A stretch of DNA of 63,068 bases, counting the filler, from Hausera hauseri (taxonomy: Eukaryota), in the NCBI GenBank assembly GCA_046269625.1. It is 11 parts of 11 records of this genome, joined end to end, with 100 filler letters (N's around TTAATTAATTAA, not from the genome) between each part and the next. Parts side by side here need not be neighbours in the genome. Positions count along the whole stretch, not along the records: positions 25,354 to 30,016 come from JBJURY010484798.1; positions 30,117 to 35,236 come from JBJURY010329604.1; positions 35,337 to 40,122 come from JBJURY010436249.1; positions 40,223 to 47,065 come from JBJURY010059662.1; 7 more parts are not named here. One strand, 5' to 3'. A program made the translations under genes and the position numbers. Below the pieces are notes generated by a model that did no database searches, was not told the DNA's origin, and was given only the letters and a program-made list of their open reading frames with translations. Of this stretch, positions 1 to 63,068 are shown in pieces (positions within the stretch are counted from its first letter, which is position 1; every line of letters starts with the position of its first letter).

Positions 1-205
1 TTGGTGAATCCGAAATTAGTCCTCATAATTTTTGTTTAAATTTTTTTGTGCCATTGTGTTAATGTGTACTTATTTTCCGATTGGGCGAATCCGAAATTAG
101 TCCTCATAATTTTTGTTACAATTTCTTTGTTCCATTGTGTGAATGTGTACTTATTTTCTGATTTGGTGAATCCGAATTAGTACTCATAATTTTTGTTTAA
201 ATTTT
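1..205. repeat. ~81-bp tandem repeat, about 2.5 copies
   Basis: Unit ttgg(t/gc)gaatccgaaattagtcctcataatttttg...cttatttt recurs at 1, 81 and ~163. Confidence 0.85.
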
Positions 206-332
206 GGTTCAGTCGTGGTTTCACTATTCCCACCCAAAAGTTGTGACAATTTGTCAACATGACAAAAACATAAGACAAAACACAAGACAAAACATGGACA
301 AAACAATTATTAGCTGGACAAAATATTAACAA

Positions 333-535
333 GACAATTACTGAAATATTATATAGATATTTATTAGGTGGACAATTACTCAAATATTATATAGATATTT
401 ATTAGGTGGACTAAACATCAATAAAACACAATTAGTCAAATGTTATATAGATATTTATTCGGTCGACAAAACACAATTAGTCAAATATTAGATGGATATT
501 TAATAGGTCGACAAAAGACAATTAGTGAAATAATA
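333..535. repeat. ~40-bp diverged minisatellite
   Basis: acaatta.t.aaatatta.atagatatttattaggt recurs about 4-5 times. Confidence 0.75.
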
Positions 536-2254
536 TCCAGTATTTATAACAAACAATCAGAGATATGCAAAATATAATAATAGCGTTTCCCTTTATGTTC
601 TGACGAAATAAAATATATCCATCGAATATAGTCTGCAGTTAGTCATGTGCATAGTCAAAATTTATACACGATGAAATATGCTATTGTGAATTAAACCAAT
701 ATATTTTAGATTGACAGAATATCAATGAAACATTATAAATCAAATATTAAAAGAACATTAGCTCGAGAAAATGAACCAAAATTGTATTAAATGTTAAAAT
801 TCCCAATCATCACAGGGGAGAAATTGAACAAGGGTCAAAAATAACCAAATATATAATACATGATAATTTGCATACCTCAATGATAAACTGTCATAACAAA
901 CACCAAAAATTATAAAAAATTAAGCTTCAAAAGTAAACTGGGTATAACATCACCATTTAATCAAAAGAACCATGTACATTAATTATATTACTAAAATAAT
1001 ACAAAAACCATGTAAAACAAATCAATTTATTAAAATATCTCAACTTATGACAAATAATGCATCATGTTGAATAATAATTTCATTTGATTGGAAAACAAAC
1101 TTTAAAGCTACATTCATGATATTGGATTTTCGTTCGAATTTATATGTGACTAAAACATAGATCATACTGTAGAAAAAAAAATTCATGGAATTAATAAATT
1201 GCTACCTGTATAAATAATAGAAACACGAAATGATGTAAAACATCAGTTTCACTCAACTAAGTAACAGCGAATTAATAGTCAATGTAAATACCTGAAAAAG
1301 TAAATAATTAGTAATTTATAACCTTCTATGCAATTAAAGGCTAATTAAAAATGACTTCCGTGAATAATATTCCGGAAGGACAAACTATATACATAAATAC
1401 ACAATAGAGGCAAAGATAATTTCATAACGGATTTGGACCATTACAAACATCAACTGGGTTCTTCATTCGTCAAATGTAATAACAAGGTAAAAATATTTGA
1501 ATAATAATTGACAACAGTAAAGCAGTGATGTAACACGCAGCAACAAAATCCAACTGCCATTTTCAAATGAAATAAATTTAATGAGTAAAATTAATTTAAT
1601 CAAACAAATTTAAACGTACATAATAAACTGAAAGGCAATGATACTTTTATGTTAATCACCATCATATAGAATTTTCCAAATAGTAACCATATATGCTCAA
1701 ATAAAAACGTTAATGATATTTATTTAACATTCTACATGTGTCATTTTTAAAAAACTAATTTAATCAACGCATGTAAATTGTAATATTTCAAATTACACTG
1801 TTAATTTACTTGAATTTTAACAGAATTGAAACAAACATCTGAGTGTCACCGAAATATGTATTGGTCATTGTTATTACAATAAATTTTGTAAAATAAACCC
1901 AAAATCATCTCATATTTAAATGTTTGTTTTATGTCTTTCTAACAAAATGTACATTTAATAATCCGTTAACAATATGTAAAAAGTGGATGAGTATTTATTA
2001 AACATCACTAATATATAGCATGAAATATTGCCTCTTAATCAACTTGCATCTCCCTTTTACAAATTGTTTCGGAAAGCACACAATAGGAATATTGATATCC
2101 ATTGAAAGTAATGATTTCAAAAATGTTTCAAAAAATTTCTGTCATGAGGAAATTATTGACACAACAGACTCGAAGAATTTTTGAAATAAATTTCGTAATT
2201 TTTATGATACTTTGCATAGAAATTAAAAAGCAGATTTAATGTTAGAGAAAAGTC

Positions 2255-2470
2255 CCTTGCACTCTCTAGTCGAATGAACTCCTCAGACTAAATAAGCACA
2301 TTAGAAATGGTGATGTTGGAATTTGGAGTAGAAATATGCGGAGGAAACTTCGTATTTCAGTAAGACAATGCGTCGAAACAAAATTAGAGAAATATTACTA
2401 AGTGGTTTGTAATTAAATTTATTGACATTTTGAACTTGTCTGCATGTCCGGCTGATCTCATCGAGTATAC
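2255..2470 (+). mobile_element. Tc1/Tc3-like transposase remnant
   Basis: Translates as RMNSSD*I..LE...NFVFQ*DNASK and LSACPADL, a decayed FQQDNA / WPxxSPDL DDE core. Confidence 0.7.
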
Positions 2471-3454
2471 AAGAATGATAAGCAGTATAACACAGTGAAA
2501 TATGCTGTAAGACAAGTTTGCATTGAAATTGAAATGTCTGGTATTTATTTTTCCACGTATTTTTGTGTATTTTATTTCAATACATTGATATGCTTTTAAT
2601 TTTTCTTCCACCCAAAAAATTTACTCATTTTACCCAGTTTTCTTGAAATATCTGCATAGGTAATTTGGTTTTCATACTTTTTGATAATTTATCAATATTT
2701 AATAAATACAGTTTATTAGAAATAGAAGTTGAGGAGAAAATTATTAAAACATGTTTGCCTTTAACATTTCTTCCACCGCTGTTTTCAATTCACTGTGAAT
2801 TACGACTGAATAACACTGAATAATCGTGGCATTCAAGGAACAGTTAGCTTTCCGTTGACGTTTGAAAATAAGGAATCAAGTTAAACACCGACTAGCAGTA
2901 AGTTGCTGTTCATTGACAGTTATTTATAAAACCATTGTTTAAATCGCCCCATTGCAACTTTACATAAAAATTCACTGAAATAACGAAAAACAAATAATTC
3001 AGAAACAGCACAAAAAACTCTTTCCTAAAACAAAATGCGATTTTTAAAAGTAATTCTCCAGAAACATGGACAGTTCGGACTTGATACGAATGCATACAGT
3101 CGTTAACGCTTCTAAATAATCAGAAAATACTGAACAATTCACAATGGTATGTTTGGAATTTATTTCTGAACGTTTTACTCCGATATAATAAAAATAAAAT
3201 ATATAGTTTGCTTAAGACACACACATGCACACACACTCTCAGTGGAATATTTATTTCTTAAATCCGTAATTTATTGTGCATTGCATAATCAAACTAACGT
3301 TTCCTTTCAGTTTACCAATGAAAGTCGGTGAGAATTAGTTGAGGATTATAGTTAGCATTTTCTTTTAATTTTAAAAATATTCAATTACCAATATCACAAC
3401 ACAGTTGTCGTAAAAAAACTGTTTCATGCACCAAAATCAACACTAATGCTAACT

Positions 3455-3925
3455 TGCCATGAACAGACAAACCGAATCCACCTCCCATCGTAATACCATT
3501 AAGTAAAGCAACGTATGGTTTCTGATACATTCAAATTAAATGACTCAATTTATACTCGTTTCGAAAAAGCATAGAGGCAAAACTGACGACATTTTTATCT
3601 TTGCTCGTTACTTCACCAATATCTCCACCGGCGCAAAATGCCTTGTCGCCAGAACCTTCTATTAAAATAACATTTATCTGTATAATTAATCTAGAAAACA
3701 ATATTTCAACATTCTTACATTTTTATTATCTTTCCATGACATCATTTCTGGATAAATCATATTTACCATGTTTAGATTTAATGAGTTAAGTGCTTTGGGA
3801 CGATTCAACGTTATTCCTCCACATTTGTTGATTTGTTCTAACAAAACTTGTTGGGAATTGGATATCATACACTTTTGTAAAGTAAGAAGTCGATAAATTT
3901 TTCTGTGGGTCTTCCAAGCAGCCAT
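3455..3925 (-). pseudogene. HIBCH: 3-hydroxyisobutyryl-CoA hydrolase, 5' part, disrupted
   Basis: ITLNRPKALNSLN; 41-nt GT-AG intron 3718-3678; KAFCAGGDI; [22 protein letters not shown]. In-frame TGA at 3533-3531; no recognisable continuation. Confidence 0.85.
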
Positions 3926-4533
3926 GAAATGAAACTACAAATATAAATATCAAAGTTTGTATTGAAAAAAGATCGTTTCAAAAATATTACCAAGCTGAAA
4001 TTGACATTTTGTACTAGTATTTTACTCATGATTCCATATAGATTATTTTGGGTAATTGAATTATTCTCTATTCTGTGTGTAGCTTATTCAGAGTATCATA
4101 TCTGTCAGTCGATGTCTATTATAATTTAGGATAATGTCGACAAGAAGAGAAATAACAAACTTCATCGAAAAATTGACGATTACAAAAATGAAAAATCAAA
4201 AACCGTATATGTAATAGCATTACACAACTGTGTGCATTCTTGTGTTTTGCATAACATAGAATACATCTATATAGAAATAATATTTTATGCTAAGAAAAAA
4301 AACGCATTATTATTAATGCTGTTATATCAAAGAATAATTTATACCATTAAAGCATGTCTATAAAAGGGGAATATCATACAAGCGTCTATTAATTAATAAT
4401 TGTTCACAAAAAATCGGCAGAACGGAAATTCATTTTGTTTTACTGTTGCTTTTCATACACACACGAATTTGTAATTTTCAATTTTAATTGACCATTCATC
4501 GTACGATTTTTCCAATTTTGGAAATATTTAAAA

Positions 4534-7200
4534 ATGGCATCCGCGACTACGGTAATTTTCATCAGTATTCTCAAATTATGGGTTTTTCTTTACGAGTTGA
4601 TAACGTTTCCGTTTTACACATTTTTCAAAAATAACGACGCCAACAAATTGGAGATATCCGCCATGCAAACGAGCGAAAACGAACCGACGAGCGGATGGCG
4701 TCACATCAAGGCACTCAACGGATTAACGACAACTCCCGTGCCTGGCTGTGACACGTTAGTAGCGTTGTGGGATCGGGCAAAAAACGTTTGGGCTGATCGT
4801 AACGCATTAGGGACTCGGGAGGTTTTGTCGACGGAATTGGAGGTGAATAGAATTTATTGTTAATTACAATTTTATCATGTCGGTTAATACTTCAGATACA
4901 GAAAAATGGACGGCAGTTCAAGAAAATGACGTTAGGCTCGTATCATTGGGAAACGTTTTACGAAGTCGATGAGAGAATCAACAACGTTGCAAAGGCGATG
5001 TTGAATGTCGGGCTCGTTCCGGGTAAAGATAAAATCGTCATTTTCAGTGAGACTCGTGCCGAATGGATAATTGTTTCTCAGGCATCATTTAAGACGAATA
5101 TTGTTGTGACGACGTTGTATGCGACATTGGGTGAAGATGCTATAGTTCATGGGATTAATGAGTCAGAGGTAAATCATTAATATGTGTGTGTGCGTTAAGT
5201 TATTTTATAAACTATATAGTTTAATTTTTTATGGAAATTGATATTTTGGAATTTTATTTATTTTGAAATGTGTTAAATTTTATTAATGAAATACAATCAG
5301 AAATTGTTAAATTATAGATTTTTTGATGTTATTACTGATTAAAAATTAATCTAATTTATTGTTTGGTCATTTGTTCTATTCGAAACGTTCTGTTTGACAA
5401 TAACATTCGGTAGTTCTTAGTAAATGGGGTGAATCGGTCACATTTGAAATTTTATTGTTTTATAATTATGTTGATGAAAAATGGAATAGTCCGCATCGTT
5501 TTTATTCATTAATTTGTCTGATGTTATTTGGAGATAGCATAGCATGAAATTTTATTTGAAAATTGAACAAATCCAGAATTTGGTCGGTTTGAATGACGAA
5601 AAAGGATTATTTTCGGTAGGTGGGGTAAATCGGTCATGTCCAAGGAATTCCACTGAAATTTATTTCCGTTGATTAAATTTGCCATGGATTTGAATTTGAT
5701 TTGTGAAAAATTTGAAGAAATTATAATTTCCTGTGATTTCTAATAAACTATATAGATTATTTTTTTAAAGAAGTGTGTGTGTGTGTGTTGGTGATGGTTA
5801 TGACTCTTTGGGTTTTATTACGTAACGATGTGAATAAGAATGTCATCACTGCGGTGTTATTGGGGTGGGGTGGGGGACAAGTGAACAAGACCCCACCATC
5901 AGTATAACGAAATCACCCCCCCTCCATTGTTACTTTGGAAATTCCAAAGTTTCTCGGTAATTCTTACAAATGCCGATTGTTCGATTTTCATTGCGCTAAT
6001 GATATAAAGTCAAACACAGTACTCACTAACTGACTGGACGATTCCAATTATTGCCACGTTGTCCCTTTGATTTAATTATTTGTCATTCCTATTTTTGTAC
6101 TGCAATCAAATGGTAAGCAAAGGCAATTTAACAAACATTTGCTCAATTCTGCTAACCATAGAATGACGACAGAAATATGGGAAAATGTTCGACTAATTAA
6201 CCGACCGAATAGTTCGGTTGTTATTGGCTCGAATTTTCATTTGTACAAAAATACAACTTACATCGAACAACAACAATAATGATAACAGAGCACAGCATTT
6301 CGTAAGTACACAACTAGTTTGACATTAGATTTACAAAATACTGCCGACTAATTAAAGTGTCAACTGCACTCAAATTTCTCTACTTTTACTGGCCATCATA
6401 AATTTCTTTTTAACCTTCCAATATGGCCCCCGTTAAGCTGCTTCTGTTTTTGGTGAGTAGCATTTACTGTCAGCTGAAATGAAATGAAATGATTTGTTTT
6501 CTTTATTGCATACTGGACAAAATGTAACACGTGTTTCATTTCCACACAGGCTGCTGTGGTATTCACCAGTGATGAATTGCTATCGAAAATATCGCCATTA
6601 GTTGTACGTTGTGATTTCGTGAAATATCTCGTGTTCATGGATCACAAAATATTCAAAGAAAAGAATGGCAAAGAAATGACCGAATTGAAAAATAAAATGA
6701 AAATGAAATTGCCAGCGCACGTTGATTTGATGGAACTGTCGAAATTCGAAGAGATCGGCGCCCAGGACGATGATGACATTGTGCAAAATATGACGAACAA
6801 GCCAACCAAAGACAGTCTGGCCATTATTATGTACACGAGTGGTTCGACCGGTGTTCCAAAAGGTGTAGAAATTACTCAGGGCAATGTTGTAGCATCTATG
6901 GCCGGAATGAAAGATATTCTTCCACAATTCAATTCAACTGAAGAGACTTATATTAGTTATCTACCTCTCGCTCACGTCATGGAATTGGTTTGTGAACTGC
7001 TCTTACTCAGTCTCGGCATTAAATTGGGCTACTCGAGTCCACTGACTTTAACGGATACATCGAGCAAAATCAAACATAAAACGAAGGGCGATATTACCGT
7101 TTTAAAACCGACGTTAATGATCTGCGTACCGACAATTCTAGAACGAATTACCAAGGCCGTATGGGATAAAGTTAATGATCAAGGACCGTTTTTCCTTGAG
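4534..7200 (+). CDS. ACSL3/4: Long-chain acyl-CoA synthetase, ACSL3/4 type; exons 4534-4842, 4896-5168, 6550-7200; 3' part not in contig
   Basis: N-terminal hydrophobic anchor, LGTREV, NGRQFKK, TLYATLGEDA, IMYTSGSTGVPKGV, YLPLAHVMEL; GT-AG introns splice in frame. Confidence 0.92.
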
Positions 7201-8269
7201 GTAAAAATTTTTGTTTATTATATATTTTCGCTACTTGACCTTTGATACGATTGTTTAATCGGTTCACAGTACCATATTACAGTGCGTCAATATGTTTACA
7301 ATTTTCTGTATCGAATGTGCGTTTGGTTTACGTTTTAATGCCCTTTGTACAACTAGTAAAGTTTTTCCGATTCCAGAAAGTGACTGCGCAAAAATCGCAA
7401 ATTATCTATCATTTCGTCAACAAGAGAAGAACTCAGTTTTGTAATAAATCTTTCTGCTTCAACTGATGATTGTGGCAATGATGACAAACTAAGCCTTTAG
7501 AATCTCCTTGGTTGCCTCGTAGAACTTCATTTCTTATTTCAAGTGGGAAAGTATGTTTGATGCTTCAACATTTTGAGGGGCAACATTTCTAGAGGATAGA
7601 ATGTCACTGAGTTCTTCAAACGTGCATTTTTTACGGGAGCAACACAGACTACATCTTCATGTTACGTCTTGATTCAACCTTCTGTGACATAATAGGAAAT
7701 TCAAGGTCACAATGGATAACCTTCCCGGTGGAAAAAAAATCATAGAAATTGTAATAGAAAAAGGTGAAAACCTTAGCGCTTTCCATTGAAATATCTATGA
7801 CTTTTTTCCACCATTATCAACACAATAATTGTGACTCCTCTCTCCTTGAACACCGATTGCTTCTAGCCGCAGAAGGATGACGAATGGTCGAGATTACTGA
7901 AGTAAGTAGAGTCGACCTTTCAAGTAATTAAGTAATTACTTACTTGGTTCCACCCCTATGTACAGCTGATTTGGTGTTTTTCGGTTTTCGTGAATATTAA
8001 AATTGCATTTTATCCAATTACGACAAATCATCTACTGACTAATTATTAGTAGACTGTTTTATATTAATTTATAACGTACAGAAATTGTTCCGATGTTTTC
8101 TTTCCTCTACATTTGTCGTTAGTTTGCTATTATTAATGTCTTCATTTGCGCGATATTATAACGTTGAACAGATTCTGCAACATAATTGTCCTCAAAAACT
8201 GACATTTTTATGAAATAAATTGCCTTTTGGTACTTTGATTCTCAGTAATCGTTACTGATAAAATTAAAG

Positions 8270-8369
8270 NNNNNNNNNNNNNNNNNNNNNNNNNNNNNNN
8301 NNNNNNNNNNNNNTTAATTAATTAANNNNNNNNNNNNNNNNNNNNNNNNNNNNNNNNNNNNNNNNNNNN
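8270..8369. other. Artificial contig spacer N44-TTAATTAATTAA-N44; identical spacers at 14716, 20568, 25254, 30017, 35237, 40123, 47066, 53299, 58618
   Basis: Ten identical 100-bp spacers whose core has stops in all six frames. Confidence 0.98.
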
Positions 8370-8510
8370 GTATTTTTAAAAGCAAGTACTTATTTACTTT
8401 TACTTAAGTAAAATATTAATATGGTACTTCTACTTTTACTAGAGTACATTTTTGTCTGTTTATTTGTACTTTTACTTAAGTACAGTGTTTGAGTACTTTC
8501 TCCACCACTG
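8370..8510. mobile_element. End of teleost non-autonomous DNA transposon (hAT-N-like)
   Basis: tactt/aagta-rich array ending gagtactttctccaccactg. Confidence 0.6.
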
Positions 8511-8791
8511 ACTATGAGAAGGTGTTATTTATAAGACTGAGCTGAATACAGTTCCTCAGACTGAAGAAGTCTTTTTGATGAAAAACGAAACGTTTCTACC
8601 TTTTTTTTGTTTGTTTGTTTGTTTTTTGAATGTCCAGAGGACCAGACTTAACTTTTTTAGATTTGATTAATAACGTGTGAACATATACATTTATTTTATT
8701 TTATTAACCTTTATTTATTAACCTTTATTTAACCAGGCAAATCCCACTGAGATCACAGATCTTTTTTGCAAGGGAGGCCTGAGCCTGAAGG

Positions 8792-8967
8792 CAGCCTAAC
8801 ATGCATGTTTTTGGTCTGTAGGAGGAAACCGGAGTACCAGGAGAAAACCCTTGCAAGCATGAGAAGAACATGCACACTCCACACAGAAAGACCCCAGGTC
8901 CAACCGAGGATAGAACCCAGGAACTTCTTGCCGTGAGACAACAGTGCTAACCACTGAGCGGTCGTGC
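8792..8967 (-). mobile_element. Teleost tRNA-derived V-SINE
   Basis: Reverse strand cagtggttagcactg...gcaagaag.tcctgggttc...ctttctgtgtggagt.tgcatgttct...gtactccggtttcctcc...aaaaacatgcatgttagg. Confidence 0.85.
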
Positions 8968-9024
8968 TGATATACACACCAATATATCTTTACAGCGGGT
9001 GTGGGGTAATGTGTGTGTTTGTAT

Positions 9025-9739
9025 GCCTGAAGCCCATATTGTCCAGAAATAACCCGGAAACATTCATTACATCCAGGCTCCACTATTGCAACTCGCTCCT
9101 TTTTGATATCAGTCAGACCTCCATAGCTAGACTTCAACTGGTCCAGAATGCGGCAGCCCAATTTTTAACCAGCACAAGCAAAAAAAGAGCACATTAGACC
9201 CGTTTTGGCCTCCCTGCACTGGCTTTCACTTCACCTTCGAATCCAATTCAAAATGTTATTGTATGTCTATAAATCACTAAACAGCTCTGCCCCCTCCTAT
9301 CTTACTGATCTGCTGCAGCCGTATGTCCCACCACGTTCTGTCAGATCAGCAGACCGGTTGCTCCTCACAGTTCCAGGAACCCATCTCAAGTGCAGAGTTG
9401 ACAGGGCCTTCTCTGTCGCAGCCCAAGACTGTGGAACGAGTTACCTCTGCTTGTCAGACAGGCCCCCTCCCTCACAGTTTTTAAATCTCGCTTAAAAACA
9501 CACTATTATTCCCTGACTTTCAGCACTGTGTGATCTGTGCTGAGCCTGTGTGCATCACACCTTGTTGGTCATATTGCTGTTGTTGGTATCCACTATTGTT
9601 TTTTGTTTCTACATTCGGTTTCCTATTATGTAATCTGTTGCTGTATGCTTGGTCTGTCTGTCCCTGTACAGCACCTTGGTGTGTGCACTGTCACTGTTTA
9701 AAGTGCCTTATAAATAAAGTGGTATGGTATGGTATGGTA
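9025..9739 (+). mobile_element. L2-clade LINE 3' end
   Basis: FITSRLHYCNSLL, LQLVQNAAA, LASLHWL, RAFSVAA; aataaa followed by (TGGTA)n tail. Confidence 0.9.
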
Positions 9740-10014
9740 CACAGTATTAGTGTGTGTGAATGACAAGAGGTTATTCAAACAATTTGTAGAACGGTGCTTT
9801 AAGTTCAGTCCATTTCCTTGTATTAGTATATATTGTATATGTTATATTGTATATAGTATTGCATTGTATTAAAAATATATATAAATTTGTATGCCTCTTT
9901 TATGTCTATTGTTGTCGTTGTTATTCACTGTTGTCATCACTCTTTGTTAAAGAAATCAGGTCTCTTGTAAATTCCCAATTCCTAATGTGTCCAGTTTCAT
10001 AACTTTTTGTCTGT

Positions 10015-10145
10015 CTAAGCAGATCTCACTTGTAAATGAGTCTTCTAGGCTCAATGTGACTTATCTGTCTAAATAAAGGTTGAATGAAAAATGAGTCCCT
10101 GAGGCTCAATGGAATTAACCTGTCTAAATAAAGGTTGAATGAAAA
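10015..10145 (+). mobile_element. Duplicated fish LINE 3' tail (Rex1/L2-like); related inverted tail at ~8715-8782
   Basis: ggctcaatg...ctgtctaaataaaggttgaatgaaaa occurs twice. Confidence 0.5.
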
Positions 10146-10694
10146 GTTGACCGGCAGGTCCATAAATATCAAAACCTGACTTTTCAGCTTTTAAAAGCCT
10201 TCTAATGGATAATCACCTGAGAACCTTAAAACTGATGAAAAGCAAACAAGGCGTACAGCTCCTTGATGCCTATAAAAAACTGAATTTATTTGACAAGAAC
10301 TGATGCCCCTGTCTTTTTCTTTTATGTTTTATTTATATATTTTAGTGTTGGTTTTTCCTTCGTTTAACATTTGACACATTTTTTCGTGTTATATTTTTGT
10401 GTGCCTTTAACATGTACAACCTGAGGTATTTCTTGTGTATACATGCCAAATGATTTTGTACATCTGTTTAAAATGTTTAATAAAAAATATATAAAAAAGG
10501 TCCACAGATATCATATATAAAGGCATGTCCGCCACATCCAATATGGCGGACGCTCGGACGTCCCGCTGGGGCAAGCTCTAGCATATTTTGCTATCCACAT
10601 ATCCTGAAAAAGTTTTCTTTTCCAGGAAAAAGTGTAGGTGGCGAATGTAGAAAGACTGAAAATCCGTCCATTTTGTGATCTGCAACGTCTAAAA

Positions 10695-10996
10695 CCCTCC
10701 CGGAAGTCTCTCTGTTAGCGCATGCGCAAATGAGCTGACGGTCTGTTTGCGCATGCGTAAATGACTGACGGTGCGGATCGTACTTCCGGAACCCGCTCAA
10801 CGGTGGGTTTGGAAAGATGCCAAAACACTCAGGCATTTCTGTGACGTAACAAAGCTTCACTTTGATAAGATGAAAGGATGACGTCCGTTTGGAAAGACGC
10901 CAAAAGATCAAACACCCGCGCCCTGTGACGTCACGGCGAACAACGCATCAAAGGCCAGGCAACAATGACGCACGACAGAGTTTATATAAGGGCGGG
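10695..10996 (+). promoter_or_regulatory. CpG-rich Pol II promoter upstream of kinase gene
   Basis: ETS CCGGAAGT 10700 and ACTTCCGG 10782; NRF1-type GCGCATGCG 10718 and 10749; CRE TGACGTCA 10926; TATATAAG 10983. Confidence 0.7.
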
Positions 10997-11137
10997 AGAA
11001 CAGAATTTGGCTAGCTTCGCAGAAGAGAGCCACGGTGAGAAGTAATTTACAGTTTAAGATTATTCCTTAGTTTCAAACAGATTTTAAAACGTTTTCGCAA
11101 ACAGTCTTTAAGACTTGTTTTGCAAAAAGATTTAAAA

Positions 11138-13627
11138 ATGGGTTTGTCTTCGGGTAAACTGACTTTTGGAAATGCAGAGGGCATTTACCAGCGTGGAAAA
11201 ATTCTTCGCACCGTGAAACGTGGCCAGGTTGTCCAGTGCAGCAGAAACGGCACCGAGGAATGCGTTTTAAAATGTCTGGAGCCCAAGTTTCAACTCGAGG
11301 CCGAGCGAGAGGCAAGGATTTTAAATTCCCTCCGGTGTGTAGATCCGGACTATAGATTTTTTGTTAAATCTGTGGAGAATTTTAAAATGGACGAATCGTT
11401 TTGTCTGGCGTTTGAAAAACTGGATGTGACTTTGTTGGAGGCGATGAGCTTGCGAAAGTGGAAACCTCTAAATCTGTCTGAGATCCGTGAAATAGCTGAA
11501 CCCATGGTAACGGCGTTGATTTCCCTGAAAAACGCAGGAATCGTGCACGGGAACATTACGCCAAGAAATGTAATGATGGTAAACCGTAACGCTCGGCCTT
11601 TCCGTGTGCGATTAATAGACTTTAGCTCCGCGTGTAAAACCTCAGATCTGCCACTGTGTGTTTTACCAGAGATCTGTGGTTATACCGCGCCAGAGGTGAT
11701 TCTAGACGCACCTCTGGACTGTGGAATCGACATGTGGGGACTTGGCTGTACTCTGGCATTCTTACGTTTTGGAAAACATTTTTTCAACACGGAGTGCGAG
11801 TATAGTTATTTAAAATCAGTTGTGGAGCGGTCAGAGCAGATCGACGGTGACCACCTTTCGAAAGGCAAACGAGTCCAGCGGTTTTTCAAGCAGACGCAGG
11901 ACCATCAGAACAGGTTGTGGACGCTGAAATCCGTGAATGAATATGAATCATCTTCTGGAAGCTTTGAGAGAACTAAAGTTGGCTTAAGCCATGGAGACCT
12001 TGGTTGCAACGAGCCAGCTGTCAGCGATGAAGGTGGCGTCGAAGACTTCATAGATCTCTTGAAGAAAATGGTAGCTGTGAACCCCGCTACTAGGATTCTT
12101 CCAGAAGACGCTATGAAGCACAAGTTCTTCAGGTCTGAACTTAACTCTGATAACTCAGAAGAGAGTCTAAGATCTGACTCCAGTCTTTATTTCATGGCAG
12201 AGGAGGAATTTGCACGTTCTTCTGATTCCAGTCTATATTTCTCTGGAGAGGAGGAACTTGCACGTTCTTCTGATTCCAGTCTATATTTCTCTGGAGAGGA
12301 GGAACTTGCACGTTCTTCTGACTCCAGTCTATATTTCTCTGGAGAGGAGGAACTTGCACGTTCTTCTGACTCCAGTCTTTTTTTTTCTGGAGAGGAGGAA
12401 CTTGTGTCTTCAGGAGCTTTCATATCTGAAACAACTGATAGTGACGACACAGCATATTATTTTGGGGAAGGCTCTGTTATTCTAGATGGAACAGATGTTT
12501 ACCGCGTAGAAAAAATTCTTGGAAAGGGGACATTTGGTACCGTTGTTAAGTGCCAAAAAAATGGGACCAAGGAACGCGTAGCCATCAAAGTAATAAAACC
12601 AAAATATAGGGCTTGTGCGTGTCAAGAGGTTGAGAATTTACGGATGATAAATCAGCTGCAACCTGAAGACAATTGTATAGTGGAAGACTTCGCTTCTTTC
12701 ACTTACATGGGTCACTTCTGTGTAACGCTAGAGTTGATGGATTTAGACTTACTCCAGTTTTCAAGGCTAAGGGGGCCTCTGAGGGTAGCCGAGATCCGAC
12801 CCATTGCACATCAACTGCTTGTCACCCTGTGTTCACTAAATAAAATGGGATTAATACATTCTGATCTAAAACCCAACAATGTCATGCTGGTAAATCAGGA
12901 ATTAATGCCATTTAAAGTGAAGCTGATTGACTTTGGGTTAGCGCCTTTCATTGAGAAAGTCAAAAAGTGTAAGACCTATGGAGAAATGCAGAATGTCCGT
13001 TTCAGATCACCAGAGGTTTTTCTTGGACTTCAGTTGAATGAACAGATTGACGTATGGCCTCTTGCCTGTACGTTGGCCTTTCTGCTGTTGGGGAAGAGCT
13101 TGTTTCCACATTGCTGTGATTATCAGACTATGCAGGATATTGTGGACTTGTGTGGTATTCCTGAAGCTGCTTTACTAGAAAAAGGGTTTCGCACAGACCA
13201 TTACTTCACTCAGGAGAAGTGTGGGCCTGGATCAGTTTGGCGGCTCAGTACACCTGAAGAATACCATGAAAGAACCGGGAAACATGTTAGTAGAGACGGT
13301 AGATCGATGGATTTTACTTCACAAGTCCAAGCCATGAGATCATCTATGACTGGAGATGAGCTCGAAGATTTTGAACAGTTTTTGAATCTCCTTGAGCTCA
13401 TGTTGAAAGTAGATCCATCGAAAAGGATTCTTGCACGTGAAGCGTTGAATCATCCCTTCATTACGATGGCTCATCTGGCTAATTGCAAAGATAAGTCGTA
13501 CATGGACTTTAGTCGTGGCGTAATGGAGAGATGCCAACTCAGCAGCCCACCAACTTTATCTTCTGAACATGAAGGCAGAACTACCCCTCAACCGGGTCCC
13601 AGTTTTTATTACCCCAATTACCTCTGA
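11138..13627 (+). CDS. Intronless HIPK/DYRK-like protein with tandem pseudokinase and kinase domains (829 aa)
   Basis: Domain 1: CVLK, HGNITPRN, RVRLIDFS, YTAPEV. Domain 2: GKGTFG, VAIK, HSDLKPNNVMLV, PFKVKLIDFG, RSPEV, LNHPFITMAHL. Confidence 0.88.
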   Translation: MGLSSGKLTFGNAEGIYQRGKILRTVKRGQVVQCSRNGTEECVLKCLEPKFQLEAEREARILNSLRCVDPDYRFFVKSVENFKMDESFCLAFEKLDVTLLEAMSLRKWKPLNLSEIREIAEPMVTALISLKNAGIVHGNITPRNVMMVNRNARPFRVRLIDFSSACKTSDLPLCVLPEICGYTAPEVILDAPLDCGIDMWGLGCTLAFLRFGKHFFNTECEYSYLKSVVERSEQIDGDHLSKGKRVQRFFKQTQDHQNRLWTLKSVNEYESSSGSFERTKVGLSHGDLGCNEPAVSDEGGVEDFIDLLKKMVAVNPATRILPEDAMKHKFFRSELNSDNSEESLRSDSSLYFMAEEEFARSSDSSLYFSGEEELARSSDSSLYFSGEEELARSSDSSLYFSGEEELARSSDSSLFFSGEEELVSSGAFISETTDSDDTAYYFGEGSVILDGTDVYRVEKILGKGTFGTVVKCQKNGTKERVAIKVIKPKYRACACQEVENLRMINQLQPEDNCIVEDFASFTYMGHFCVTLELMDLDLLQFSRLRGPLRVAEIRPIAHQLLVTLCSLNKMGLIHSDLKPNNVMLVNQELMPFKVKLIDFGLAPFIEKVKKCKTYGEMQNVRFRSPEVFLGLQLNEQIDVWPLACTLAFLLLGKSLFPHCCDYQTMQDIVDLCGIPEAALLEKGFRTDHYFTQEKCGPGSVWRLSTPEEYHERTGKHVSRDGRSMDFTSQVQAMRSSMTGDELEDFEQFLNLLELMLKVDPSKRILAREALNHPFITMAHLANCKDKSYMDFSRGVMERCQLSSPPTLSSEHEGRTTPQPGPSFYYPNYL
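12173..12412 (+). repeat. In-frame 48-bp coding repeat x5 (SDSSLYFSGEEELARS)
   Basis: Units start at 12173, 12221, 12269, 12317, 12365. Confidence 0.95.
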
Positions 13628-13946
13628 CCGAAATGTTCAAAAGACAGAGTTGCCGCAGAATCGCACAGCAAGTCTCAGCATGGTTTCAGGTTCTACCGCT
13701 GATTCCTCGGTCAGTATGTCCCAGCCTCTGTCATAGTCAATAATACAGAATGCCAACAGCAGCAAACTGCAAGTTCAACTGAAAATCTCAATGAGAGGAA
13801 CCTTCAGGAAACACACGGGCCCCCCAGCTGTTCAGGATCAACCGAAAAGAAAGACCTTCAGGAGGGTTAGATAATTTGGTGCCAGAAATGTTAGTCTCCA
13901 TCATGTCCTGAGCTTGGTGTGATACAGCATTCTGTTTTTTATCTGC

Positions 13947-14388
13947 GTTTTTCTGCGTGCTCTGTGGGGTTTTCTCCGGGATGCTCCGTTTCCCCACAAA
14001 AAAAAAAAAAAATTGTAACAACTTTGTTCTCCAACATCTGAACCAGTTATTCTGTGTTTGTCTGTCCTGCAGGTGACACAGATGACCGTCCACCTCGATT
14101 CCACTCCTGGTTCTTGTAGAACATGCACGCTCAATAACCCAGGTAATAAAAATCTAACCAGGTTAAGTCAGATCCTCTGGAGGGATTCTTCTCTGTTGAA
14201 ATGTATCGTCTTTTTCCACAACTCTTCTTCAGTCCATGAAACAACATTCTTCACACAAACTACACACAGAGCGAAACGACGCACAAAACAATAAAAGCCG
14301 TACTGCACTTTGAACCTGCCATGTTTTTCTGCGAGCTCTGTGGGGTTTTCTCCGGGATGCTCCGTTTCCCCACAAAAAAAAAAAAATT
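13947..14388. repeat. ~65-bp direct duplication ending in poly(A) (13947-14013 and 14324-14388)
   Basis: tttttctgcg.gctctgtggggttttctccgggatgctccgtttccccac(a)n occurs twice. Confidence 0.85.
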
Positions 14389-14465
14389 AAAAATCCAACA
14401 CCTTGGAACTACTTAATAATTTAAAAAAATAAAAAAAAAATAAAAAAAATAAACCTCCTCCGTGA

Positions 14466-14715
14466 ATCGCCACCTTATCGTGGTGGAGGAGTTTGTGCGC
14501 CTGAATGATTCTAGGAACTACGCTGTCAGGGGGCCCCTGGTAGGATCTCCCAAGGCAGACTTGTCCTAGGTGACAGGCCAGACTAAGAGCGATTCAGAAG
14601 ACTATTATAGACTGTAAAAAAACAAATAGCTCAGTGTCCCTTGCCAGGACATGGGTTACCAGGGCCCCACCCTGAAGGAGGGGCTTGTCGGCAAGTGCCT
14701 GGTGACCAATGCCCC
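14466..14715 (+). mobile_element. Rex3/Expander (RTE LINE) 5' end
   Basis: cgccaccttatcgtggtggagg.gtttg...cccctggtagg...gtcctaggtga..ggccagactaagagc. Confidence 0.75.
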
Positions 14716-15097
14716 NNNNNNNNNNNNNNNNNNNNNNNNNNNNNNNNNNNNNNNNNNNNTTAATTAATTAANNNNNNNNNNNNNNNNNNNNNNNNNNNNN
14801 NNNNNNNNNNNNNNNACGGTAAAAAATCGTCTACCGATTCAAAGGATTCTACGTTGCTTAATTCAATTGTTGAAGCCGTTATCCGAGGTGATATGAATCA
14901 AATTGCTTATCAATCAAATTGGTCTTATCTCATCATAACACTGATTCCAAAGTCAAAAGTGCAGTAGATAAGCTTCTGTCGAATGTTGATGTTTCAACAG
15001 CAAATTCTAGTAATGCTTATGCTAACAGTCTTACATCGCAATCATTGGACGTGGAAAATGAAATTAGAACGGGCATAAACTCAGTAAGCAATATCCA

Positions 15098-15505
15098 ATG
15101 TATTCTGTCTCGTGCATACATGTGGAGGATCAGTGCCATCAAGAGATGGAGAGATTTTACACTTTTGGAACGGATACATATGTGTCGAACGTTTGTTATT
15201 TCTTTCCAAGGCCCTGCACGCCTACTTTTATGAGGTGCACAAGCATCATCTCGGACCGTTTTCTCGGTCTAAAAAGTTGATGGTTGAGCACTGTCCCATA
15301 TACCCACACTACTGCAATAATAAAGTTCACAACATTAATGGTTGTCATAGTGCAGTGGAGCAGTACTATAGCACCACAGTGCTACACAATAAACGGGCCT
15401 ATGTTAGTCCCGGTTGTTCAATAGTTGAAGCTCAAATCAACTATTAAAATTTTTATAATCTGCACAAGGAACACTTAAACCGATTTAAGCGATCGAAAAA
15501 ACAAC
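15098..15505 (+). pseudogene. Tandem Cys/His putative zinc-binding domain upstream of pPolB
   Basis: HVEDQCH..MERFY...FYEVHKHHL and CPIYPHYCNNKVHNINGCH...YVSPGC...FYNLHKEHL; homologous to 31990-32560 and 49148-49660. Confidence 0.75.
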
Positions 15506-15699
15506 TAGTTGTGGACTCAACTACAAGCAACATCCCCTCAACAACAACCAGTAGGAAACGTCAGGCCTCAACAAGTCTTGACAACTTCATCAGAAACAGT
15601 ATATAGGTGCAGCAGCAGCAGCAACAAGAGCAGCAGGAACAGCGTCAAAAACAACAAGAACAGAAGGACAATAATCCTATTACAGTCAAGTACGATTTG

Positions 15700-18600
15700 A
15701 ACAGATCGTACGTGGACATAAAAATGAACATATCGGCGAAAACAACAACGAAACTATGACATGTTCCGCAAAATGTGTGCAATCGGTTGGAATCCAAAGT
15801 GGAGAAATTCAAACATCACTACTGCAAAGTGCAATATTATGCACTTGCAGATTTTGAAAATTTGGAAGGTGAAATGAAACAATGGGTACCTACTACATCG
15901 AGCCAAAGCGCATTCCGACGATTTTATTGCCGATGTAGGCGAAAAGCTTGACGAAAAATTCGCCAACTACACTGAAAAGCGTAGTGGATGGTGAATTATA
16001 AAAATTGTAACTCTCGGCTTTATCATAACAAAGTCGAGTGATATAATTTACCTGTCCGGACGATCATTCATATCGACACCTACAGCTCTGAAGCACTCTT
16101 ATGCGGTAGTGAATGTAAAAAATACTGTCGACGAATACTGTTTTACTTACAGTATTCTGGCCGTGTTAAAATATGATCAAGCGGATAGACATAGTGCATG
16201 TCGTCCAAATCACTATCGGCAGTATTTTTCCGAATTGGAATTTGATGAATTTTGGATGCTGTTGAAATTGAAAACTATTCCGACTTTTGAGCGGCGTAAC
16301 GGGACACTGGCAATCAACGTGTTCCGGTACAACACAGTCGTAGAAATACCGGCAGACGACGATATTTACAAGAACCCTCATACGGACGTAATCTACAGAA
16401 GTCGGGATCCGAATGGACGACCAATAAATTTGTTGCTGTAGGAGAAAAAGGAAGGAAATTTCCATTACGCGGCCGTGACAAATTTGGACAGACTGTTGAA
16501 CATGGCACATGACCAGTTCATCGAAAAGCGTATACGTTGTAAATGGTGTCCTGTATGTCTGCATGGATTTAGGTCGGAAACAACATAGGAGAAACGTGTA
16601 ACTCTGTGCAGACAAAATTCATCCGGAACCACAATGTATGTCATACTCGTCAAAAAGGAACTGAGGCTCACTGATTGGTCAAAAACGGACAGTTCGGCAT
16701 ATTTAGTATATGCCGATATCAAAACTACCTTACCATGGCGCAACATATATAACCAAAAACATGTTTCAATCGCAGTCGGTATGTTGGTTGCCTCAATAAA
16801 GCTGCAGGTCAACCTCAATATTATGTTTTCCACGGATGGAGTTGTGTACGCGATTTCTTACAGCAGTTGCAAACCATAGTGGAAACTGAAATCGCACCTG
16901 GTACAGTAGAAATATCAATAAACCCTTTATGTGGACAGATGACGATGAACACCTGACGTTTGCAGTCATAGATGAATGCTACCTGCGCTACAAAACATTA
17001 CCGTTTGATGCACAGGAACGGCTTGTACCGGATCACGACAATTTCACAGGTCGATACTTGGGAGCAGTACGTAATTCATGCAATTTGGCAAGGCCTGTGC
17101 GGCCATTCTTACTGGTGGTATTTCATAACTTCAGGGGTTATGATTGTCACCATATTTTGAAATGTGCATTAAGCGTATTTTCGCACTGGGATCTCTCCAT
17201 AATTTCGATTGCGATGGAGAAATACCTGTCACTGTCTGCTCATATTAACCGGTTCCATGTACGCTTCCACGATTCATTGAAATTTCTCAATGAATCTCTG
17301 GAAAAGCTGGTTAATTCATTGCCATATGTGCCGCTAACATTGGCTCAGTTCCCCACTTATATTGCATGTAGCAAAGGCATATTCCCGTATGACTTTGCGA
17401 TATCGTACGAGCGGCTCCAGACGACAGACGAATTACCACCGCAATGACCCGGTATCACAAAAGAAGAATATCACAAAGCACAATCATTTTGGGCAGAGCT
17501 CGGCTGCAGAAACCTGTTGGAGTACATGCTTCAGTATCTGAAATTGGATGTGTACCTGTTAGCCTATGTGTTTTAAAAATTTCGAGATAAAGCTTTGGAA
17601 GAAGATAGTCTGGAGCCCCTCAACTTTTACTAAATATCCGGAATGAGTTGGGCATCAGCTCTGGTGTCACTGGATAGGGATATCGAGCTACTGTAAGACC
17701 TGGAAATGTAGCGAATGTTTGATGTTGGTATTCGTGACGGCATGACATTTGTCAACAATCACCATGTAATCAGTGATGATACGACATAACCATTATATAT
17801 CGCATTAATAACCTGTAAGGCTGGGCGCTTTTACAACCCTTGCCGTACGGTTCATTCAAATGGGTAGTTGAAAAACAGGACCTTGACACACGGCAGCAGA
17901 AAACAGCTCAATCGGATACCTGATGGAAGTCGATCTCGTGGTACCAGATGAGCTGCATGACTTTCTGGATGAACTGCCGGTCGCACCAGTTAGCCAATGT
18001 CCTCCGGGCTCTAAGTTGAAGAAGCTGCTTATGACTCATGAATTCAGGCAAAATTACATAGATGATTGGCGTCTGTTGCAATTTCACATGCAGTTGGGTG
18101 TACACGTGACACGGCTACATCGCGCAATCCAATTCGCACAGGCTCCGATATTCAAGCCGTATATTAGTCGTAATTCGAAAAAACGAGTTTCAGCTTGTAA
18201 GAAGTTTGAAAAAGATTATTACAAACTGAAAAACAACTCCCGCTACGGAAAAATAGTAGACAATCTGAAAAAGCGGCTCAATGTACGCCTATGCAATAGC
18301 GAAAAGCGGTTGGTCACGTAGACATGCAAGGCACAGTTCAGACGATCGGTGCACATTGCCGATAGATTCGTTTCCGTGCTTTTAAACAGGGAAGAAGTCG
18401 TTCTGGACCGGCCAAGTTACATCGGACAAGTCGTATTTGACCTGAGCAAGTTGCGAATGTATGAGCTACAGTATCGCGATATGGCACGTTATCTCAAAAT
18501 GTTCGGCGGCGGCGAATGCAGGATCAGTATAATTGCCTGCGACACAGAATGTTTTTTCTTGGAACTAAAAGGCGTCATTCGCGAACAACTACTGCGGAAA

Positions 18601-18965
18601 ATGATGGCAGACGGATTACTTGATAAGTCAAATTACCCACAAAATCATCCATTCTAAAGCCACGCCATCGCAAACAAAATCGGCTGCTTCAAGGATGAAA
18701 GTGAAGGTCGGCTTCAGTATCTGGAATGCGTATTTCTACGGCCAAAATGTTATAGCCTTTTAACTGACTGTAAACCGAAAATGCGCGCCAAAGGAGTTCA
18801 GTTGGCCCAGACGGAAATAAATCACGATGATTATCGCCATATCTATGAAGAAGAAGGAAGATCAAAGGATGTTTCGTCTTAAACGATCATCCGATCAATT
18901 GAGCATTAGCTGTATACGGTGACCAATACAAAAGTCGATTTATCATGCAATGGTGATAAGCAAAA
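15700..18965 (+). mobile_element. Degenerate protein-primed DNA polymerase B (Polinton/adintovirus type) with endonuclease-VII-like insert
   Basis: SGW; VNVKN..EYCF; DHDNFTGRYLG; FHNFRGYD; KGIFPYD; YLKLDV; KLKNNSRYGK; CDTEC (decayed DTDS); GCFKDE; LRPKCY; many stops and frameshifts. Confidence 0.9.
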
Positions 18966-19380
18966 GTGGATGGTGTGGTGCCCACAGCGGCCCCGACTTC
19001 CCCACCTTAAGAATTTAATACCTCTGCAGGTGCGTCAATCAGAACTTCTTGCAGCATTTCAATACTAATGTGATCTCAACCGAATAACACTTTGTTATGC
19101 AGCAGACCGTCAAAACGATGTATGATTCGTTTCTTTGTACCAATTCCTATCTACCCAACGCATCATCGATTAAATCAGACATTATTCAGACGGACAAATT
19201 TTAAGCACACCTCCGACAACTTCAAAACTCCTCACCGATCAAAAGCAAAAACTAGTCCTTACATCTTCCGATGAACTGGCATCAACTCTCGTCATCGATC
19301 CTCGATCTAATGTGGCTCCTGTTCAGTCCCCGTTAGACGGTCTTTACAAAACTACTGTTTTATAATTGCATGATTTTGAA

Positions 19381-20135
19381 ATGACGGAATCTGTATGCGC
19401 AAGAAGATTATTGGAGGACAATTTCGATATAAGACCTTCTGGTTTGGAATTTTGCTTTGATCGGAAGTTATTTCTGCATGACGAATTTAGTGTTGATAAA
19501 TTTGTGATACGATAAAAGAAAGTAGTTTCTTTAGAACTGCTTAGAGATGATTTAATGAAATATTTTAATATACTAAAAAATTCTTTGGTTGAATTAATTA
19601 CCAAGATTATGCTGATTTTGTTAATCATTCTATAAACCTTGTTGGATTAGACAAAGTTATTGAAACTATTCAGACACCAATTGAAAAACTGAAAATATAT
19701 GTTGAAAATATTCGAAGTGAAATTATTGAAACACTGAAAGAAATTAATTCTCGGAAGGTGAAGTTAAAAAATTTTTTCGATCCAAGCGGTAACTGATGCA
19801 TTCTATTGGAAGTGTGTTTTGCGACTGGAGAGGTGGTTGAAAATTAATCCTGTTAATATTGATTGTTACGTTCATCTCCAAACTTTTGACGTATTGGAGC
19901 TGGAAGTTAATCCTCATGAAGATTTTGGTCAAAAGTTGGAAAGAATTGGAAACGAGTTTCCAAATTAGAGTATTTTACGAGAAGATGTCTTCAACACAGT
20001 TTAATAGAAATATACAAACCGAGAATTGTACTTGTTACATCAGAACTTCAAGGTCAGTTGGAGCGATATTTTGTGGATAATTAAAGAAGTTCAAATAAAA
20101 AAGCCGTTCAACAGGCACTTCGAACTTATTTAGGA
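19381..20135 (+). pseudogene. COG2: COG complex subunit 2 N-terminal fragment, disrupted
   Basis: FCFDRKLF..EFSVDKFV, LELLRDDL..Y...LKNSLVELI/QDYADFVNHSINLVGLDK, LERIGNEF, ALRTY; TAA at 19513 and frameshifts. Confidence 0.82.
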
Positions 20136-20170
20136 AAAAACAAATCAATATTTTATTACTAATAAGAGCG

Positions 20171-20440
20171 ATGGTAGAATTTCATAAATTCGTCTTTGGT
20201 GGCTTATTGTTCATTATGTATTTCACTGCAATTATGGCAATAACATGTTATACACAGGAAGGGGATATGAAATCCAAAGAATCTGACTGTGTATCGTGCA
20301 TAAAAAATGACTTTGTGAAGCCAGTGCTAAAGGTATGTGACAAAGTAAACACGTGTTCTGATTTTAAAGAAGCAATGAAGATATGTGATGAAGCTGCCAA
20401 AGGTAATGCAACGGCAAAGAAATTTTGTGATAGTAATTAA
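20171..20440 (+). CDS. Small secreted Cys-rich protein (89 aa)
   Basis: Signal-peptide-like N-terminus, ITCY..., eight Cys in the mature part. Confidence 0.5.
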   Translation: MVEFHKFVFGGLLFIMYFTAIMAITCYTQEGDMKSKESDCVSCIKNDFVKPVLKVCDKVNTCSDFKEAMKICDEAAKGNATAKKFCDSN

Positions 20441-21049
20441 AACTGTATACATATCAAGGCAGTTTTTGATATTCCGAGGCAGTAAAGTGTAAAGTGAATT
20501 TGAAGTATTCACCGTCTCTCTGAGTTCTTCCCCCCGGGCTGGAGACCGGGCGTCGGCCCATTAACGGNNNNNNNNNNNNNNNNNNNNNNNNNNNNNNNNN
20601 NNNNNNNNNNNTTAATTAATTAANNNNNNNNNNNNNNNNNNNNNNNNNNNNNNNNNNNNNNNNNNNNACAATATCCGAGTTGTAAAGGCTTGTTTTTCTG
20701 ACCGGGGAGATCATTGATTTGAGCTGCGATAATTTATTATTGGCCTTGCGACAAAAATGAAGAAATGGACTATTGTCAAAATATGTGGTAACCAATTCGT
20801 CGGGTGAGCTTTTATATGTTAAAGAATTGGTACATTCACTAATATATGTATAAAAGAAATATGGTATATTAATTGATTGAGAGTCATTTAATTGGGATTT
20901 AGTGTCGGAACCTATGAATAGGCGTAAACGTAAAGTTATTGATAGTGGTAAAAATGTGAACCGGAAGGACGATCTTAGGTAGGGATAGTGAAAATGGTAT
21001 CTGTTCATGATCAATGAGTAGCATTTTAAGTTCATGCGATGAGTCAAAT

Positions 21050-23185
21050 TTATAACAAAATGTGATATTGTTGTTTTAGTATGTGTGCGGTGTGTGTATG
21101 TATATCTCTGTCTTGAAAGAAAAGATAGATAAAGGAAAAGACATGTTTATTTTGTAGAGTATGAGAAGTGCAGAAGAAGGTATGTTCAGCTTCGGGGGTA
21201 TAGTGCGCCACCGGGGACCCAGTCGCAACCAAAATCGTTATTAGTAGGAGTTCCGTATACTCATCAGCAGTATATGTTTTAAGTGTAGCGGACAGATGTA
21301 AAGTTGTAGTGGATGGCATATACATCAACATATTTATTTTTCTGAACATTTTCATAATACTTTTATCTCGACTCAACAGATCTCGTTGTAAAAATGGTCG
21401 GGCGTACGTTACGTTGATATTACAAAATATTTGCTGCATCGGTAATGACCCTTCCATCAGACGACTTCTTCGGTTCCAGCAAGAACGCAGTTAATTATCG
21501 GTTCTGTAATTTGACGAATAAAATTTATTTCGTCCGTAAACATTTTGATAGGAGACTTTATAATATACCTTACTTTTGAATCAAAATAAGTAATAAGGGA
21601 AGAAATAAGTAAAGTAAAAATGAATCTACCGTAGAGACATGATAGTATACTCCATAAAATAGACCCAAAGCACGACGTCCAATCGAGAGCTCTTTCCGAA
21701 ACTGACATCTGAACTTGAAATAGGGAAACAGATTCGCTCAAATTAGCCAGTATTGTCGATGATAGTTTGAGTCGTTTCTCATTGTTAACAGATTGTTTTC
21801 TAATTGGTTCCAATTCGATTTGTGTTAAAATATCGGCATTGCGCTTTTCCAGTAATTGCATAATTTCCATTGTCATGAAATAATATACATATTTCGAACG
21901 TGTATAAAAAATACAGGACAAAACAGCATAATCATATTTACGAAACGCACGGAAACCTTTACCAAATAGTACACGGAAGCATAGAGATGTGCAATAAATA
22001 CAGCATAAGGTGTAATTATAAAATAATATACGGTATTTGCGTATTCGACATGCATTTGTGTATAATCATACTGAATAAACACGATAACTAAGAGGATACT
22101 TAACAAGAAAGAACAGCACAAAAAACGGTTTGTAACAGTGCATCTAAATAAACATAATAAAAAGACTGTAACTGCAAACATGAAGTAAGAATAAACCGTG
22201 AGGCGTTGCCACAATACTACAAAAGCGAGACAATAGAATTTAAAAATATTAAAACTTTTAAGCCATTTGTATGAGCTATACATGTCAAATTTGGTTTTGG
22301 AGATAAATTCAATGTCACTATCGATCTGTAATCTAACGTTACGTTTTGTCATAAAAAACTGTCATTTTTATCAAAAATCGGTGTGTAAGTTAGCAAATCG
22401 ATATAGATTTTTGGCTTTTTATCTTTTTCATCCAAGTAATAAATATTTCGTTCATTTTCGATCTTTTGATTATCTATTATTTCGATTGTGGTACTTAGAT
22501 GATCTTCGTTACCCATTGGATGTGTGTTTAATATTTCTGGTGAGCAAATGAGATCTGACGATTCCAATGATGAAAGATCATATTGGATTGAAATGAGATT
22601 GTTTTGAAGATCATCTTCATTCATCGCACTTTCTTGATTATATATTTTTGAAGTATTTGGAGGGCTACGTTTGCTCCTCTCAGGTTCATCATCAAATTTT
22701 TTATTTTCTGAATTATCCGTAATAATTTTGTTTTTATCTAAATTAATATCTACATGTTCTTTGTGAGTTATATAACACTCGTCTGACTTCAAATTATTCT
22801 TAGCCGGTTGCATCTTATCAGGTAAAGAATCGGATGGGAAATTTTGTACGTTTCCATTATTTAACGATAAAAGAAGTGGTCCATCGTTTCCATCATCGCA
22901 AGACTTACATTTAGACAATTTTACGTCTTTGTTGAACCATACGTTGTGTCTTTTGATCACATTTTCACATTCATCAATAATTCCATCTTCTGCAGAAGGA
23001 TAATTTTCTGTTATGATATTAGGATTACTGGAAATCGACTGATTGCTACAAGGATTTTCGTCCTTTATTTCTTTCTTACCAAAAAACATCATTTTGTGAA
23101 GAAAATGTTTGAAAGGTTGAATTGGTATATTCCATGACGTAGAGGAAGATATGCTTTTTCTTTTTCTTTTCTTTTCTGACACCAT
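21050..23185 (-). CDS. Chain of four abutting intronless ORFs (23185-22349, 22352-21873, 21876-21457, 21457-21050), unknown products, two hydrophobic
   Basis: Long ORFs in AT-rich DNA; KKRKRK near first N-terminus; several TM-like segments; ATGA, ATGA and TGATG junctions. Confidence 0.5.
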
Positions 23186-23264
23186 TGTTAATTCGTTATT
23201 ACAGAATGAAGAAACAATAAATAAAGTCAAATAACGCAAATAACGTTTTATTAAAATTCAATAT

Positions 23265-23530
23265 TCAATTAATACACAATTCTGATTTGTTTTTCTTGTA
23301 AAATAATACTTCAATTTGTTCGCTATTGATCATATCCAATGTTAATTTGAGCCGTTCTTTCATTTCGCTGGAAGTTCCCTCGCCATGCATAAAGGTACAA
23401 ACTGCATGTTGGTGAAGGACTTCAGTTTTGCTGAAACCACTCATTTTACAAAATCCTTCACTTGAGTAAATAATTGGAAAATTATAGATACTGGAATTTG
23501 CCAAGAAGAAATTGGAGTTACGATCTTGAT
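23265..23530 (-). pseudogene. EAG-family (KCNH) K+ channel PAS-domain exon, isolated
   Basis: SNFFLANSSIYNFPIIYSSEGFCKMSGFSKTEV...CTFMHGE...EVLFYKKN. Confidence 0.8.
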
Positions 23531-25353
23531 CACCTTCTATTTCGGCGCTTAATTTCTTTCATTTCTTCCTGAGTTTTTTGTTCCCGTAGCAAACTCTAGT
23601 CTTATAGACCTCTTGCCAAATCGGTAGTACCAATATCAGTTCTCCGTATTTGTAATTAATGACCTTTTCTCCATCGGTTTTGCTTTCGAATTCGCATTTA
23701 TTTTGTTCTGAAAGAGGGGACACAAGAGTGATTTAGACTGAATAGATTATCATGACGGTTTCATGAATTGAATCTTCACACACTGAATCATCTTCAATAA
23801 TGGAATCGTCTGGAAGTTCTAGTTCAGGTAGAATGGCATCGAGTTTATTGATTAGGTGTACGAATGCCCCTGTTTTATTGGCAGCGGAAATTTATATATG
23901 GGAAATCTTGGTACGTGGATCATTAGTGGCAACAATAACTGATTCATCTTCTTCGACACATTCTGGGTTTTGAATATCATTAACACGTTGAGATGCTGTT
24001 TCATTTCCTACTTCAACAACCAAATACTCACCGACAGGTATATCTAAATTCAGGCGATTTTCACTCAGTGCTTCAATGACCACTTGGATTATTGGGATCA
24101 GTCTGTACCCATTTTGTAACAATTTTAGAAGTGCCACAGTAAAAATGAATGGCTGTAGTTGGATCGTGGTGATGACCGAATCCGCGGCACCACATGCTGG
24201 TGACATGGACACGATATTTGGCCAGATTTTTCGCATATATCGGAAATTGGTGGATGACAATCCACGTCAAATGCGATTTGTGGAAGATTTTGTCAAAGGG
24301 GATTCCAAACATTCCAACGTGGCAGTCAGCAAATCGGATTTCCTTCAAGCAACATTGCAATGTAACTAATTCCGCTGGACTGGTTCATTCTCCTGCTGAA
24401 TTGGTTAATGCGTGAGGTTTGTGTGGTGGTGGTGGTGGTGGTGTTCCGACTTTATCATTATTGGAGACTCGGGTTTAGTTGTACTACATAAATGGGAAAT
24501 AAAAGTTTGATGTGAACTTGATTGTGCTTCGGAAAGTCAAACAACAACTACATTATACGAATAAAGATGTAGTCATTTGACCAATTTAATTGACAAAACA
24601 AGTGATCATGGGTAAAGTTACATAAAAGCAGATAATAATCAATAATTCTACGACACACACAGAGACAGGGTCGACTGTTCTGATATAACAGAATATTTAA
24701 ATACAATTACCGATTGTTAATGCCTATTTATAGAGAATTTCTGGTTTACTTTTTGTACACTATGTACGACAGTGTATTGATTTTATGTTTGGTTTTACTC
24801 ACCTCGTGTATAATTTTCTTCACAGACAAATGATTGACACGAAAAACAGTTTTAAGAAATATATAAATGTGAATAATAATATAACAAATGCAAATAAGAA
24901 TTGATAAAAGAATTAATAATTATTATGCAATAAATGTAAACTTATATTGTTTCTGGCCATTGATCGAAATACAATAACTTTAATCTATCTATAAAGTACA
25001 TATATTTCATTGTATGTCATACATCTTATCATTATCTGACCATTCAACTCGTCAATTAACTTAAGTGTTGGTGTGTGCATGTGCTAGAAATCTGTGTCAC
25101 GTTATGTTTCATTTCTTCATTGTCAACACGCACACACATAGCTGAGCGAACAAATCATGAGAAATAATATGATGTAACAATCATTCTCCTTGTGAGTAGT
25201 AGTACTCAATTATGAGTTCGTCGTACAAAATAAAATTCACACGACTTTTTACANNNNNNNNNNNNNNNNNNNNNNNNNNNNNNNNNNNNNNNNNNNNTTA
25301 ATTAATTAANNNNNNNNNNNNNNNNNNNNNNNNNNNNNNNNNNNNNNNNNNNN

Positions 25354-26995
25354 CATAGAAATCCACAACCACGACATTTGATTCTAATCCTTTTCCCGTG
25401 TCATATTCTGCTCCATTACAATGTCCGCTAAGCATATCCAATCTTCCAGCTACTACTTTGTATGCTCTGATTATTTTTCCGGGCTGCATCTCCAGTTGCA
25501 TGCTATCCCATTGTATCCTTCCAGTTTCTTTAGCTTGTTTACAATGTTGACGCTCTAAATTCATCGGAATTAAAGGAGTGGTGGGCTTAATTATGGAGGA
25601 GTGCCCATGTATTAGTCCGCAGTGAAAAATGCTGCGTGACCGTTTTAGCATGCATTCCATACCATCTAACGATACCAATTCTTGTTGTTGATACAGGAAG
25701 TAATTTTTCTCGCGCGTTTCTAGTTTGTGTGGCCTCGCATCTTCGCAGGCTTCTAGATCCATTAAAGAATATTTTTGTCCCAATTTAAACTTGTCACAAT
25801 TGTAGACAGTTACTGCACTTATGTGCTTCATTATCATCATTAATGTAAATAAACTAATCAGCCAATTCGATTCATTTTTCCGACCTCCAACGTCCGATGT
25901 TGTCAGACTACGTAATATATCGTCGAGCTTATTGTTGCCCCGTTTATCTTCTTCCTTATCAAATAATTTTGTCCAATTTACTTCGCCGGGTATTCTTCTC
26001 GCCACCCTCCGTGCTAAATTTATTGCTCGGTTAATTTCAGTTTCTCGGTTCGGGTTTATTTTGACGGTTAGATACAGCAAAATTTTCCTCAATTCTTCAT
26101 TTGTGTTTTCTACCATAATCTTCTGTATTACCGACTCATCGGTTAAGTTACATTTTGATAGTTTGAAACGAGTACTTTTCATTATTTTAGCTGCGTCGAA
26201 AATTATCTTTTCCTTATCATCTAATACGTCTCCTCGGAAACTCGAATAATTCACAATTCGTACTAAATTTTTTACCAACTCAGTTAACTCCTCGTTTTCG
26301 GTGCTAAGGGTCGGAATCGACATTTGTCTCAATTCTCTAATTAGCTCTCCGTTGTAATCCACTTCTTCTCGTATCTTCCTAGGTCTGCCGACCGGACGTT
26401 TCGATCTTGGACCTTTAGGGTTTGCCTCGCTTAATGGTACTAAATTTATGTCGTATTGTTCTTTATCTTCATCCGTTTTTAAATATTCAAAATATAGTGC
26501 TGCATCTCGAACTCCCATAATTTGTCCGACGCATTGCTCTGTTATGGCTTTACGTGTGGCTTCCTCCCTTGTCTGCTCATTAGCTATTATTACCACTATT
26601 CGATTTGTTTCGTCGGCAATGATTCCAACGTCTATCAATTGTTCTAAGTCATCTAATATTCTACCCCTAAAGTAAAATCTATAATTCAACTCATTTGTCT
26701 CTCCATTCTTCACTAGCCATTCTCTTACATCCTTTACGTAAGAATGTGTAGTCAATTCGCATTCTTTCTCGTCCATCCATTCGGATGACACCATAACTTT
26801 CAACATAACCTTAGGTTTAGTCCTTAAGGTTTTAGCGTACTTCTTTATCAACAATTTCGGCACCGTACTATAAATTGTGTTTTCGCTAGACAACTTAGTT
26901 AAGGTGGGAATAAGTTGTCGTAGTTCATTCTCAGCAATATTTACGTTAATCGACTCCATCAAATCTTTCTCAGTTAAGGCTGAGTCCAGTAGCAT
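25354..26995 (-). mobile_element. env: Polyprotein segment: Ubl domain (26806-26582), AT-hook (26401-26375), internal signal peptide (25867-25814), class III glycoprotein N-terminus
   Basis: VKDVREWL...YRFYFRGRILDD..QLIDVGI; KRPVGRPRK; WLISLFTLMMIMKHISA|VTVYNC...YSL..LEAC...IFHCG...HCKQAKETG...GHCNGAEY. Confidence 0.8.
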
Positions 26996-27010
26996 TTCTA
27001 CTTTGAATCT

Positions 27011-28960
27011 CTAGTCCTTAGGACAAGTTTCTATTTCGTTTAGCTGCACGGGGGTCATAGGTTTTTCGGCCAGTATCTCGTCGAAATATGCGTCCCATTC
27101 GGGTTCGTTTTTGGCATCTAGAAGTCGGCAGTCCACTAAAACCGTATTGTCTCTTTGAATGTTCTCCCGAATTTCCTTTAATTTAGGTTGTATTTCTTTC
27201 ATTCTCATAGTTCGGAAACCTATTCCATTTCCGCAGGCATATTGTATGGTTTTTAGTAATTCCCCGAATTCGTTAGAATCAATCAGCCCTTTTTGATGAT
27301 AATCGGTCATTTCAGGAATCACATCCTTTTCCCACCGTTGTACAAATTCTCGTTTATTTTTAATCTCCGATTCAGTAAAAGCATACTTCTTACGATAGAC
27401 CGCGAGCTCCTTAGTTAATTCGTCTATCCTTATCGCTTTTTGTTTCGTTTTAATAGCTGTTTCTTCTACCTTGTGTATTTTGGGCATCAGTTGCCTCATC
27501 TGCTCATCACTGATTTCCGCCATTTCCGCCAATAAATAGGCTAACTCATACATCTCATTTATGGTCTTTGAATCTGGATCCATCGCATCCGACAATTTCT
27601 TCACGAATTTGTGTTCCTGAAAGCTAAAATGTGGATCATTCCCTATTTCTATCAACTTGGTATGGGAATTCTGGTCTGATCCGGCCATCCATTCTTGAGG
27701 TTTCTGTAAGAAACTTATTGCATCGGTTAGCGTATCTCGGTATCCTGGACAAATGTCTAGAATTTCAATATCTTGTGCAAAAATTTCGTCTATTGGTTTT
27801 CCGGTTAAGTACTGAATTCCTTCCAACCGGACGACCTTTAACTTCAAATTTACATCGTGAATCATATTCCGTTTCTCCGTAAAGTTCGCTTCTTCAATCA
27901 ATTTGTAGATTCCTTCCATTGTTGACAATTCTCGTTCCTTTTCCATAAATTTTAGTTGCAGTAGCGCTTCAAATTGAGTACGGATATTTATCTCTATTCG
28001 CAACGTGGCTAAGTTGTGCGCACTTTGCTCTAATTGCTGCTTCACTGTTTGCTCACTTTGCGGAAATTTCGTTTTACGATCTTCTACCAATTTGGTTAGT
28101 CGCGCTACTAACTTGGACCATTCCGGCAATTGATTTGTAATTACAGGCTTCGCTATTATTGCTTTATCTAACATCTTGTATGCATCTTCTAATTCATCAT
28201 CCGGTCCTTTCAGAAAATTCATAACTCGTCCGATATAGTTAAACTCGTCCTTGTATTCGTCCAATTCTACAATACAAGCCTTTACTATATATTGGGTCTC
28301 CTCATGGTTTGAAATCATGATTCGGTTTTTCAAGCTATAAATTTGTGCTCGCTTTTCATTTTCTATCTTCAGCCGATTCTCCAAGTTTGTATATTGTTTG
28401 AGCGTATCAAATGCGACTTTTATCATTTCCATTAAAGGAGGAATATCTAACGGATCTATACCCATTAATTCCAAGTCAATATTACTGCGTTTGTTAGGCG
28501 GTTTTTCCCTAAGCCGTTTAATCATCGCATAACGAATTTCGTTCATGATACGTTCTAAGTTGCGAACTACTCTCTTCAGTTTCGGGTTTTCTTCTAGAGT
28601 AGATAATAGCTTTTGAACCTCAGTGACTTTTACGTCAACTCTATCTTCGTTCTTATTCCATCCTTCTACAAACTCGACTCCACTTTTAATCCACAATTCT
28701 AATTCGTGTTTCTATTTTGATAATTTTTCCGGAGATACCTTTTCAGGCTGTCGCACCTCGATTGCTTCAACGAATTTCCCTCCGCTACGTAATTTCAAAC
28801 TTTTATATAGTTTCTCGGCGTATTGTTGTTCTTTTCCAGATATATCGACTTGTTCGATAATTCGCTTAAGCTTTTCTAAATTTTGCTGCAATATCTCAGG
28901 CTTTAAACAATCAATTTTATTTTTTTTAATTCGTCGGCGTTTTTCCATGAACGTCGGATA
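27011..28960 (-). mobile_element. Long helical/coiled-coil polyprotein segment of copy A, function unknown
   Basis: ORFs 28712-28948, 27011-28696 and 25354-26995 share one frame, separated only by single TAG codons at 28714 and 27013. Confidence 0.7.
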
Positions 28961-28962
28961 TT

Positions 28963-30016
28963 TTACTTCTTGGGCTCAAAATATTCAGTAATCATTGTTT
29001 CTTCCTCGCTAATGGGAAGTGGGCATATCTCGTTAATCTCGCCAATTGACTCTTCCGGTTCTGGTGTATTTAAGCCAAGGTCCGGGCCACCTTCTAGAAC
29101 GATGCTCGGATTTTCTGTTCTTTTTATTTTTTCTTTTGTTATTTTGGAACGCGAACGACTTCTATGTTCGGTTTTTAACGATGGGCTACGGCCTGTGTTT
29201 TTGGTAATTTTGAGTATTAATGGCTCCATAAATTCTTTTTCTGCCGCTTCATCTTCAGTGAGTTTAGCAACTTTTTCAACTGCGAGTTCGGGCTCCGCGT
29301 CTAAATCGACTACTGTCGACGGATCTGGTTCATCTGGCGCCTTGTTACTTGTCGGAATACTCTTCTTCCGCGTCATATCGCTTCGCTTAGGTGCTATGTC
29401 ATGTTTGTATTCCGTCTCGTGTTCTGTTAACCCGTGATATACCTCTAGCAATCTCAATTTATCTCCGTATTCTCTTCTGGCCATCAAAATTTGTACGTTC
29501 GTAGTATCTGGTTGAGTCGCCAAAAATTTTCTCAAATCCTGTATGTCGATGATGGTGGTCGTATCTCCCCGGACGCCATATTTTGCTTCTAAGTTCTCAT
29601 TAATTTTAATCATACTAGTCTTATTTGGTTCGGTAAATGAAACGCTACGCGGATTTGGACATGACCTCGAAATGTGTCCTTCTTTGCCGCAAGTAAAACA
29701 AACCAAATTTCCATTCCTGCCGACTCTCTGTCGACCGTCTTCGTCAACTGGTGACTTGGATCTAATTATGCCTTTACTAAACTGATTTGACGGGCTTTGC
29801 GTATTATCGGTATTTCGTTTGTTATCATTACCTCGGTAATCACCAGTTTGATTCGAGTAGGTTGAACCTCTGTAACTTCCTCTATTCCTATCCCAATCCG
29901 AGTCTGGTTTGTTTGTATAATTATTACCTCTGCCATTTTTGTAACTGTTATTATTATTCCTATTTCCATAATTTCTATTACCTGTAAATCGTCTGTCATC
30001 TCTTCGGTCATCTCTT
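28963..30016 (-). mobile_element. gag: Gag C-terminus: R/G/N-rich nucleocapsid and CCHC knuckle of large env-bearing LTR element, copy A
   Basis: Frame open from contig edge; RDDRR...RGSYRG..., CFTCGKEGHISRSC. Confidence 0.85.
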
Positions 30017-30116
30017 NNNNNNNNNNNNNNNNNNNNNNNNNNNNNNNNNNNNNNNNNNNNTTAATTAATTAANNNNNNNNNNNNNNNNNNNNNNNNNNNN
30101 NNNNNNNNNNNNNNNN

Positions 30117-31860
30117 AGTAGCTCTTTGTTGTCACTCACCTGAAGAGCTTCCTTCGCCCTGTTGACTCGTTCTTGGTTAGTCACCTTACGGCCAAACTTG
30201 GCTTCCAGGTTGCACATATCTTGCTGCAATATTTCCTTTTCCGCACGTCTCCATCCCAGTTCTATTCCTAATGCGTTTTGCGAGTCCACACCACCTATTA
30301 TTTTTGGGCATAATTCCTACACTACCAGGAATGTTACACGTCTCCTTAGACCCTTGATTTCTACATCTGTTGTCACTGTACCAAGGCAATCTAAGGGGCT
30401 ATGGTTCTCACATAATAGTGTGGTATCTGATTTCTCTATGTGTGCGTTTGCAAGTTTATACACGGTCTTCTTGCTTATGACGTTTACCCTGGCCCCCATG
30501 TCCAATAAGCAATCTTCCCATCTGTCTTGTATCTTTAATATTATTCCTAGTCGTCCATTATACTTTCTGTATGCTATCTGTTCAACATATAATTCTTCTA
30601 GCGTAAAGATCTGTGTATCGTTCCCACTTCTCTCCATTCCGTTGATGGATACTTCCTGAAACTTTTTCGGTTTTCAATAATTTCTCCACTTTTCCTGCGT
30701 CCTTTTATCCATCATAATATCTCCGTATCCCTTCTTCTTGATCCGTCTATACTGTTTGATATACAACTGTTATTATACATAACGATATTTTGGGAGACTT
30801 TCTATTGTAGTGTCCAGATTTGCTCCACTTCTATTGAGGCTCTGCCTTTTGGGACAACTGACTACTGTTCCGATTCTGTTTCTTCTTCCTCTACGTTTGC
30901 GACTTTCCCCGTCTTCTATTCAGATTATCCCCATACTTTCTTTTCACTCTGTATGTATCCCATCCTGGTTCTCTTTTCCCCTCTAGCCTGGTGTAGCACT
31001 CATTTTCGGTATATCCCCTATGGTGATATCTCGCATAAAATTTGTACAATTTCATCTTATGTGCCCTAGCTGACCACATCCGTAGCATCTTACTGGCTTT
31101 CTTTCGGTACACTGCCTGCTTATGTGTCCTTCTTTTCCGCATCCAAAGCATTTAATCGGTCTCCGTGAGGTGAAAGTTCTGCTCGTATGTCCTTCCTTAT
31201 GGCATGTCCAACACTTTAATCTACTATTTGGTGGTCTAGTTGTGGTCGTACTGACTCTAGGAACGGGTTTCCTGATATGTTGTGCTGCCACTTCCTGGTA
31301 GCTTCTTCTACCGATCCCTGTATACTCGTTGACCGTGTTGACTTCTTCTGTCTTCATCTTTACTTCGTGTATTTCCCGTACTTTCTCCTTTACGGTTTCC
31401 GCATCTCGTTTGTCACTTACGCATATTTCTCTTCTCATCTCTCTATTGTTACAACATTGGTACAACAGTTCCGCTTTTAGAGCTGCGCGTGAAAGATCGT
31501 GTTTCATGACTTTACCCAGCAGTTTCTCGATTGCCTCGACATAAGCCTCCGGTTCCGCTTCATTCATTCTGTACTCGAGCGCTTCTTTTAGATCTTCGCA
31601 CAACGTTGAGGATCGGGCGAAAGCCTTCCGTAGTCGGTTTTGATATCCAGTTATTTTCGCATCTACTGTCTCGTATCTTTCTTGTGCTTCTTCCTCCAAG
31701 AGGCATTCAACCATGATTTCCTGGTTCCCTGCCGGGGTGTTCATATATATAAAGAATTTGTCACATCCTTTAATGAACTTCTCCACGTCGTTGCCTTTCC
31801 TGAATTTGTTGGGAACAATTGATTCGCGATAATATCCCATGTAGCGTAAGTCGCCATGTT
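30117..31860 (-). mobile_element. Ty3/gypsy gag-protease, degenerate (gag ATG 31840)
   Basis: Three knuckles (CWTC, CFGCGKEGHISRQC, CYGC); protease LLDMGARVN; ACA-TGGCGAC PBS-like site just before ATG. Confidence 0.82.
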
Positions 31861-31989
31861 GGCTGCGGGCGTATCCACGCCGTTCACATCTCCAAAATTG
31901 AAAATTCAAATTTAAATTAAAAATCAATAAATAAAGAGTGTGTGTTGATATTGTTATATTTTTCATTATTTCAAATATCCTTTCAACAA

Positions 31990-32560
31990 ATGGTGGGTTT
32001 TTAATTCTGCCCTTCTCAACTATACCTACTTTTAGAATTGCAACTTCTATATAGAATGCTTGGAAAACGTTCATTATGAGCAGAATTGCCATGATACAAT
32101 GAAACGATATTTCACTTACAATTTCAACAGATGCGAATATTTTATATGTCCAGCATGTGAGACGGTTAGAAGAACTATCTATGAAGTATTCTATGATGTC
32201 CATAAACGTCATCTCTTTTTATATAAAACATCTGAGAAACAAATCTTCAGCAAGAGCAAACCCAGCATATCTTTTACTTCACGAATGGTGTGATTTGAAT
32301 ATCCGAAAATTAACTATATACCTATTTAGAATTGCAAATATGATTTGTACACACTGTACATCCAGTATGCACATGGCTCAGAACAGTGACAACACAGTGC
32401 AGCGTTATTATGCCTATAAGAACAACAAAGTGGATTTCTTCATCTGTCTAAGATGTAAGATTGTGAGTGCAGCAGACTACCTACAATTTTACGATTGCCA
32501 TAAAAGCATTTGAGTGACTTCATAATCAAGTCGAAGAAGGTGATCTTCATCGAACAACAT
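31990..32560 (+). pseudogene. Tandem Cys/His domain gene with introns 31993-32035 and 32288-32329
   Basis: ATG|GTGGGT..TTTAG|NCNFYIECLENVHYEQNCH...CPACETV...FYDVHKRHL; second copy follows a second ATG|GT..AG. Confidence 0.78.
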
Positions 32561-33204
32561 AAAGATGCAATTAATATATTCAATGCTGCAACAAGTTCAG
32601 TTCATCGCACAGGATTAAAACGGACAGCAGGCAATCGCAATGTAATTGTTTATTTCTATCTCCATACAATAATTTTTTAATATCATCTATATCTTTAGGA
32701 AATGAAATTAGAAAAACATTGTTCTCATTTACTCTTTTAGTAACACTATGTAACGTTTTTAAATGTGTTTCACAATTTAAAATTCTTTGTCTAACTTTTC
32801 CTATATTTAAATTAAATCGATTGATTAATGTCTCATAATCTTTACTAATTTTCATATATTTTTTGTAATTTTATTTGAAGCACTTATAATCTTAATTATT
32901 TCATCATTTTGATTTTTTGTTTTATTTAAACTTTCACAATTTATATTTTCATTAATGAATAAATCTTTATTTATATGTTAATTACTATTGGCAAAAAAAT
33001 CACTTGAAATATGACCTTTACTTTTAATAACTAAATCTTGATTTATTTTACAATTTTCTTTAATAACTAAATTATTAATTGAATCACCAGATTCATTAAC
33101 AAATCGTTTTCTTTAATGTCTATTATATCTTTTCTATAAATTCCAAATTAAATAGCTTGCCCTGCATGTTTAGTTGGAATGTATATCATCTTAGGGAATA
33201 AAAT

Positions 33205-33626
33205 TTATGGAATTAAGGGTTTTAAAGAATCATAAATATCTTCAATTGCATCCTCAAAATGAGAAATATTCTCCAATTTATACAATAGAAATGTGCATAG
33301 TACACAACAAATTTTTGTACCATATGGTTGAACCTGTTTTTCATTATACGCATAATCGTCAACTAGAAAACTTTCTACTTCAAGCTTTGGTTTAATGCCA
33401 AAAGAATCAAAATAGTACTTTCTGTCTCTAAAACATACCAAATGATTACCATCTTGATTTGAATTTTGATAATTAATTATTATAATTCTGGACTTTGTCT
33501 TATGAAGTTAATCATTTATAATTACATTGATTTTGAGACCTAATTTATTAGCAATATCATACAAATCAAAATTTGTAGTCTTTGAAATTCCAAATGTTTT
33601 TAAAAGTTGAGTATAGATGCATCCAT
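33205..33626 (-). mobile_element. Polinton adenain-like cysteine protease, degenerate
   Basis: IINYQNSNQDGNHLVC, YYFDSFG..P, YNEKQVQ...ICCVLC. Confidence 0.82.
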
Positions 33627-33644
33627 TTTATAATAATAATATTT

Positions 33645-33750
33645 TATTATCCCTATACCTGCTTCAAATGTAAACACAATAACTTTTCCACCGTTGAAAT
33701 CTATAATCTTTCCTTCATCATCTAAAAATTTTATATTTGGTCCACTTATA
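33645..33750 (-). mobile_element. Possible C-terminus of Polinton minor capsid-like protein
   Basis: IKFLDDEGKIIDFNG motif next to the protease. Confidence 0.5.
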
Positions 33751-34099
33751 ACGGCGGGTTTGAATTGCTCATCAATTATTGGTGAGACAACATTTCTGAA
33801 GTCATTATGATGTCAGGCCTTAAATTAATATTTAATTTATTTTAAAATTAATTTCGCTGAGAAAAATAATTTTAAACGTTAAAAAAATTACCACTTACTA
33901 TTGAAATCAAAATTAGAAATCAAATTAGAATGTTAATTTAAATTTAAATTAACGTTTCTTCATATTATTAATCAGCATAATATTTTGTACATAATTAACT
34001 ATTTTTTATAAAAATAACCTGTGTGTGACAGTTGGAAATGTTCCTTTGTTAATCATTTCTAATAAATCATGAAAATTCTTACCCAAAGATGGCCTGAAT

Positions 34100-34480
34100 T
34101 TAAAACCATTTCTACGTTTTTCAGAAGTCTATATACACATGCGGCTTTGATCGAACCATTCATTGTTCGAATTCCGACTTCCGAGGCCAAATAATAAAGA
34201 TCTGACAAATAGATATCTATATTCTCCCTTTGGTATAATGTTCTCTGAATAAATTATTTGAATGCCTGGATTGGAGGCAGCAAACACAGCCATTAATTCT
34301 ATCTTCCGTTTTTCATAGTCGCTCTTAGCTTTCTTCGGTAGCGTCTGATAAACTGACAGCGTGTAGCCACTAAGAAACAGCGGAATTAAACTGTACCTTT
34401 CGGAAATACATTGCAGTTGGCATACGATGTCAACTTTTGAATCTACTGGGTAAAATCAGAATAACTGTCATATTAGGAAA
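34100..34480 (-). mobile_element. Gypsy gag N-terminal remnant
   Basis: LIPLFLSGYTLSVYQTL...K.DY, ENIDIYLSDLYYLA. Confidence 0.55.
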
Positions 34481-35336
34481 TTTAGTCCGATAACTTTAGA
34501 GACATAACGACCGTGATAACTTGTAAGATAGTAAAAACCTTTATTTGAAACTATCACCAATGAAGTATTTTCATGTATTTCAATAAACTGATATTTTCCG
34601 TATTCTCACAATAATAAATAAGTGCCGATAATCACCATGTAATTAAAATAATTAACAAGGAAACAAATTTTACTGAAAATCTAGATATTTTATAAGAAAT
34701 TGTCAGAGAGACGTACAAAATACAATGCAGAGTAGTATTATGAAAACAATTTTTGCCAAGAGAATAACTCATTTGGAACCTTTAAACGTGGCAGTCATGT
34801 GATAAACACAATTTACACACGAAGAGACTTTGGGTTTCACAACCTCCTAAGCTAATACGAATAGAATTTGAGATTTCTCCTCCCTTCTAGACTCGAGAGA
34901 TTTATTTTGACTTAAAGCAGCCTGCGGGTCCTGTTTGTTAGTTTATTTGACCTTATTGAGTTAAGAACACTAGGAGGTACACGAGCGTCGTTCCCTAGAT
35001 TTAACTATTTTCAGACCTCGATGTATTACAGGGTCCGATTACAAAGTGGGCCCTCCAATTTTTGAATTTAATTAAGCCTATAACGATACGTACGTTATTT
35101 GAAATAATCAAAAAGTAAAATTGTGAAATATATAATTTAATGTAATAAGAAACAATATGTAAATCAATAAACAAGGTTTTCATCGAAAATAAAACAATAT
35201 ACAAGTCTTACAGGAATCATACATATAGGAAGACTTNNNNNNNNNNNNNNNNNNNNNNNNNNNNNNNNNNNNNNNNNNNNTTAATTAATTAANNNNNNNN
35301 NNNNNNNNNNNNNNNNNNNNNNNNNNNNNNNNNNNN

Positions 35337-37400
35337 GGCTTGAAATTTATGTCCTTTCTAAGAGTGCGGAAGCAAGAAGTTTTGATGAAGGATTTAAGAT
35401 TGGGTTTCAGTGATAAGAATGATGAGAGCATATTATTGGAAGAGTCGGTGGCTGTAATTGATGTAGAATTACGGAACACTTTATTAATGATATTTGGTTC
35501 AATCGATTGTTTCAAGATTGATTTGTTCTCACTTGATAAAATTGAAAATATTGGTGAACTATTAAGCGTGTTGTTATCAGTTGATGAGGAGCATGTCAAA
35601 TTGAAATTTGAATGAACAGAGGAAGACAAGGTATCCGACTGGTCGTTTGGTGAGCATTTGTTGGTATTTGCAACGGAGTTTCTACGCAGAAGGCATCAAT
35701 GCTTACAGTCGACTAACAAATCGTATGCAGCCAGGAAATCGGAGCCTATTATTGGCGATCTGATGTTGGCTATGTGAAATTTTTAGGAGAATTTCCCTGC
35801 AAGGTTGGAGAATGTGAAAGACAGTTTGGTGGTACCTACAATGTTCAAAGGTTGACCACAGGCAGTGAAGAGTGGAGAAGAGAAAACTGTGTTAGATGTA
35901 GGAGCGAAGGACAAAGCAAGAAGTGAAAAGGCAGCTCCTGAATCAATGAGGAAGTTTATGTGTAAGGTGTCTCCAAATAACATTTTAGCCTTCAACAGAA
36001 AGACTACAGAGGCGGTGCGAAACGGCCAGAAGTTTGAGCGATATTGCATGTACCAGAATATGTTGTGGCATCTGGTGGCATTATTAGTTTTTTGAGGATT
36101 GTTGGAAAAAAGAAGAGAAATGATGAGTACGAGGAGGCGAAGAGAATGGAGAAAAACTAGAATTCATTTTATAATATTTGCATCCTGCACACACGACCTA
36201 GCCTTGGACTGATACTTTGTGTGATAGATGCAGATCGGGTTGTCTACTGCATAACGTTTATCGTAGAATCAACAATCTAAAACACACTTTCTTGCTTCGC
36301 TACCGAATTTATTGTGATAAAAACCAACTCGAGATTTAGACCGAGAATAATACCTGGTAAAGCTACGATTACGCAAAAAACGGTTTTAGTTTTCTCGGAG
36401 CATGGATAAGTCACTGAATTTGGCCGTGATCGCAGAAATTGCCTGTTTGAGTGTGTCGAATTGCTTCTGCATCATATGCAGTTGTTGTGCAAATAAAGTG
36501 TTATCTGTGTGCGACGGTGTGTTAGAGGTTGTTGGAGCTACTGACTGTGAACTATATGATTACAAAATGTCAAAACTTTTGTCTGCCAATAAGGCGAGCT
36601 TTTCAAGGGCCGTTGAGTCGTCTACTACTGTGAGCAGCGCTCTGATGGAGGTTGTCAGGATGAAAAAAAATACCGAAGAAGAAGATCGGCATTATTTACG
36701 GGAGTGACTCCCAAGAAGCTCAATTTCGAAATTCCAGTTATAAGGAAATCCGACGGCTTTTGATTTCCGATGGCGTGTTCATTAAAGTATTTCTGAATTA
36801 TGTTGTTAATGAAAGGGTCGGTGATATGCAAAACTAATTCATAAAGCATATCATATGGACTTGCAGAAGTAATTATGTCAGCAAAATTGTTGATTTTCTG
36901 CTTGATATTAGCTGGACGTAGTAGTAGCAAACTGTTCGCCCTCAAAAAGGAGTCTGTAATATGATTGGCTCTAAGCCATTGCAAATGGATCTGTAACGAA
37001 GTGCGACTCGAATTGCTTTTATCAAGAAAAAATATGTGCAAAAAAGAGTTGGAGATGTAGTTGGTGTGGGGTCGGCAGGACGACGACCAGATCTGGGTTT
37101 GGTTAAATTTTCGGCCGAAGGGTCAGGGTCTGATTCACCACAAATACGAAAATAGACAGTGAGAATCATTGAATGTTTCCCGGATGCAAAGGGTAGCAGA
37201 GTCGGAAGGTAACAGAGTCAAGCCATTGTGCATGCAATAAAAGTCAGAGGAGCCGAAAAAGGAAGACAATGCAAAATAAAGGATGTGTGCCGTATGTTTG
37301 TATGCAACCCACAATAAGTACACGTTTATTATTGGAAAAAAGAAACAAAAAAGGAAGGGGATGTGGTGCAGCGGGGGCGGACATGCTCGGTCCCTCAGCT
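35337..37400 (-). mobile_element. CsRn1-like gypsy: probable LTR/PBS, gag with two CHCC-type knuckles, protease
   Basis: TGGTGA PBS-like site at 37140; QKPSDFL; FYHNKFGSEARKCVLDC and ICIYHTKY; FLIDSGAAFSLL. Confidence 0.75.
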
Positions 37401-37754
37401 ATGCAGTTTATCAAATGCACCGTAAATGTAGTAAGATATCTAATCATAAAATTACTTCTAAAAGTTCCAATGGACTGTGTAGTCTGAGTTGTCACAAAGA
37501 CGTCTGCAGTATTTGTGGTAGACCCCAATGAACCTGAATTATCCGGCGTAAAACTGGTTGAAATGGGCCAAGTTTTAATACTGTCTTCATAGACAGTAAC
37601 ATAAATATTACCATTAAAGTTGGAGAATGATTTTGTATCGGTGACATGTCGAACTCTTGTTGTCTGTGTATACATCTGATCCACATTTGTCAGTCGATTG
37701 AAGATCATTAGTGTTTATTTTCACAGTAATGTTATAGAAATGTTTATTCGAAAC

Positions 37755-39545
37755 CTCTTTGGACATGCTCGTATACGCATAACGGTCCGTCTCAATGATG
37801 ATTGCATTACCGGATTGTGGATGGAGAGCAAAACGCCGTGGTGTATAACTTAACGGATGGCTGATTTGATTGAAAATTGTACCCAGTTTTTCCAGTGCCA
37901 GAATACGCAACGAATTTTGACAAATAGCAACAATTCCTTCAGGACATTGTTCGGAAGAAAAACTGCTTGCATATTCCAGTGCTTCATAACTCAACGGAGT
38001 GAGATGGAATCTATTCTGATACGTGTAGTTCAACCATGGACGAGTGGAAATGGCCAAAACTGCTTCACTGCCCTGGACCATAATTCGGAACAATTTGACC
38101 GGTTGGTTACCGAGATATCGAGTTCTCGTGTCTGACAATTCACCTTTAACTGGATCTAATACAGTTCGTAATAGACCACCATTTTGAAGACCGATGTTAA
38201 GATATAAAATGCCAGCATTAACTTGAGATTGGTCTTCGAATGATTCACCACCACCGAGTTCGGCAATGCACAGTGATTCCGGATTGACGGGTAAACTTTG
38301 CATCGTTAACTGAATTAGACATGCTGATGGATCCAAGTTGTAAATACGGACTGTCTGGTCTGCCAACCCAACCGCTAAGAAACGAGATCGTTGTTCATCA
38401 GGCGGAACAGAACCAAGGGCCATGCAGGTAATGTCAACATTGGTTTCTCGACGACCTTGGAATTCATTGAGCTGACCGGAATTTGCGTCCATTTCAAAGT
38501 AGACAAGTTCATTCCCAGTCAATGCAATTACGACTTGACGAAGATTTAAAGCACATTTGATAATGGACCTTTTCTGCGGAACTCGCCAAACGTGCACTCG
38601 CCTGTCAGGCCTAATGTGACGAATACCTTCTGGATAAATCTGGACCAAAGCATCTTCACCTAACTGCGCACACATTAGAGTTGGAGTTGTTCCCAAAAAA
38701 CCACTATCGGTTACTTCTTCAACCGTTTCGCCAATCGATAAAACCAGAGTTGCATTAACGAATGAAACGACGATATATGCATCATACTCTTCATCGGACG
38801 TTCTTTTTACAGTCCACACAGCATTGGGATGACCAGGAAGGTCGGATTTTGCCATAACGGAAACTTCTAAACCATGTGACAACAATCTTAAAGACGATCG
38901 TGGACCACGACCACAGAGTAAAGCTAACTGTGGTGTATCCTCATTGGCCAGATCGGCAATGTGACAGCACGTATAAGGATCTAAACTAGTGATTTCATCA
39001 ATAGACTGAAGATTTTTAAGTCCTCTTGGCGCAAAATAAAAGTATCGCCTTCTTCTAAGGGCATTGCTGATAAAAATTCAGGCTCGTCGTCACCATCACC
39101 GAGATTCGTAATTTGGTACAAGTATTGATTACCAAATTCTCTAGCAAAAAACAAAAATCCTGTTTTTAGGACACACATGGATGTTGCAATTGGAACTGTA
39201 TCGAAATACTTCAAACGCATTTCTCGTACTATCTCATCATCTGTCTCTAAGGTAATCTTGAAAATGTCACCTTGTTCAGTTTCTGCCAAGAAAAAGTTTT
39301 TTCTTTGGTTGATCACTAAAATTCTTATACGTAATGTAATTTTCTGAGCAAATAATAACACCCGAAGGACCTTATTTTCCACCGGGAACAGAGATTGAAA
39401 AGTTCGCATTCTCTTCTAATTTTTCACAACTTTCTAACTACATGATTCAAGCCTAAATCCAATTCATAATAAGTGAGGTGTTTACGAATATCTTCAATAA
39501 CTTTTCCAGTAGTGTCAAAATCAGCCTCGGAATAATCAATTTCAA
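37755..39545 (-). pseudogene. SF3B3: Splicing factor 3B subunit 3 internal fragment, disrupted at its 5' end
   Basis: [68 protein letters not shown]; TAA at 39374, deletion near 39305, frameshift near 39040. Confidence 0.93.
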
Positions 39546-39584
39546 TCGAATATTCTCTCGGTTTATAAACGGCTTAATGTTGAC

Positions 39585-40122
39585 CCAATGGAACAATTCC
39601 AATTCGGCAGTTATGTTCGGAAAATCCTGCAAAACTTCAATTAATTTCTGTCGAGGAATAAAGCAATACGAATAAAGATCATCCAGACTATCCGTTGCCA
39701 ATTCCAGTAATCGTTCTTTCTCAAATTTATGTTTGGAGAAAAATGATAGGGCTTCAAAAAAACTTTCGAGGAACGGAATTCAAATCGAAATAACACCGTA
39801 CGAAATAATCCACGGTGATAACGTTATTCAGAATCAAATCTAGCAGGATAAAACACGAATAACTTGAAGAAATTGAAATAATAATAAGCTCACGATCGAG
39901 ATGTGTTAAATTAAAAAATAAAAACGTATCCTATGATGTATTTACCGGATAAACAACCAAAACGTCACCAATATTGTATTTGTTATTTTCTTTGTGAAAT
40001 TTCACGAGTCTTGTGTCTTGAAAATGTTCATTCGATGTCACTCGATCATTGGGTATAATACAAAATGGGGAACAGTTTTTTGATTTCACATAAACCAGAG
40101 TTGCTTTGACTGTGGTCAAATG
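39585..40122 (-). pseudogene. NDOR1: NADPH-dependent diflavin oxidoreductase 1, FAD-domain fragment
   Basis: NDRVTSNEHFQDTRLV, GDVLVVYPVN, DLNSVPRKFFE, EKERLLE, LYSYC..PRQKLIEVLQDFP. Confidence 0.85.
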
Positions 40123-40222
40123 NNNNNNNNNNNNNNNNNNNNNNNNNNNNNNNNNNNNNNNNNNNNTTAATTAATTAANNNNNNNNNNNNNNNNNNNNNN
40201 NNNNNNNNNNNNNNNNNNNNNN

Positions 40223-41860
40223 ATTAATATCGTTGGACGGAATGGAACGTATGTTGAGACGATCTCGTAGCATCTTCCATTGTGGATTGATGTACGGACA
40301 TTCGTCAATAATCAAACCAACAACTCATCCGATCCAAATGAGTGTGGAACACCAGCATTGTAAACAGGCCAAGGAAACCGGAAAACTAAAATGGAAGAGT
40401 ATGGAACTAGACATGAAACCAGGAAAGATAATTAGGACATATAAAGTAGTGGTTGGAAGGCTAGACATGCATAATGGACATTGCAATAAAGCAGAATACG
40501 ACACCGAAAAAGGATTAGAAGCAAACGTAGTGGTCGGGGATTTCTATGAATCGGAGATGCGAGTACAGAAAGTAATGTTCCATAGCTTCACCAAACTACA
40601 AATCGAGAATGAAAAATGCCATTTACAAGACGGAACCTGTGCCTTCAGAAGTTCTGTTATAATATGGGAACCTTCCTCTGGAAGTAACTGTAATTTTATC
40701 AAAATCAAGGAATTGAAATTCAACGAAACTACCGGCAAACGGTATGTAGACAAATCTTATACCAACTCAAGGACACACGAGGATGTTGCAGAATACCCTA
40801 CACCTACTATATTGATTTCCGACCAGCATGGACTAAAATTTATCAAGAAAGAAATGATCACTCGTTGTGAATTGGTGATGTTCGCCACTAATTATGAAGC
40901 ATTTTCGTCGCAGAAACGGAAATAAATGCGAAAACGTACAAGGTAGAAACGCAGGACATCCGGATTGAGAATTACGTGAAAAACCGAGATGATTACTTTT
41001 ATTACAAAAGACAAGTTGGAATAACCGAATTATATCACAAAATGATAACGAACAATTATAAATTAGATATGGAAATCATTAGGACAAAATTGGATCTCAT
41101 CTACGTTAACCCTGAGTTAGACTTTCCAATAATTCCTGAGAGAAGGAATTTTCGGTAGAGTTACCGATGAAGTCCTACTGACTTATGAATGTAAGAAAAG
41201 AGACGTACCAATCAACGTTGAAGAAAAACATTGCATACAAGAACCTTCTGTTATTTACCAGAATTCTTCGAGGTTAGCCACGCCGCTTACTAGAGTGTTA
41301 TTAGACAATGCAACTGAACCAAAAATCCTTAAAGATTTTAAAACAAGCTTAGAAGAACCCATTTTTATACCTAGTGAAACGGATGGGTCAGTTTGCGAAA
41401 CGGAGGTATTACTGCCGCTCCAAATAAATTTACAGGAACAAATTTCGCAATAGGAATTACAGACGACAAATTTCAATATATCTCATCGAAAGGTATATAT
41501 AGGCCTAAGGAAATTGAAGCTTTCAGACAATTTCTTGCTTTTCCGCCACAACGGACACACGAGTTGAATCGAGCCATGGCCTCCGTAGTATATGATACTC
41601 TATATCAAGCAAAATGGTAATCACTACTTGGCGTAAACCATTATCAGCAAGTAACCACAGAAATACTCTACAAAATTTGGGGGAGATTTTTAATTTTTGG
41701 ACAAGCTGCATCCGGGTTTTTAGCAATATATTTCCTAATACAAATGATTAAAGCAGTCATCCAAGCAGAGATAAATGGATGTAAAATATTTACACTGACC
41801 GGATTTTCATGTAAAATACTAACTGCAATTACAACGCCTTTTGGAAAGTTCTTGAAAGCA
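40223..41860 (+). mobile_element. env: Class III (chuvirus G / gB-like) envelope glycoprotein, copy B, degenerate
   Basis: IFHCG, HCKQAKETG, CHLQDGTC..SVIIW, EVLLTYEC, PLTRVL, GIY..KEI...RQFLAFP, C-terminal hydrophobic IKAVI..EING...GFS..ILTA; about 76% aa identity to copy A over 106 aa (hand count). Confidence 0.82.
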
Positions 41861-42539
41861 TATGAAGAGAATAGATGGAAATCAAACGTAGAACGCCATG
41901 TCGGTTACCATAATCGTAAACGAAAAGGAAGACCGATGTTTTTGTACAAGCGGAAACTCACGAAAACTAACACGCGAAGAAATAATTCAGATGATGACTG
42001 GCCTAAGAGAGGAGAAGTATTTTCCAGAAAAGACAGACACCAGATGTATTCCGTCGTTAAAGCACCATTGCCCATGCTACCCTCTACTGCTCCAGTCTAT
42101 GAAGACTGCGACAAACGATTAATGAGCTCATATCAGACAGAAATTTATAAAAGACAATTAGTTTAGAAGATTTCTATGAAGGAACGAAACGTTATGGAGT
42201 CCTACGAAAAATGTGTTATCAACAGCCCATAGATGGTCCCAGAATATTGTATTCCCCGAGAAAATCTCGGAATATAGAGATAAGATCGCCTGTCTGGGAC
42301 AATCCAAGGTTAAAAACCTTTCGGAATATAGAACCACATACTAACAATCAAGAACCATTAATAAGTACCCATAAGACGGAAGAATTAAACATCGAAAACA
42401 ATAAACTGTATCCAAACGGGGAACTAAGACAATTAACGGAGAACATAGTATCCTCGCCGGAAATCCAAATTAATGGACATAAAATATCGACTATTAAACG
42501 CCCAAAGGCTGCATTAAACTGTTTTGAAACAGTAATAGA

Positions 42540-45500
42540 AGGAAGACCCTTCGCCAAAATCATTCTTGAAGACTGGGAAGTTTATGCATTAATCGATACA
42601 AGTTCTGAAATGTCCTACATTAAAAATGATTCAATCCCTCAAACGCTTAGAGACAGTTATACCCACCATCTACAAAAGATCCAAAAAGCACAGGAGCTTT
42701 TGGTCGAATGTCAAAACCGATATACAAATGGAACTCAGAAGTGCAAATAGCTGGACAATTTTTCCGTCATGAATTCGCAGTTATGGAACAATTAACTGAC
42801 GATGTAGTTTTAGGATGTAATCTATTAAAAAGACTATCGAATATAGCAATCGACTTAGAAACGGGAAAATTAATAGAAATTAGACCAAATAAAGGCGTAA
42901 AAAATGCTAGGGATAGAAAATTTGGGGAAGTGTGGATACCATCAGATAAAAATATCCAACCGAGAACAGAGATAATATTTTACGCACAAGTTCAACAAGA
43001 TGACGATCAACCGGTATATTTCGAACCAAAGGAGATATTAAATCCGATTATAACACTTAGTAACATACTGACAAGAGTGCGCTCCGGTCAAATACCAATT
43101 AGAACAGCAAATAGTGCACCGACCCCCGTGAAGCTTCATGCTTATACAACATTGGGAGATACATATAGAGTGTCAGCTATAACTATTGAAGAAAAACCTT
43201 ACAAATATGCCGAATTCCCACTGCATGTTGAAACTAAATTTTCCCCCGAATCTTATTGTCGATTCTATGAATTATTATGCCGCTATAAGTCGATTATTAC
43301 TAAGGACGATGAGGATATTGGTAGGGCAAAGGCATTAAAGTTGACTATTCCGCTTAAGAAAAAGCCTGGTTCGAATGAAGCGATGGATCTTGAAGATCAA
43401 AAGATGCCGAAATGGTATCCTCCGCCACATTCACTAAGGCACGCGATAACAATGCAAGTCGAGCGAGTGCTTAAGGCCAATATAATTAGGCCCATTTATA
43501 GACCTCGGTATTCACCAATCCTCATGGTCAAAAAGAAGGATACTACGAAACATCGATTCTGCATTGACTACAGAGCATTAAACAATCTCATGATGAAAGA
43601 TTCCTTTCCATTGCCATCAGTAAAAGAGGCTTTAGACAGACTCTCGGGAGCAAAGTGGTTTACCACACTGGATTTACAATCCGGATATTGGCAAGTAGAA
43701 ATCGAAGATGAAGACCGATATAAAACTGCATTCAAAACACTATGGTGTCTACGAGTTTAACGTCATGCCATTCGGTATTACTACCGGACCGGCCATATTT
43801 ACGAGTATGATGAACAAAATGTTATTGGGGATAGACCGTTCTTTTGCGTATCTAGATGACGTAATGATAGCATCAATGACGGCAGAGAAACATCTGAAAG
43901 ATATTGAACACATGTTAATGCGACTAGAACAGGCAGGACTGAAATTAAATCCGAAGAAATGTAAATGGGCTCAGAACGCAGTATCCTACCTTGGCCATAA
44001 AGTTGGAGAAGGAGGATCAAAGCCAGATAAATCATTACTAAACAAAATATCAGAGTGCATAGAACCACAAAATTAGAAGTAATTAAGGCATTGGCTAGGT
44101 CTTTGTGGATATTATGCGTCCTACGTGCCGGATAACTCGAAAATCATATACCGTCTACTTAAAAGGGGAATTAAATGGAAATGGACACACGTCGAACAGG
44201 AAGCTTTTGACGAAATGAAGATATTAACAAATGAACCAGTTTTACGAAACCCATACTTTAATTTACCCTTTATAATCAAGACAGATGCCGGTAAGGAAGG
44301 TATTGGATATTAATTAGCGCAGAAAAGAGAAGACGAAGAATTAGAACACCAAATTGCTTATGGAGGACGTTCTTTGAAGAAGGCCGAGAAAAATTATTCC
44401 GTCACTGAATTAGAAACCTTAGCCGTAAAAGAAGCGCTACGACATTTCAACGTTTACATACACGGGTAGAAAATCATAATTGTTGCTAATCATAAAGCCG
44501 TCACTACCCTAAAAGGACGAGCGAATAATCCAACATGCAGACTTAACATATGGATCGAAGAAATCTCTAGATACAATATCGGATTTCAGTATAGGCCAGG
44601 AAATAAGCATGTTAATGCCGACGCCCTATCGAGATTAAAAACCAAGGCGAGTGCAATTACTGTTATGAAGAAAAGTCAGCTTGAAGAAATAATAGATTGC
44701 CAACGCACCTTAACGATAGACAAAGCGATTAAAATCTCGACCGAACAAAGAAAGGATGGGATTATGCAGCAGATCATAGAATTTGCTGTAAAGGACACAA
44801 TACCAAAGGGACGACAATTACAGAATTATCTACGTAGACATAGACACAAATATTGCATTCTGAACAACAAGTGCCTCGAAAACCTTCTGCATTATGAACG
44901 AAAAGGAAGAAAACTGATAGTTATTCCGAAAAACTTACGAATGGAAGTTTTGATGTCGGAACATGATTCATATTTGGCAGGACACATGTCCTGGAAGAAG
45001 ACATTAGAGAGAATATCGAACAAATACTTTTGGCCCAGCATTTATATCGATGTAAAGAATTGGGTAAATGCTTGCGAAGTATGTGCAACTAAACAGAAAA
45101 AGACGAAGAATTACATGGCAGCGCTAAAACCAATCGCTGTACCAGATAGGCCTATGCAAGCCATGTCAATGGATATTGTAGGACCGCTTCCTACGACCAA
45201 CAAGAACAATAAATACATCTTGATTTGTATTGATCGGCTAACTCATTTTTTCGAGTTGATAGCACTAACCGATCAGAAGGCGGAAACCCTGGTCTAAGCT
45301 GTAGTCAGAAGAATCATTTGCCGATACGGACCCCCAGACCAAATATTAACAGATCGAGGAAGAAACTTTACCAGTGAACTATTCGAGAAGATTAGCAAAA
45401 TATTTGAAATCAAAAGATTAACCACGACTGCGTATCATCCTCAGTGAATGGAATGGTTAAACGAATGAATGCAACTGTCATACGCATACTATCAACAGTA

Positions 45501-46010
45501 GTAGCTAAAGACCAGAAAGATTGGGACGAATTTTTAGAAGGAACTCAATTTGCAATTAATATCACTCCGCATCTAGCAACAGGATTTACTCCTTTTTATG
45601 ATGTACGGACGTAAGGCTGCGTTATCCACAGACTTAGAAATGACGCCATACACAGTCAATCCCGAAGATTTAGAACAAAATTTTGCCGAAGTATTACAGA
45701 TGCGACTACACAAATGTTGGGAAATCGCCAAGGAGTTATCCCGAGAATATCAAGAACATTTTAAAAAGCAATACGATAGGAAGGCTAAGCCATACGATTT
45801 AGAAAGAGGAAATTGGGTTTATGTACATTATACGGCAGCCAAGAAAAGTTCATCATTAAAACTGACTCGTACAGGCCGAAGACCGTACGAAGCTATTAGA
45901 GTTACGCCAACTGCGGTATACATTAACATGAATGGAAAGGAAGAAGTCGCATCTGTAAAAAGATTTGTTAATATGGAGATACGGCCCAATAAACGTTATA
46001 ATTTACGTCA
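42540..46010 (+). mobile_element. pol: Ty3/gypsy pol: PR-RT-RNaseH-IN, degenerate
   Basis: LIDTSS 42589; RFCIDYRALN; LDLQSGYWQV; MPFG; YLDD 43849; TDAG; NYSVTELE; NADALSR; HHCC; DIVGPLP; TDRG; TTAYHPQ. Confidence 0.95.
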
Positions 46011-46049
46011 ACGCGAGATAAAAACTTCTTCAATAATTACTAGACCGAT

Positions 46050-47061
46050 ATCATACACTCAGATAATCTTAACACTATCGTTAATTGCTTCTTATATTCC
46101 GAGAACATAAACTCAATGGTGGGTTGACGAATCTACGCTATGCGACGTATACGGAATACGGAAAAGCGGACTAAAGGCGGAAAACACCCTAGCGAAGAAG
46201 AAACCAACAGCCAAAGAGATCCAAAAACAAGAAGACACTAGATTGTTACAATCAATGACGGTTCATTACTTCATGCCAGATGCCGTGTGTGTTGGATTTG
46301 AAACTTGGAGACCACATCACGGTTTCGGAAATTTTCAGATTATCCTATACGATGAAGCGACAAAAAAGGCGGAAAAATGCGATTTTGAACCCGGAGATTA
46401 TACCCAATGCTGCGACATGGATTTTTGACATACCTACATCCTTACTTATCGCATGTATTTTCCGGACTCAGCAGAAATCTATGTCAAAGTAAATCCACAA
46501 CTTCAGTTGGTTATTCCCCCTTGGCAGGGGCGATTCGGAAGGAATCCCGGCGAAATACTGCAATCCACCGATTCAGAGATAAGGTTATTAGATGAAAATA
46601 TAAAAAGTATAAATAAGGAAAAACAATGCATCCAAGTAGATGCCCGAATAGGATTAAACCTTAGTCAAGAAATTATTATTGTCTTTGAAGCGGTAAACGG
46701 GAAAACTCCGAAAATAGAATACTGTTCCGTCCGTGCCGGCGTGCAACATCCATGTTGTAAACTGCCATTAAACCGGGAATTCAAAATAAAATTTGACTTA
46801 TATGAAGTGCGACCGAACAAACCGAGTATACAACTACGAACCTATTATCCCGAAAATAGAATATGGAAAATATCAATAGAAACGACAACTAAAAAGCCGA
46901 CTACTCGGATTAGTACCTTTGCAAGGACCATTACGTCGGACAGTACGACTAAGAGAGAATTGGAAAGCATCCCTATAAAATATTTGGCACATCAATTCAA
47001 AATTGTGTTCTGTGCAGAAATTAAATTACGATATACACATAAGCTGCCGAACAACGTATAA
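46050..47061 (+). mobile_element. Post-integrase extension: signal-like segment, two Cys repeats, Thr-rich stalk
   Basis: Same frame as integrase, with single stops at 46108 and 46426; IILTLSLIASY; EKCDFEPGDYTQCC and EYCSVRAGVQHPCC; ETTTKKPTT. Confidence 0.65.
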
Positions 47062-47165
47062 TAATNNNNNNNNNNNNNNNNNNNNNNNNNNNNNNNNNNN
47101 NNNNNNNNNTTAATTAATTAANNNNNNNNNNNNNNNNNNNNNNNNNNNNNNNNNNNNNNNNNNNN

Positions 47166-48900
47166 ACACCCCTCGGAGGCGTGCGAATCGATAAATCAAT
47201 TTGAACATGTGCCAGTCGATTGTGCACAAGGAGCACTATCGATCGGTAATGCGCTAGGTGACGGTGCCATTAAACACCGTTGCTATGCACATTTTTCCGA
47301 TATTTCCAATATTTATGATTAGCATATGTGACCGGGTGCAATCGAGTGCAAAATCGATTCTCTATGTGAATGTGCAATTAAAATTTAAATCGGTCGAGTG
47401 GATTTCAAATAATATCGACTCGAAGGTAAGGTGGTGCAGACTTCACATAGTCTTTTAGGTCCTAAGGATTAAAACTTCGATACAACATTTAGTGGAGACA
47501 GATAGAAAGTCGAGTATTTCGATCTCGAATATAGAGTCGAATATTCAAAATTCAAAAAAAAATTTGGCCCAAATATCGAATATCAAACTTTTCGAAAAGT
47601 CTAGCAACAGAATCCGCTTCATCATTTCCAAATACCTCTTTATACTTTAAAGTTATTCCATGAAAATGTGTTATATAGGTACAAAATCAATATTTGAAAT
47701 TAAGCAATGTGCATTTTAAGCCCAGTGAAGCGGAAGTCGTTAAATCTATAAGCGGAGCTGGATAGGAAGTCATATAGTGTCAATCGGAATATGATGGTAG
47801 ATGATCGAATTCGAGCTTTCAAGTCGAATATTTAGCTATTCGAACTTGAAAACTCGGTCAACCGTACGTTATTTGAAGACTCTGATGGCTTTAGTCGATT
47901 GTTTATGCACGAAAACCTATAGGGCAATCAATATTGGTGCGGTGCAGCACACCGCGGTGGATTAAAACAAGGTTTAATAACAAGTAAAAAGTACATAAAT
48001 TACTAAGTAATTAAAACGGTGCTTATTTTTATTGCACAATTGAGGGTGAAATTCGAGATGAAGCACACTGAAATCTTTAAGCGTAGACAGATAGGAACCC
48101 ATATTTGGCGAATCTGAATCTGGTGTTAGATATTCGAATACATTATTCTAAATCGAACAATTATCGATTCGAACTCAAAAAGTCGATCAAGCATACGTTA
48201 TTCGAAGAATCTGATCAGTCCAATAAATTGCCCATATGCAAAAACCTATAAGGGAATCAAAGTTAGCACCATGCAGTGCACCGTTGTGGATTAAAACAAA
48301 GTTTGTCAATATGGTAAAAATTGCGTAAAAAATATTATGTAATTCAACGGTGCTCATTTGTTTTAATTAATTGGGTAATATTAAAGTGTGAATTTGAAGG
48401 TAAAGCACACTGAAATCGATAAATATAATAGCGCACACAGATAGAAAAGCATATATGGGAAATCCGAATCCGATGTCAGATATTCGAATACATTAATCGA
48501 AATCGATTAATTAACTATTCGAACTCGAAAACTCGATGCAACCTACATGTTTTGAAGAATATGATTGCTTTAATCGATTATCAATGTGCCAAAACCTTGT
48601 GTAGAAATAAAATGGGCTCTGTTCGATGAATCGTTATCGAGTAAATTAACATTGAAAAATTCACAAATGTGTGAGCTTTAATTAACTTGATTTTCAAGGT
48701 GAAGGGTGCAAAAATCGATGAAACTTTAAATGTAAATAGATATGAAAACATGTATGGGGAGTCAGATTATGGCGTCAGATGTTCGAATATCGGTTTACAA
48801 GTCGAATATTCAAATAATTTAATGCTCGAAAATCGATAATTTTAAGTGTGCACATGTTATTTCAATGTGAATTTCAAGGTGATGAAGCAGATTTAGCGAG
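47166..48900 (+). repeat. Complex repeat family with diverged ~260-350-bp subunits
   Basis: gatag(g/a)aa...ga(t)attcgaa block recurs near 47500, 47761, 48090, 48440 and 48738; homologous to 57170-58617 and 58718-59908. Confidence 0.85.
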
Positions 48901-49147
48901 CATAACATTTTTATTCAATTGATGCATTAAAGCAAATGTACAAATGCAGTATGTTAGCAATACAAGTACAACATGTTGACAACAATATGCAGTGCCCAAT
49001 TTACCCTACCATTAAAACTATTTATTTTTCCTTACGTGTTTTTGTTTTACTGCATCAATTATCAAATTAAAATAAAAGTCAATAAAAAATAGACAGTGCA
49101 CGTTGACATGGCTACATATTTCAATGTTTCCAAATTCACTTCCAAGA

Positions 49148-49660
49148 ATGGCGAATTTTTTATTTGTGCTCCTCAAATAATTGATTTGTTTAGATTTGCA
49201 ACGTCTACAAATTTTGCATGGCGCAGAAACATGCGGAGCAGAATTGCCACAGTGTGATGCAGCATTATTTTGGATACCAATACAACAGGATTCAATACTG
49301 TGCGTCCTGCATGCGAGGTAGTGTGCCGGATCGGTTAATAGGAATTTTACAACCAGCATAAACAGCATCTGGATTAATTCACAAAATCGAAGAAAGAAAT
49401 ATTCAACAGTAATATGACAATGGCAGAAAGTGTCCCAAAAGCAATTCAGATGTGCGGTTCGTATGCTTATTGCACATCCAAAGCACATAATCTGGAACAG
49501 TGCCATGAAACAATGTAGCGGTATTATGGATACAAATCCAAAAGGATCCAATATTATACATGTCCAGGATGCGAGACTGTATGCGGTGCGGATTACATAT
49601 AGTTCTATTATGATCACAAACATCATTTAAGTCATTTCGCATCAAAGTCCAAGAAGACTA
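49148..49660 (+). pseudogene. Tandem Cys/His domain at the 5' end of pPolB, putative intron 49151-49193
   Basis: ATG|GCGAAT..TTTAG|ICNVYKFCMAQKHAEQNCH...PACEVV...FYNQHKQHL; CGSYAYCTSKAHNLEQCH...CPGCETV...FYYDHKHHL. Confidence 0.78.
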
Positions 49661-49839
49661 TCTTCAATACACAACATAATCTTGATGCATCTGTTTCGCA
49701 GTATGATGTTTCGCATTATACTGCTGGATCTGTTGCAGCAGCTGTGAAGCATATTAGAGAATTGAAACTCGCAGCCGCATCAGGCACAGCCACATCAGGC
49801 GCAGCCACATTAGATGCAGCAGCTCCAACAAAATGTTAA

Positions 49840-52800
49840 AGACAGTGGCCAGTTGATACGGCAGCATTAAAGAGAAAATGCCTCAGCTATGTTATTATTG
49901 CAACTGGCGAAACAACGCTCCATGAGTTCCTGGAATATACAAATGACGAAACAGAGGGAATTCTCCAGGACTACATGGCTGAGCTCAAATCCCTTAAAGT
50001 GAATATGAAACTGGATGCCACATACATGAATGTTAATGGCGGAGAATCCAATAGGGCCTTCAAGACCAAAAATGGACCCATATTGGAAAATACAAATATA
50101 GCATAATGGCTGCAAGAGGAGCACGAGAAGCTGATCCGTAAAGCCGGAGAGAGACAGGAGAAGAAGAGCGGATGGACTGTGGCAACCATCAAAAGATTGA
50201 TTGTGTATGTTCATAAGTACTCTCCCATGGGGCACAGTTCATATATTTGGCTACTTGATTAGATCGCTAATAAAAAAGCATTTGTCAATGTCCATAATAA
50301 CGACAACATGTGTTTCATGTATGCCATTGTATCAAAACTCGTACGAGATTAAAATAATGCTTTATGTGCATCACAACTATGACTTCCAATGTATTAAGTT
50401 CCTGCCATCTATAAATGAAGTCAAGACGTTCAGATCAACAATTTTTCCATCAATATCATTGGATTGGATGATGAGGACAAATTCTATGCCTTGCAAAAAT
50501 GCGATGTTGAATTGGAAGATCATATGGATCTGCTCCTACTAGACGATGGAGAAAAGAAACTTTACGTTTGGATCAAGAACTTTGAGCAGCTAATCAGATC
50601 CCAAATTACGAATCATCATGAAAAAATAGAAATATGTAAACGATGCTTTTCCCATTTCAGTGGTGATACAGCAGTGGAAAAGCTTGCAGAGGACAAAATG
50701 TATTGCAACAACAATTACTGCGTAAGGCCAGAATTTCCCAAGGAGGACTATATTGAATTCAAGGAGTTCGAGAAGATCAAGGTGCCCATAGTTCCTATTG
50801 CGACTTTGAAGCTATTTTCCGTCCACCCCATAGCTGCACTTCCAGTCCTCAACATAGCAGTACAACGGCATACCAATATCATGAATTCTCATATTGTATG
50901 GATGCCAAAGTACTGGACAGTGAATTATTTCTATTCAGAGGGTCAGACGCAGCAGCACATTTATGAAGAGATTAGAAGACATAGCTCATAGGCTTGATAA
51001 CATGCTTCAACAGCATAAGGATAATATGAGCATGTCGTGGAAACAAGCTGAAGAATGGCGCAAGGCAACAACATGTTACTTGTGCGACAAGTCCTTCACC
51101 AAGGAAAATCATAAAGTCAGGGATCATTGCCATTTTACAGGCACATATCGAGGAGCAGCATGCAACAACTGCCATCTACGCTGCAAAACATGCACATATG
51201 TGCCTGTAATGTTCCATAATCTCAGTGGCTATGATTCACATTTCATTGTTTGGTAACTGGGCAGTATTGAAGGAAACATTGAGGTGATCCCCAACAGTGA
51301 GAAGAAGTATATCACATTTACGAAACATGTTGGGAATATCAGGCTTCGCTTCATACACAGCTTTCGTTTCATGCCGTCTGCACTTGACAGTTTAGTGAAG
51401 AGCTTCCCAGCAGAGCTCAAGGAGACGAAGCGGTTCTTCCCCACTGCATTTGATCTCGTCAAGAGGAGAGGCGTGTTTCCTTATGATTACATAACTTCAT
51501 GGAAACACTGGATGAGGCCTAATTGCCGGCCACGAAGGACTTTTACAATATCCTCTCTGATTGCGATATCAGTGATGAGGGCTACCAGCATGCTCAAAAT
51601 GTCTGGCATGCATTCCAATCCCGAACATTAGGAGAATACAGCGATATTTACATCAAGACGGATGTTTTGCTGCTGACGGATGTCTTTGAGAGCTTCAGGT
51701 ATGTTACGATGAAGAGCCATGCTTTGGATCCGGCTCATTTCTTTACGACTCCAGGGACGAGTTGGGCAGCTATTCTAAGATACACCGGTATTAGGCTGCA
51801 GATCATAAAGGATTACGACATGATCCTTATGATTGAGAGAGGCATTATAGGCGGAATATGCCAGGCCATTCACCGGTATAGCGAATACAACAACAAGTAT
51901 ATAGCCCAGTATGATCCATCCTAGGAATCATCGTATATGTCATACCTGAATGCCAGCAACCCATATGTATGGGCAATGAGCGCCCCATTGCCGTATGGTA
52001 ACTTCAAATGGGTCGATCATCCTGAAAACATCCCTATTCTGGACCTGGATCCCAGTGGAGATGCGGTATACATACTGGAGGTAGATAAGGAATATCCGGC
52101 TTCTATTCACACAATGCATCAACAGCTGCCTTTCCTCCCTGAGAGCAAGCCTCCGCCCTATGAAAAGCAAAGAAAGCTGCTCTGCCATCTGGATAGTAGG
52201 CCGAGGTATGTAATCCACTACATAAATCTCCAGCAGGCGGTCAGAAATGAACTCCGCATTACTGAGATCCATCGGGTCCTGCAGTTCAGCCAGTCCAACT
52301 GGCTGCAGCTATATATAGACCTCAATACGAAACTGCGGATCAATGCCAAGAACAACTTTGAGAAGGATCAGTTCAAGCTTTACAGCAACAGCGTTTTTGG
52401 CAAGACCATGGAAAATATCAGCAACAGGATCAACATCGAACTGGTCTCTGAGTGGAAGCTGGCAAAGAAGCTCATTGTTAAGCCCAACTCCCACAGCAGC
52501 ACCATATATGCGGAGAACTTGGTGAGCATCCATATGCTCAAAACATTCTTGCAATTCAACAAGCCCATATATGTGGGTATTGCAATACTGGACCTGTCAA
52601 AGACCTTGATGTACAAATTCCAATATGACATCATGGTCCCCACATTTAAGTTTATACAGCTGATGTATATGGATACTGATAGTTTCATCTATCAGATCCA
52701 TACAGAGGACATCAATGAGGACTTTGCTAAGTTGGCTCAGCATATGGATACGTCTGACTATCCGAAGCAGCATCCCAACTATTCAATTATCAAGAAAAAG

Positions 52801-53085
52801 GACCTCGGGAAATTCAAAGACGAGGTGAATGGAGCATTCATCTCGAGATTCGTGGCTCTTAGGTCCAAAATACATGCGATTCATGTATGTGGTCAAGTAA
52901 AGAAGCGGACTGAAGGGGTTGAAAGAGCAACCTTTGCCAAGAAGATTGGCTTCGATGACTATGTGAGAGTTCTGCATCAGCAAACTCATATGATATCAGA
53001 GATGCGAAGGATCCAGTCTAGGGCTCATACCATTGAGATAGTAACATTACAGAAGAAAAGCCTAGATTGAATGGGTGACAAAAGG
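49840..53085 (+). mobile_element. Degenerate protein-primed DNA polymerase B (Polinton/adintovirus type) with endonuclease-VII-like insert
   Basis: SGW; VRDHCHFTGTYRGAAC; FHNLSGYD; GVFPYD; YIKTDVLLL; KLYSNSVFGKTMEN; YMDTDS 52666; LGKFKDE. Confidence 0.93.
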
Positions 53086-53398
53086 GTGATGGAATAAGCA
53101 CACTACCTCACGGGCATGTTACATTAATGTAAATATCTTTGTTATGATGTGTTGTATTTTTGTATTTGTGAGGAGGAATTTAAACGAATATTAATGTTTA
53201 AATTCAATTCAAAGTTAAATTAATAAACAGCCAATATAAAGTCAGGAAATTCAAAAAAGGATGAAAAGAAGAATCATTTAATGAGTGAAGGAGATAATNN
53301 NNNNNNNNNNNNNNNNNNNNNNNNNNNNNNNNNNNNNNNNNNTTAATTAATTAANNNNNNNNNNNNNNNNNNNNNNNNNNNNNNNNNNNNNNNNNNNN

Positions 53399-56184
53399 TC
53401 CGAGAAATACGGCTTCAGTTTTAAAAAATGAACATTTGTTTATGTTCAACTGTAGGTTGTTTGCATTCAACCTATAAAACACATGTTCGAGATGTGTTTT
53501 GTGAGTCGCTTCATCGGGTGATGCAATCAATATGTCATCTATATATGAGATTGCATAAGGCATGTTGATGAGGACTTGGCCTATGTGGCATTGGAATGTT
53601 TGACTTCCATTCCGCAAGCCGAAAGGCGTGCGTAGATACTCGAACAAAGCAAAAGGTTTTATTACGGCCGTTTTTGGAATGTCTTCGGTAGCCACTAGGA
53701 TCTGACGGTATTCACTTTCCAGATCGATTGTGCTGAATATTGCTGCACCATGTAGGCGATGCAATATGCCTGTTACCAACGGTGTTAAGTATGAATCGTG
53801 GATGGTGACGTTATTCAACATTCTATAGTCACCACAAGGCCGGTATGATCCGTCCTTTTTGAGAACCATGTGCAATGGTGATGCCCACGGTGATGTAGAG
53901 CGGCGTATAATGCCTGTTTCTTCAACGTCTCGGAATTCGGCTTCCGCTGCTGCTCGCTTGACAGGGTCAAGCTTCCTACGGGGTTGCCGAATCAGTCGGT
54001 CACATGATGTAACGAGAAAGTGTAATGTTTTCATCTCTTCCTGGGTTGGTTGTGCTGAGCGTTTTAACAGGTTAGGGTATTGTGCTTGCAACAATGGAGC
54101 GATGTCAATGGGATTTGCGATTTTGATGCCCGTGACAGCGTTTATAGTTAGTGTAAATGTTGGTAGAGGTAAAGGATTGCTCCCGCTGGTGAGTTGTTGA
54201 TTTCGGCAATCAACGGTGAGATTGTATTGATCTAGGAAGTCAAAATCAAGGATTGATTGCATGACATCGGCCAATATGAATGACCAAGCGTATGGTCGGC
54301 CTTCTAGGTAAAATTGTAGGTACAGTGTACCTGTGGTTGCTATGCGCATGCCATTGGCAGCTTTGAGCGATGCATGCCAGACCAACGTAGGTCTAGCGTA
54401 TACGCTAGGCATCAACTATAAAGCTGCACCAGTGTCGATTAGAAAATAGAGTTGTTTTGCGATGTCAAAGTGTGGAGTTTCTCCGCCTCGAGGGTTAAAT
54501 AGCATCGATAATGCGTTCGCTATTTGTATACGGCAGTTGTGGTGATTGGGTTTCCAGTCGACGTGCCGCTGGTCGTCTGGACCCATTTAGTTTTTTGATA
54601 GCTTGTGAAATTTGCAGCCGGGTCGAAAATTTTTGCGACTGGACCGAAATGATTGTGATAAAGCAAGTGTCTTGCATTTTTATTTTTGCGGATGGCTTGT
54701 CGAATTGACAACCATAGTAATATTTGTAGGCGGATTCGCCAAATCGTGTGTGGAAATGGCAAATTTTGGAAAATTTGCCTTTCTTTCTCTTGGGTGATTG
54801 GCGCCGAGATGACGGTTTGTCCCTGGCTGGCAGATTCTTGTGCATTACAAGTGCTTGCAGTACGGCAATAATTGTGTCCAGCTGACTTTGCTACGTCGCT
54901 GTGATGGAGTTGAAGTTTTCCGCTAGTGCGGATTCTACAGGGCCTTTAGTGCATTCATATATTTTGTCGGTTTTTGATGCTATATCCTCCAAAGTGGTAT
55001 CGGACAGTAATAGCACAAGTGCCGCTTGAATTTGGTTGGGCAAACTACTCAGAAAGTAGCGCCGTAGTATGTGCTGGTTGCTGTGGAGGTCCAGATCAGC
55101 ATTGCTCAAATCTGAGCGTAACTTTTGAAGCAAGGCAGAAAGTTTCATATTCCCTCTCTGTCGCTTGGTTGAACTGGTCCTGTTGGGATGGCAGGTATGT
55201 TTAGCATATGGTTGTTTTGAATTTGTCAAACGGCTTTTCATCTGACAGTAACGTGTCCAGATTCGTTATTGCTGCGAGCGTTGTTGGCTGCATGTATTGT
55301 ATTAGTGTTAAGGCCTTGTTTAGTTGGCCGGTGATGCTGCATTGAGTGGCCCATGTTTCAAACACATGGAACCACTTCAATGGAGTTTCGTTCAAACCTA
55401 TGAAGAAGGTTGGACATGCTAATTTTGGAGGTTTTGCCGATGCTGATGATGCAGTTTCGGCATTTTTGTCAACCGTGTGAGTGTCGACGCCTCCTTTTAG
55501 TCTGGAAGTAGCAAGCAATGTCGCTTTGTTTGTAGGGAAATGATCCGAAATTGGATTATCCCATAGACGCAAAATTTTCGCGTTGTGTGAAAAAATGTGG
55601 TCCAGATATGAAATGGCGAGCTGTTGTAGCATTGCCTTAACAGACATGTGCGTCAAGAAACGATACGCTTTCGTGTTTCGTAATTCGAGTATGAATAATT
55701 GCATCACTTGCGGTTTTGTTTTGTCATCAGAATTGTGTGCCGATTTGACTATGTTGCCGCGTGAAACCTGGCTTGGATATTCAGGCTTCGACTTTTGTTC
55801 AGTACCACTCGTTGTGATTGCCTGAATGATAGCCGCGCTGAAGATATTGTCAGCGGGTGTTGTGTGATCACGTTTGGTGTGTGAGTGTAGCCGGATTGGT
55901 TTCGACGGCATTACGCTAAATTTTAGCCGGACTGTTATCAACTGCTGTGTGAAGTTTGAGCCGGATTGATTTTAACGGCTGAGTTTGTATTGAAATACGT
56001 GAATGCGGTAACCGCTGCCACCATTTTAATTGTCTTGCATATGCTCATAAAATAACTCTGTGCAGTCTTGCATATTAACCTGCATAAGCCGTGGTATAAA
56101 ACGACGGAGAATAAAGAAAGGAGGAAAAACAACATCCACAAATTACATTGTAAACGTTTATTTAAACCAATTGTGTCGTCCACA
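53399..56184 (-). mobile_element. CsRn1-like Ty3/gypsy gag-PR-RT, degenerate; 5' boundary approximate
   Basis: CHCC-type knuckle ICHFHTRFGESA; FLIDTGA; SPWASPLHMV.KKDGSYRPCGDYR; PFGLRN; YIDDILIAS. Confidence 0.9.
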
Positions 56185-57169
56185 CAGACGTACGAATCCT
56201 CGGTTGAGAAAAGTGTCGGGCTAATCCTCGGGTTTCGGCGCGGACGAGTCGGACCGTCGTCCGAACTGGTTTTAGTGGATATTTGGCCAAGTCTTGGCGG
56301 TTCCAACCGGCGTCGACGGCGTTAATTGAGCATTTCTCCCGGGTTTGAGTTCACTGTCCTGATCAGTCACTTGCTAGCGGTCCGAAGGGTAAGAATCAAC
56401 TGGTTCTCCGATGGAACCAGCGACTTCAATAACCGATCGGTAGCCGCCATCAGTCTTATAAAGACTGGTAAAAGGGTAGAAGAATCGAGCAACCGTCGGT
56501 AATTTCCATCGAGGCGGTACGCTCGTCGATTTCGTTCACCTCTCCGGCGTATGCTGGCTGGGGTACCTTGGGAATGCAGTACCCCGTAAACGTAATGGTC
56601 TTCTTTTCGCTTGCCGTGGTGTGAGGTCGGCCTGGTTCACTGACTGGGCGGGCCCTCGTGGCTTTTCGGACAATGGGCTCGCCGGTTTTGAAGTTCGGGT
56701 GGTTCTCGTCTCAGTGCCGTTTATGTTTTTCCATTTGATCATCTCCACGGAATTTTTGAACTTTGGACACAACTTCGTCGGGTTTATCCATCCTGGTTGC
56801 TGACATCTGACCCTTTCCGTGAGTTTTCATTGCTTCTGGCATTTTGAATTTTTTGATTCCTTGTTTTGTTTTCTTTTTGAATATTTTTCTGTTTTTCAAA
56901 ACTGTGGATTCAAACAAATGAATTTGAATCTACAGATTTTGTTTGTTAATTAATAGTTTTGTGTAGGAATTTTTATGCTTGACGAATCCGTGATTTTGTT
57001 AATTTTGTTTTTGATATATTGGATTTTGTATTTTTGTGTTTGCTTGGGATGAATCCGTGATTTTGTTACTATTATTTGGAATGTTTAAAATTTTAAGGGG
57101 AATAAATTTTTAAATTCGTGATTTATTTATTTTTCGTACTTATTTTTTGTTTGTAAAGCAAAGCTTTAC

Positions 57170-58617
57170 ACAATCTATGTGCGCTTAAAGATTTATCGAT
57201 TTCAGTGTGCTTCGCCTTCAATTACACCGTGTAATATAGGTCAATTAATTAAAACAAGCTCCGTTGAATTGCATAATATTTATTACATAATTTAAACATT
57301 TTGACAAACTTCGATTTAATCGACAACGGTTCACCGCGTCAATTTCGATTTCCTTATAGGTTTTCACATATGGAGAATCGAATTCCCTCATCTGATTCTT
57401 CAAATAACTCATGCTTGATGGAGTTTTCAAGTTCGAATTGATAATTAGTCGATTTCGAATAATGTATTCGAATATCTGACATCGGATTCATAATCGTCAC
57501 ATATACATTCCTATCTGTGTATGCTTAAAGCTTCATCGATTTTAGGGTGCTTCACCTTCAAATTAACCTCAATTGCTTAATCAGTGTAAGAATTACCTAG
57601 CATTTATTAAGTACTTTTACCATATTGGAAAACCTTGTTTTTATATACCACAATGCATTGAACCGCACTAATATTAATTGCCCTGTAGGTTTTCGACCAT
57701 GGGGAATCGAATGGCCTCATTATGGTCTTCGAATAATGCATGTTTGACAGAGTTTTCAAGTTCGAATAGCTAAGTATTCGACTAGTGAGCTCGAATTCAA
57801 ATATCTGGTGCTATATTCCGATTCGGCATATATGATTTCCTATCTGTGCCCGCTATTAGATTTATTCATATCCGCTTTGCTGAGCTTTAAATGCACATTT
57901 TGCTTAATTCGAAATATTGATTTTGTGTCTATATAGTACAATTTCATGGAACAACTTTTATGTATGCGGGGTTTTCATATATGAAAAATCGATTGTCGCT
58001 GTTACATTTTTCGAATAGTTCAATATTTGATATTCGAGCCAAAAAATATTCGAATTTCAAATATTTGATTTGAGATTCAAGATCACAGTAGCGGATTTCC
58101 TATCTGTACCCGCTAATTATAATATCGAATTTTGACTCTTTCGGACCTAAAAAATCTATTGCTAGTCTGCCTCAGTTGCATTTTGGATTGATATTATTCG
58201 AAATCGACTTGATAAATTTAAATTCTAACTGCACATTCATGTACTGCACCAGGTTCGTGTTTGAATGCACCGGTCACATGTCCTAATCATCAATCTTGGA
58301 AATATCGGTAAAAAGATATTACTGATTTTTGCACACTTGCACATGTGCCTTTGCAATGCACAGGATATATCAAGTTGCATCTCAATGTTCTCTATCTACC
58401 TGCACTTGACCGCGATCGATTCCATTAATCCTACGCTGCACAGTGACCAAAATGTGAAAAGTGAAAAGTGCCATGGCAACCGTATCTAAGAGCACCTCCA
58501 CCTTGGGAGTAGGGGGAAAATGGCGGTTCTGCCCCACCCCGGGGGGGGGGGTAATCGATAAATCGATTTTGCACATGTGCCAATCGATAGTGCACATTGT
58601 GCACTATCGATCCATAA
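57170..58617 (-). repeat. Complex repeat family, inverted copy then start of a forward copy at ~58508
   Basis: 58200-58310 is the reverse complement of ~47290-47410; 58536-58617 matches 47168-47250 directly. Confidence 0.85.
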
Positions 58618-58717
58618 NNNNNNNNNNNNNNNNNNNNNNNNNNNNNNNNNNNNNNNNNNNNTTAATTAATTAANNNNNNNNNNNNNNNNNNNNNNNNNNN
58701 NNNNNNNNNNNNNNNNN

Positions 58718-59908
58718 TTTGTAGGTTTATCGATTTCCGCTTTACTGAGCTTTAAATGCACATTTTGCTTAATTCGAAATACTGATTTTATATCTATATA
58801 GTACATTTTCATGGAATAATTTGTATGTATGAGGGGTTTTCATATATGAGGAATAGATTGCCGTTGTTAGATTTTTCGAATAGTTCGAACTTTGATTTTC
58901 GAGCTCGAAAATATTTGAATTTCCATTATCTGACTCGAGATTCGTTATCGCCATGGTCGATTTCTTATCTGTCCCCGCTAATTATAATATCGAATTTTGA
59001 GTGCTAGGGGCAAATAAAACCTATGGGCATTCGCCCTCAGTTGCACTTTGGATCGATATTATTCGAAAACTAGTCGATAAAATTAAATTCTGACTGCACA
59101 TTCATATACTGCACCATGTGTGTGTTCAAATGTACCCGGTCACATGTCCTAATCATTAATATTGGAAATATCGGAAAACCACTATTATTGATTTTTGCAC
59201 ACTTGCACATGTTGTGCACCTCCACCGGAGAAATCAAGATGCATTTCGATGCGCTCTATCTATTTGCACTTGATCCCAATTAATTCCATCAATCCTACGC
59301 TGCACAGTGACAAATATGTGAAAAGTGAAAAAGTGTCTTAGCAACCGTATCCAAGAGCACACTTGACTCGAGTATTTCACTGAACGTTAGTACGTCAAGT
59401 ACTCTACCCGCAAGTATATGTACCATATTGATATTATTGATTTTCATTTTATAGCGGAAAGGCCTATGGGCATTCTGTCCCAGTTGGCAATTATTCGAAA
59501 ACCAATCAATATATTTAAATTCTAAGTGCACATTCACAAAGTGAATAATATGTGCTTTCGATTTCACCCGGTGCCGGGGGCTAATCATCAATATTGGAAT
59601 TATCGGAAATCCGATATTTTTGATTTTTGCACACTTGTACATGTGTTGTGCACCTGCACGGTGCACTAATCGATGTGCACTAATGTGTATTATCGATTAG
59701 CACCTTGTCCCGATCGATTCGATTAATTGTGCGATTGGCAGCGATCGATTTGTCAAATGTCCATTGCAACGGTGCCCACAGGCACCGTTGCCTAGCACAC
59801 TACAGATGAATAGTGCACCATGTGTACTATCGATTGGCAAATGTGCAAAATTGATTTATCGCTTACCCCCTCCCCCGGTGGGACAGACTTCCCATTTTTA
59901 CCCTAGTG
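58718..59908 (-). repeat. Complex repeat family, inverted copy ending at CCCTAGTG
   Basis: 58730-59350 parallels 57860-58495; 59760-59900 is the reverse complement of 47166-47290 and 58508-58617. Confidence 0.85.
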
Positions 59909-60025
59909 ACATCATTTATTATCAACTTTTAACTTTATACACTACATTCATTCATTCATTCATGGAGTTATACATAAAACACGATAAAACGCGGTTTTTA
60001 ACATTAAAACGCCGTATAAATGGAT

Positions 60026-61668
60026 TTACCTAGAATGCAGGTATGGGTCATTTTCGACCCATAGTTAAAAAGACTGTTTAATGATCATTCGTTTGATGAT
60101 ATTTTAATATAGCTTCAGAAGAATTATTCAAATCAGTCACTACACACAACAATCACTGTCTTTCCACTTGTGTGTACACCACAGCAGTGTCCTCCACAGT
60201 GACGACAGGCTGATGACGTCTTGCTATTGCACTCACCCATGTTACAGCGACGTCGTTTGACGGCAGTGAGCTTTGTTTCTATCAGCAAACCAACTTGCTG
60301 CTGCTGGCTGAGCTACTTTGCTTTGAACGGGCTTATGGAAAGCAGCTACTCAATGAATTGGAGAATGAACTTGTGACGCGAGATATTCGAAAAGGTGGCT
60401 TGCTTGTACAGTATCCAACTGTTTATAGCAGCGTTGTCCAAAATATTGAAAATGACGTATAACGGCCAGCGACGTGAGGCACACCTGGTAGAATTATTGC
60501 GTGCTATGGCGTCGAAGCAGTCGACGCCAAATTTGGTGAGGTTGTACGCTTCTATAGCATTAAGCTTTTCTTAGATAAATCCGGTTGGGAAATGGTTGAA
60601 TGCGTGTGATAGGATAAGAGAAGGGAGATCACTTTGCTCTTCTTCGCTTTGTACAGCGTCAAGGAAACTGTAGTGTCTGTAGTTTTATAGAAGGATGAGG
60701 AGAACCTTGGTTCCGCTTTCAGGATGGCGTTGACGTTTAGTAGTTTACGCTTGTTGTGACGAATTGCCCAAGATAACTGATTTTCTTATCTACAAGATAG
60801 CGCATTAATCTCAACGACGTAAAGAAGTTATCTCCAGTAATGTTGTATTATCTTCCCTCGAATGACAAAATCAACTTCTTCACAAGTTAAAGAGCGAGAG
60901 ATTCATCTTCAGGTCAATCTTCCAATTTCCCTAAGTATGGGATGTCTTTGCAGATATATTTCGTCTTCGGGTCAACAATATGGTAGAACAGAAGCCCAAA
61001 TTTGTCTGGCTTGTTTGCGACGTATTGTATAAATTTGCAGAGTTTGCATGGCATCAGTTTCTCATCAACAGTCAGTTCTGCAAAAGGATTAAAATACTTG
61101 ACACAATTGTTCATGAAAGGCATCCAGATTTCAGAAGCAAGCGAGAATTTGGAGCGCTGCAGTCGTTTACTTTATTTGAGTTTTTTATCGAATCGCATAT
61201 ACCGCATGATGTGGTGGAACCTATCTCGAGCCATGGATTGAGCAAATACAGGCGGCGACCATTTACTATTACACAGTAGCCTTACAGACGACTTCGGAGA
61301 TCCATGTAGCCCTTTAGCGTAACGAAGTGCGAACGTTGTTTCCAAATCATCTATGCCAACTGTACATTCGGTGTTTCCTCGTTGTCTTGAAGCTTCCGCG
61401 TTGGTGTGTGATTAAGTGTTATTAACTCCAAAGATTTCGTATGTTCATCCGTAACATCATCACTAGGTTTAGATATCGCATCGACCGAAATCTCTTCTCC
61501 ATAAATATCTCGTTCCATTTTGTTAAATTCATGAAGATCTGAGTCGGAAAATGATAACTGTGTAATTTCATCTTCAATTGAATTGAGCGAGGCATTGTTT
61601 GAATGATCATTTTCGTCATTATTTAAATCTATATCCACTTTATCAAAATCCGTGAATTGGAAAGCCAT
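60026..61668 (-). mobile_element. piggyBac transposase remnant with TIR-like end
   Basis: Acidic N-terminus; LTVDEKL; FIQYVANKPDKFG; YNLTKFGVD; RRWPL; terminal cctag...gggtcattttcgaccc at ~60029-60060. Confidence 0.85.
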
Positions 61669-62024
61669 GGAATTTCATATGAAACAATATGAATATAAAG
61701 AAATTGTTGTACAAGGCAAATTTATAAAAGAACTTAAATAACTTTAAAAAAATCAAACTCCGCCAAAAAAGTGGTATTTATTTACACAGTTATTTTTTTA
61801 CAAATTCAACATGCAGGTCACCAATTTGGTAAATGTGGGCACTACACATCCCCCTTTGCAAAGTCAGTTTTGCCAGGCGGGACCCAACGTGCGTCTTCTG
61901 ATCACCAACACGTCTGTGGATTGTAACCGAGAAGCATTATGTTCGGCATGGATTGTTCTACTTCACTATTGTGGGATGAAGCAATGTTGGCGAAGCCGGC
62001 ACTGGCAACGCAGCATTTTTCGTC

Positions 62025-62252
62025 ACCGCCACGCGACGCGATAGACATAGCTAAAAACAGTGCACAGTCCTTTTCCTTCCAACTGACCCGGAGATTTCGT
62101 GAAGAACGATTTAATGAGCTCTGGATATGGGCCGTAGAATGTTCGACAATTTCTCCTTGGATGAGATTAAAAAGTGTTTTGATCAAATCGCATGCCGATT
62201 TCTGACGAATGTGTACATTGGATCCTTCGATATCTTGATGAATATAATCTGC
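62025..62252 (-). pseudogene. CSE1L: Exportin-2 internal fragment
   Basis: DYIHQDIEGSNVHIRQKSACDLIKTL...SWKEKDCALFLAMSIASRG resembles YIRRDLEGSD..TRRRAACDLVRGL...NWKHKDAAIYL. Confidence 0.78.
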
Positions 62253-62884
62253 TGAGAAAGTGCGATGAGAATAGTTTGAACAATTATCGGTTTTTAACAT
62301 TTTATTCGGTGGCCGATCGAACGACGAATCGCTACCATCACCATCGGATTTACTAAAACTTTTGTGAGATTTGTAAGAAGGCAGATCGTTTGTGCTATGA
62401 AATTTGTGAAAGAGACCTGCTTGTGTAAGTTGTGATGATTTGCATTTCTGAGAATCATTCAAATCGAGGTAAGCAGCACCGCAACTTTCTGATGTATTGA
62501 CTGTCTCGTCGATGGATAAATGGAGTAACTACTGGATTTCGCCGTGATGGAGATATGGAATATAAAACTCCAACTGTTGTTCTTCGACTGTGAGACAACC
62601 ATTTCTACTGGGTTAACTGGTTGATGGAAAACGGTTGATCTTGATGGATCCGTGACCGTTATGCAATATTGAGTATCTTCTCGCTGTATAGCGACTGCAT
62701 ACAGGTGGAGGTTTCTGACACCAGCGTGGTTGGCTGATGTGTTTACCTTCTGTTGTGAATAGGTATGATCTAAGTCTACGATGGTTCTTATACCACCGAG
62801 GGAATGCTTTGGTGATATTGACCTATTGCCGCTTGTCGGTGTACCTGATGAGGATATGCCACAATTATCAACGCCAAAATTCGG

Positions 62885-63060
62885 ATCGTCGCACGGCTTA
62901 ACACCGATCATGAGGTTACCGTTCAACATATATACGTTACGCGATTGAGCAAAGATGGCGTGCATTCAATCTCTAAATTGAAGATTCATCCACTTGCCAC
63001 TTTGGATATATATTTCTTTTGAATAACACCAATTTCCGAAAGGTATGATAAAACCAATTT
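62885..63060 (-). pseudogene. NUP35: Nucleoporin Nup35/Nup53 RRM fragment, disrupted
   Basis: SGKWMNLQFRD*MHA.....N...LNGNLMIGVKPC; TGA at 62968 and an upstream frameshift. Confidence 0.72.
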
Positions 63061-63068
63061 GGATTCGG

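Follow-up and report, generated by a model that had tools for sequence, protein, structure and literature searches.

The window analysed here is a stretch of 63,068 nucleotides made up of 11 contigs with artificial N spacers between them, and two of these contigs, A and B, carry parts of a large retroelement. The features on contig A are given below in coding order, with the evidence in brackets.

25354-30016, minus strand: contig A, from a zinc knuckle of gag through 3.8 kb of coding DNA to a signal and a chuvirus-type glycoprotein
28966..30015, minus strand: C-terminal part of Gag, N/R/G-rich, with one CCHC zinc knuckle (ORF; PF00098)
26804..28991, minus strand: first part of X, E/K/L/I-rich, probably helical or coiled-coil (ORFs, composition)
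26561..26803, minus strand: ubiquitin/SUMO-like domain (Ubl) in X (profile, PDB profile, model, Foldseek)
26378..26395, minus strand: GRP motif, which we take to resemble an AT-hook (pattern match)
25900..26377, minus strand: probably helical region, at the position of Burro's Bcl-2-like domain
25829..25861, minus strand: internal signal-like hydrophobic stretch ahead of the glycoprotein (Kyte-Doolittle)
25355..25828, minus strand: N-terminal part of Env, a chuvirus/gB-type class III fusion glycoprotein, cut at the contig end (PF24664)

Contig B begins within the same glycoprotein and runs on into pol.

40223-47065, plus strand: contig B, with the rest of the glycoprotein, then PR-RT-RH-IN
40224..41704, plus strand: Env ectodomain, second copy (PF24664, alignment to A)
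41705..41761, plus strand: Env transmembrane stretch (hydropathy; alignment to P0002, P0043 and P0096)
41762..42560, plus strand: Env cytoplasmic tail and linker to the protease (ORFs; other copies cover the region)
42541..42900, plus strand: aspartic protease with D-T-S at about 42595, interrupted by a change of frame (RVP E 0.076; motif)
43500..44574, plus strand: reverse transcriptase, with YLDD at 43849, and RNase H (PF00078, PF17917, PF17919)
44923..46020, plus strand: integrase, with H2C2 finger, core and C-terminal region (PF17921 E 2.6e-19, PF00665 E 2.8e-15)
46063..47064, plus strand: candidate for a second membrane protein, continuing the frame of the integrase (sequence, hydropathy, model)

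Contig A starts inside gag, so that the capsid domain would fall past its end, and its Gag part contains a zf-CCHC match at 29653-29703 (PF00098, E 2.3e-06) and weakly matches the Gag of the relatives P0001, P0004 and P0096. The frame changes between gag and X near 28963-28991, and X is interrupted by stops at about 28714 and 27013. Pfam returned only weak matches in the first part of X (E 0.019 or worse) and no PR or RT family in all three minus frames of A, a PDB search with a single X sequence gave no match, and no internal repeat was found in X. These results agree with a reading of the sequence alone (hereafter the sequence-only reading), which had described A as a CCHC knuckle, about 3.8 kb without PR or RT, a signal and a glycoprotein, and which had given the ends of A and B correctly. 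The Ubl in X is identified by a held-out profile match (E 2.9e-08), by PDB profile matches to ubiquilin and ubiquitin, and by a structure model (pLDDT 77.5) with a Foldseek probability of 1.00 to Ubl/SUMO; it is common to A and four relatives. That reading had overlooked this domain, as well as the in-frame coding past the integrase of B, with its signal-like stretch and cysteine-containing domain. The helical region that follows gave no significant match to Bcl-2 in several searches including Pfam, and Pfam Bcl-2 matches are weak in the relatives P0007, P0001 and P0008 (E 0.00096-0.2). Neither did Pfam detect Bcl-2, BIR, ankyrin or MATH domains in A or B, from both of which element ends are missing.

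The signal-like stretch ahead of Env reaches a Kyte-Doolittle value of 2.49 over 11 aa, the maximum of its frame, and the relatives have one at the same position. The Monjiviricetes fusion glycoprotein family (PF24664) matches A (E 2.6e-15) and B, where it reaches about 41890 (E 1.9e-20). A word-seeded search with the Env piece of A gave no match among longer proteins; 42 relatives of Env were found. When the Env-family profile was run against PDB, 43 of 46 matches were herpesvirus gB (best E 0.0013), with the gB-matching profile positions coming from relatives rather than from window residues. PF24664 on both contigs and the gB matches of the family profile place the Env in the HSV/gB type, chuvirus-like and of class III, as had been proposed. 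On B the ectodomain has frame changes near 40900, 41137 and 41380 and a stop at 41618. The two copies overlap with 75.9% amino acid identity over 108 aa, which reproduces the earlier estimate of about 76%, and with 73.8% nucleotide identity over 321 nt, where third codon positions hold 57 of the 86 mismatches. In an Env tree of 33 rows A and B are mutually nearest (SH-aLRT 98), and a DNA divergence of 26% makes them subfamilies. It could be argued from this divergence, and from an X of about 1,270 aa in A versus 215-624 aa in 7/7 relatives measured, that A and B are different families sharing env, that the long X, known from contig A only, owes part of its length to a family-specific capture or to a nested piece, and that the joined picture matches no real element. 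We consider this very improbable, because X, apart from two stops, runs in one frame, has an A-rich coding strand like that of B and carries the Ubl found in four relatives, while Burro-1 is reported to have a long Smc-like region between gag and env (PMC6431247).

The pol of contig B belongs to Ty3/gypsy (Metaviridae), as indicated by the order PR-RT-RH-IN, a gypsy-type RT and RNase H, and its place in a tree with gypsy pols. Its protease is collinear with P0096 and P0002 and its integrase with P0095 and P0096 up to 46029; the PR-RT linker, where Burro has a dUTPase-like region, is collinear with relatives and has no Pfam match at E 0.1. The RT-RNase H region carries a frame change near 43745 and four stops. 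No CCHC knuckle occurs in the three plus frames of B, which bears out the claim that B passes from Env to PR-RT-RH-IN after a short stretch without gag. In a pol tree of 46 rows, a quick search in which the window row is a long branch of odd composition, B falls in a 10-row set containing all 7 env-bearing pols (SH-aLRT 95). The top pol matches, from Cordylochernes, were set aside as probable multi-pol gene predictions; 8 such rows stand in this tree.

No contig among the 11 of the window carries both gag and pol, nor does the window contain an LTR, a primer site or a capsid domain. No long repeat was found within A or within B, and both end inside coding sequence. Their spans sum to 11,181 nt, in line with the coding region of more than 11 kb expected earlier. 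Stops and frame changes occur in both copies, and neither is one open frame.

Because A runs from gag to env and B from env to pol, the env-PR junction of B deserves particular attention. Two open frames, one at 41621-42166 and the other at 42151-42750, fill it, and B changes frame by -1 in their 16-nt overlap (42151-42166), exactly at the linker between tail and protease. In sequencing run X1, whose contigs were mapped to B and not to A, 22,482 contigs map to B, a figure that is not a copy number; 4,891 of them, most less than 95% alike, map to 41450-42950 and cover all 30 bins of this interval. Among the matches listed, six pieces of other copies tile 41864-42802, each listed joint being one contig. 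The summed depth at 42011-42520 is lower than in the flanks, and this dip, together with the frame change, might suggest that the junction arose by a deletion unique to this copy or by a nested insertion. Comparable dips, however, occur within env and within pol, diverged copies cover all bins of the junction with no dominant joint and no loose end, and the pol of B is independently closest to env-bearing pols. This explanation, to which we give hardly any credence, has already been largely refuted, and the linkage of env to pol has thus survived the check near 41900-42500 that might have undone it.

The same frame change bears on how pol is expressed. Retroelements usually avoid making Gag, Env and Pol in equal amounts, as a single frame would do. 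With the same gene order, pol (or X-env) might be expressed by a programmed frameshift or by splicing, which would yield less Pol than Gag and Env; a -1 shift at the linker of B and a change of frame between gag and X on A would fit this, as would the finding that none of the matches listed from other copies has an indel at 42150. The protease frame change likewise has no listed indel in other copies, so the missing indel at 42150 is uninformative. Moreover, the sole slippery-type heptamer near the junction is out of frame, B has many further breaks, and env and PR lie in one frame in seven relatives. We therefore regard programmed expression as unlikely and favour a single frame in intact members.

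These relatives provide the full order on one molecule, which in the window is put together from A, B and the junction shared with other copies. The knuckle, env and PR-RT-RH-IN lie within a single ORF in P0003, P0018, P0096 and P0102, and env-PR-RT-RH-IN in one ORF in P0002, P0016 and P0043; relatives recovered as single proteins are unbroken ones by construction. P0096 is collinear with both contigs, and RT lies ahead of env in 0/17 scanned env matches, so the proposed order gag-X-env-pol stands and no pol between gag and env came to light in the relatives scanned. By pol and env trees the nearest to the window are P0096, P0003, P0002, P0043 and P0095, all from public assemblies and with the same gene order. 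Their pol is 36-38% identical to that of the window and their env 24-34%; P0096 and P0003 share the Ubl in X with A. In contrast to the window, their X is far shorter, most have extra protease-like domains and two have ankyrin repeats; hydrophobic segments lie behind the integrase in this group. A pattern scan of metagenome contigs and viral contigs found no related loci. Since both window copies are broken, a single polyprotein is judged from the unbroken relatives; the membrane-threaded polyprotein put forward earlier is thus probable for the family and is not seen as one frame in A or B.

The region behind the integrase of B opens with a signal-like stretch at about 46063-46098 (hydropathy 2.1 over 11 aa), followed by a cysteine-containing beta-rich region and a threonine-rich stretch. 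It has stops at 46108 and 46426, and no transmembrane stretch appears before the contig end. A structure model is all-beta at low confidence (pLDDT 38); the region may resemble a fibronectin-III fold. A hydrophobic segment behind the integrase is present in 6/9 proteins of the clade versus 0/28 other pols, a count that includes no Cordylochernes rows. A profile built from the post-integrase units of relatives recovered the held-out P0002 (E 6e-07) and P0003 (E 2e-06) in single-protein searches and P0043 weakly; the window's region did not match it (E 0.61). The ESM Atlas gave no usable match for this region of the window or of P0167, and a PDB search with the post-integrase alignment found nothing. 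A second protein, of the cell surface, likely forms the end of the element; no published description of it in such elements was found in the literature searched.

The position of env between gag and pol, whose novelty had been implied, is already on record. A 2019 review described it, in frame, for the Burro/GYPSM1 elements of planarians (Arkhipova and Yushenova, PMC6431247, citing Jurka 2007 and Grohme 2018), and a GAG-ENV-POL order was published in 2026 for Nematoda, Bryozoa and Platyhelminthes (Chary and Hayashi, eLife, PMC13524379). By published description rather than by Burro sequence, the window and Burro share a CCHC Gag, an env between gag and pol that in Burro is in frame, a long gag-env region and a Ubi2/SUMO-like domain before env, which is present in A. 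Both have an Env that matches mononegavirus glycoproteins; Burro occurs in very many copies in a flatworm host, with decayed fragments reported in Dugesia japonica, and the window copies are also decayed. Burro's one giant ORF is broken in the window and unbroken in four relatives, with a summed span here of at least 11.2 kb; Burro elements exceed 30 kb and have LTRs of several kb. Unlike Burro, with two or three knuckles, A shows one, although it starts inside gag; the window has a short env-to-PR linker and one protease; and Burro's Bcl-2 and its Smc-like, MATH/TRAF, BIR and ankyrin cargo gave no Pfam match in the pieces sequenced, where X is E/K/L-rich. The available text of the Burro review names no membrane protein behind the integrase (PMC6431247). 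The 'ancient errantiviruses' with GAG-ENV-POL order share with the window a Ty3/gypsy pol and a gB-type env ahead of pol, and at least nine flatworm elements are listed, at least six of them from Schmidtea mediterranea, with up to at least 215 copies (PMC13524379). Those are intact, LTR-flanked and near-identical copies with uninterrupted ORFs, whereas A and B are broken fragments; the main text, as far as available, mentions neither Burro nor a polyprotein, and no second membrane protein either. Non-canonical nematode ERVs (Sacco et al. 2022, as cited in PMC13524379) also have the env and pol order flipped, in a nematode rather than a likely flatworm host, and are likened here by description.

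The fragments are thus a divergent member of an already described type of retroelement. We hold with good confidence that A and B are two decayed copies of one many-copy Ty3/gypsy lineage, that its gene order is gag-X-env-PR-RT-RH-IN, and that it is likely a flatworm element of the Burro kind. Its intact members are predicted to make one polyprotein threaded through the ER membrane, likely with another membrane protein at its end. In such a polyprotein, Gag and X would remain cytosolic, and the internal signal would target the class III glycoprotein to the ER, where signal peptidase would cleave. The Env transmembrane stretch would stop transfer, leaving PR-RT-RH-IN to be synthesised on Env's cytosolic tail and released by the element's own protease, and a second signal behind the integrase would target another ectodomain to the ER. 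Pol would then enter the putative particle through its Env tether and not through Gag. We speculate, with somewhat less than even confidence, that the Burro-like retroelements of flatworms are enveloped viruses with two glycoproteins, whose single polyprotein crosses the ER membrane four times. The middle of this polyprotein would be a class III fusogen carrying Pol on its tail; behind the integrase would follow a second surface protein, fast-evolving and serving attachment or host-surface remodelling, and Pol would be packaged via Env and not as Gag-Pol.

In our weighing, Pol packaging and the post-integrase protein matter more than the layout itself; neither the entry into particles of Pol made behind an Env tail nor the role of a second membrane protein behind the integrase was shown in the literature searched. 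The broken copies of the window are poor material for such tests, but planarians lend themselves to RNAi and proteomics, and both questions are therefore testable on natural elements. Since the layout is already published, the fragments add a divergent family, its pol about 38% identical to the nearest protein found, and likely from another flatworm. The host is likely a flatworm because the SF3B3 host gene, on a contig of the window other than A and B, groups by sequence with flatworms (SH-aLRT 99), beside named parasitic ones.

Contigs A and B hold the two halves of a Ty3/gypsy GAG-ENV-POL element, in two diverged copies whose features are as follows.

Contig A, 25354-30016, minus strand: end of gag, including a single CCHC knuckle (E 2.3e-06)
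Contig A, minus strand: about 3.8 kb of coding sequence after gag (region X)
Contig A, minus strand, 3' of X: signal-like hydrophobic stretch
Contig A, minus strand, after the signal-like stretch: first part of a fusion glycoprotein of Monjiviricetes type (PF24664, E 2.6e-15)
Contig B, 40223-47065, plus strand: rest of the env ectodomain, transmembrane stretch and tail, then protease (PR), reverse transcriptase (RT), RNase H (RH) and integrase (IN)

The adjacency of A and B in the window is artificial and meaningless; they are two separate pieces out of 11 contigs, and every join between contigs is a TTAA repeat of 12 bases flanked by 44 N on each side (8270-8369 and the nine other spacers). 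Protease and RT families are absent from A in all three minus frames searched, as the sequence-only reading had claimed when it described A as a gag knuckle, some 3.8 kb without PR or RT, a signal and a glycoprotein. The same reading placed the start of B within A's glycoprotein at about 76% identity over 106 aa by hand, and we obtain 75.9% over 108 aa (73.8% over 321 nt), third codon positions accounting for 57 of the 86 mismatches; the domains identified along B also agree with its claim that B finishes env and then enters PR-RT-RH-IN. Both copies are decayed: A has one frame change and two stops, and the coding stretches of B contain no fewer than six frame changes and eight stops.

The order env before pol recurs in natural relatives from public assemblies. 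The last ORF of A, used as a HMMER query, matched 42 proteins, every match lying within the glycoprotein, and Pfam scanning of 17 of these found env followed by PR-RT-RH-IN in four and by protease in three more. RT stands ahead of env in none of the 17, so that pol between gag and env in intact elements, which the earlier reading had set against its own order, was not seen among them. Further env-PR-RT-RH-IN proteins are P0043, P0096 and P0102, and the full order with a knuckle before env lies in one frame in P0003, P0018, P0096 and P0102, relatives that as single proteins are unbroken elements by selection. Contigs A and B both align in collinear order with P0096 (3,761 aa), whose cluster has four additional full-length members, 99.6-99.7% identical. 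In single alignments with B's pol, env-lineage proteins occupy the top six ranks. The pol tree (46 rows), a quick search in which B is a long branch and eight Cordylochernes predictions are retained, puts B in a 10-row set with all seven env-bearing pols (SH-aLRT 95), and in the env tree (33 rows, 156 columns) the A and B pieces are sisters (SH-aLRT 98). Against PDB, 43 of the 46 matches of the env-family profile are herpesvirus gB (best E 0.0013), running through profile positions contributed by relatives. Several protease-like domains occur in one polyprotein in P0043 (six Pfam stretches), P0004, P0095, P0002 and P0096, some of them 3' of integrase, while contig B has one protease; P0043 and P0095 also carry ankyrin repeats. 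The NCBI entry for P0003, a retroelement polyprotein of eukaryotic type, sits in a Flavobacteriaceae metagenome bin, probably through a binning error.

The possibility that the env-pol junction is a one-off deletion or nested insertion near 41900-42500, also raised by the sequence-only reading, was checked with X1, the only public sequencing run listed with contig B (0.38 of B's words). At 80% likeness 22,482 X1 contigs fall on B and cover 30 of 30 bins, and 4,891 fall on 41450-42950, of which 4,248 are less than 95% alike, again over 30 of 30 bins; neither figure is a copy number. The stretch 41864-42802 is tiled by six pieces from other copies among those listed, the junction being spanned by no single piece, and of 36 joints in 41450-42950 each of the 15 listed is supported by one contig. 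The diverged copies over all bins and the tiling pieces rule out such a one-off rearrangement for B.

The element works like planarian Burro as described in print, and may be a strict member of that group. The text of PMC6431247 gives Burro/GYPSM1 a 4,873-aa ORF with CCHC Gag, Smc, MATH, Ubi2/SUMO-like and Bcl-2 domains, an env with mononegavirus matches, and then pol; several of these cargo domains were not found in the A and B pieces. GAG-ENV-POL elements with gB-type env are reported from Nematoda, Bryozoa and Platyhelminthes in the text of PMC13524379, whose supplementary file 1 has nine flatworm elements among the rows listed. Thus, of the proposal of an unusual enveloped retrovirus-like agent the order stands, but its novelty does not, the layout being already described in the published texts of both papers.

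Within X, a profile from four relatives' segments chosen by eye matches A at 26561-26803 (E 2.9e-08; next of 66 window frames, E 0.16). A five-sequence profile of this domain matches several ubiquitin-fold chains, among them ubiquilin-2 (E 6e-06), and the domain's predicted model (pLDDT 77.5) retrieves Ubl and SUMO chains in Foldseek with probability 1.00. A GRP motif, which we take to resemble an AT-hook, lies 3' of the ubiquitin-like domain. Weak Bcl-2 matches directly precede env in three relatives, and none was found in the corresponding stretch of A. X is about 1,270 aa in A, whereas it spans 215-624 aa in all seven relatives measured, and its first 700 aa are without an assigned family.

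The earlier account of B had the glycoprotein-pol order right but missed that the reading frame runs on past integrase. Lying there in frame are a signal-like segment, a region that has 10 cysteines over 347 aa, and a part rich in threonine. Leaving out the Cordylochernes rows and the four P0096 near-copies, a hydrophobic segment 3' of the integrase core is present in 6 of 9 distinct env-pol-clade proteins and in 0 of 28 other pols; two of the three clade proteins lacking it look cut short. P0002, P0003, P0043, P0095 and P0096 show the layout signal, ectodomain, transmembrane stretch and short tail, and three of the six post-integrase proteins end in T-x-V, presumably a PDZ-type ending. The relatives' post-integrase profile fails to detect B's region (E 0.61), which has no transmembrane stretch before the contig end and gives a poor model (pLDDT 38) with an all-beta better half. 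In B itself the second membrane protein behind integrase is a tentative candidate. No printed description of such a protein was found in the texts of PMC6431247 and PMC13524379 or in the other freely accessible literature searched.

Domain order and hydrophobic segments are observed, and general knowledge of membrane polyproteins suggests how they may work together. Gag-X would be made in the cytosol; signal peptidase would cleave an internal signal that had started translocation; the env transmembrane stretch would halt translocation; PR-RT-RH-IN would be made on the cytosolic env tail and freed by the element's own protease; and a second signal would insert the final protein. Pol, synthesised behind the Env tail, would therefore be linked to Env instead of Gag. 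The chief alternative to this continuous translation, less likely but possible, is programmed frameshifting at the tail-protease linker; the sole slippery-type heptamer near the linker is out of frame and the relatives are open across it.

The host is likely a free-living flatworm, judging from a large exon of the splicing factor SF3B3 (37617-39077, minus) on contig 35337-40122, apart from A and B, which groups with flatworms (SH-aLRT 99, 11 rows), neighbours two proteins at 84-85% identity and adjoins named parasitic flatworms; the host may be a planarian. Elsewhere in the window, a second gypsy-type RT (53399-54415, minus; 44% identity to B over 98 aa) is cut by the contig end, with no env seen on its contig, and another gag-like ORF (31055-32218, minus) has C-terminal CCHC knuckles (E 1.4e-08) and is unrelated to A beyond the knuckle. 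On two contigs (15226-18961 and 49345-53083) there are related but decayed coding stretches, about 30% identical and possibly Maverick/Polinton-like remains, one piece matching DNA polymerase B of organellar and viral type (E 8.4e-06). A repeat family, itself built of internal units of about 330-340 nt, is common to three contigs at 70-82% identity (47186-48790, 57173-58612 and 58719-59905). In an unbroken 862-aa ORF (11039-13627, plus) a protein kinase domain occurs twice (Pkinase, E 3.7e-67), and host gene pieces encode an AMP-binding enzyme (6493-7245, plus; E 3.2e-31) and a Cse1-family importin (61905-62528, minus; E 3.5e-16).

Follow-up and report, generated by a model that had tools for sequence, protein, structure and literature searches.

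Introduction

The locus examined here raises the question of what is encoded by the long reading frame that continues behind the integrase of a retroelement in Hausera hauseri, and whether this sequence belongs to the element at all. The first-pass annotation had read it as a second membrane or secreted protein in the position usually taken by env, possibly a receptor-binding or immunomodulatory partner of a fusogen encoded upstream. The window, i.e. the whole stretch of 63,068 nucleotides that was analysed, consists of contigs joined end to end by a fixed spacer with 10 occurrences. The sequence beyond 47165 was considered as a flank of the gene and rejected since it belongs to a different contig. 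The coordinates of the features are compiled in Table 1.

Table 1. Features of the element, of its related copy and of the frame behind the integrase.
Feature	Position	Strand	Remarks
Related element, 5' half	25354..30016	-	Separate contig; gag with zinc knuckle, long ORF, signal-like stretch, env start
Class III (Monjiviricetes/gB-type) fusion glycoprotein gene	40224..42163	+	Five frame pieces upstream of pol; 5' part lost at contig start
Retroviral-type aspartic protease, broken	42541..42750	+	PF00077 E 0.076; tblastn with P0024
RT, RNase H, integrase in Ty3/gypsy order	42651..45993	+	RVT_1, Integrase_H2C2 and rve matches; point stops and frameshifts
RYNLR motif and short linker, integrase end	45994..46035	+	Possible protease-cleavage region (inferred)
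Internal signal-peptide-like segment	46036..46116	+	Hydrophobicity peak; stop at 46108 in window copy
Charged N-terminal spacer	46117..46245	+	Helical in P0003 model (H45-73)
FN3-like domain 1	46246..46512	+	Cys 46288, 46378, 46408, 46411; stop 46426; seven strands E6-E94 in window model; FN3 matches
FN3-like domain 2, duplicate of domain 1	46600..46845	+	Cys 46627, 46723, 46753, 46756; seven strands E124-E205
Thr/Ser-rich linker between domains 2 and 3	46882..46956	+	13/25 Ser/Thr; also in P0003 and P0017; low-confidence coil in P0003 model
FN3-like domain 3, start	46957..47065	+	Frameshift near 47015-47034; contig end; membrane helix and tail from homologs only
Contig spacer	47066..47165		N44, 12-base linker, N44; sequence past 47165 is another contig

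A decayed Ty3/gypsy element with env upstream of pol

The contig at 40223-47065 opens with pieces of a class III fusion glycoprotein gene, which are followed by a protease, RT, RNase H, an integrase and, last, an FN3-like gene. It begins within env and stops within the FN3-like gene, and no long repeat or LTR was found within it. The PF24664 matches are ordered along env (profile positions 287-611, best E 3.9e-14) and lie at 40898-41893, the protease starting at 42541. The hallmark of gB-type GAG-ENV-POL elements, a class III env upstream of pol, was thereby found, as was the Ty3/gypsy (Metaviridae) Pol order of protease, RT, RNase H and integrase with gypsy-type domains. RVT_1, RT_RNaseH, Integrase_H2C2 and rve were detected in the nearest Pols of the window element. 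The pol region holds 11 stops in 749 codons, six of the 11 within an out-of-frame patch at 45445-45574. The C-terminal domain of the integrase is in frame +1 from about 45598, and a tblastn search with the related Pol P0016 gave a single block at 43747-46122.

A related copy on a separate contig (25354-30016) stops short of pol and the FN3-like gene. Env and the FN3-like gene were observed together only in the contig at 40223-47065. The copy has zf-CCHC and PF24664 matches, its env start covering profile positions 5-170 (E 2.6e-15), and it shows a gag upstream of env, the target contig being without gag. The first env piece of the target contig is 76% identical to this env start, and the DNA at 25354-25674 matches that at 40228-40548 at 74%. 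Since the differences between the two env copies fall mostly at third codon positions (56/107 mismatches, vs 15 at first and 13 at second positions), env has been under constraint. The contig at 40223-47065 represents a decayed element of the Ty3/gypsy type in which env precedes pol, and its copy in the window is inactive.

Between its gag region and the env signal the related copy contains about 960 residues (25354-28711, minus strand) with one stop and a coiled-coil-rich appearance, for which Pfam gave no significant match. This region includes a weak ubiquitin-like stretch (26576-26827; ubiquilin-2, E 0.39) and a GRPRK motif which we take to be AT-hook-like. Other gypsy-type gag, protease and RT remnants were observed on separate contigs at 53399-55971, 35783-37122 and 30144-32218, all on the minus strand.

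The reading frame behind the integrase

Frame +1 is open from 45577, and its only stops before 47059 are those at 46108 (TAA) and 46426 (TGA). The initial observation that the integrase frame runs on with just these two point stops thus holds: the interval 45994-47031 has two stops in 346 codons vs 23 expected, the other two forward frames having 22 and 19. The stop at 47059 was considered as the natural end of the gene and rejected, because the homology shifts to frame +2 near 47015-47034 and reaches the contig end at 47065. In a tblastn search with the homolog P0017 frame +1 matched at 46870-47034 (53%) and frame +2 at 47015-47065 (65%), with E 1e-12. The window copy carries a frameshift near 47015-47034 and is then severed by the contig end inside domain 3.

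A hydrophobic signal-like stretch had been noted behind the integrase, and it coincides with the hydrophobicity maximum of the whole frame at 46048-46098 (Kyte-Doolittle 2.1 over 11 residues and 1.35 over 19). The signal-like segment is the best-kept part of the frame, sharing 18 of 26 residues with the segment at the N terminus of the homolog P0003. The signal-peptide assignments rest on hydropathy, homology and models. No ATG was found in the window frame between 45976 and the signal stretch. The motif RYPLR precedes the extensions of the related Pols P0024, P0027 and P0009.

Domain anatomy of the encoded protein

The two E-x-C-x4-G-x4-C-C repeats described in the first-pass annotation lie exactly at 46372-46413 and 46717-46758, and each is indeed preceded in frame by a Cys (46288 and 46627, respectively) and an II(L/I) strand. 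As a self-match the 14-residue motif pair is non-significant, being reached in 272 of 1000 shuffles; the 30- and 45-residue repeat self-matches are significant (9/1000 and 6/1000 shuffles). A C-x(n)-CC pair was reached in 4 of 20000 shuffles, the pattern having been picked after the fact. Profile comparison of domain 1 with domain 2 confirmed the duplication (E 1.4e-5); neither of these two domains gave a significant profile match to domain 3 or to the distant tails (E 0.056-0.33). The proposal of a duplicated ectodomain therefore stands as regards the Cys-bearing duplication, but not as regards the number of domains, since the homolog P0003 gives three FN3-like domains instead of two. Likewise, the Thr-rich stretch is present, but its reading as a membrane-proximal stalk was rejected because it sits between domains 2 and 3.

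All Cys of domain 1 (4/4) and of domain 2 (4/4) are common to the window copy and P0003. In each repeat they are located on the second, fourth and fifth strands, with two on the fifth, and two disulfides per domain are therefore plausible according to the models. Domain 1 of the window copy is acidic (K+R 6 vs D+E 12), and domain 2 of the window copy and of P0003 as well as domain 1 of P0003 are basic (K+R 16-18 vs D+E 8-9). Domain 2 contains one N-glycosylation sequon.

Predicted fold

Structure prediction, as had been suggested for the repaired frame, gave FN3-like sandwiches for the window repeats and for P0003 at modest pLDDT. Three domains of seven strands each and a helix at 430-466 are seen in the AlphaFold2 model of P0003 (3 sequences, pLDDT 55.7). 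When the two repeats of the window copy were modelled with X at the stop, they formed 14 strands in two sandwiches (pLDDT 57.8). The FN3 hallmark of a seven-strand, two-sheet sandwich of about 90 residues is thus seen in both models, their pLDDT being modest.

In Foldseek searches of the PDB the P0003 model matched FN3 tandems best (fibronectin 10-12, contactin, gp130; E down to 7.5e-10) and the window model FN3 pairs (Ihog, Robo3, LAR, IL-2R beta; E 7e-5). Many of the named top matches of the P0003 model in a viral structure library were FN3 proteins as well. VIA-align gave Z 7-8.8 against FN3 and Ig-like chains for the P0003 model, which is middling by the scale of the tool, and Z up to 7.8 with an rmsd of 3.0 over 86 residues for the window model. 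Fusogen chains or herpes gD/gH/gL chains were absent from the listed fold matches.

At the level of sequence, no fn3 match at the curated Pfam cut-off was obtained for the window frame or P0003, and P0017 reached 13 bits vs a cut-off of 25 (E 0.12). The identity to cellular FN3 proteins in the fold matches is only 5-18%, and the Atlas leads (FNDC5, FNDC9 and IL-11R alpha) all had scores below 0.9 with low recognition. FN3 is a generic fold and no specific donor can be named.

Homologs that cover the ectodomain

A search of 1.84 billion representatives yielded 56 matches, two of which span the extension and ectodomain, namely P0003 (479 aa) and P0017 (189 aa, the C-terminal half). P0003 (E 1.1e-51, 35% identity over query residues 154-487) is unbroken and comprises a Met, a signal-like segment, two Cys repeats, a Thr linker, a third domain, a membrane helix and a tail. 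All eight Cys (8/8) and the signal segment are preserved between the window copy and P0003 at about 33% identity. The membrane anchor, which is missing from the contig, is supplied by this intact homolog (helix 430-466). YxxI is retained in both P0003 and P0017, along with a basic cluster and a Cys next to the membrane. The type I layout is indicated by hydropathy and the model in P0003 and by helix and tail in P0017, the window copy being severed before the helix.

P0003 is a free-standing ORF that opens with its own Met, and the fusion to Pol may therefore not hold for the closest relatives. Since, in addition, the window frame lacks an ATG in the interval before the signal stretch, the fusion is certain only for the window copy and for the distant Pols P0016, P0024 and P0027.

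Other searches were of little yield. A word-indexed search found no near-length homolog of the window frame (923 candidates) and only P0003 itself for P0003 (3340 candidates). Pfam was uninformative for both the window frame and P0003, PHROGs matched 0 of 3, and a sequence profile search of the PDB found no chain at E up to 10. A scan of prokaryotic genomes gave 114 pattern matches with 0 confirmed.

Affiliation of the gene with the element

The adenine fraction of the extension (0.363) is close to that of pol and env (0.368-0.382), compared with 0.27 in two cellular-type ORFs. The codon use of the extension correlates with that of the element at 0.48-0.72 and with that of the two cellular-type ORFs at 0.21. 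Since an unrelated gag ORF also reached a codon-use correlation of 0.5, composition and codon use mark A-rich retroelement sequence in general. The stop density of the extension (2/340) is similar to that of pol (5/564), which argues that both decayed together. Furthermore, the extension is in frame with the integrase and intron-free across 346 codons, and no LTR was found between the integrase and the FN3-like gene. The flanking host gene that the first-pass annotation had itself named as its alternative is disfavoured by this in-frame continuity, the missing LTR in between and the element-like composition and codon use. Its proposal of a second membrane-protein gene within the element, together with a class III fusogen gene upstream, gains support from P0003 and from the PF24664 matches.

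In-frame tails in three other Pols and a conserved homolog argue that the gene belongs to the element, and that it is neither a second fusogen nor a flanking host gene. With regard to its anatomy, the region is very probably a decayed gene of the element that lies behind the integrase and encodes a type I membrane protein with three FN3-like domains.

FN3-like tails in other Pol proteins

Four of the matches have at least 900 aa, and three of these (P0016, P0024 and P0027) are gypsy Pols with an in-frame tail. Behind the integrase each of them runs through a signal stretch into FN3-like domains, which are followed by a membrane helix and a tail, the domain number across the relatives ranging from 1 to 3. 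P0027 has additional protease-like and ankyrin domains, its ankyrin repeats preceding the signal/FN3 tail. No env was found within the ORFs of P0016, P0024 and P0027.

The positives of an earlier tail profile are circular, because it was built from six FN3-bearing sequences; the independent test is the leave-out one. A leave-out profile of the tail domains of P0016, P0024 and P0027 had as its best outside matches domain 3 of P0017 (E 7e-5) and P0003 (E 1e-4) among 179 proteins, a test set without a host FN3 control. A close-family profile found P0027 at E 1.3e-3 and ranked it above the rest of the fetched proteins.

When RT-RNase H-integrase sequences were compared by BLAST, P0016, P0024 and P0027 were the top three of the 89 full-coverage Pols (44 shorter matches having been dropped), although the query by which these three had been collected contained the tail. 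In an LG+C20 tree of 19 chosen rows the window Pol joins the same three at 92/92, the support being unstarred and the branch long and of odd composition. FastTree (90 rows; 0.96) and a quick LG+G4 tree (24 chosen rows; 95) pair it with the tail-less P0053. A single origin of the FN3-like tails is favoured, rather than shown, by these sequence comparisons.

An FN3-like tail was detected in none of the 120 listed out of 341 longer Pol relatives, all of which are distant (23-38% identity) and many of which end near the integrase end. In P0067, an intact Gag-Env-Pol, the match to class III env is weak (E 6e-5); the protein ends 59 residues after the integrase and is tail-less. A fused tail is therefore not required, and a separate downstream ORF would be invisible in protein data. 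BLAST of the five env pieces against the 179 fetched proteins gave no match, a test that is insensitive since Pfam detects the class III env in P0067. The expectation that the region recurs in other members of the family was thus borne out for P0016, P0024 and P0027, but not for P0067 or the listed distant Pols.

P0070, P0108 and P0146 are single ORFs with Pol, a chromodomain, a signal and an envelope protein, the signal-bearing envelope protein being fused in frame behind the integrase and P0070 having a match to the rhabdovirus G fusion domain. The position behind the integrase seems to gather extra modules. A second aspartic protease domain was observed in related Pols, either upstream (P0024) or after the integrase (P0027, P0009).

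Putative function and alternative explanations

In the predicted protein a signal peptide is followed by three FN3-like beta-sandwiches, a single membrane helix and a short tail that bears YxxI. It might be translated together with Pol, or else from a message that is spliced or has an internal start. The internal signal would thread the FN3 domains into the ER lumen, signal peptidase and the element protease would free the tail from the integrase, and the C-terminal helix would anchor the protein. The tyrosine motif YxxI may sort it to the membranes where particles bud. Adhesion or receptor binding could then bring the particle or the producing cell against a target cell, and the upstream class III protein would perform the fusion.

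A tandem of FN3 domains on a membrane is a binding module and not a fusion machine. As a counterpoint, rhabdovirus G and baculovirus GP64 need no partner, since each carries out both binding and fusion by itself. Adhesion or receptor binding is favoured here because of the nature of this module and because HSV gB needs gD, gH and gL, as discussed in the available text of PMC13524379, according to which entry by gB-type errantiviruses is unexplained. By this analogy the FN3 protein is presumed, with a probability of roughly 0.4, to be the attachment partner of the class III fusogen, a reading that we favour tentatively over those discussed below. A lineage of gB-type GAG-ENV-POL elements with a two-protein envelope, composed of a pre-Pol class III fusogen and a post-Pol captured FN3 receptor-binding protein and possibly made as one polyprotein crossing the membrane several times, is the boldest reading and appears rather doubtful.

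As an alternative, a captured cytokine-receptor-like FN3 ectodomain might act as an immune or signalling decoy. Exposed on producing cells or released from them, it would bind a ligand or receptor of the host and thereby shield the niche of the element, with no role in entry. Among the fold matches gp130, IL-12R beta1, IL-2R beta, IFNAR1/2 and EPOR are found, the IL-11 receptor alpha is one of the Atlas leads (score below 0.9), and the placement of Cys on strands four and five presumably resembles that of a class I cytokine receptor disulfide. The short tail without kinase or phosphatase domain and the variation from 1 to 3 domains among the relatives, as in accessory genes, would also suit a decoy. 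However, the FN3 tandems of adhesion proteins rank equal or higher in the fold matches, and no PDB chain was matched by sequence. The WSxWS motif, which characterises the membrane-proximal domain of the class I cytokine receptor module, is absent from the window and P0003 sequences. We regard this alternative as unlikely.

Next in order, and to be called improbable rather than unlikely, is a helper that acts on the producing cell by organising cell-cell contact or budding sites or by blocking the re-entry of related particles (receptor interference). The type I topology with a conserved YxxI agrees with such a role, and the basic domains (domain 2 of the window copy and P0003, domain 1 of P0003) would suit glycosaminoglycan binding, although domain 1 of the window copy is acidic (6 vs 12). 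Amounts at the level of Pol would presumably be low for a particle spike; however, a spliced message, as described for the post-pol ORF of Cer1 in the available text of PMC10309623, could yield high amounts. The evidence as such does not separate a cell-side helper from attachment on the particle.

It seems considerably less probable that the gene is a passenger, i.e. a fragment of a host FN3 gene that was captured once or several times and is carried along or domesticated with no role, or else a flanking host gene. The few homologs (only 2/56 matches cover the ectodomain and none is near in length), the free-standing ORF of P0003, the incomplete tree support for one origin and a profile test set without host FN3 controls are in line with a passenger. 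These points have to be weighed against the intron-free continuity with the integrase over 346 codons with no long repeat or LTR in between, the element-like composition and codon use with a stop density like that of pol, the Cys and signal segment kept at about 33% identity, and the identical layout behind three other integrases.

Finally, a second fusogen, or the remnant of a classical env at its usual position, was rejected as very improbable: the env-typical position, signal peptide, conserved Cys and membrane anchor are shared with such proteins, but there is neither a Pfam family match nor an R-x-K/R-R processing site nor an internal hydrophobic peptide, and the top matches in the PDB and viral libraries are FN3 and Ig-like chains corresponding to a tandem FN3 fold.

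Other features of the window

Fragments of an RSE1/DDB1/CPSF1 beta-propeller gene at 37614-39415 (minus strand) presumably derive from a gene like that of the splicing factor SF3B3. An open frame of 862 codons at 11039-13627 (plus strand) encodes two protein kinase domains split by short tandem repeats, which we take to be HIPK-like, and its GC content is above that of most contigs. Fragments of a protein-primed-type DNA polymerase B were detected at 15995-18657 and 50419-53070 (plus strand), with PF03175 at E 8e-6 for 16890-17444 and no Pfam match for 51925-53067; we assume that they possibly represent decayed Polinton-like elements. Furthermore, the window contains an exon of an acyl-CoA synthetase-like AMP-binding enzyme (6493-7245, plus strand) and a dispersed non-coding repeat family of 66-87% identity on three contigs (47186-48597, 57173-58612 and 58719-59905).

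Comparison with known systems

The gB-type errantiviruses with the GAG-ENV-POL order are reported from nematodes, bryozoans and flatworms in the available text of Chary and Hayashi (PMC13524379). As described there, they share with the window element a Ty3/gypsy pol and a class III env upstream of pol. They are presented with three ORFs, and the terms 'fibronectin', 'accessory' and 'extra ORF' are absent from the main text of that paper. Beyond these elements, the window element has the post-integrase FN3 membrane protein, and in its second copy approximately 960 residues separate gag from the env signal.

The Anakin elements, cited in the accessible parts of PMC12440569 and PMC13524379 as BEL/Pao elements with a chuvirus glycoprotein and compared here by description only, are similar in carrying a Monjiviricetes-type glycoprotein in an LTR element but differ in being BEL/Pao and not gypsy. 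Cer1 CERV is, according to the available text of PMC10309623, a post-pol ORF that lies within a single long ORF and is expressed from a spliced mRNA. Like the tail of the window element, it is a non-env gene at the env position, but it encodes a nuclear RNA-export protein. The bdelloid ORF3 types are extra post-pol ORFs as well and comprise F-type env, small TM proteins, GDSL or DEDDy in the available text of PMC5408684, where the term 'fibronectin' is absent.

The cellular type I membrane proteins with FN3 domains (FNDC4/5/9, cytokine receptors, contactin, gp130, CD45/LAR) are alike in fold and topology but differ in sequence, with 5-18% identity in the fold matches and no sequence match. The herpesvirus gD has a beta-sandwich fold. 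With the herpesvirus system of gB, gD and gH/gL the element would share the proposed division into a class III fusogen and a separate beta-sandwich binding protein. No homology of the FN3 protein to gD, gH or gL was found, and the herpesvirus system differs in that the carrier here is a retroelement and the partnership is proposed by analogy.

No description of a post-integrase FN3 membrane protein was found in the open literature; Repbase, subscription papers, preprint supplements and Sacco et al. 2022, which is said to deal with nematode elements of the GAG-ENV-POL gene order, might mention one. An env-before-pol gypsy element is of a known kind, and the post-integrase FN3 membrane protein is the apparently new part.

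Significance

In 12 of the 16 GAG-ENV-POL rows with LTR coordinates in the available data of PMC13524379, the pol stop is apparently separated from the 3' LTR by 1 kb or more. These 16 rows come from 34 (10 bryozoan, 9 flatworm and 15/36 nematode), 18 without LTR coordinates having been dropped, and the distance assumes the paper's 3000-nt extension. Such a space is room for a gene and not evidence of one. The region that lies after pol and before the 3' LTR of GAG-ENV-POL elements is under-examined.

The FN3 protein is a concrete candidate partner for a gB-type fusogen, and the question of entry becomes testable because this candidate has an intact natural homolog and a defined fold. Should it act instead as a decoy or as a cell-side helper, the invertebrate-type retroelement would still possess an accessory surface protein for which no description was found in the open literature.
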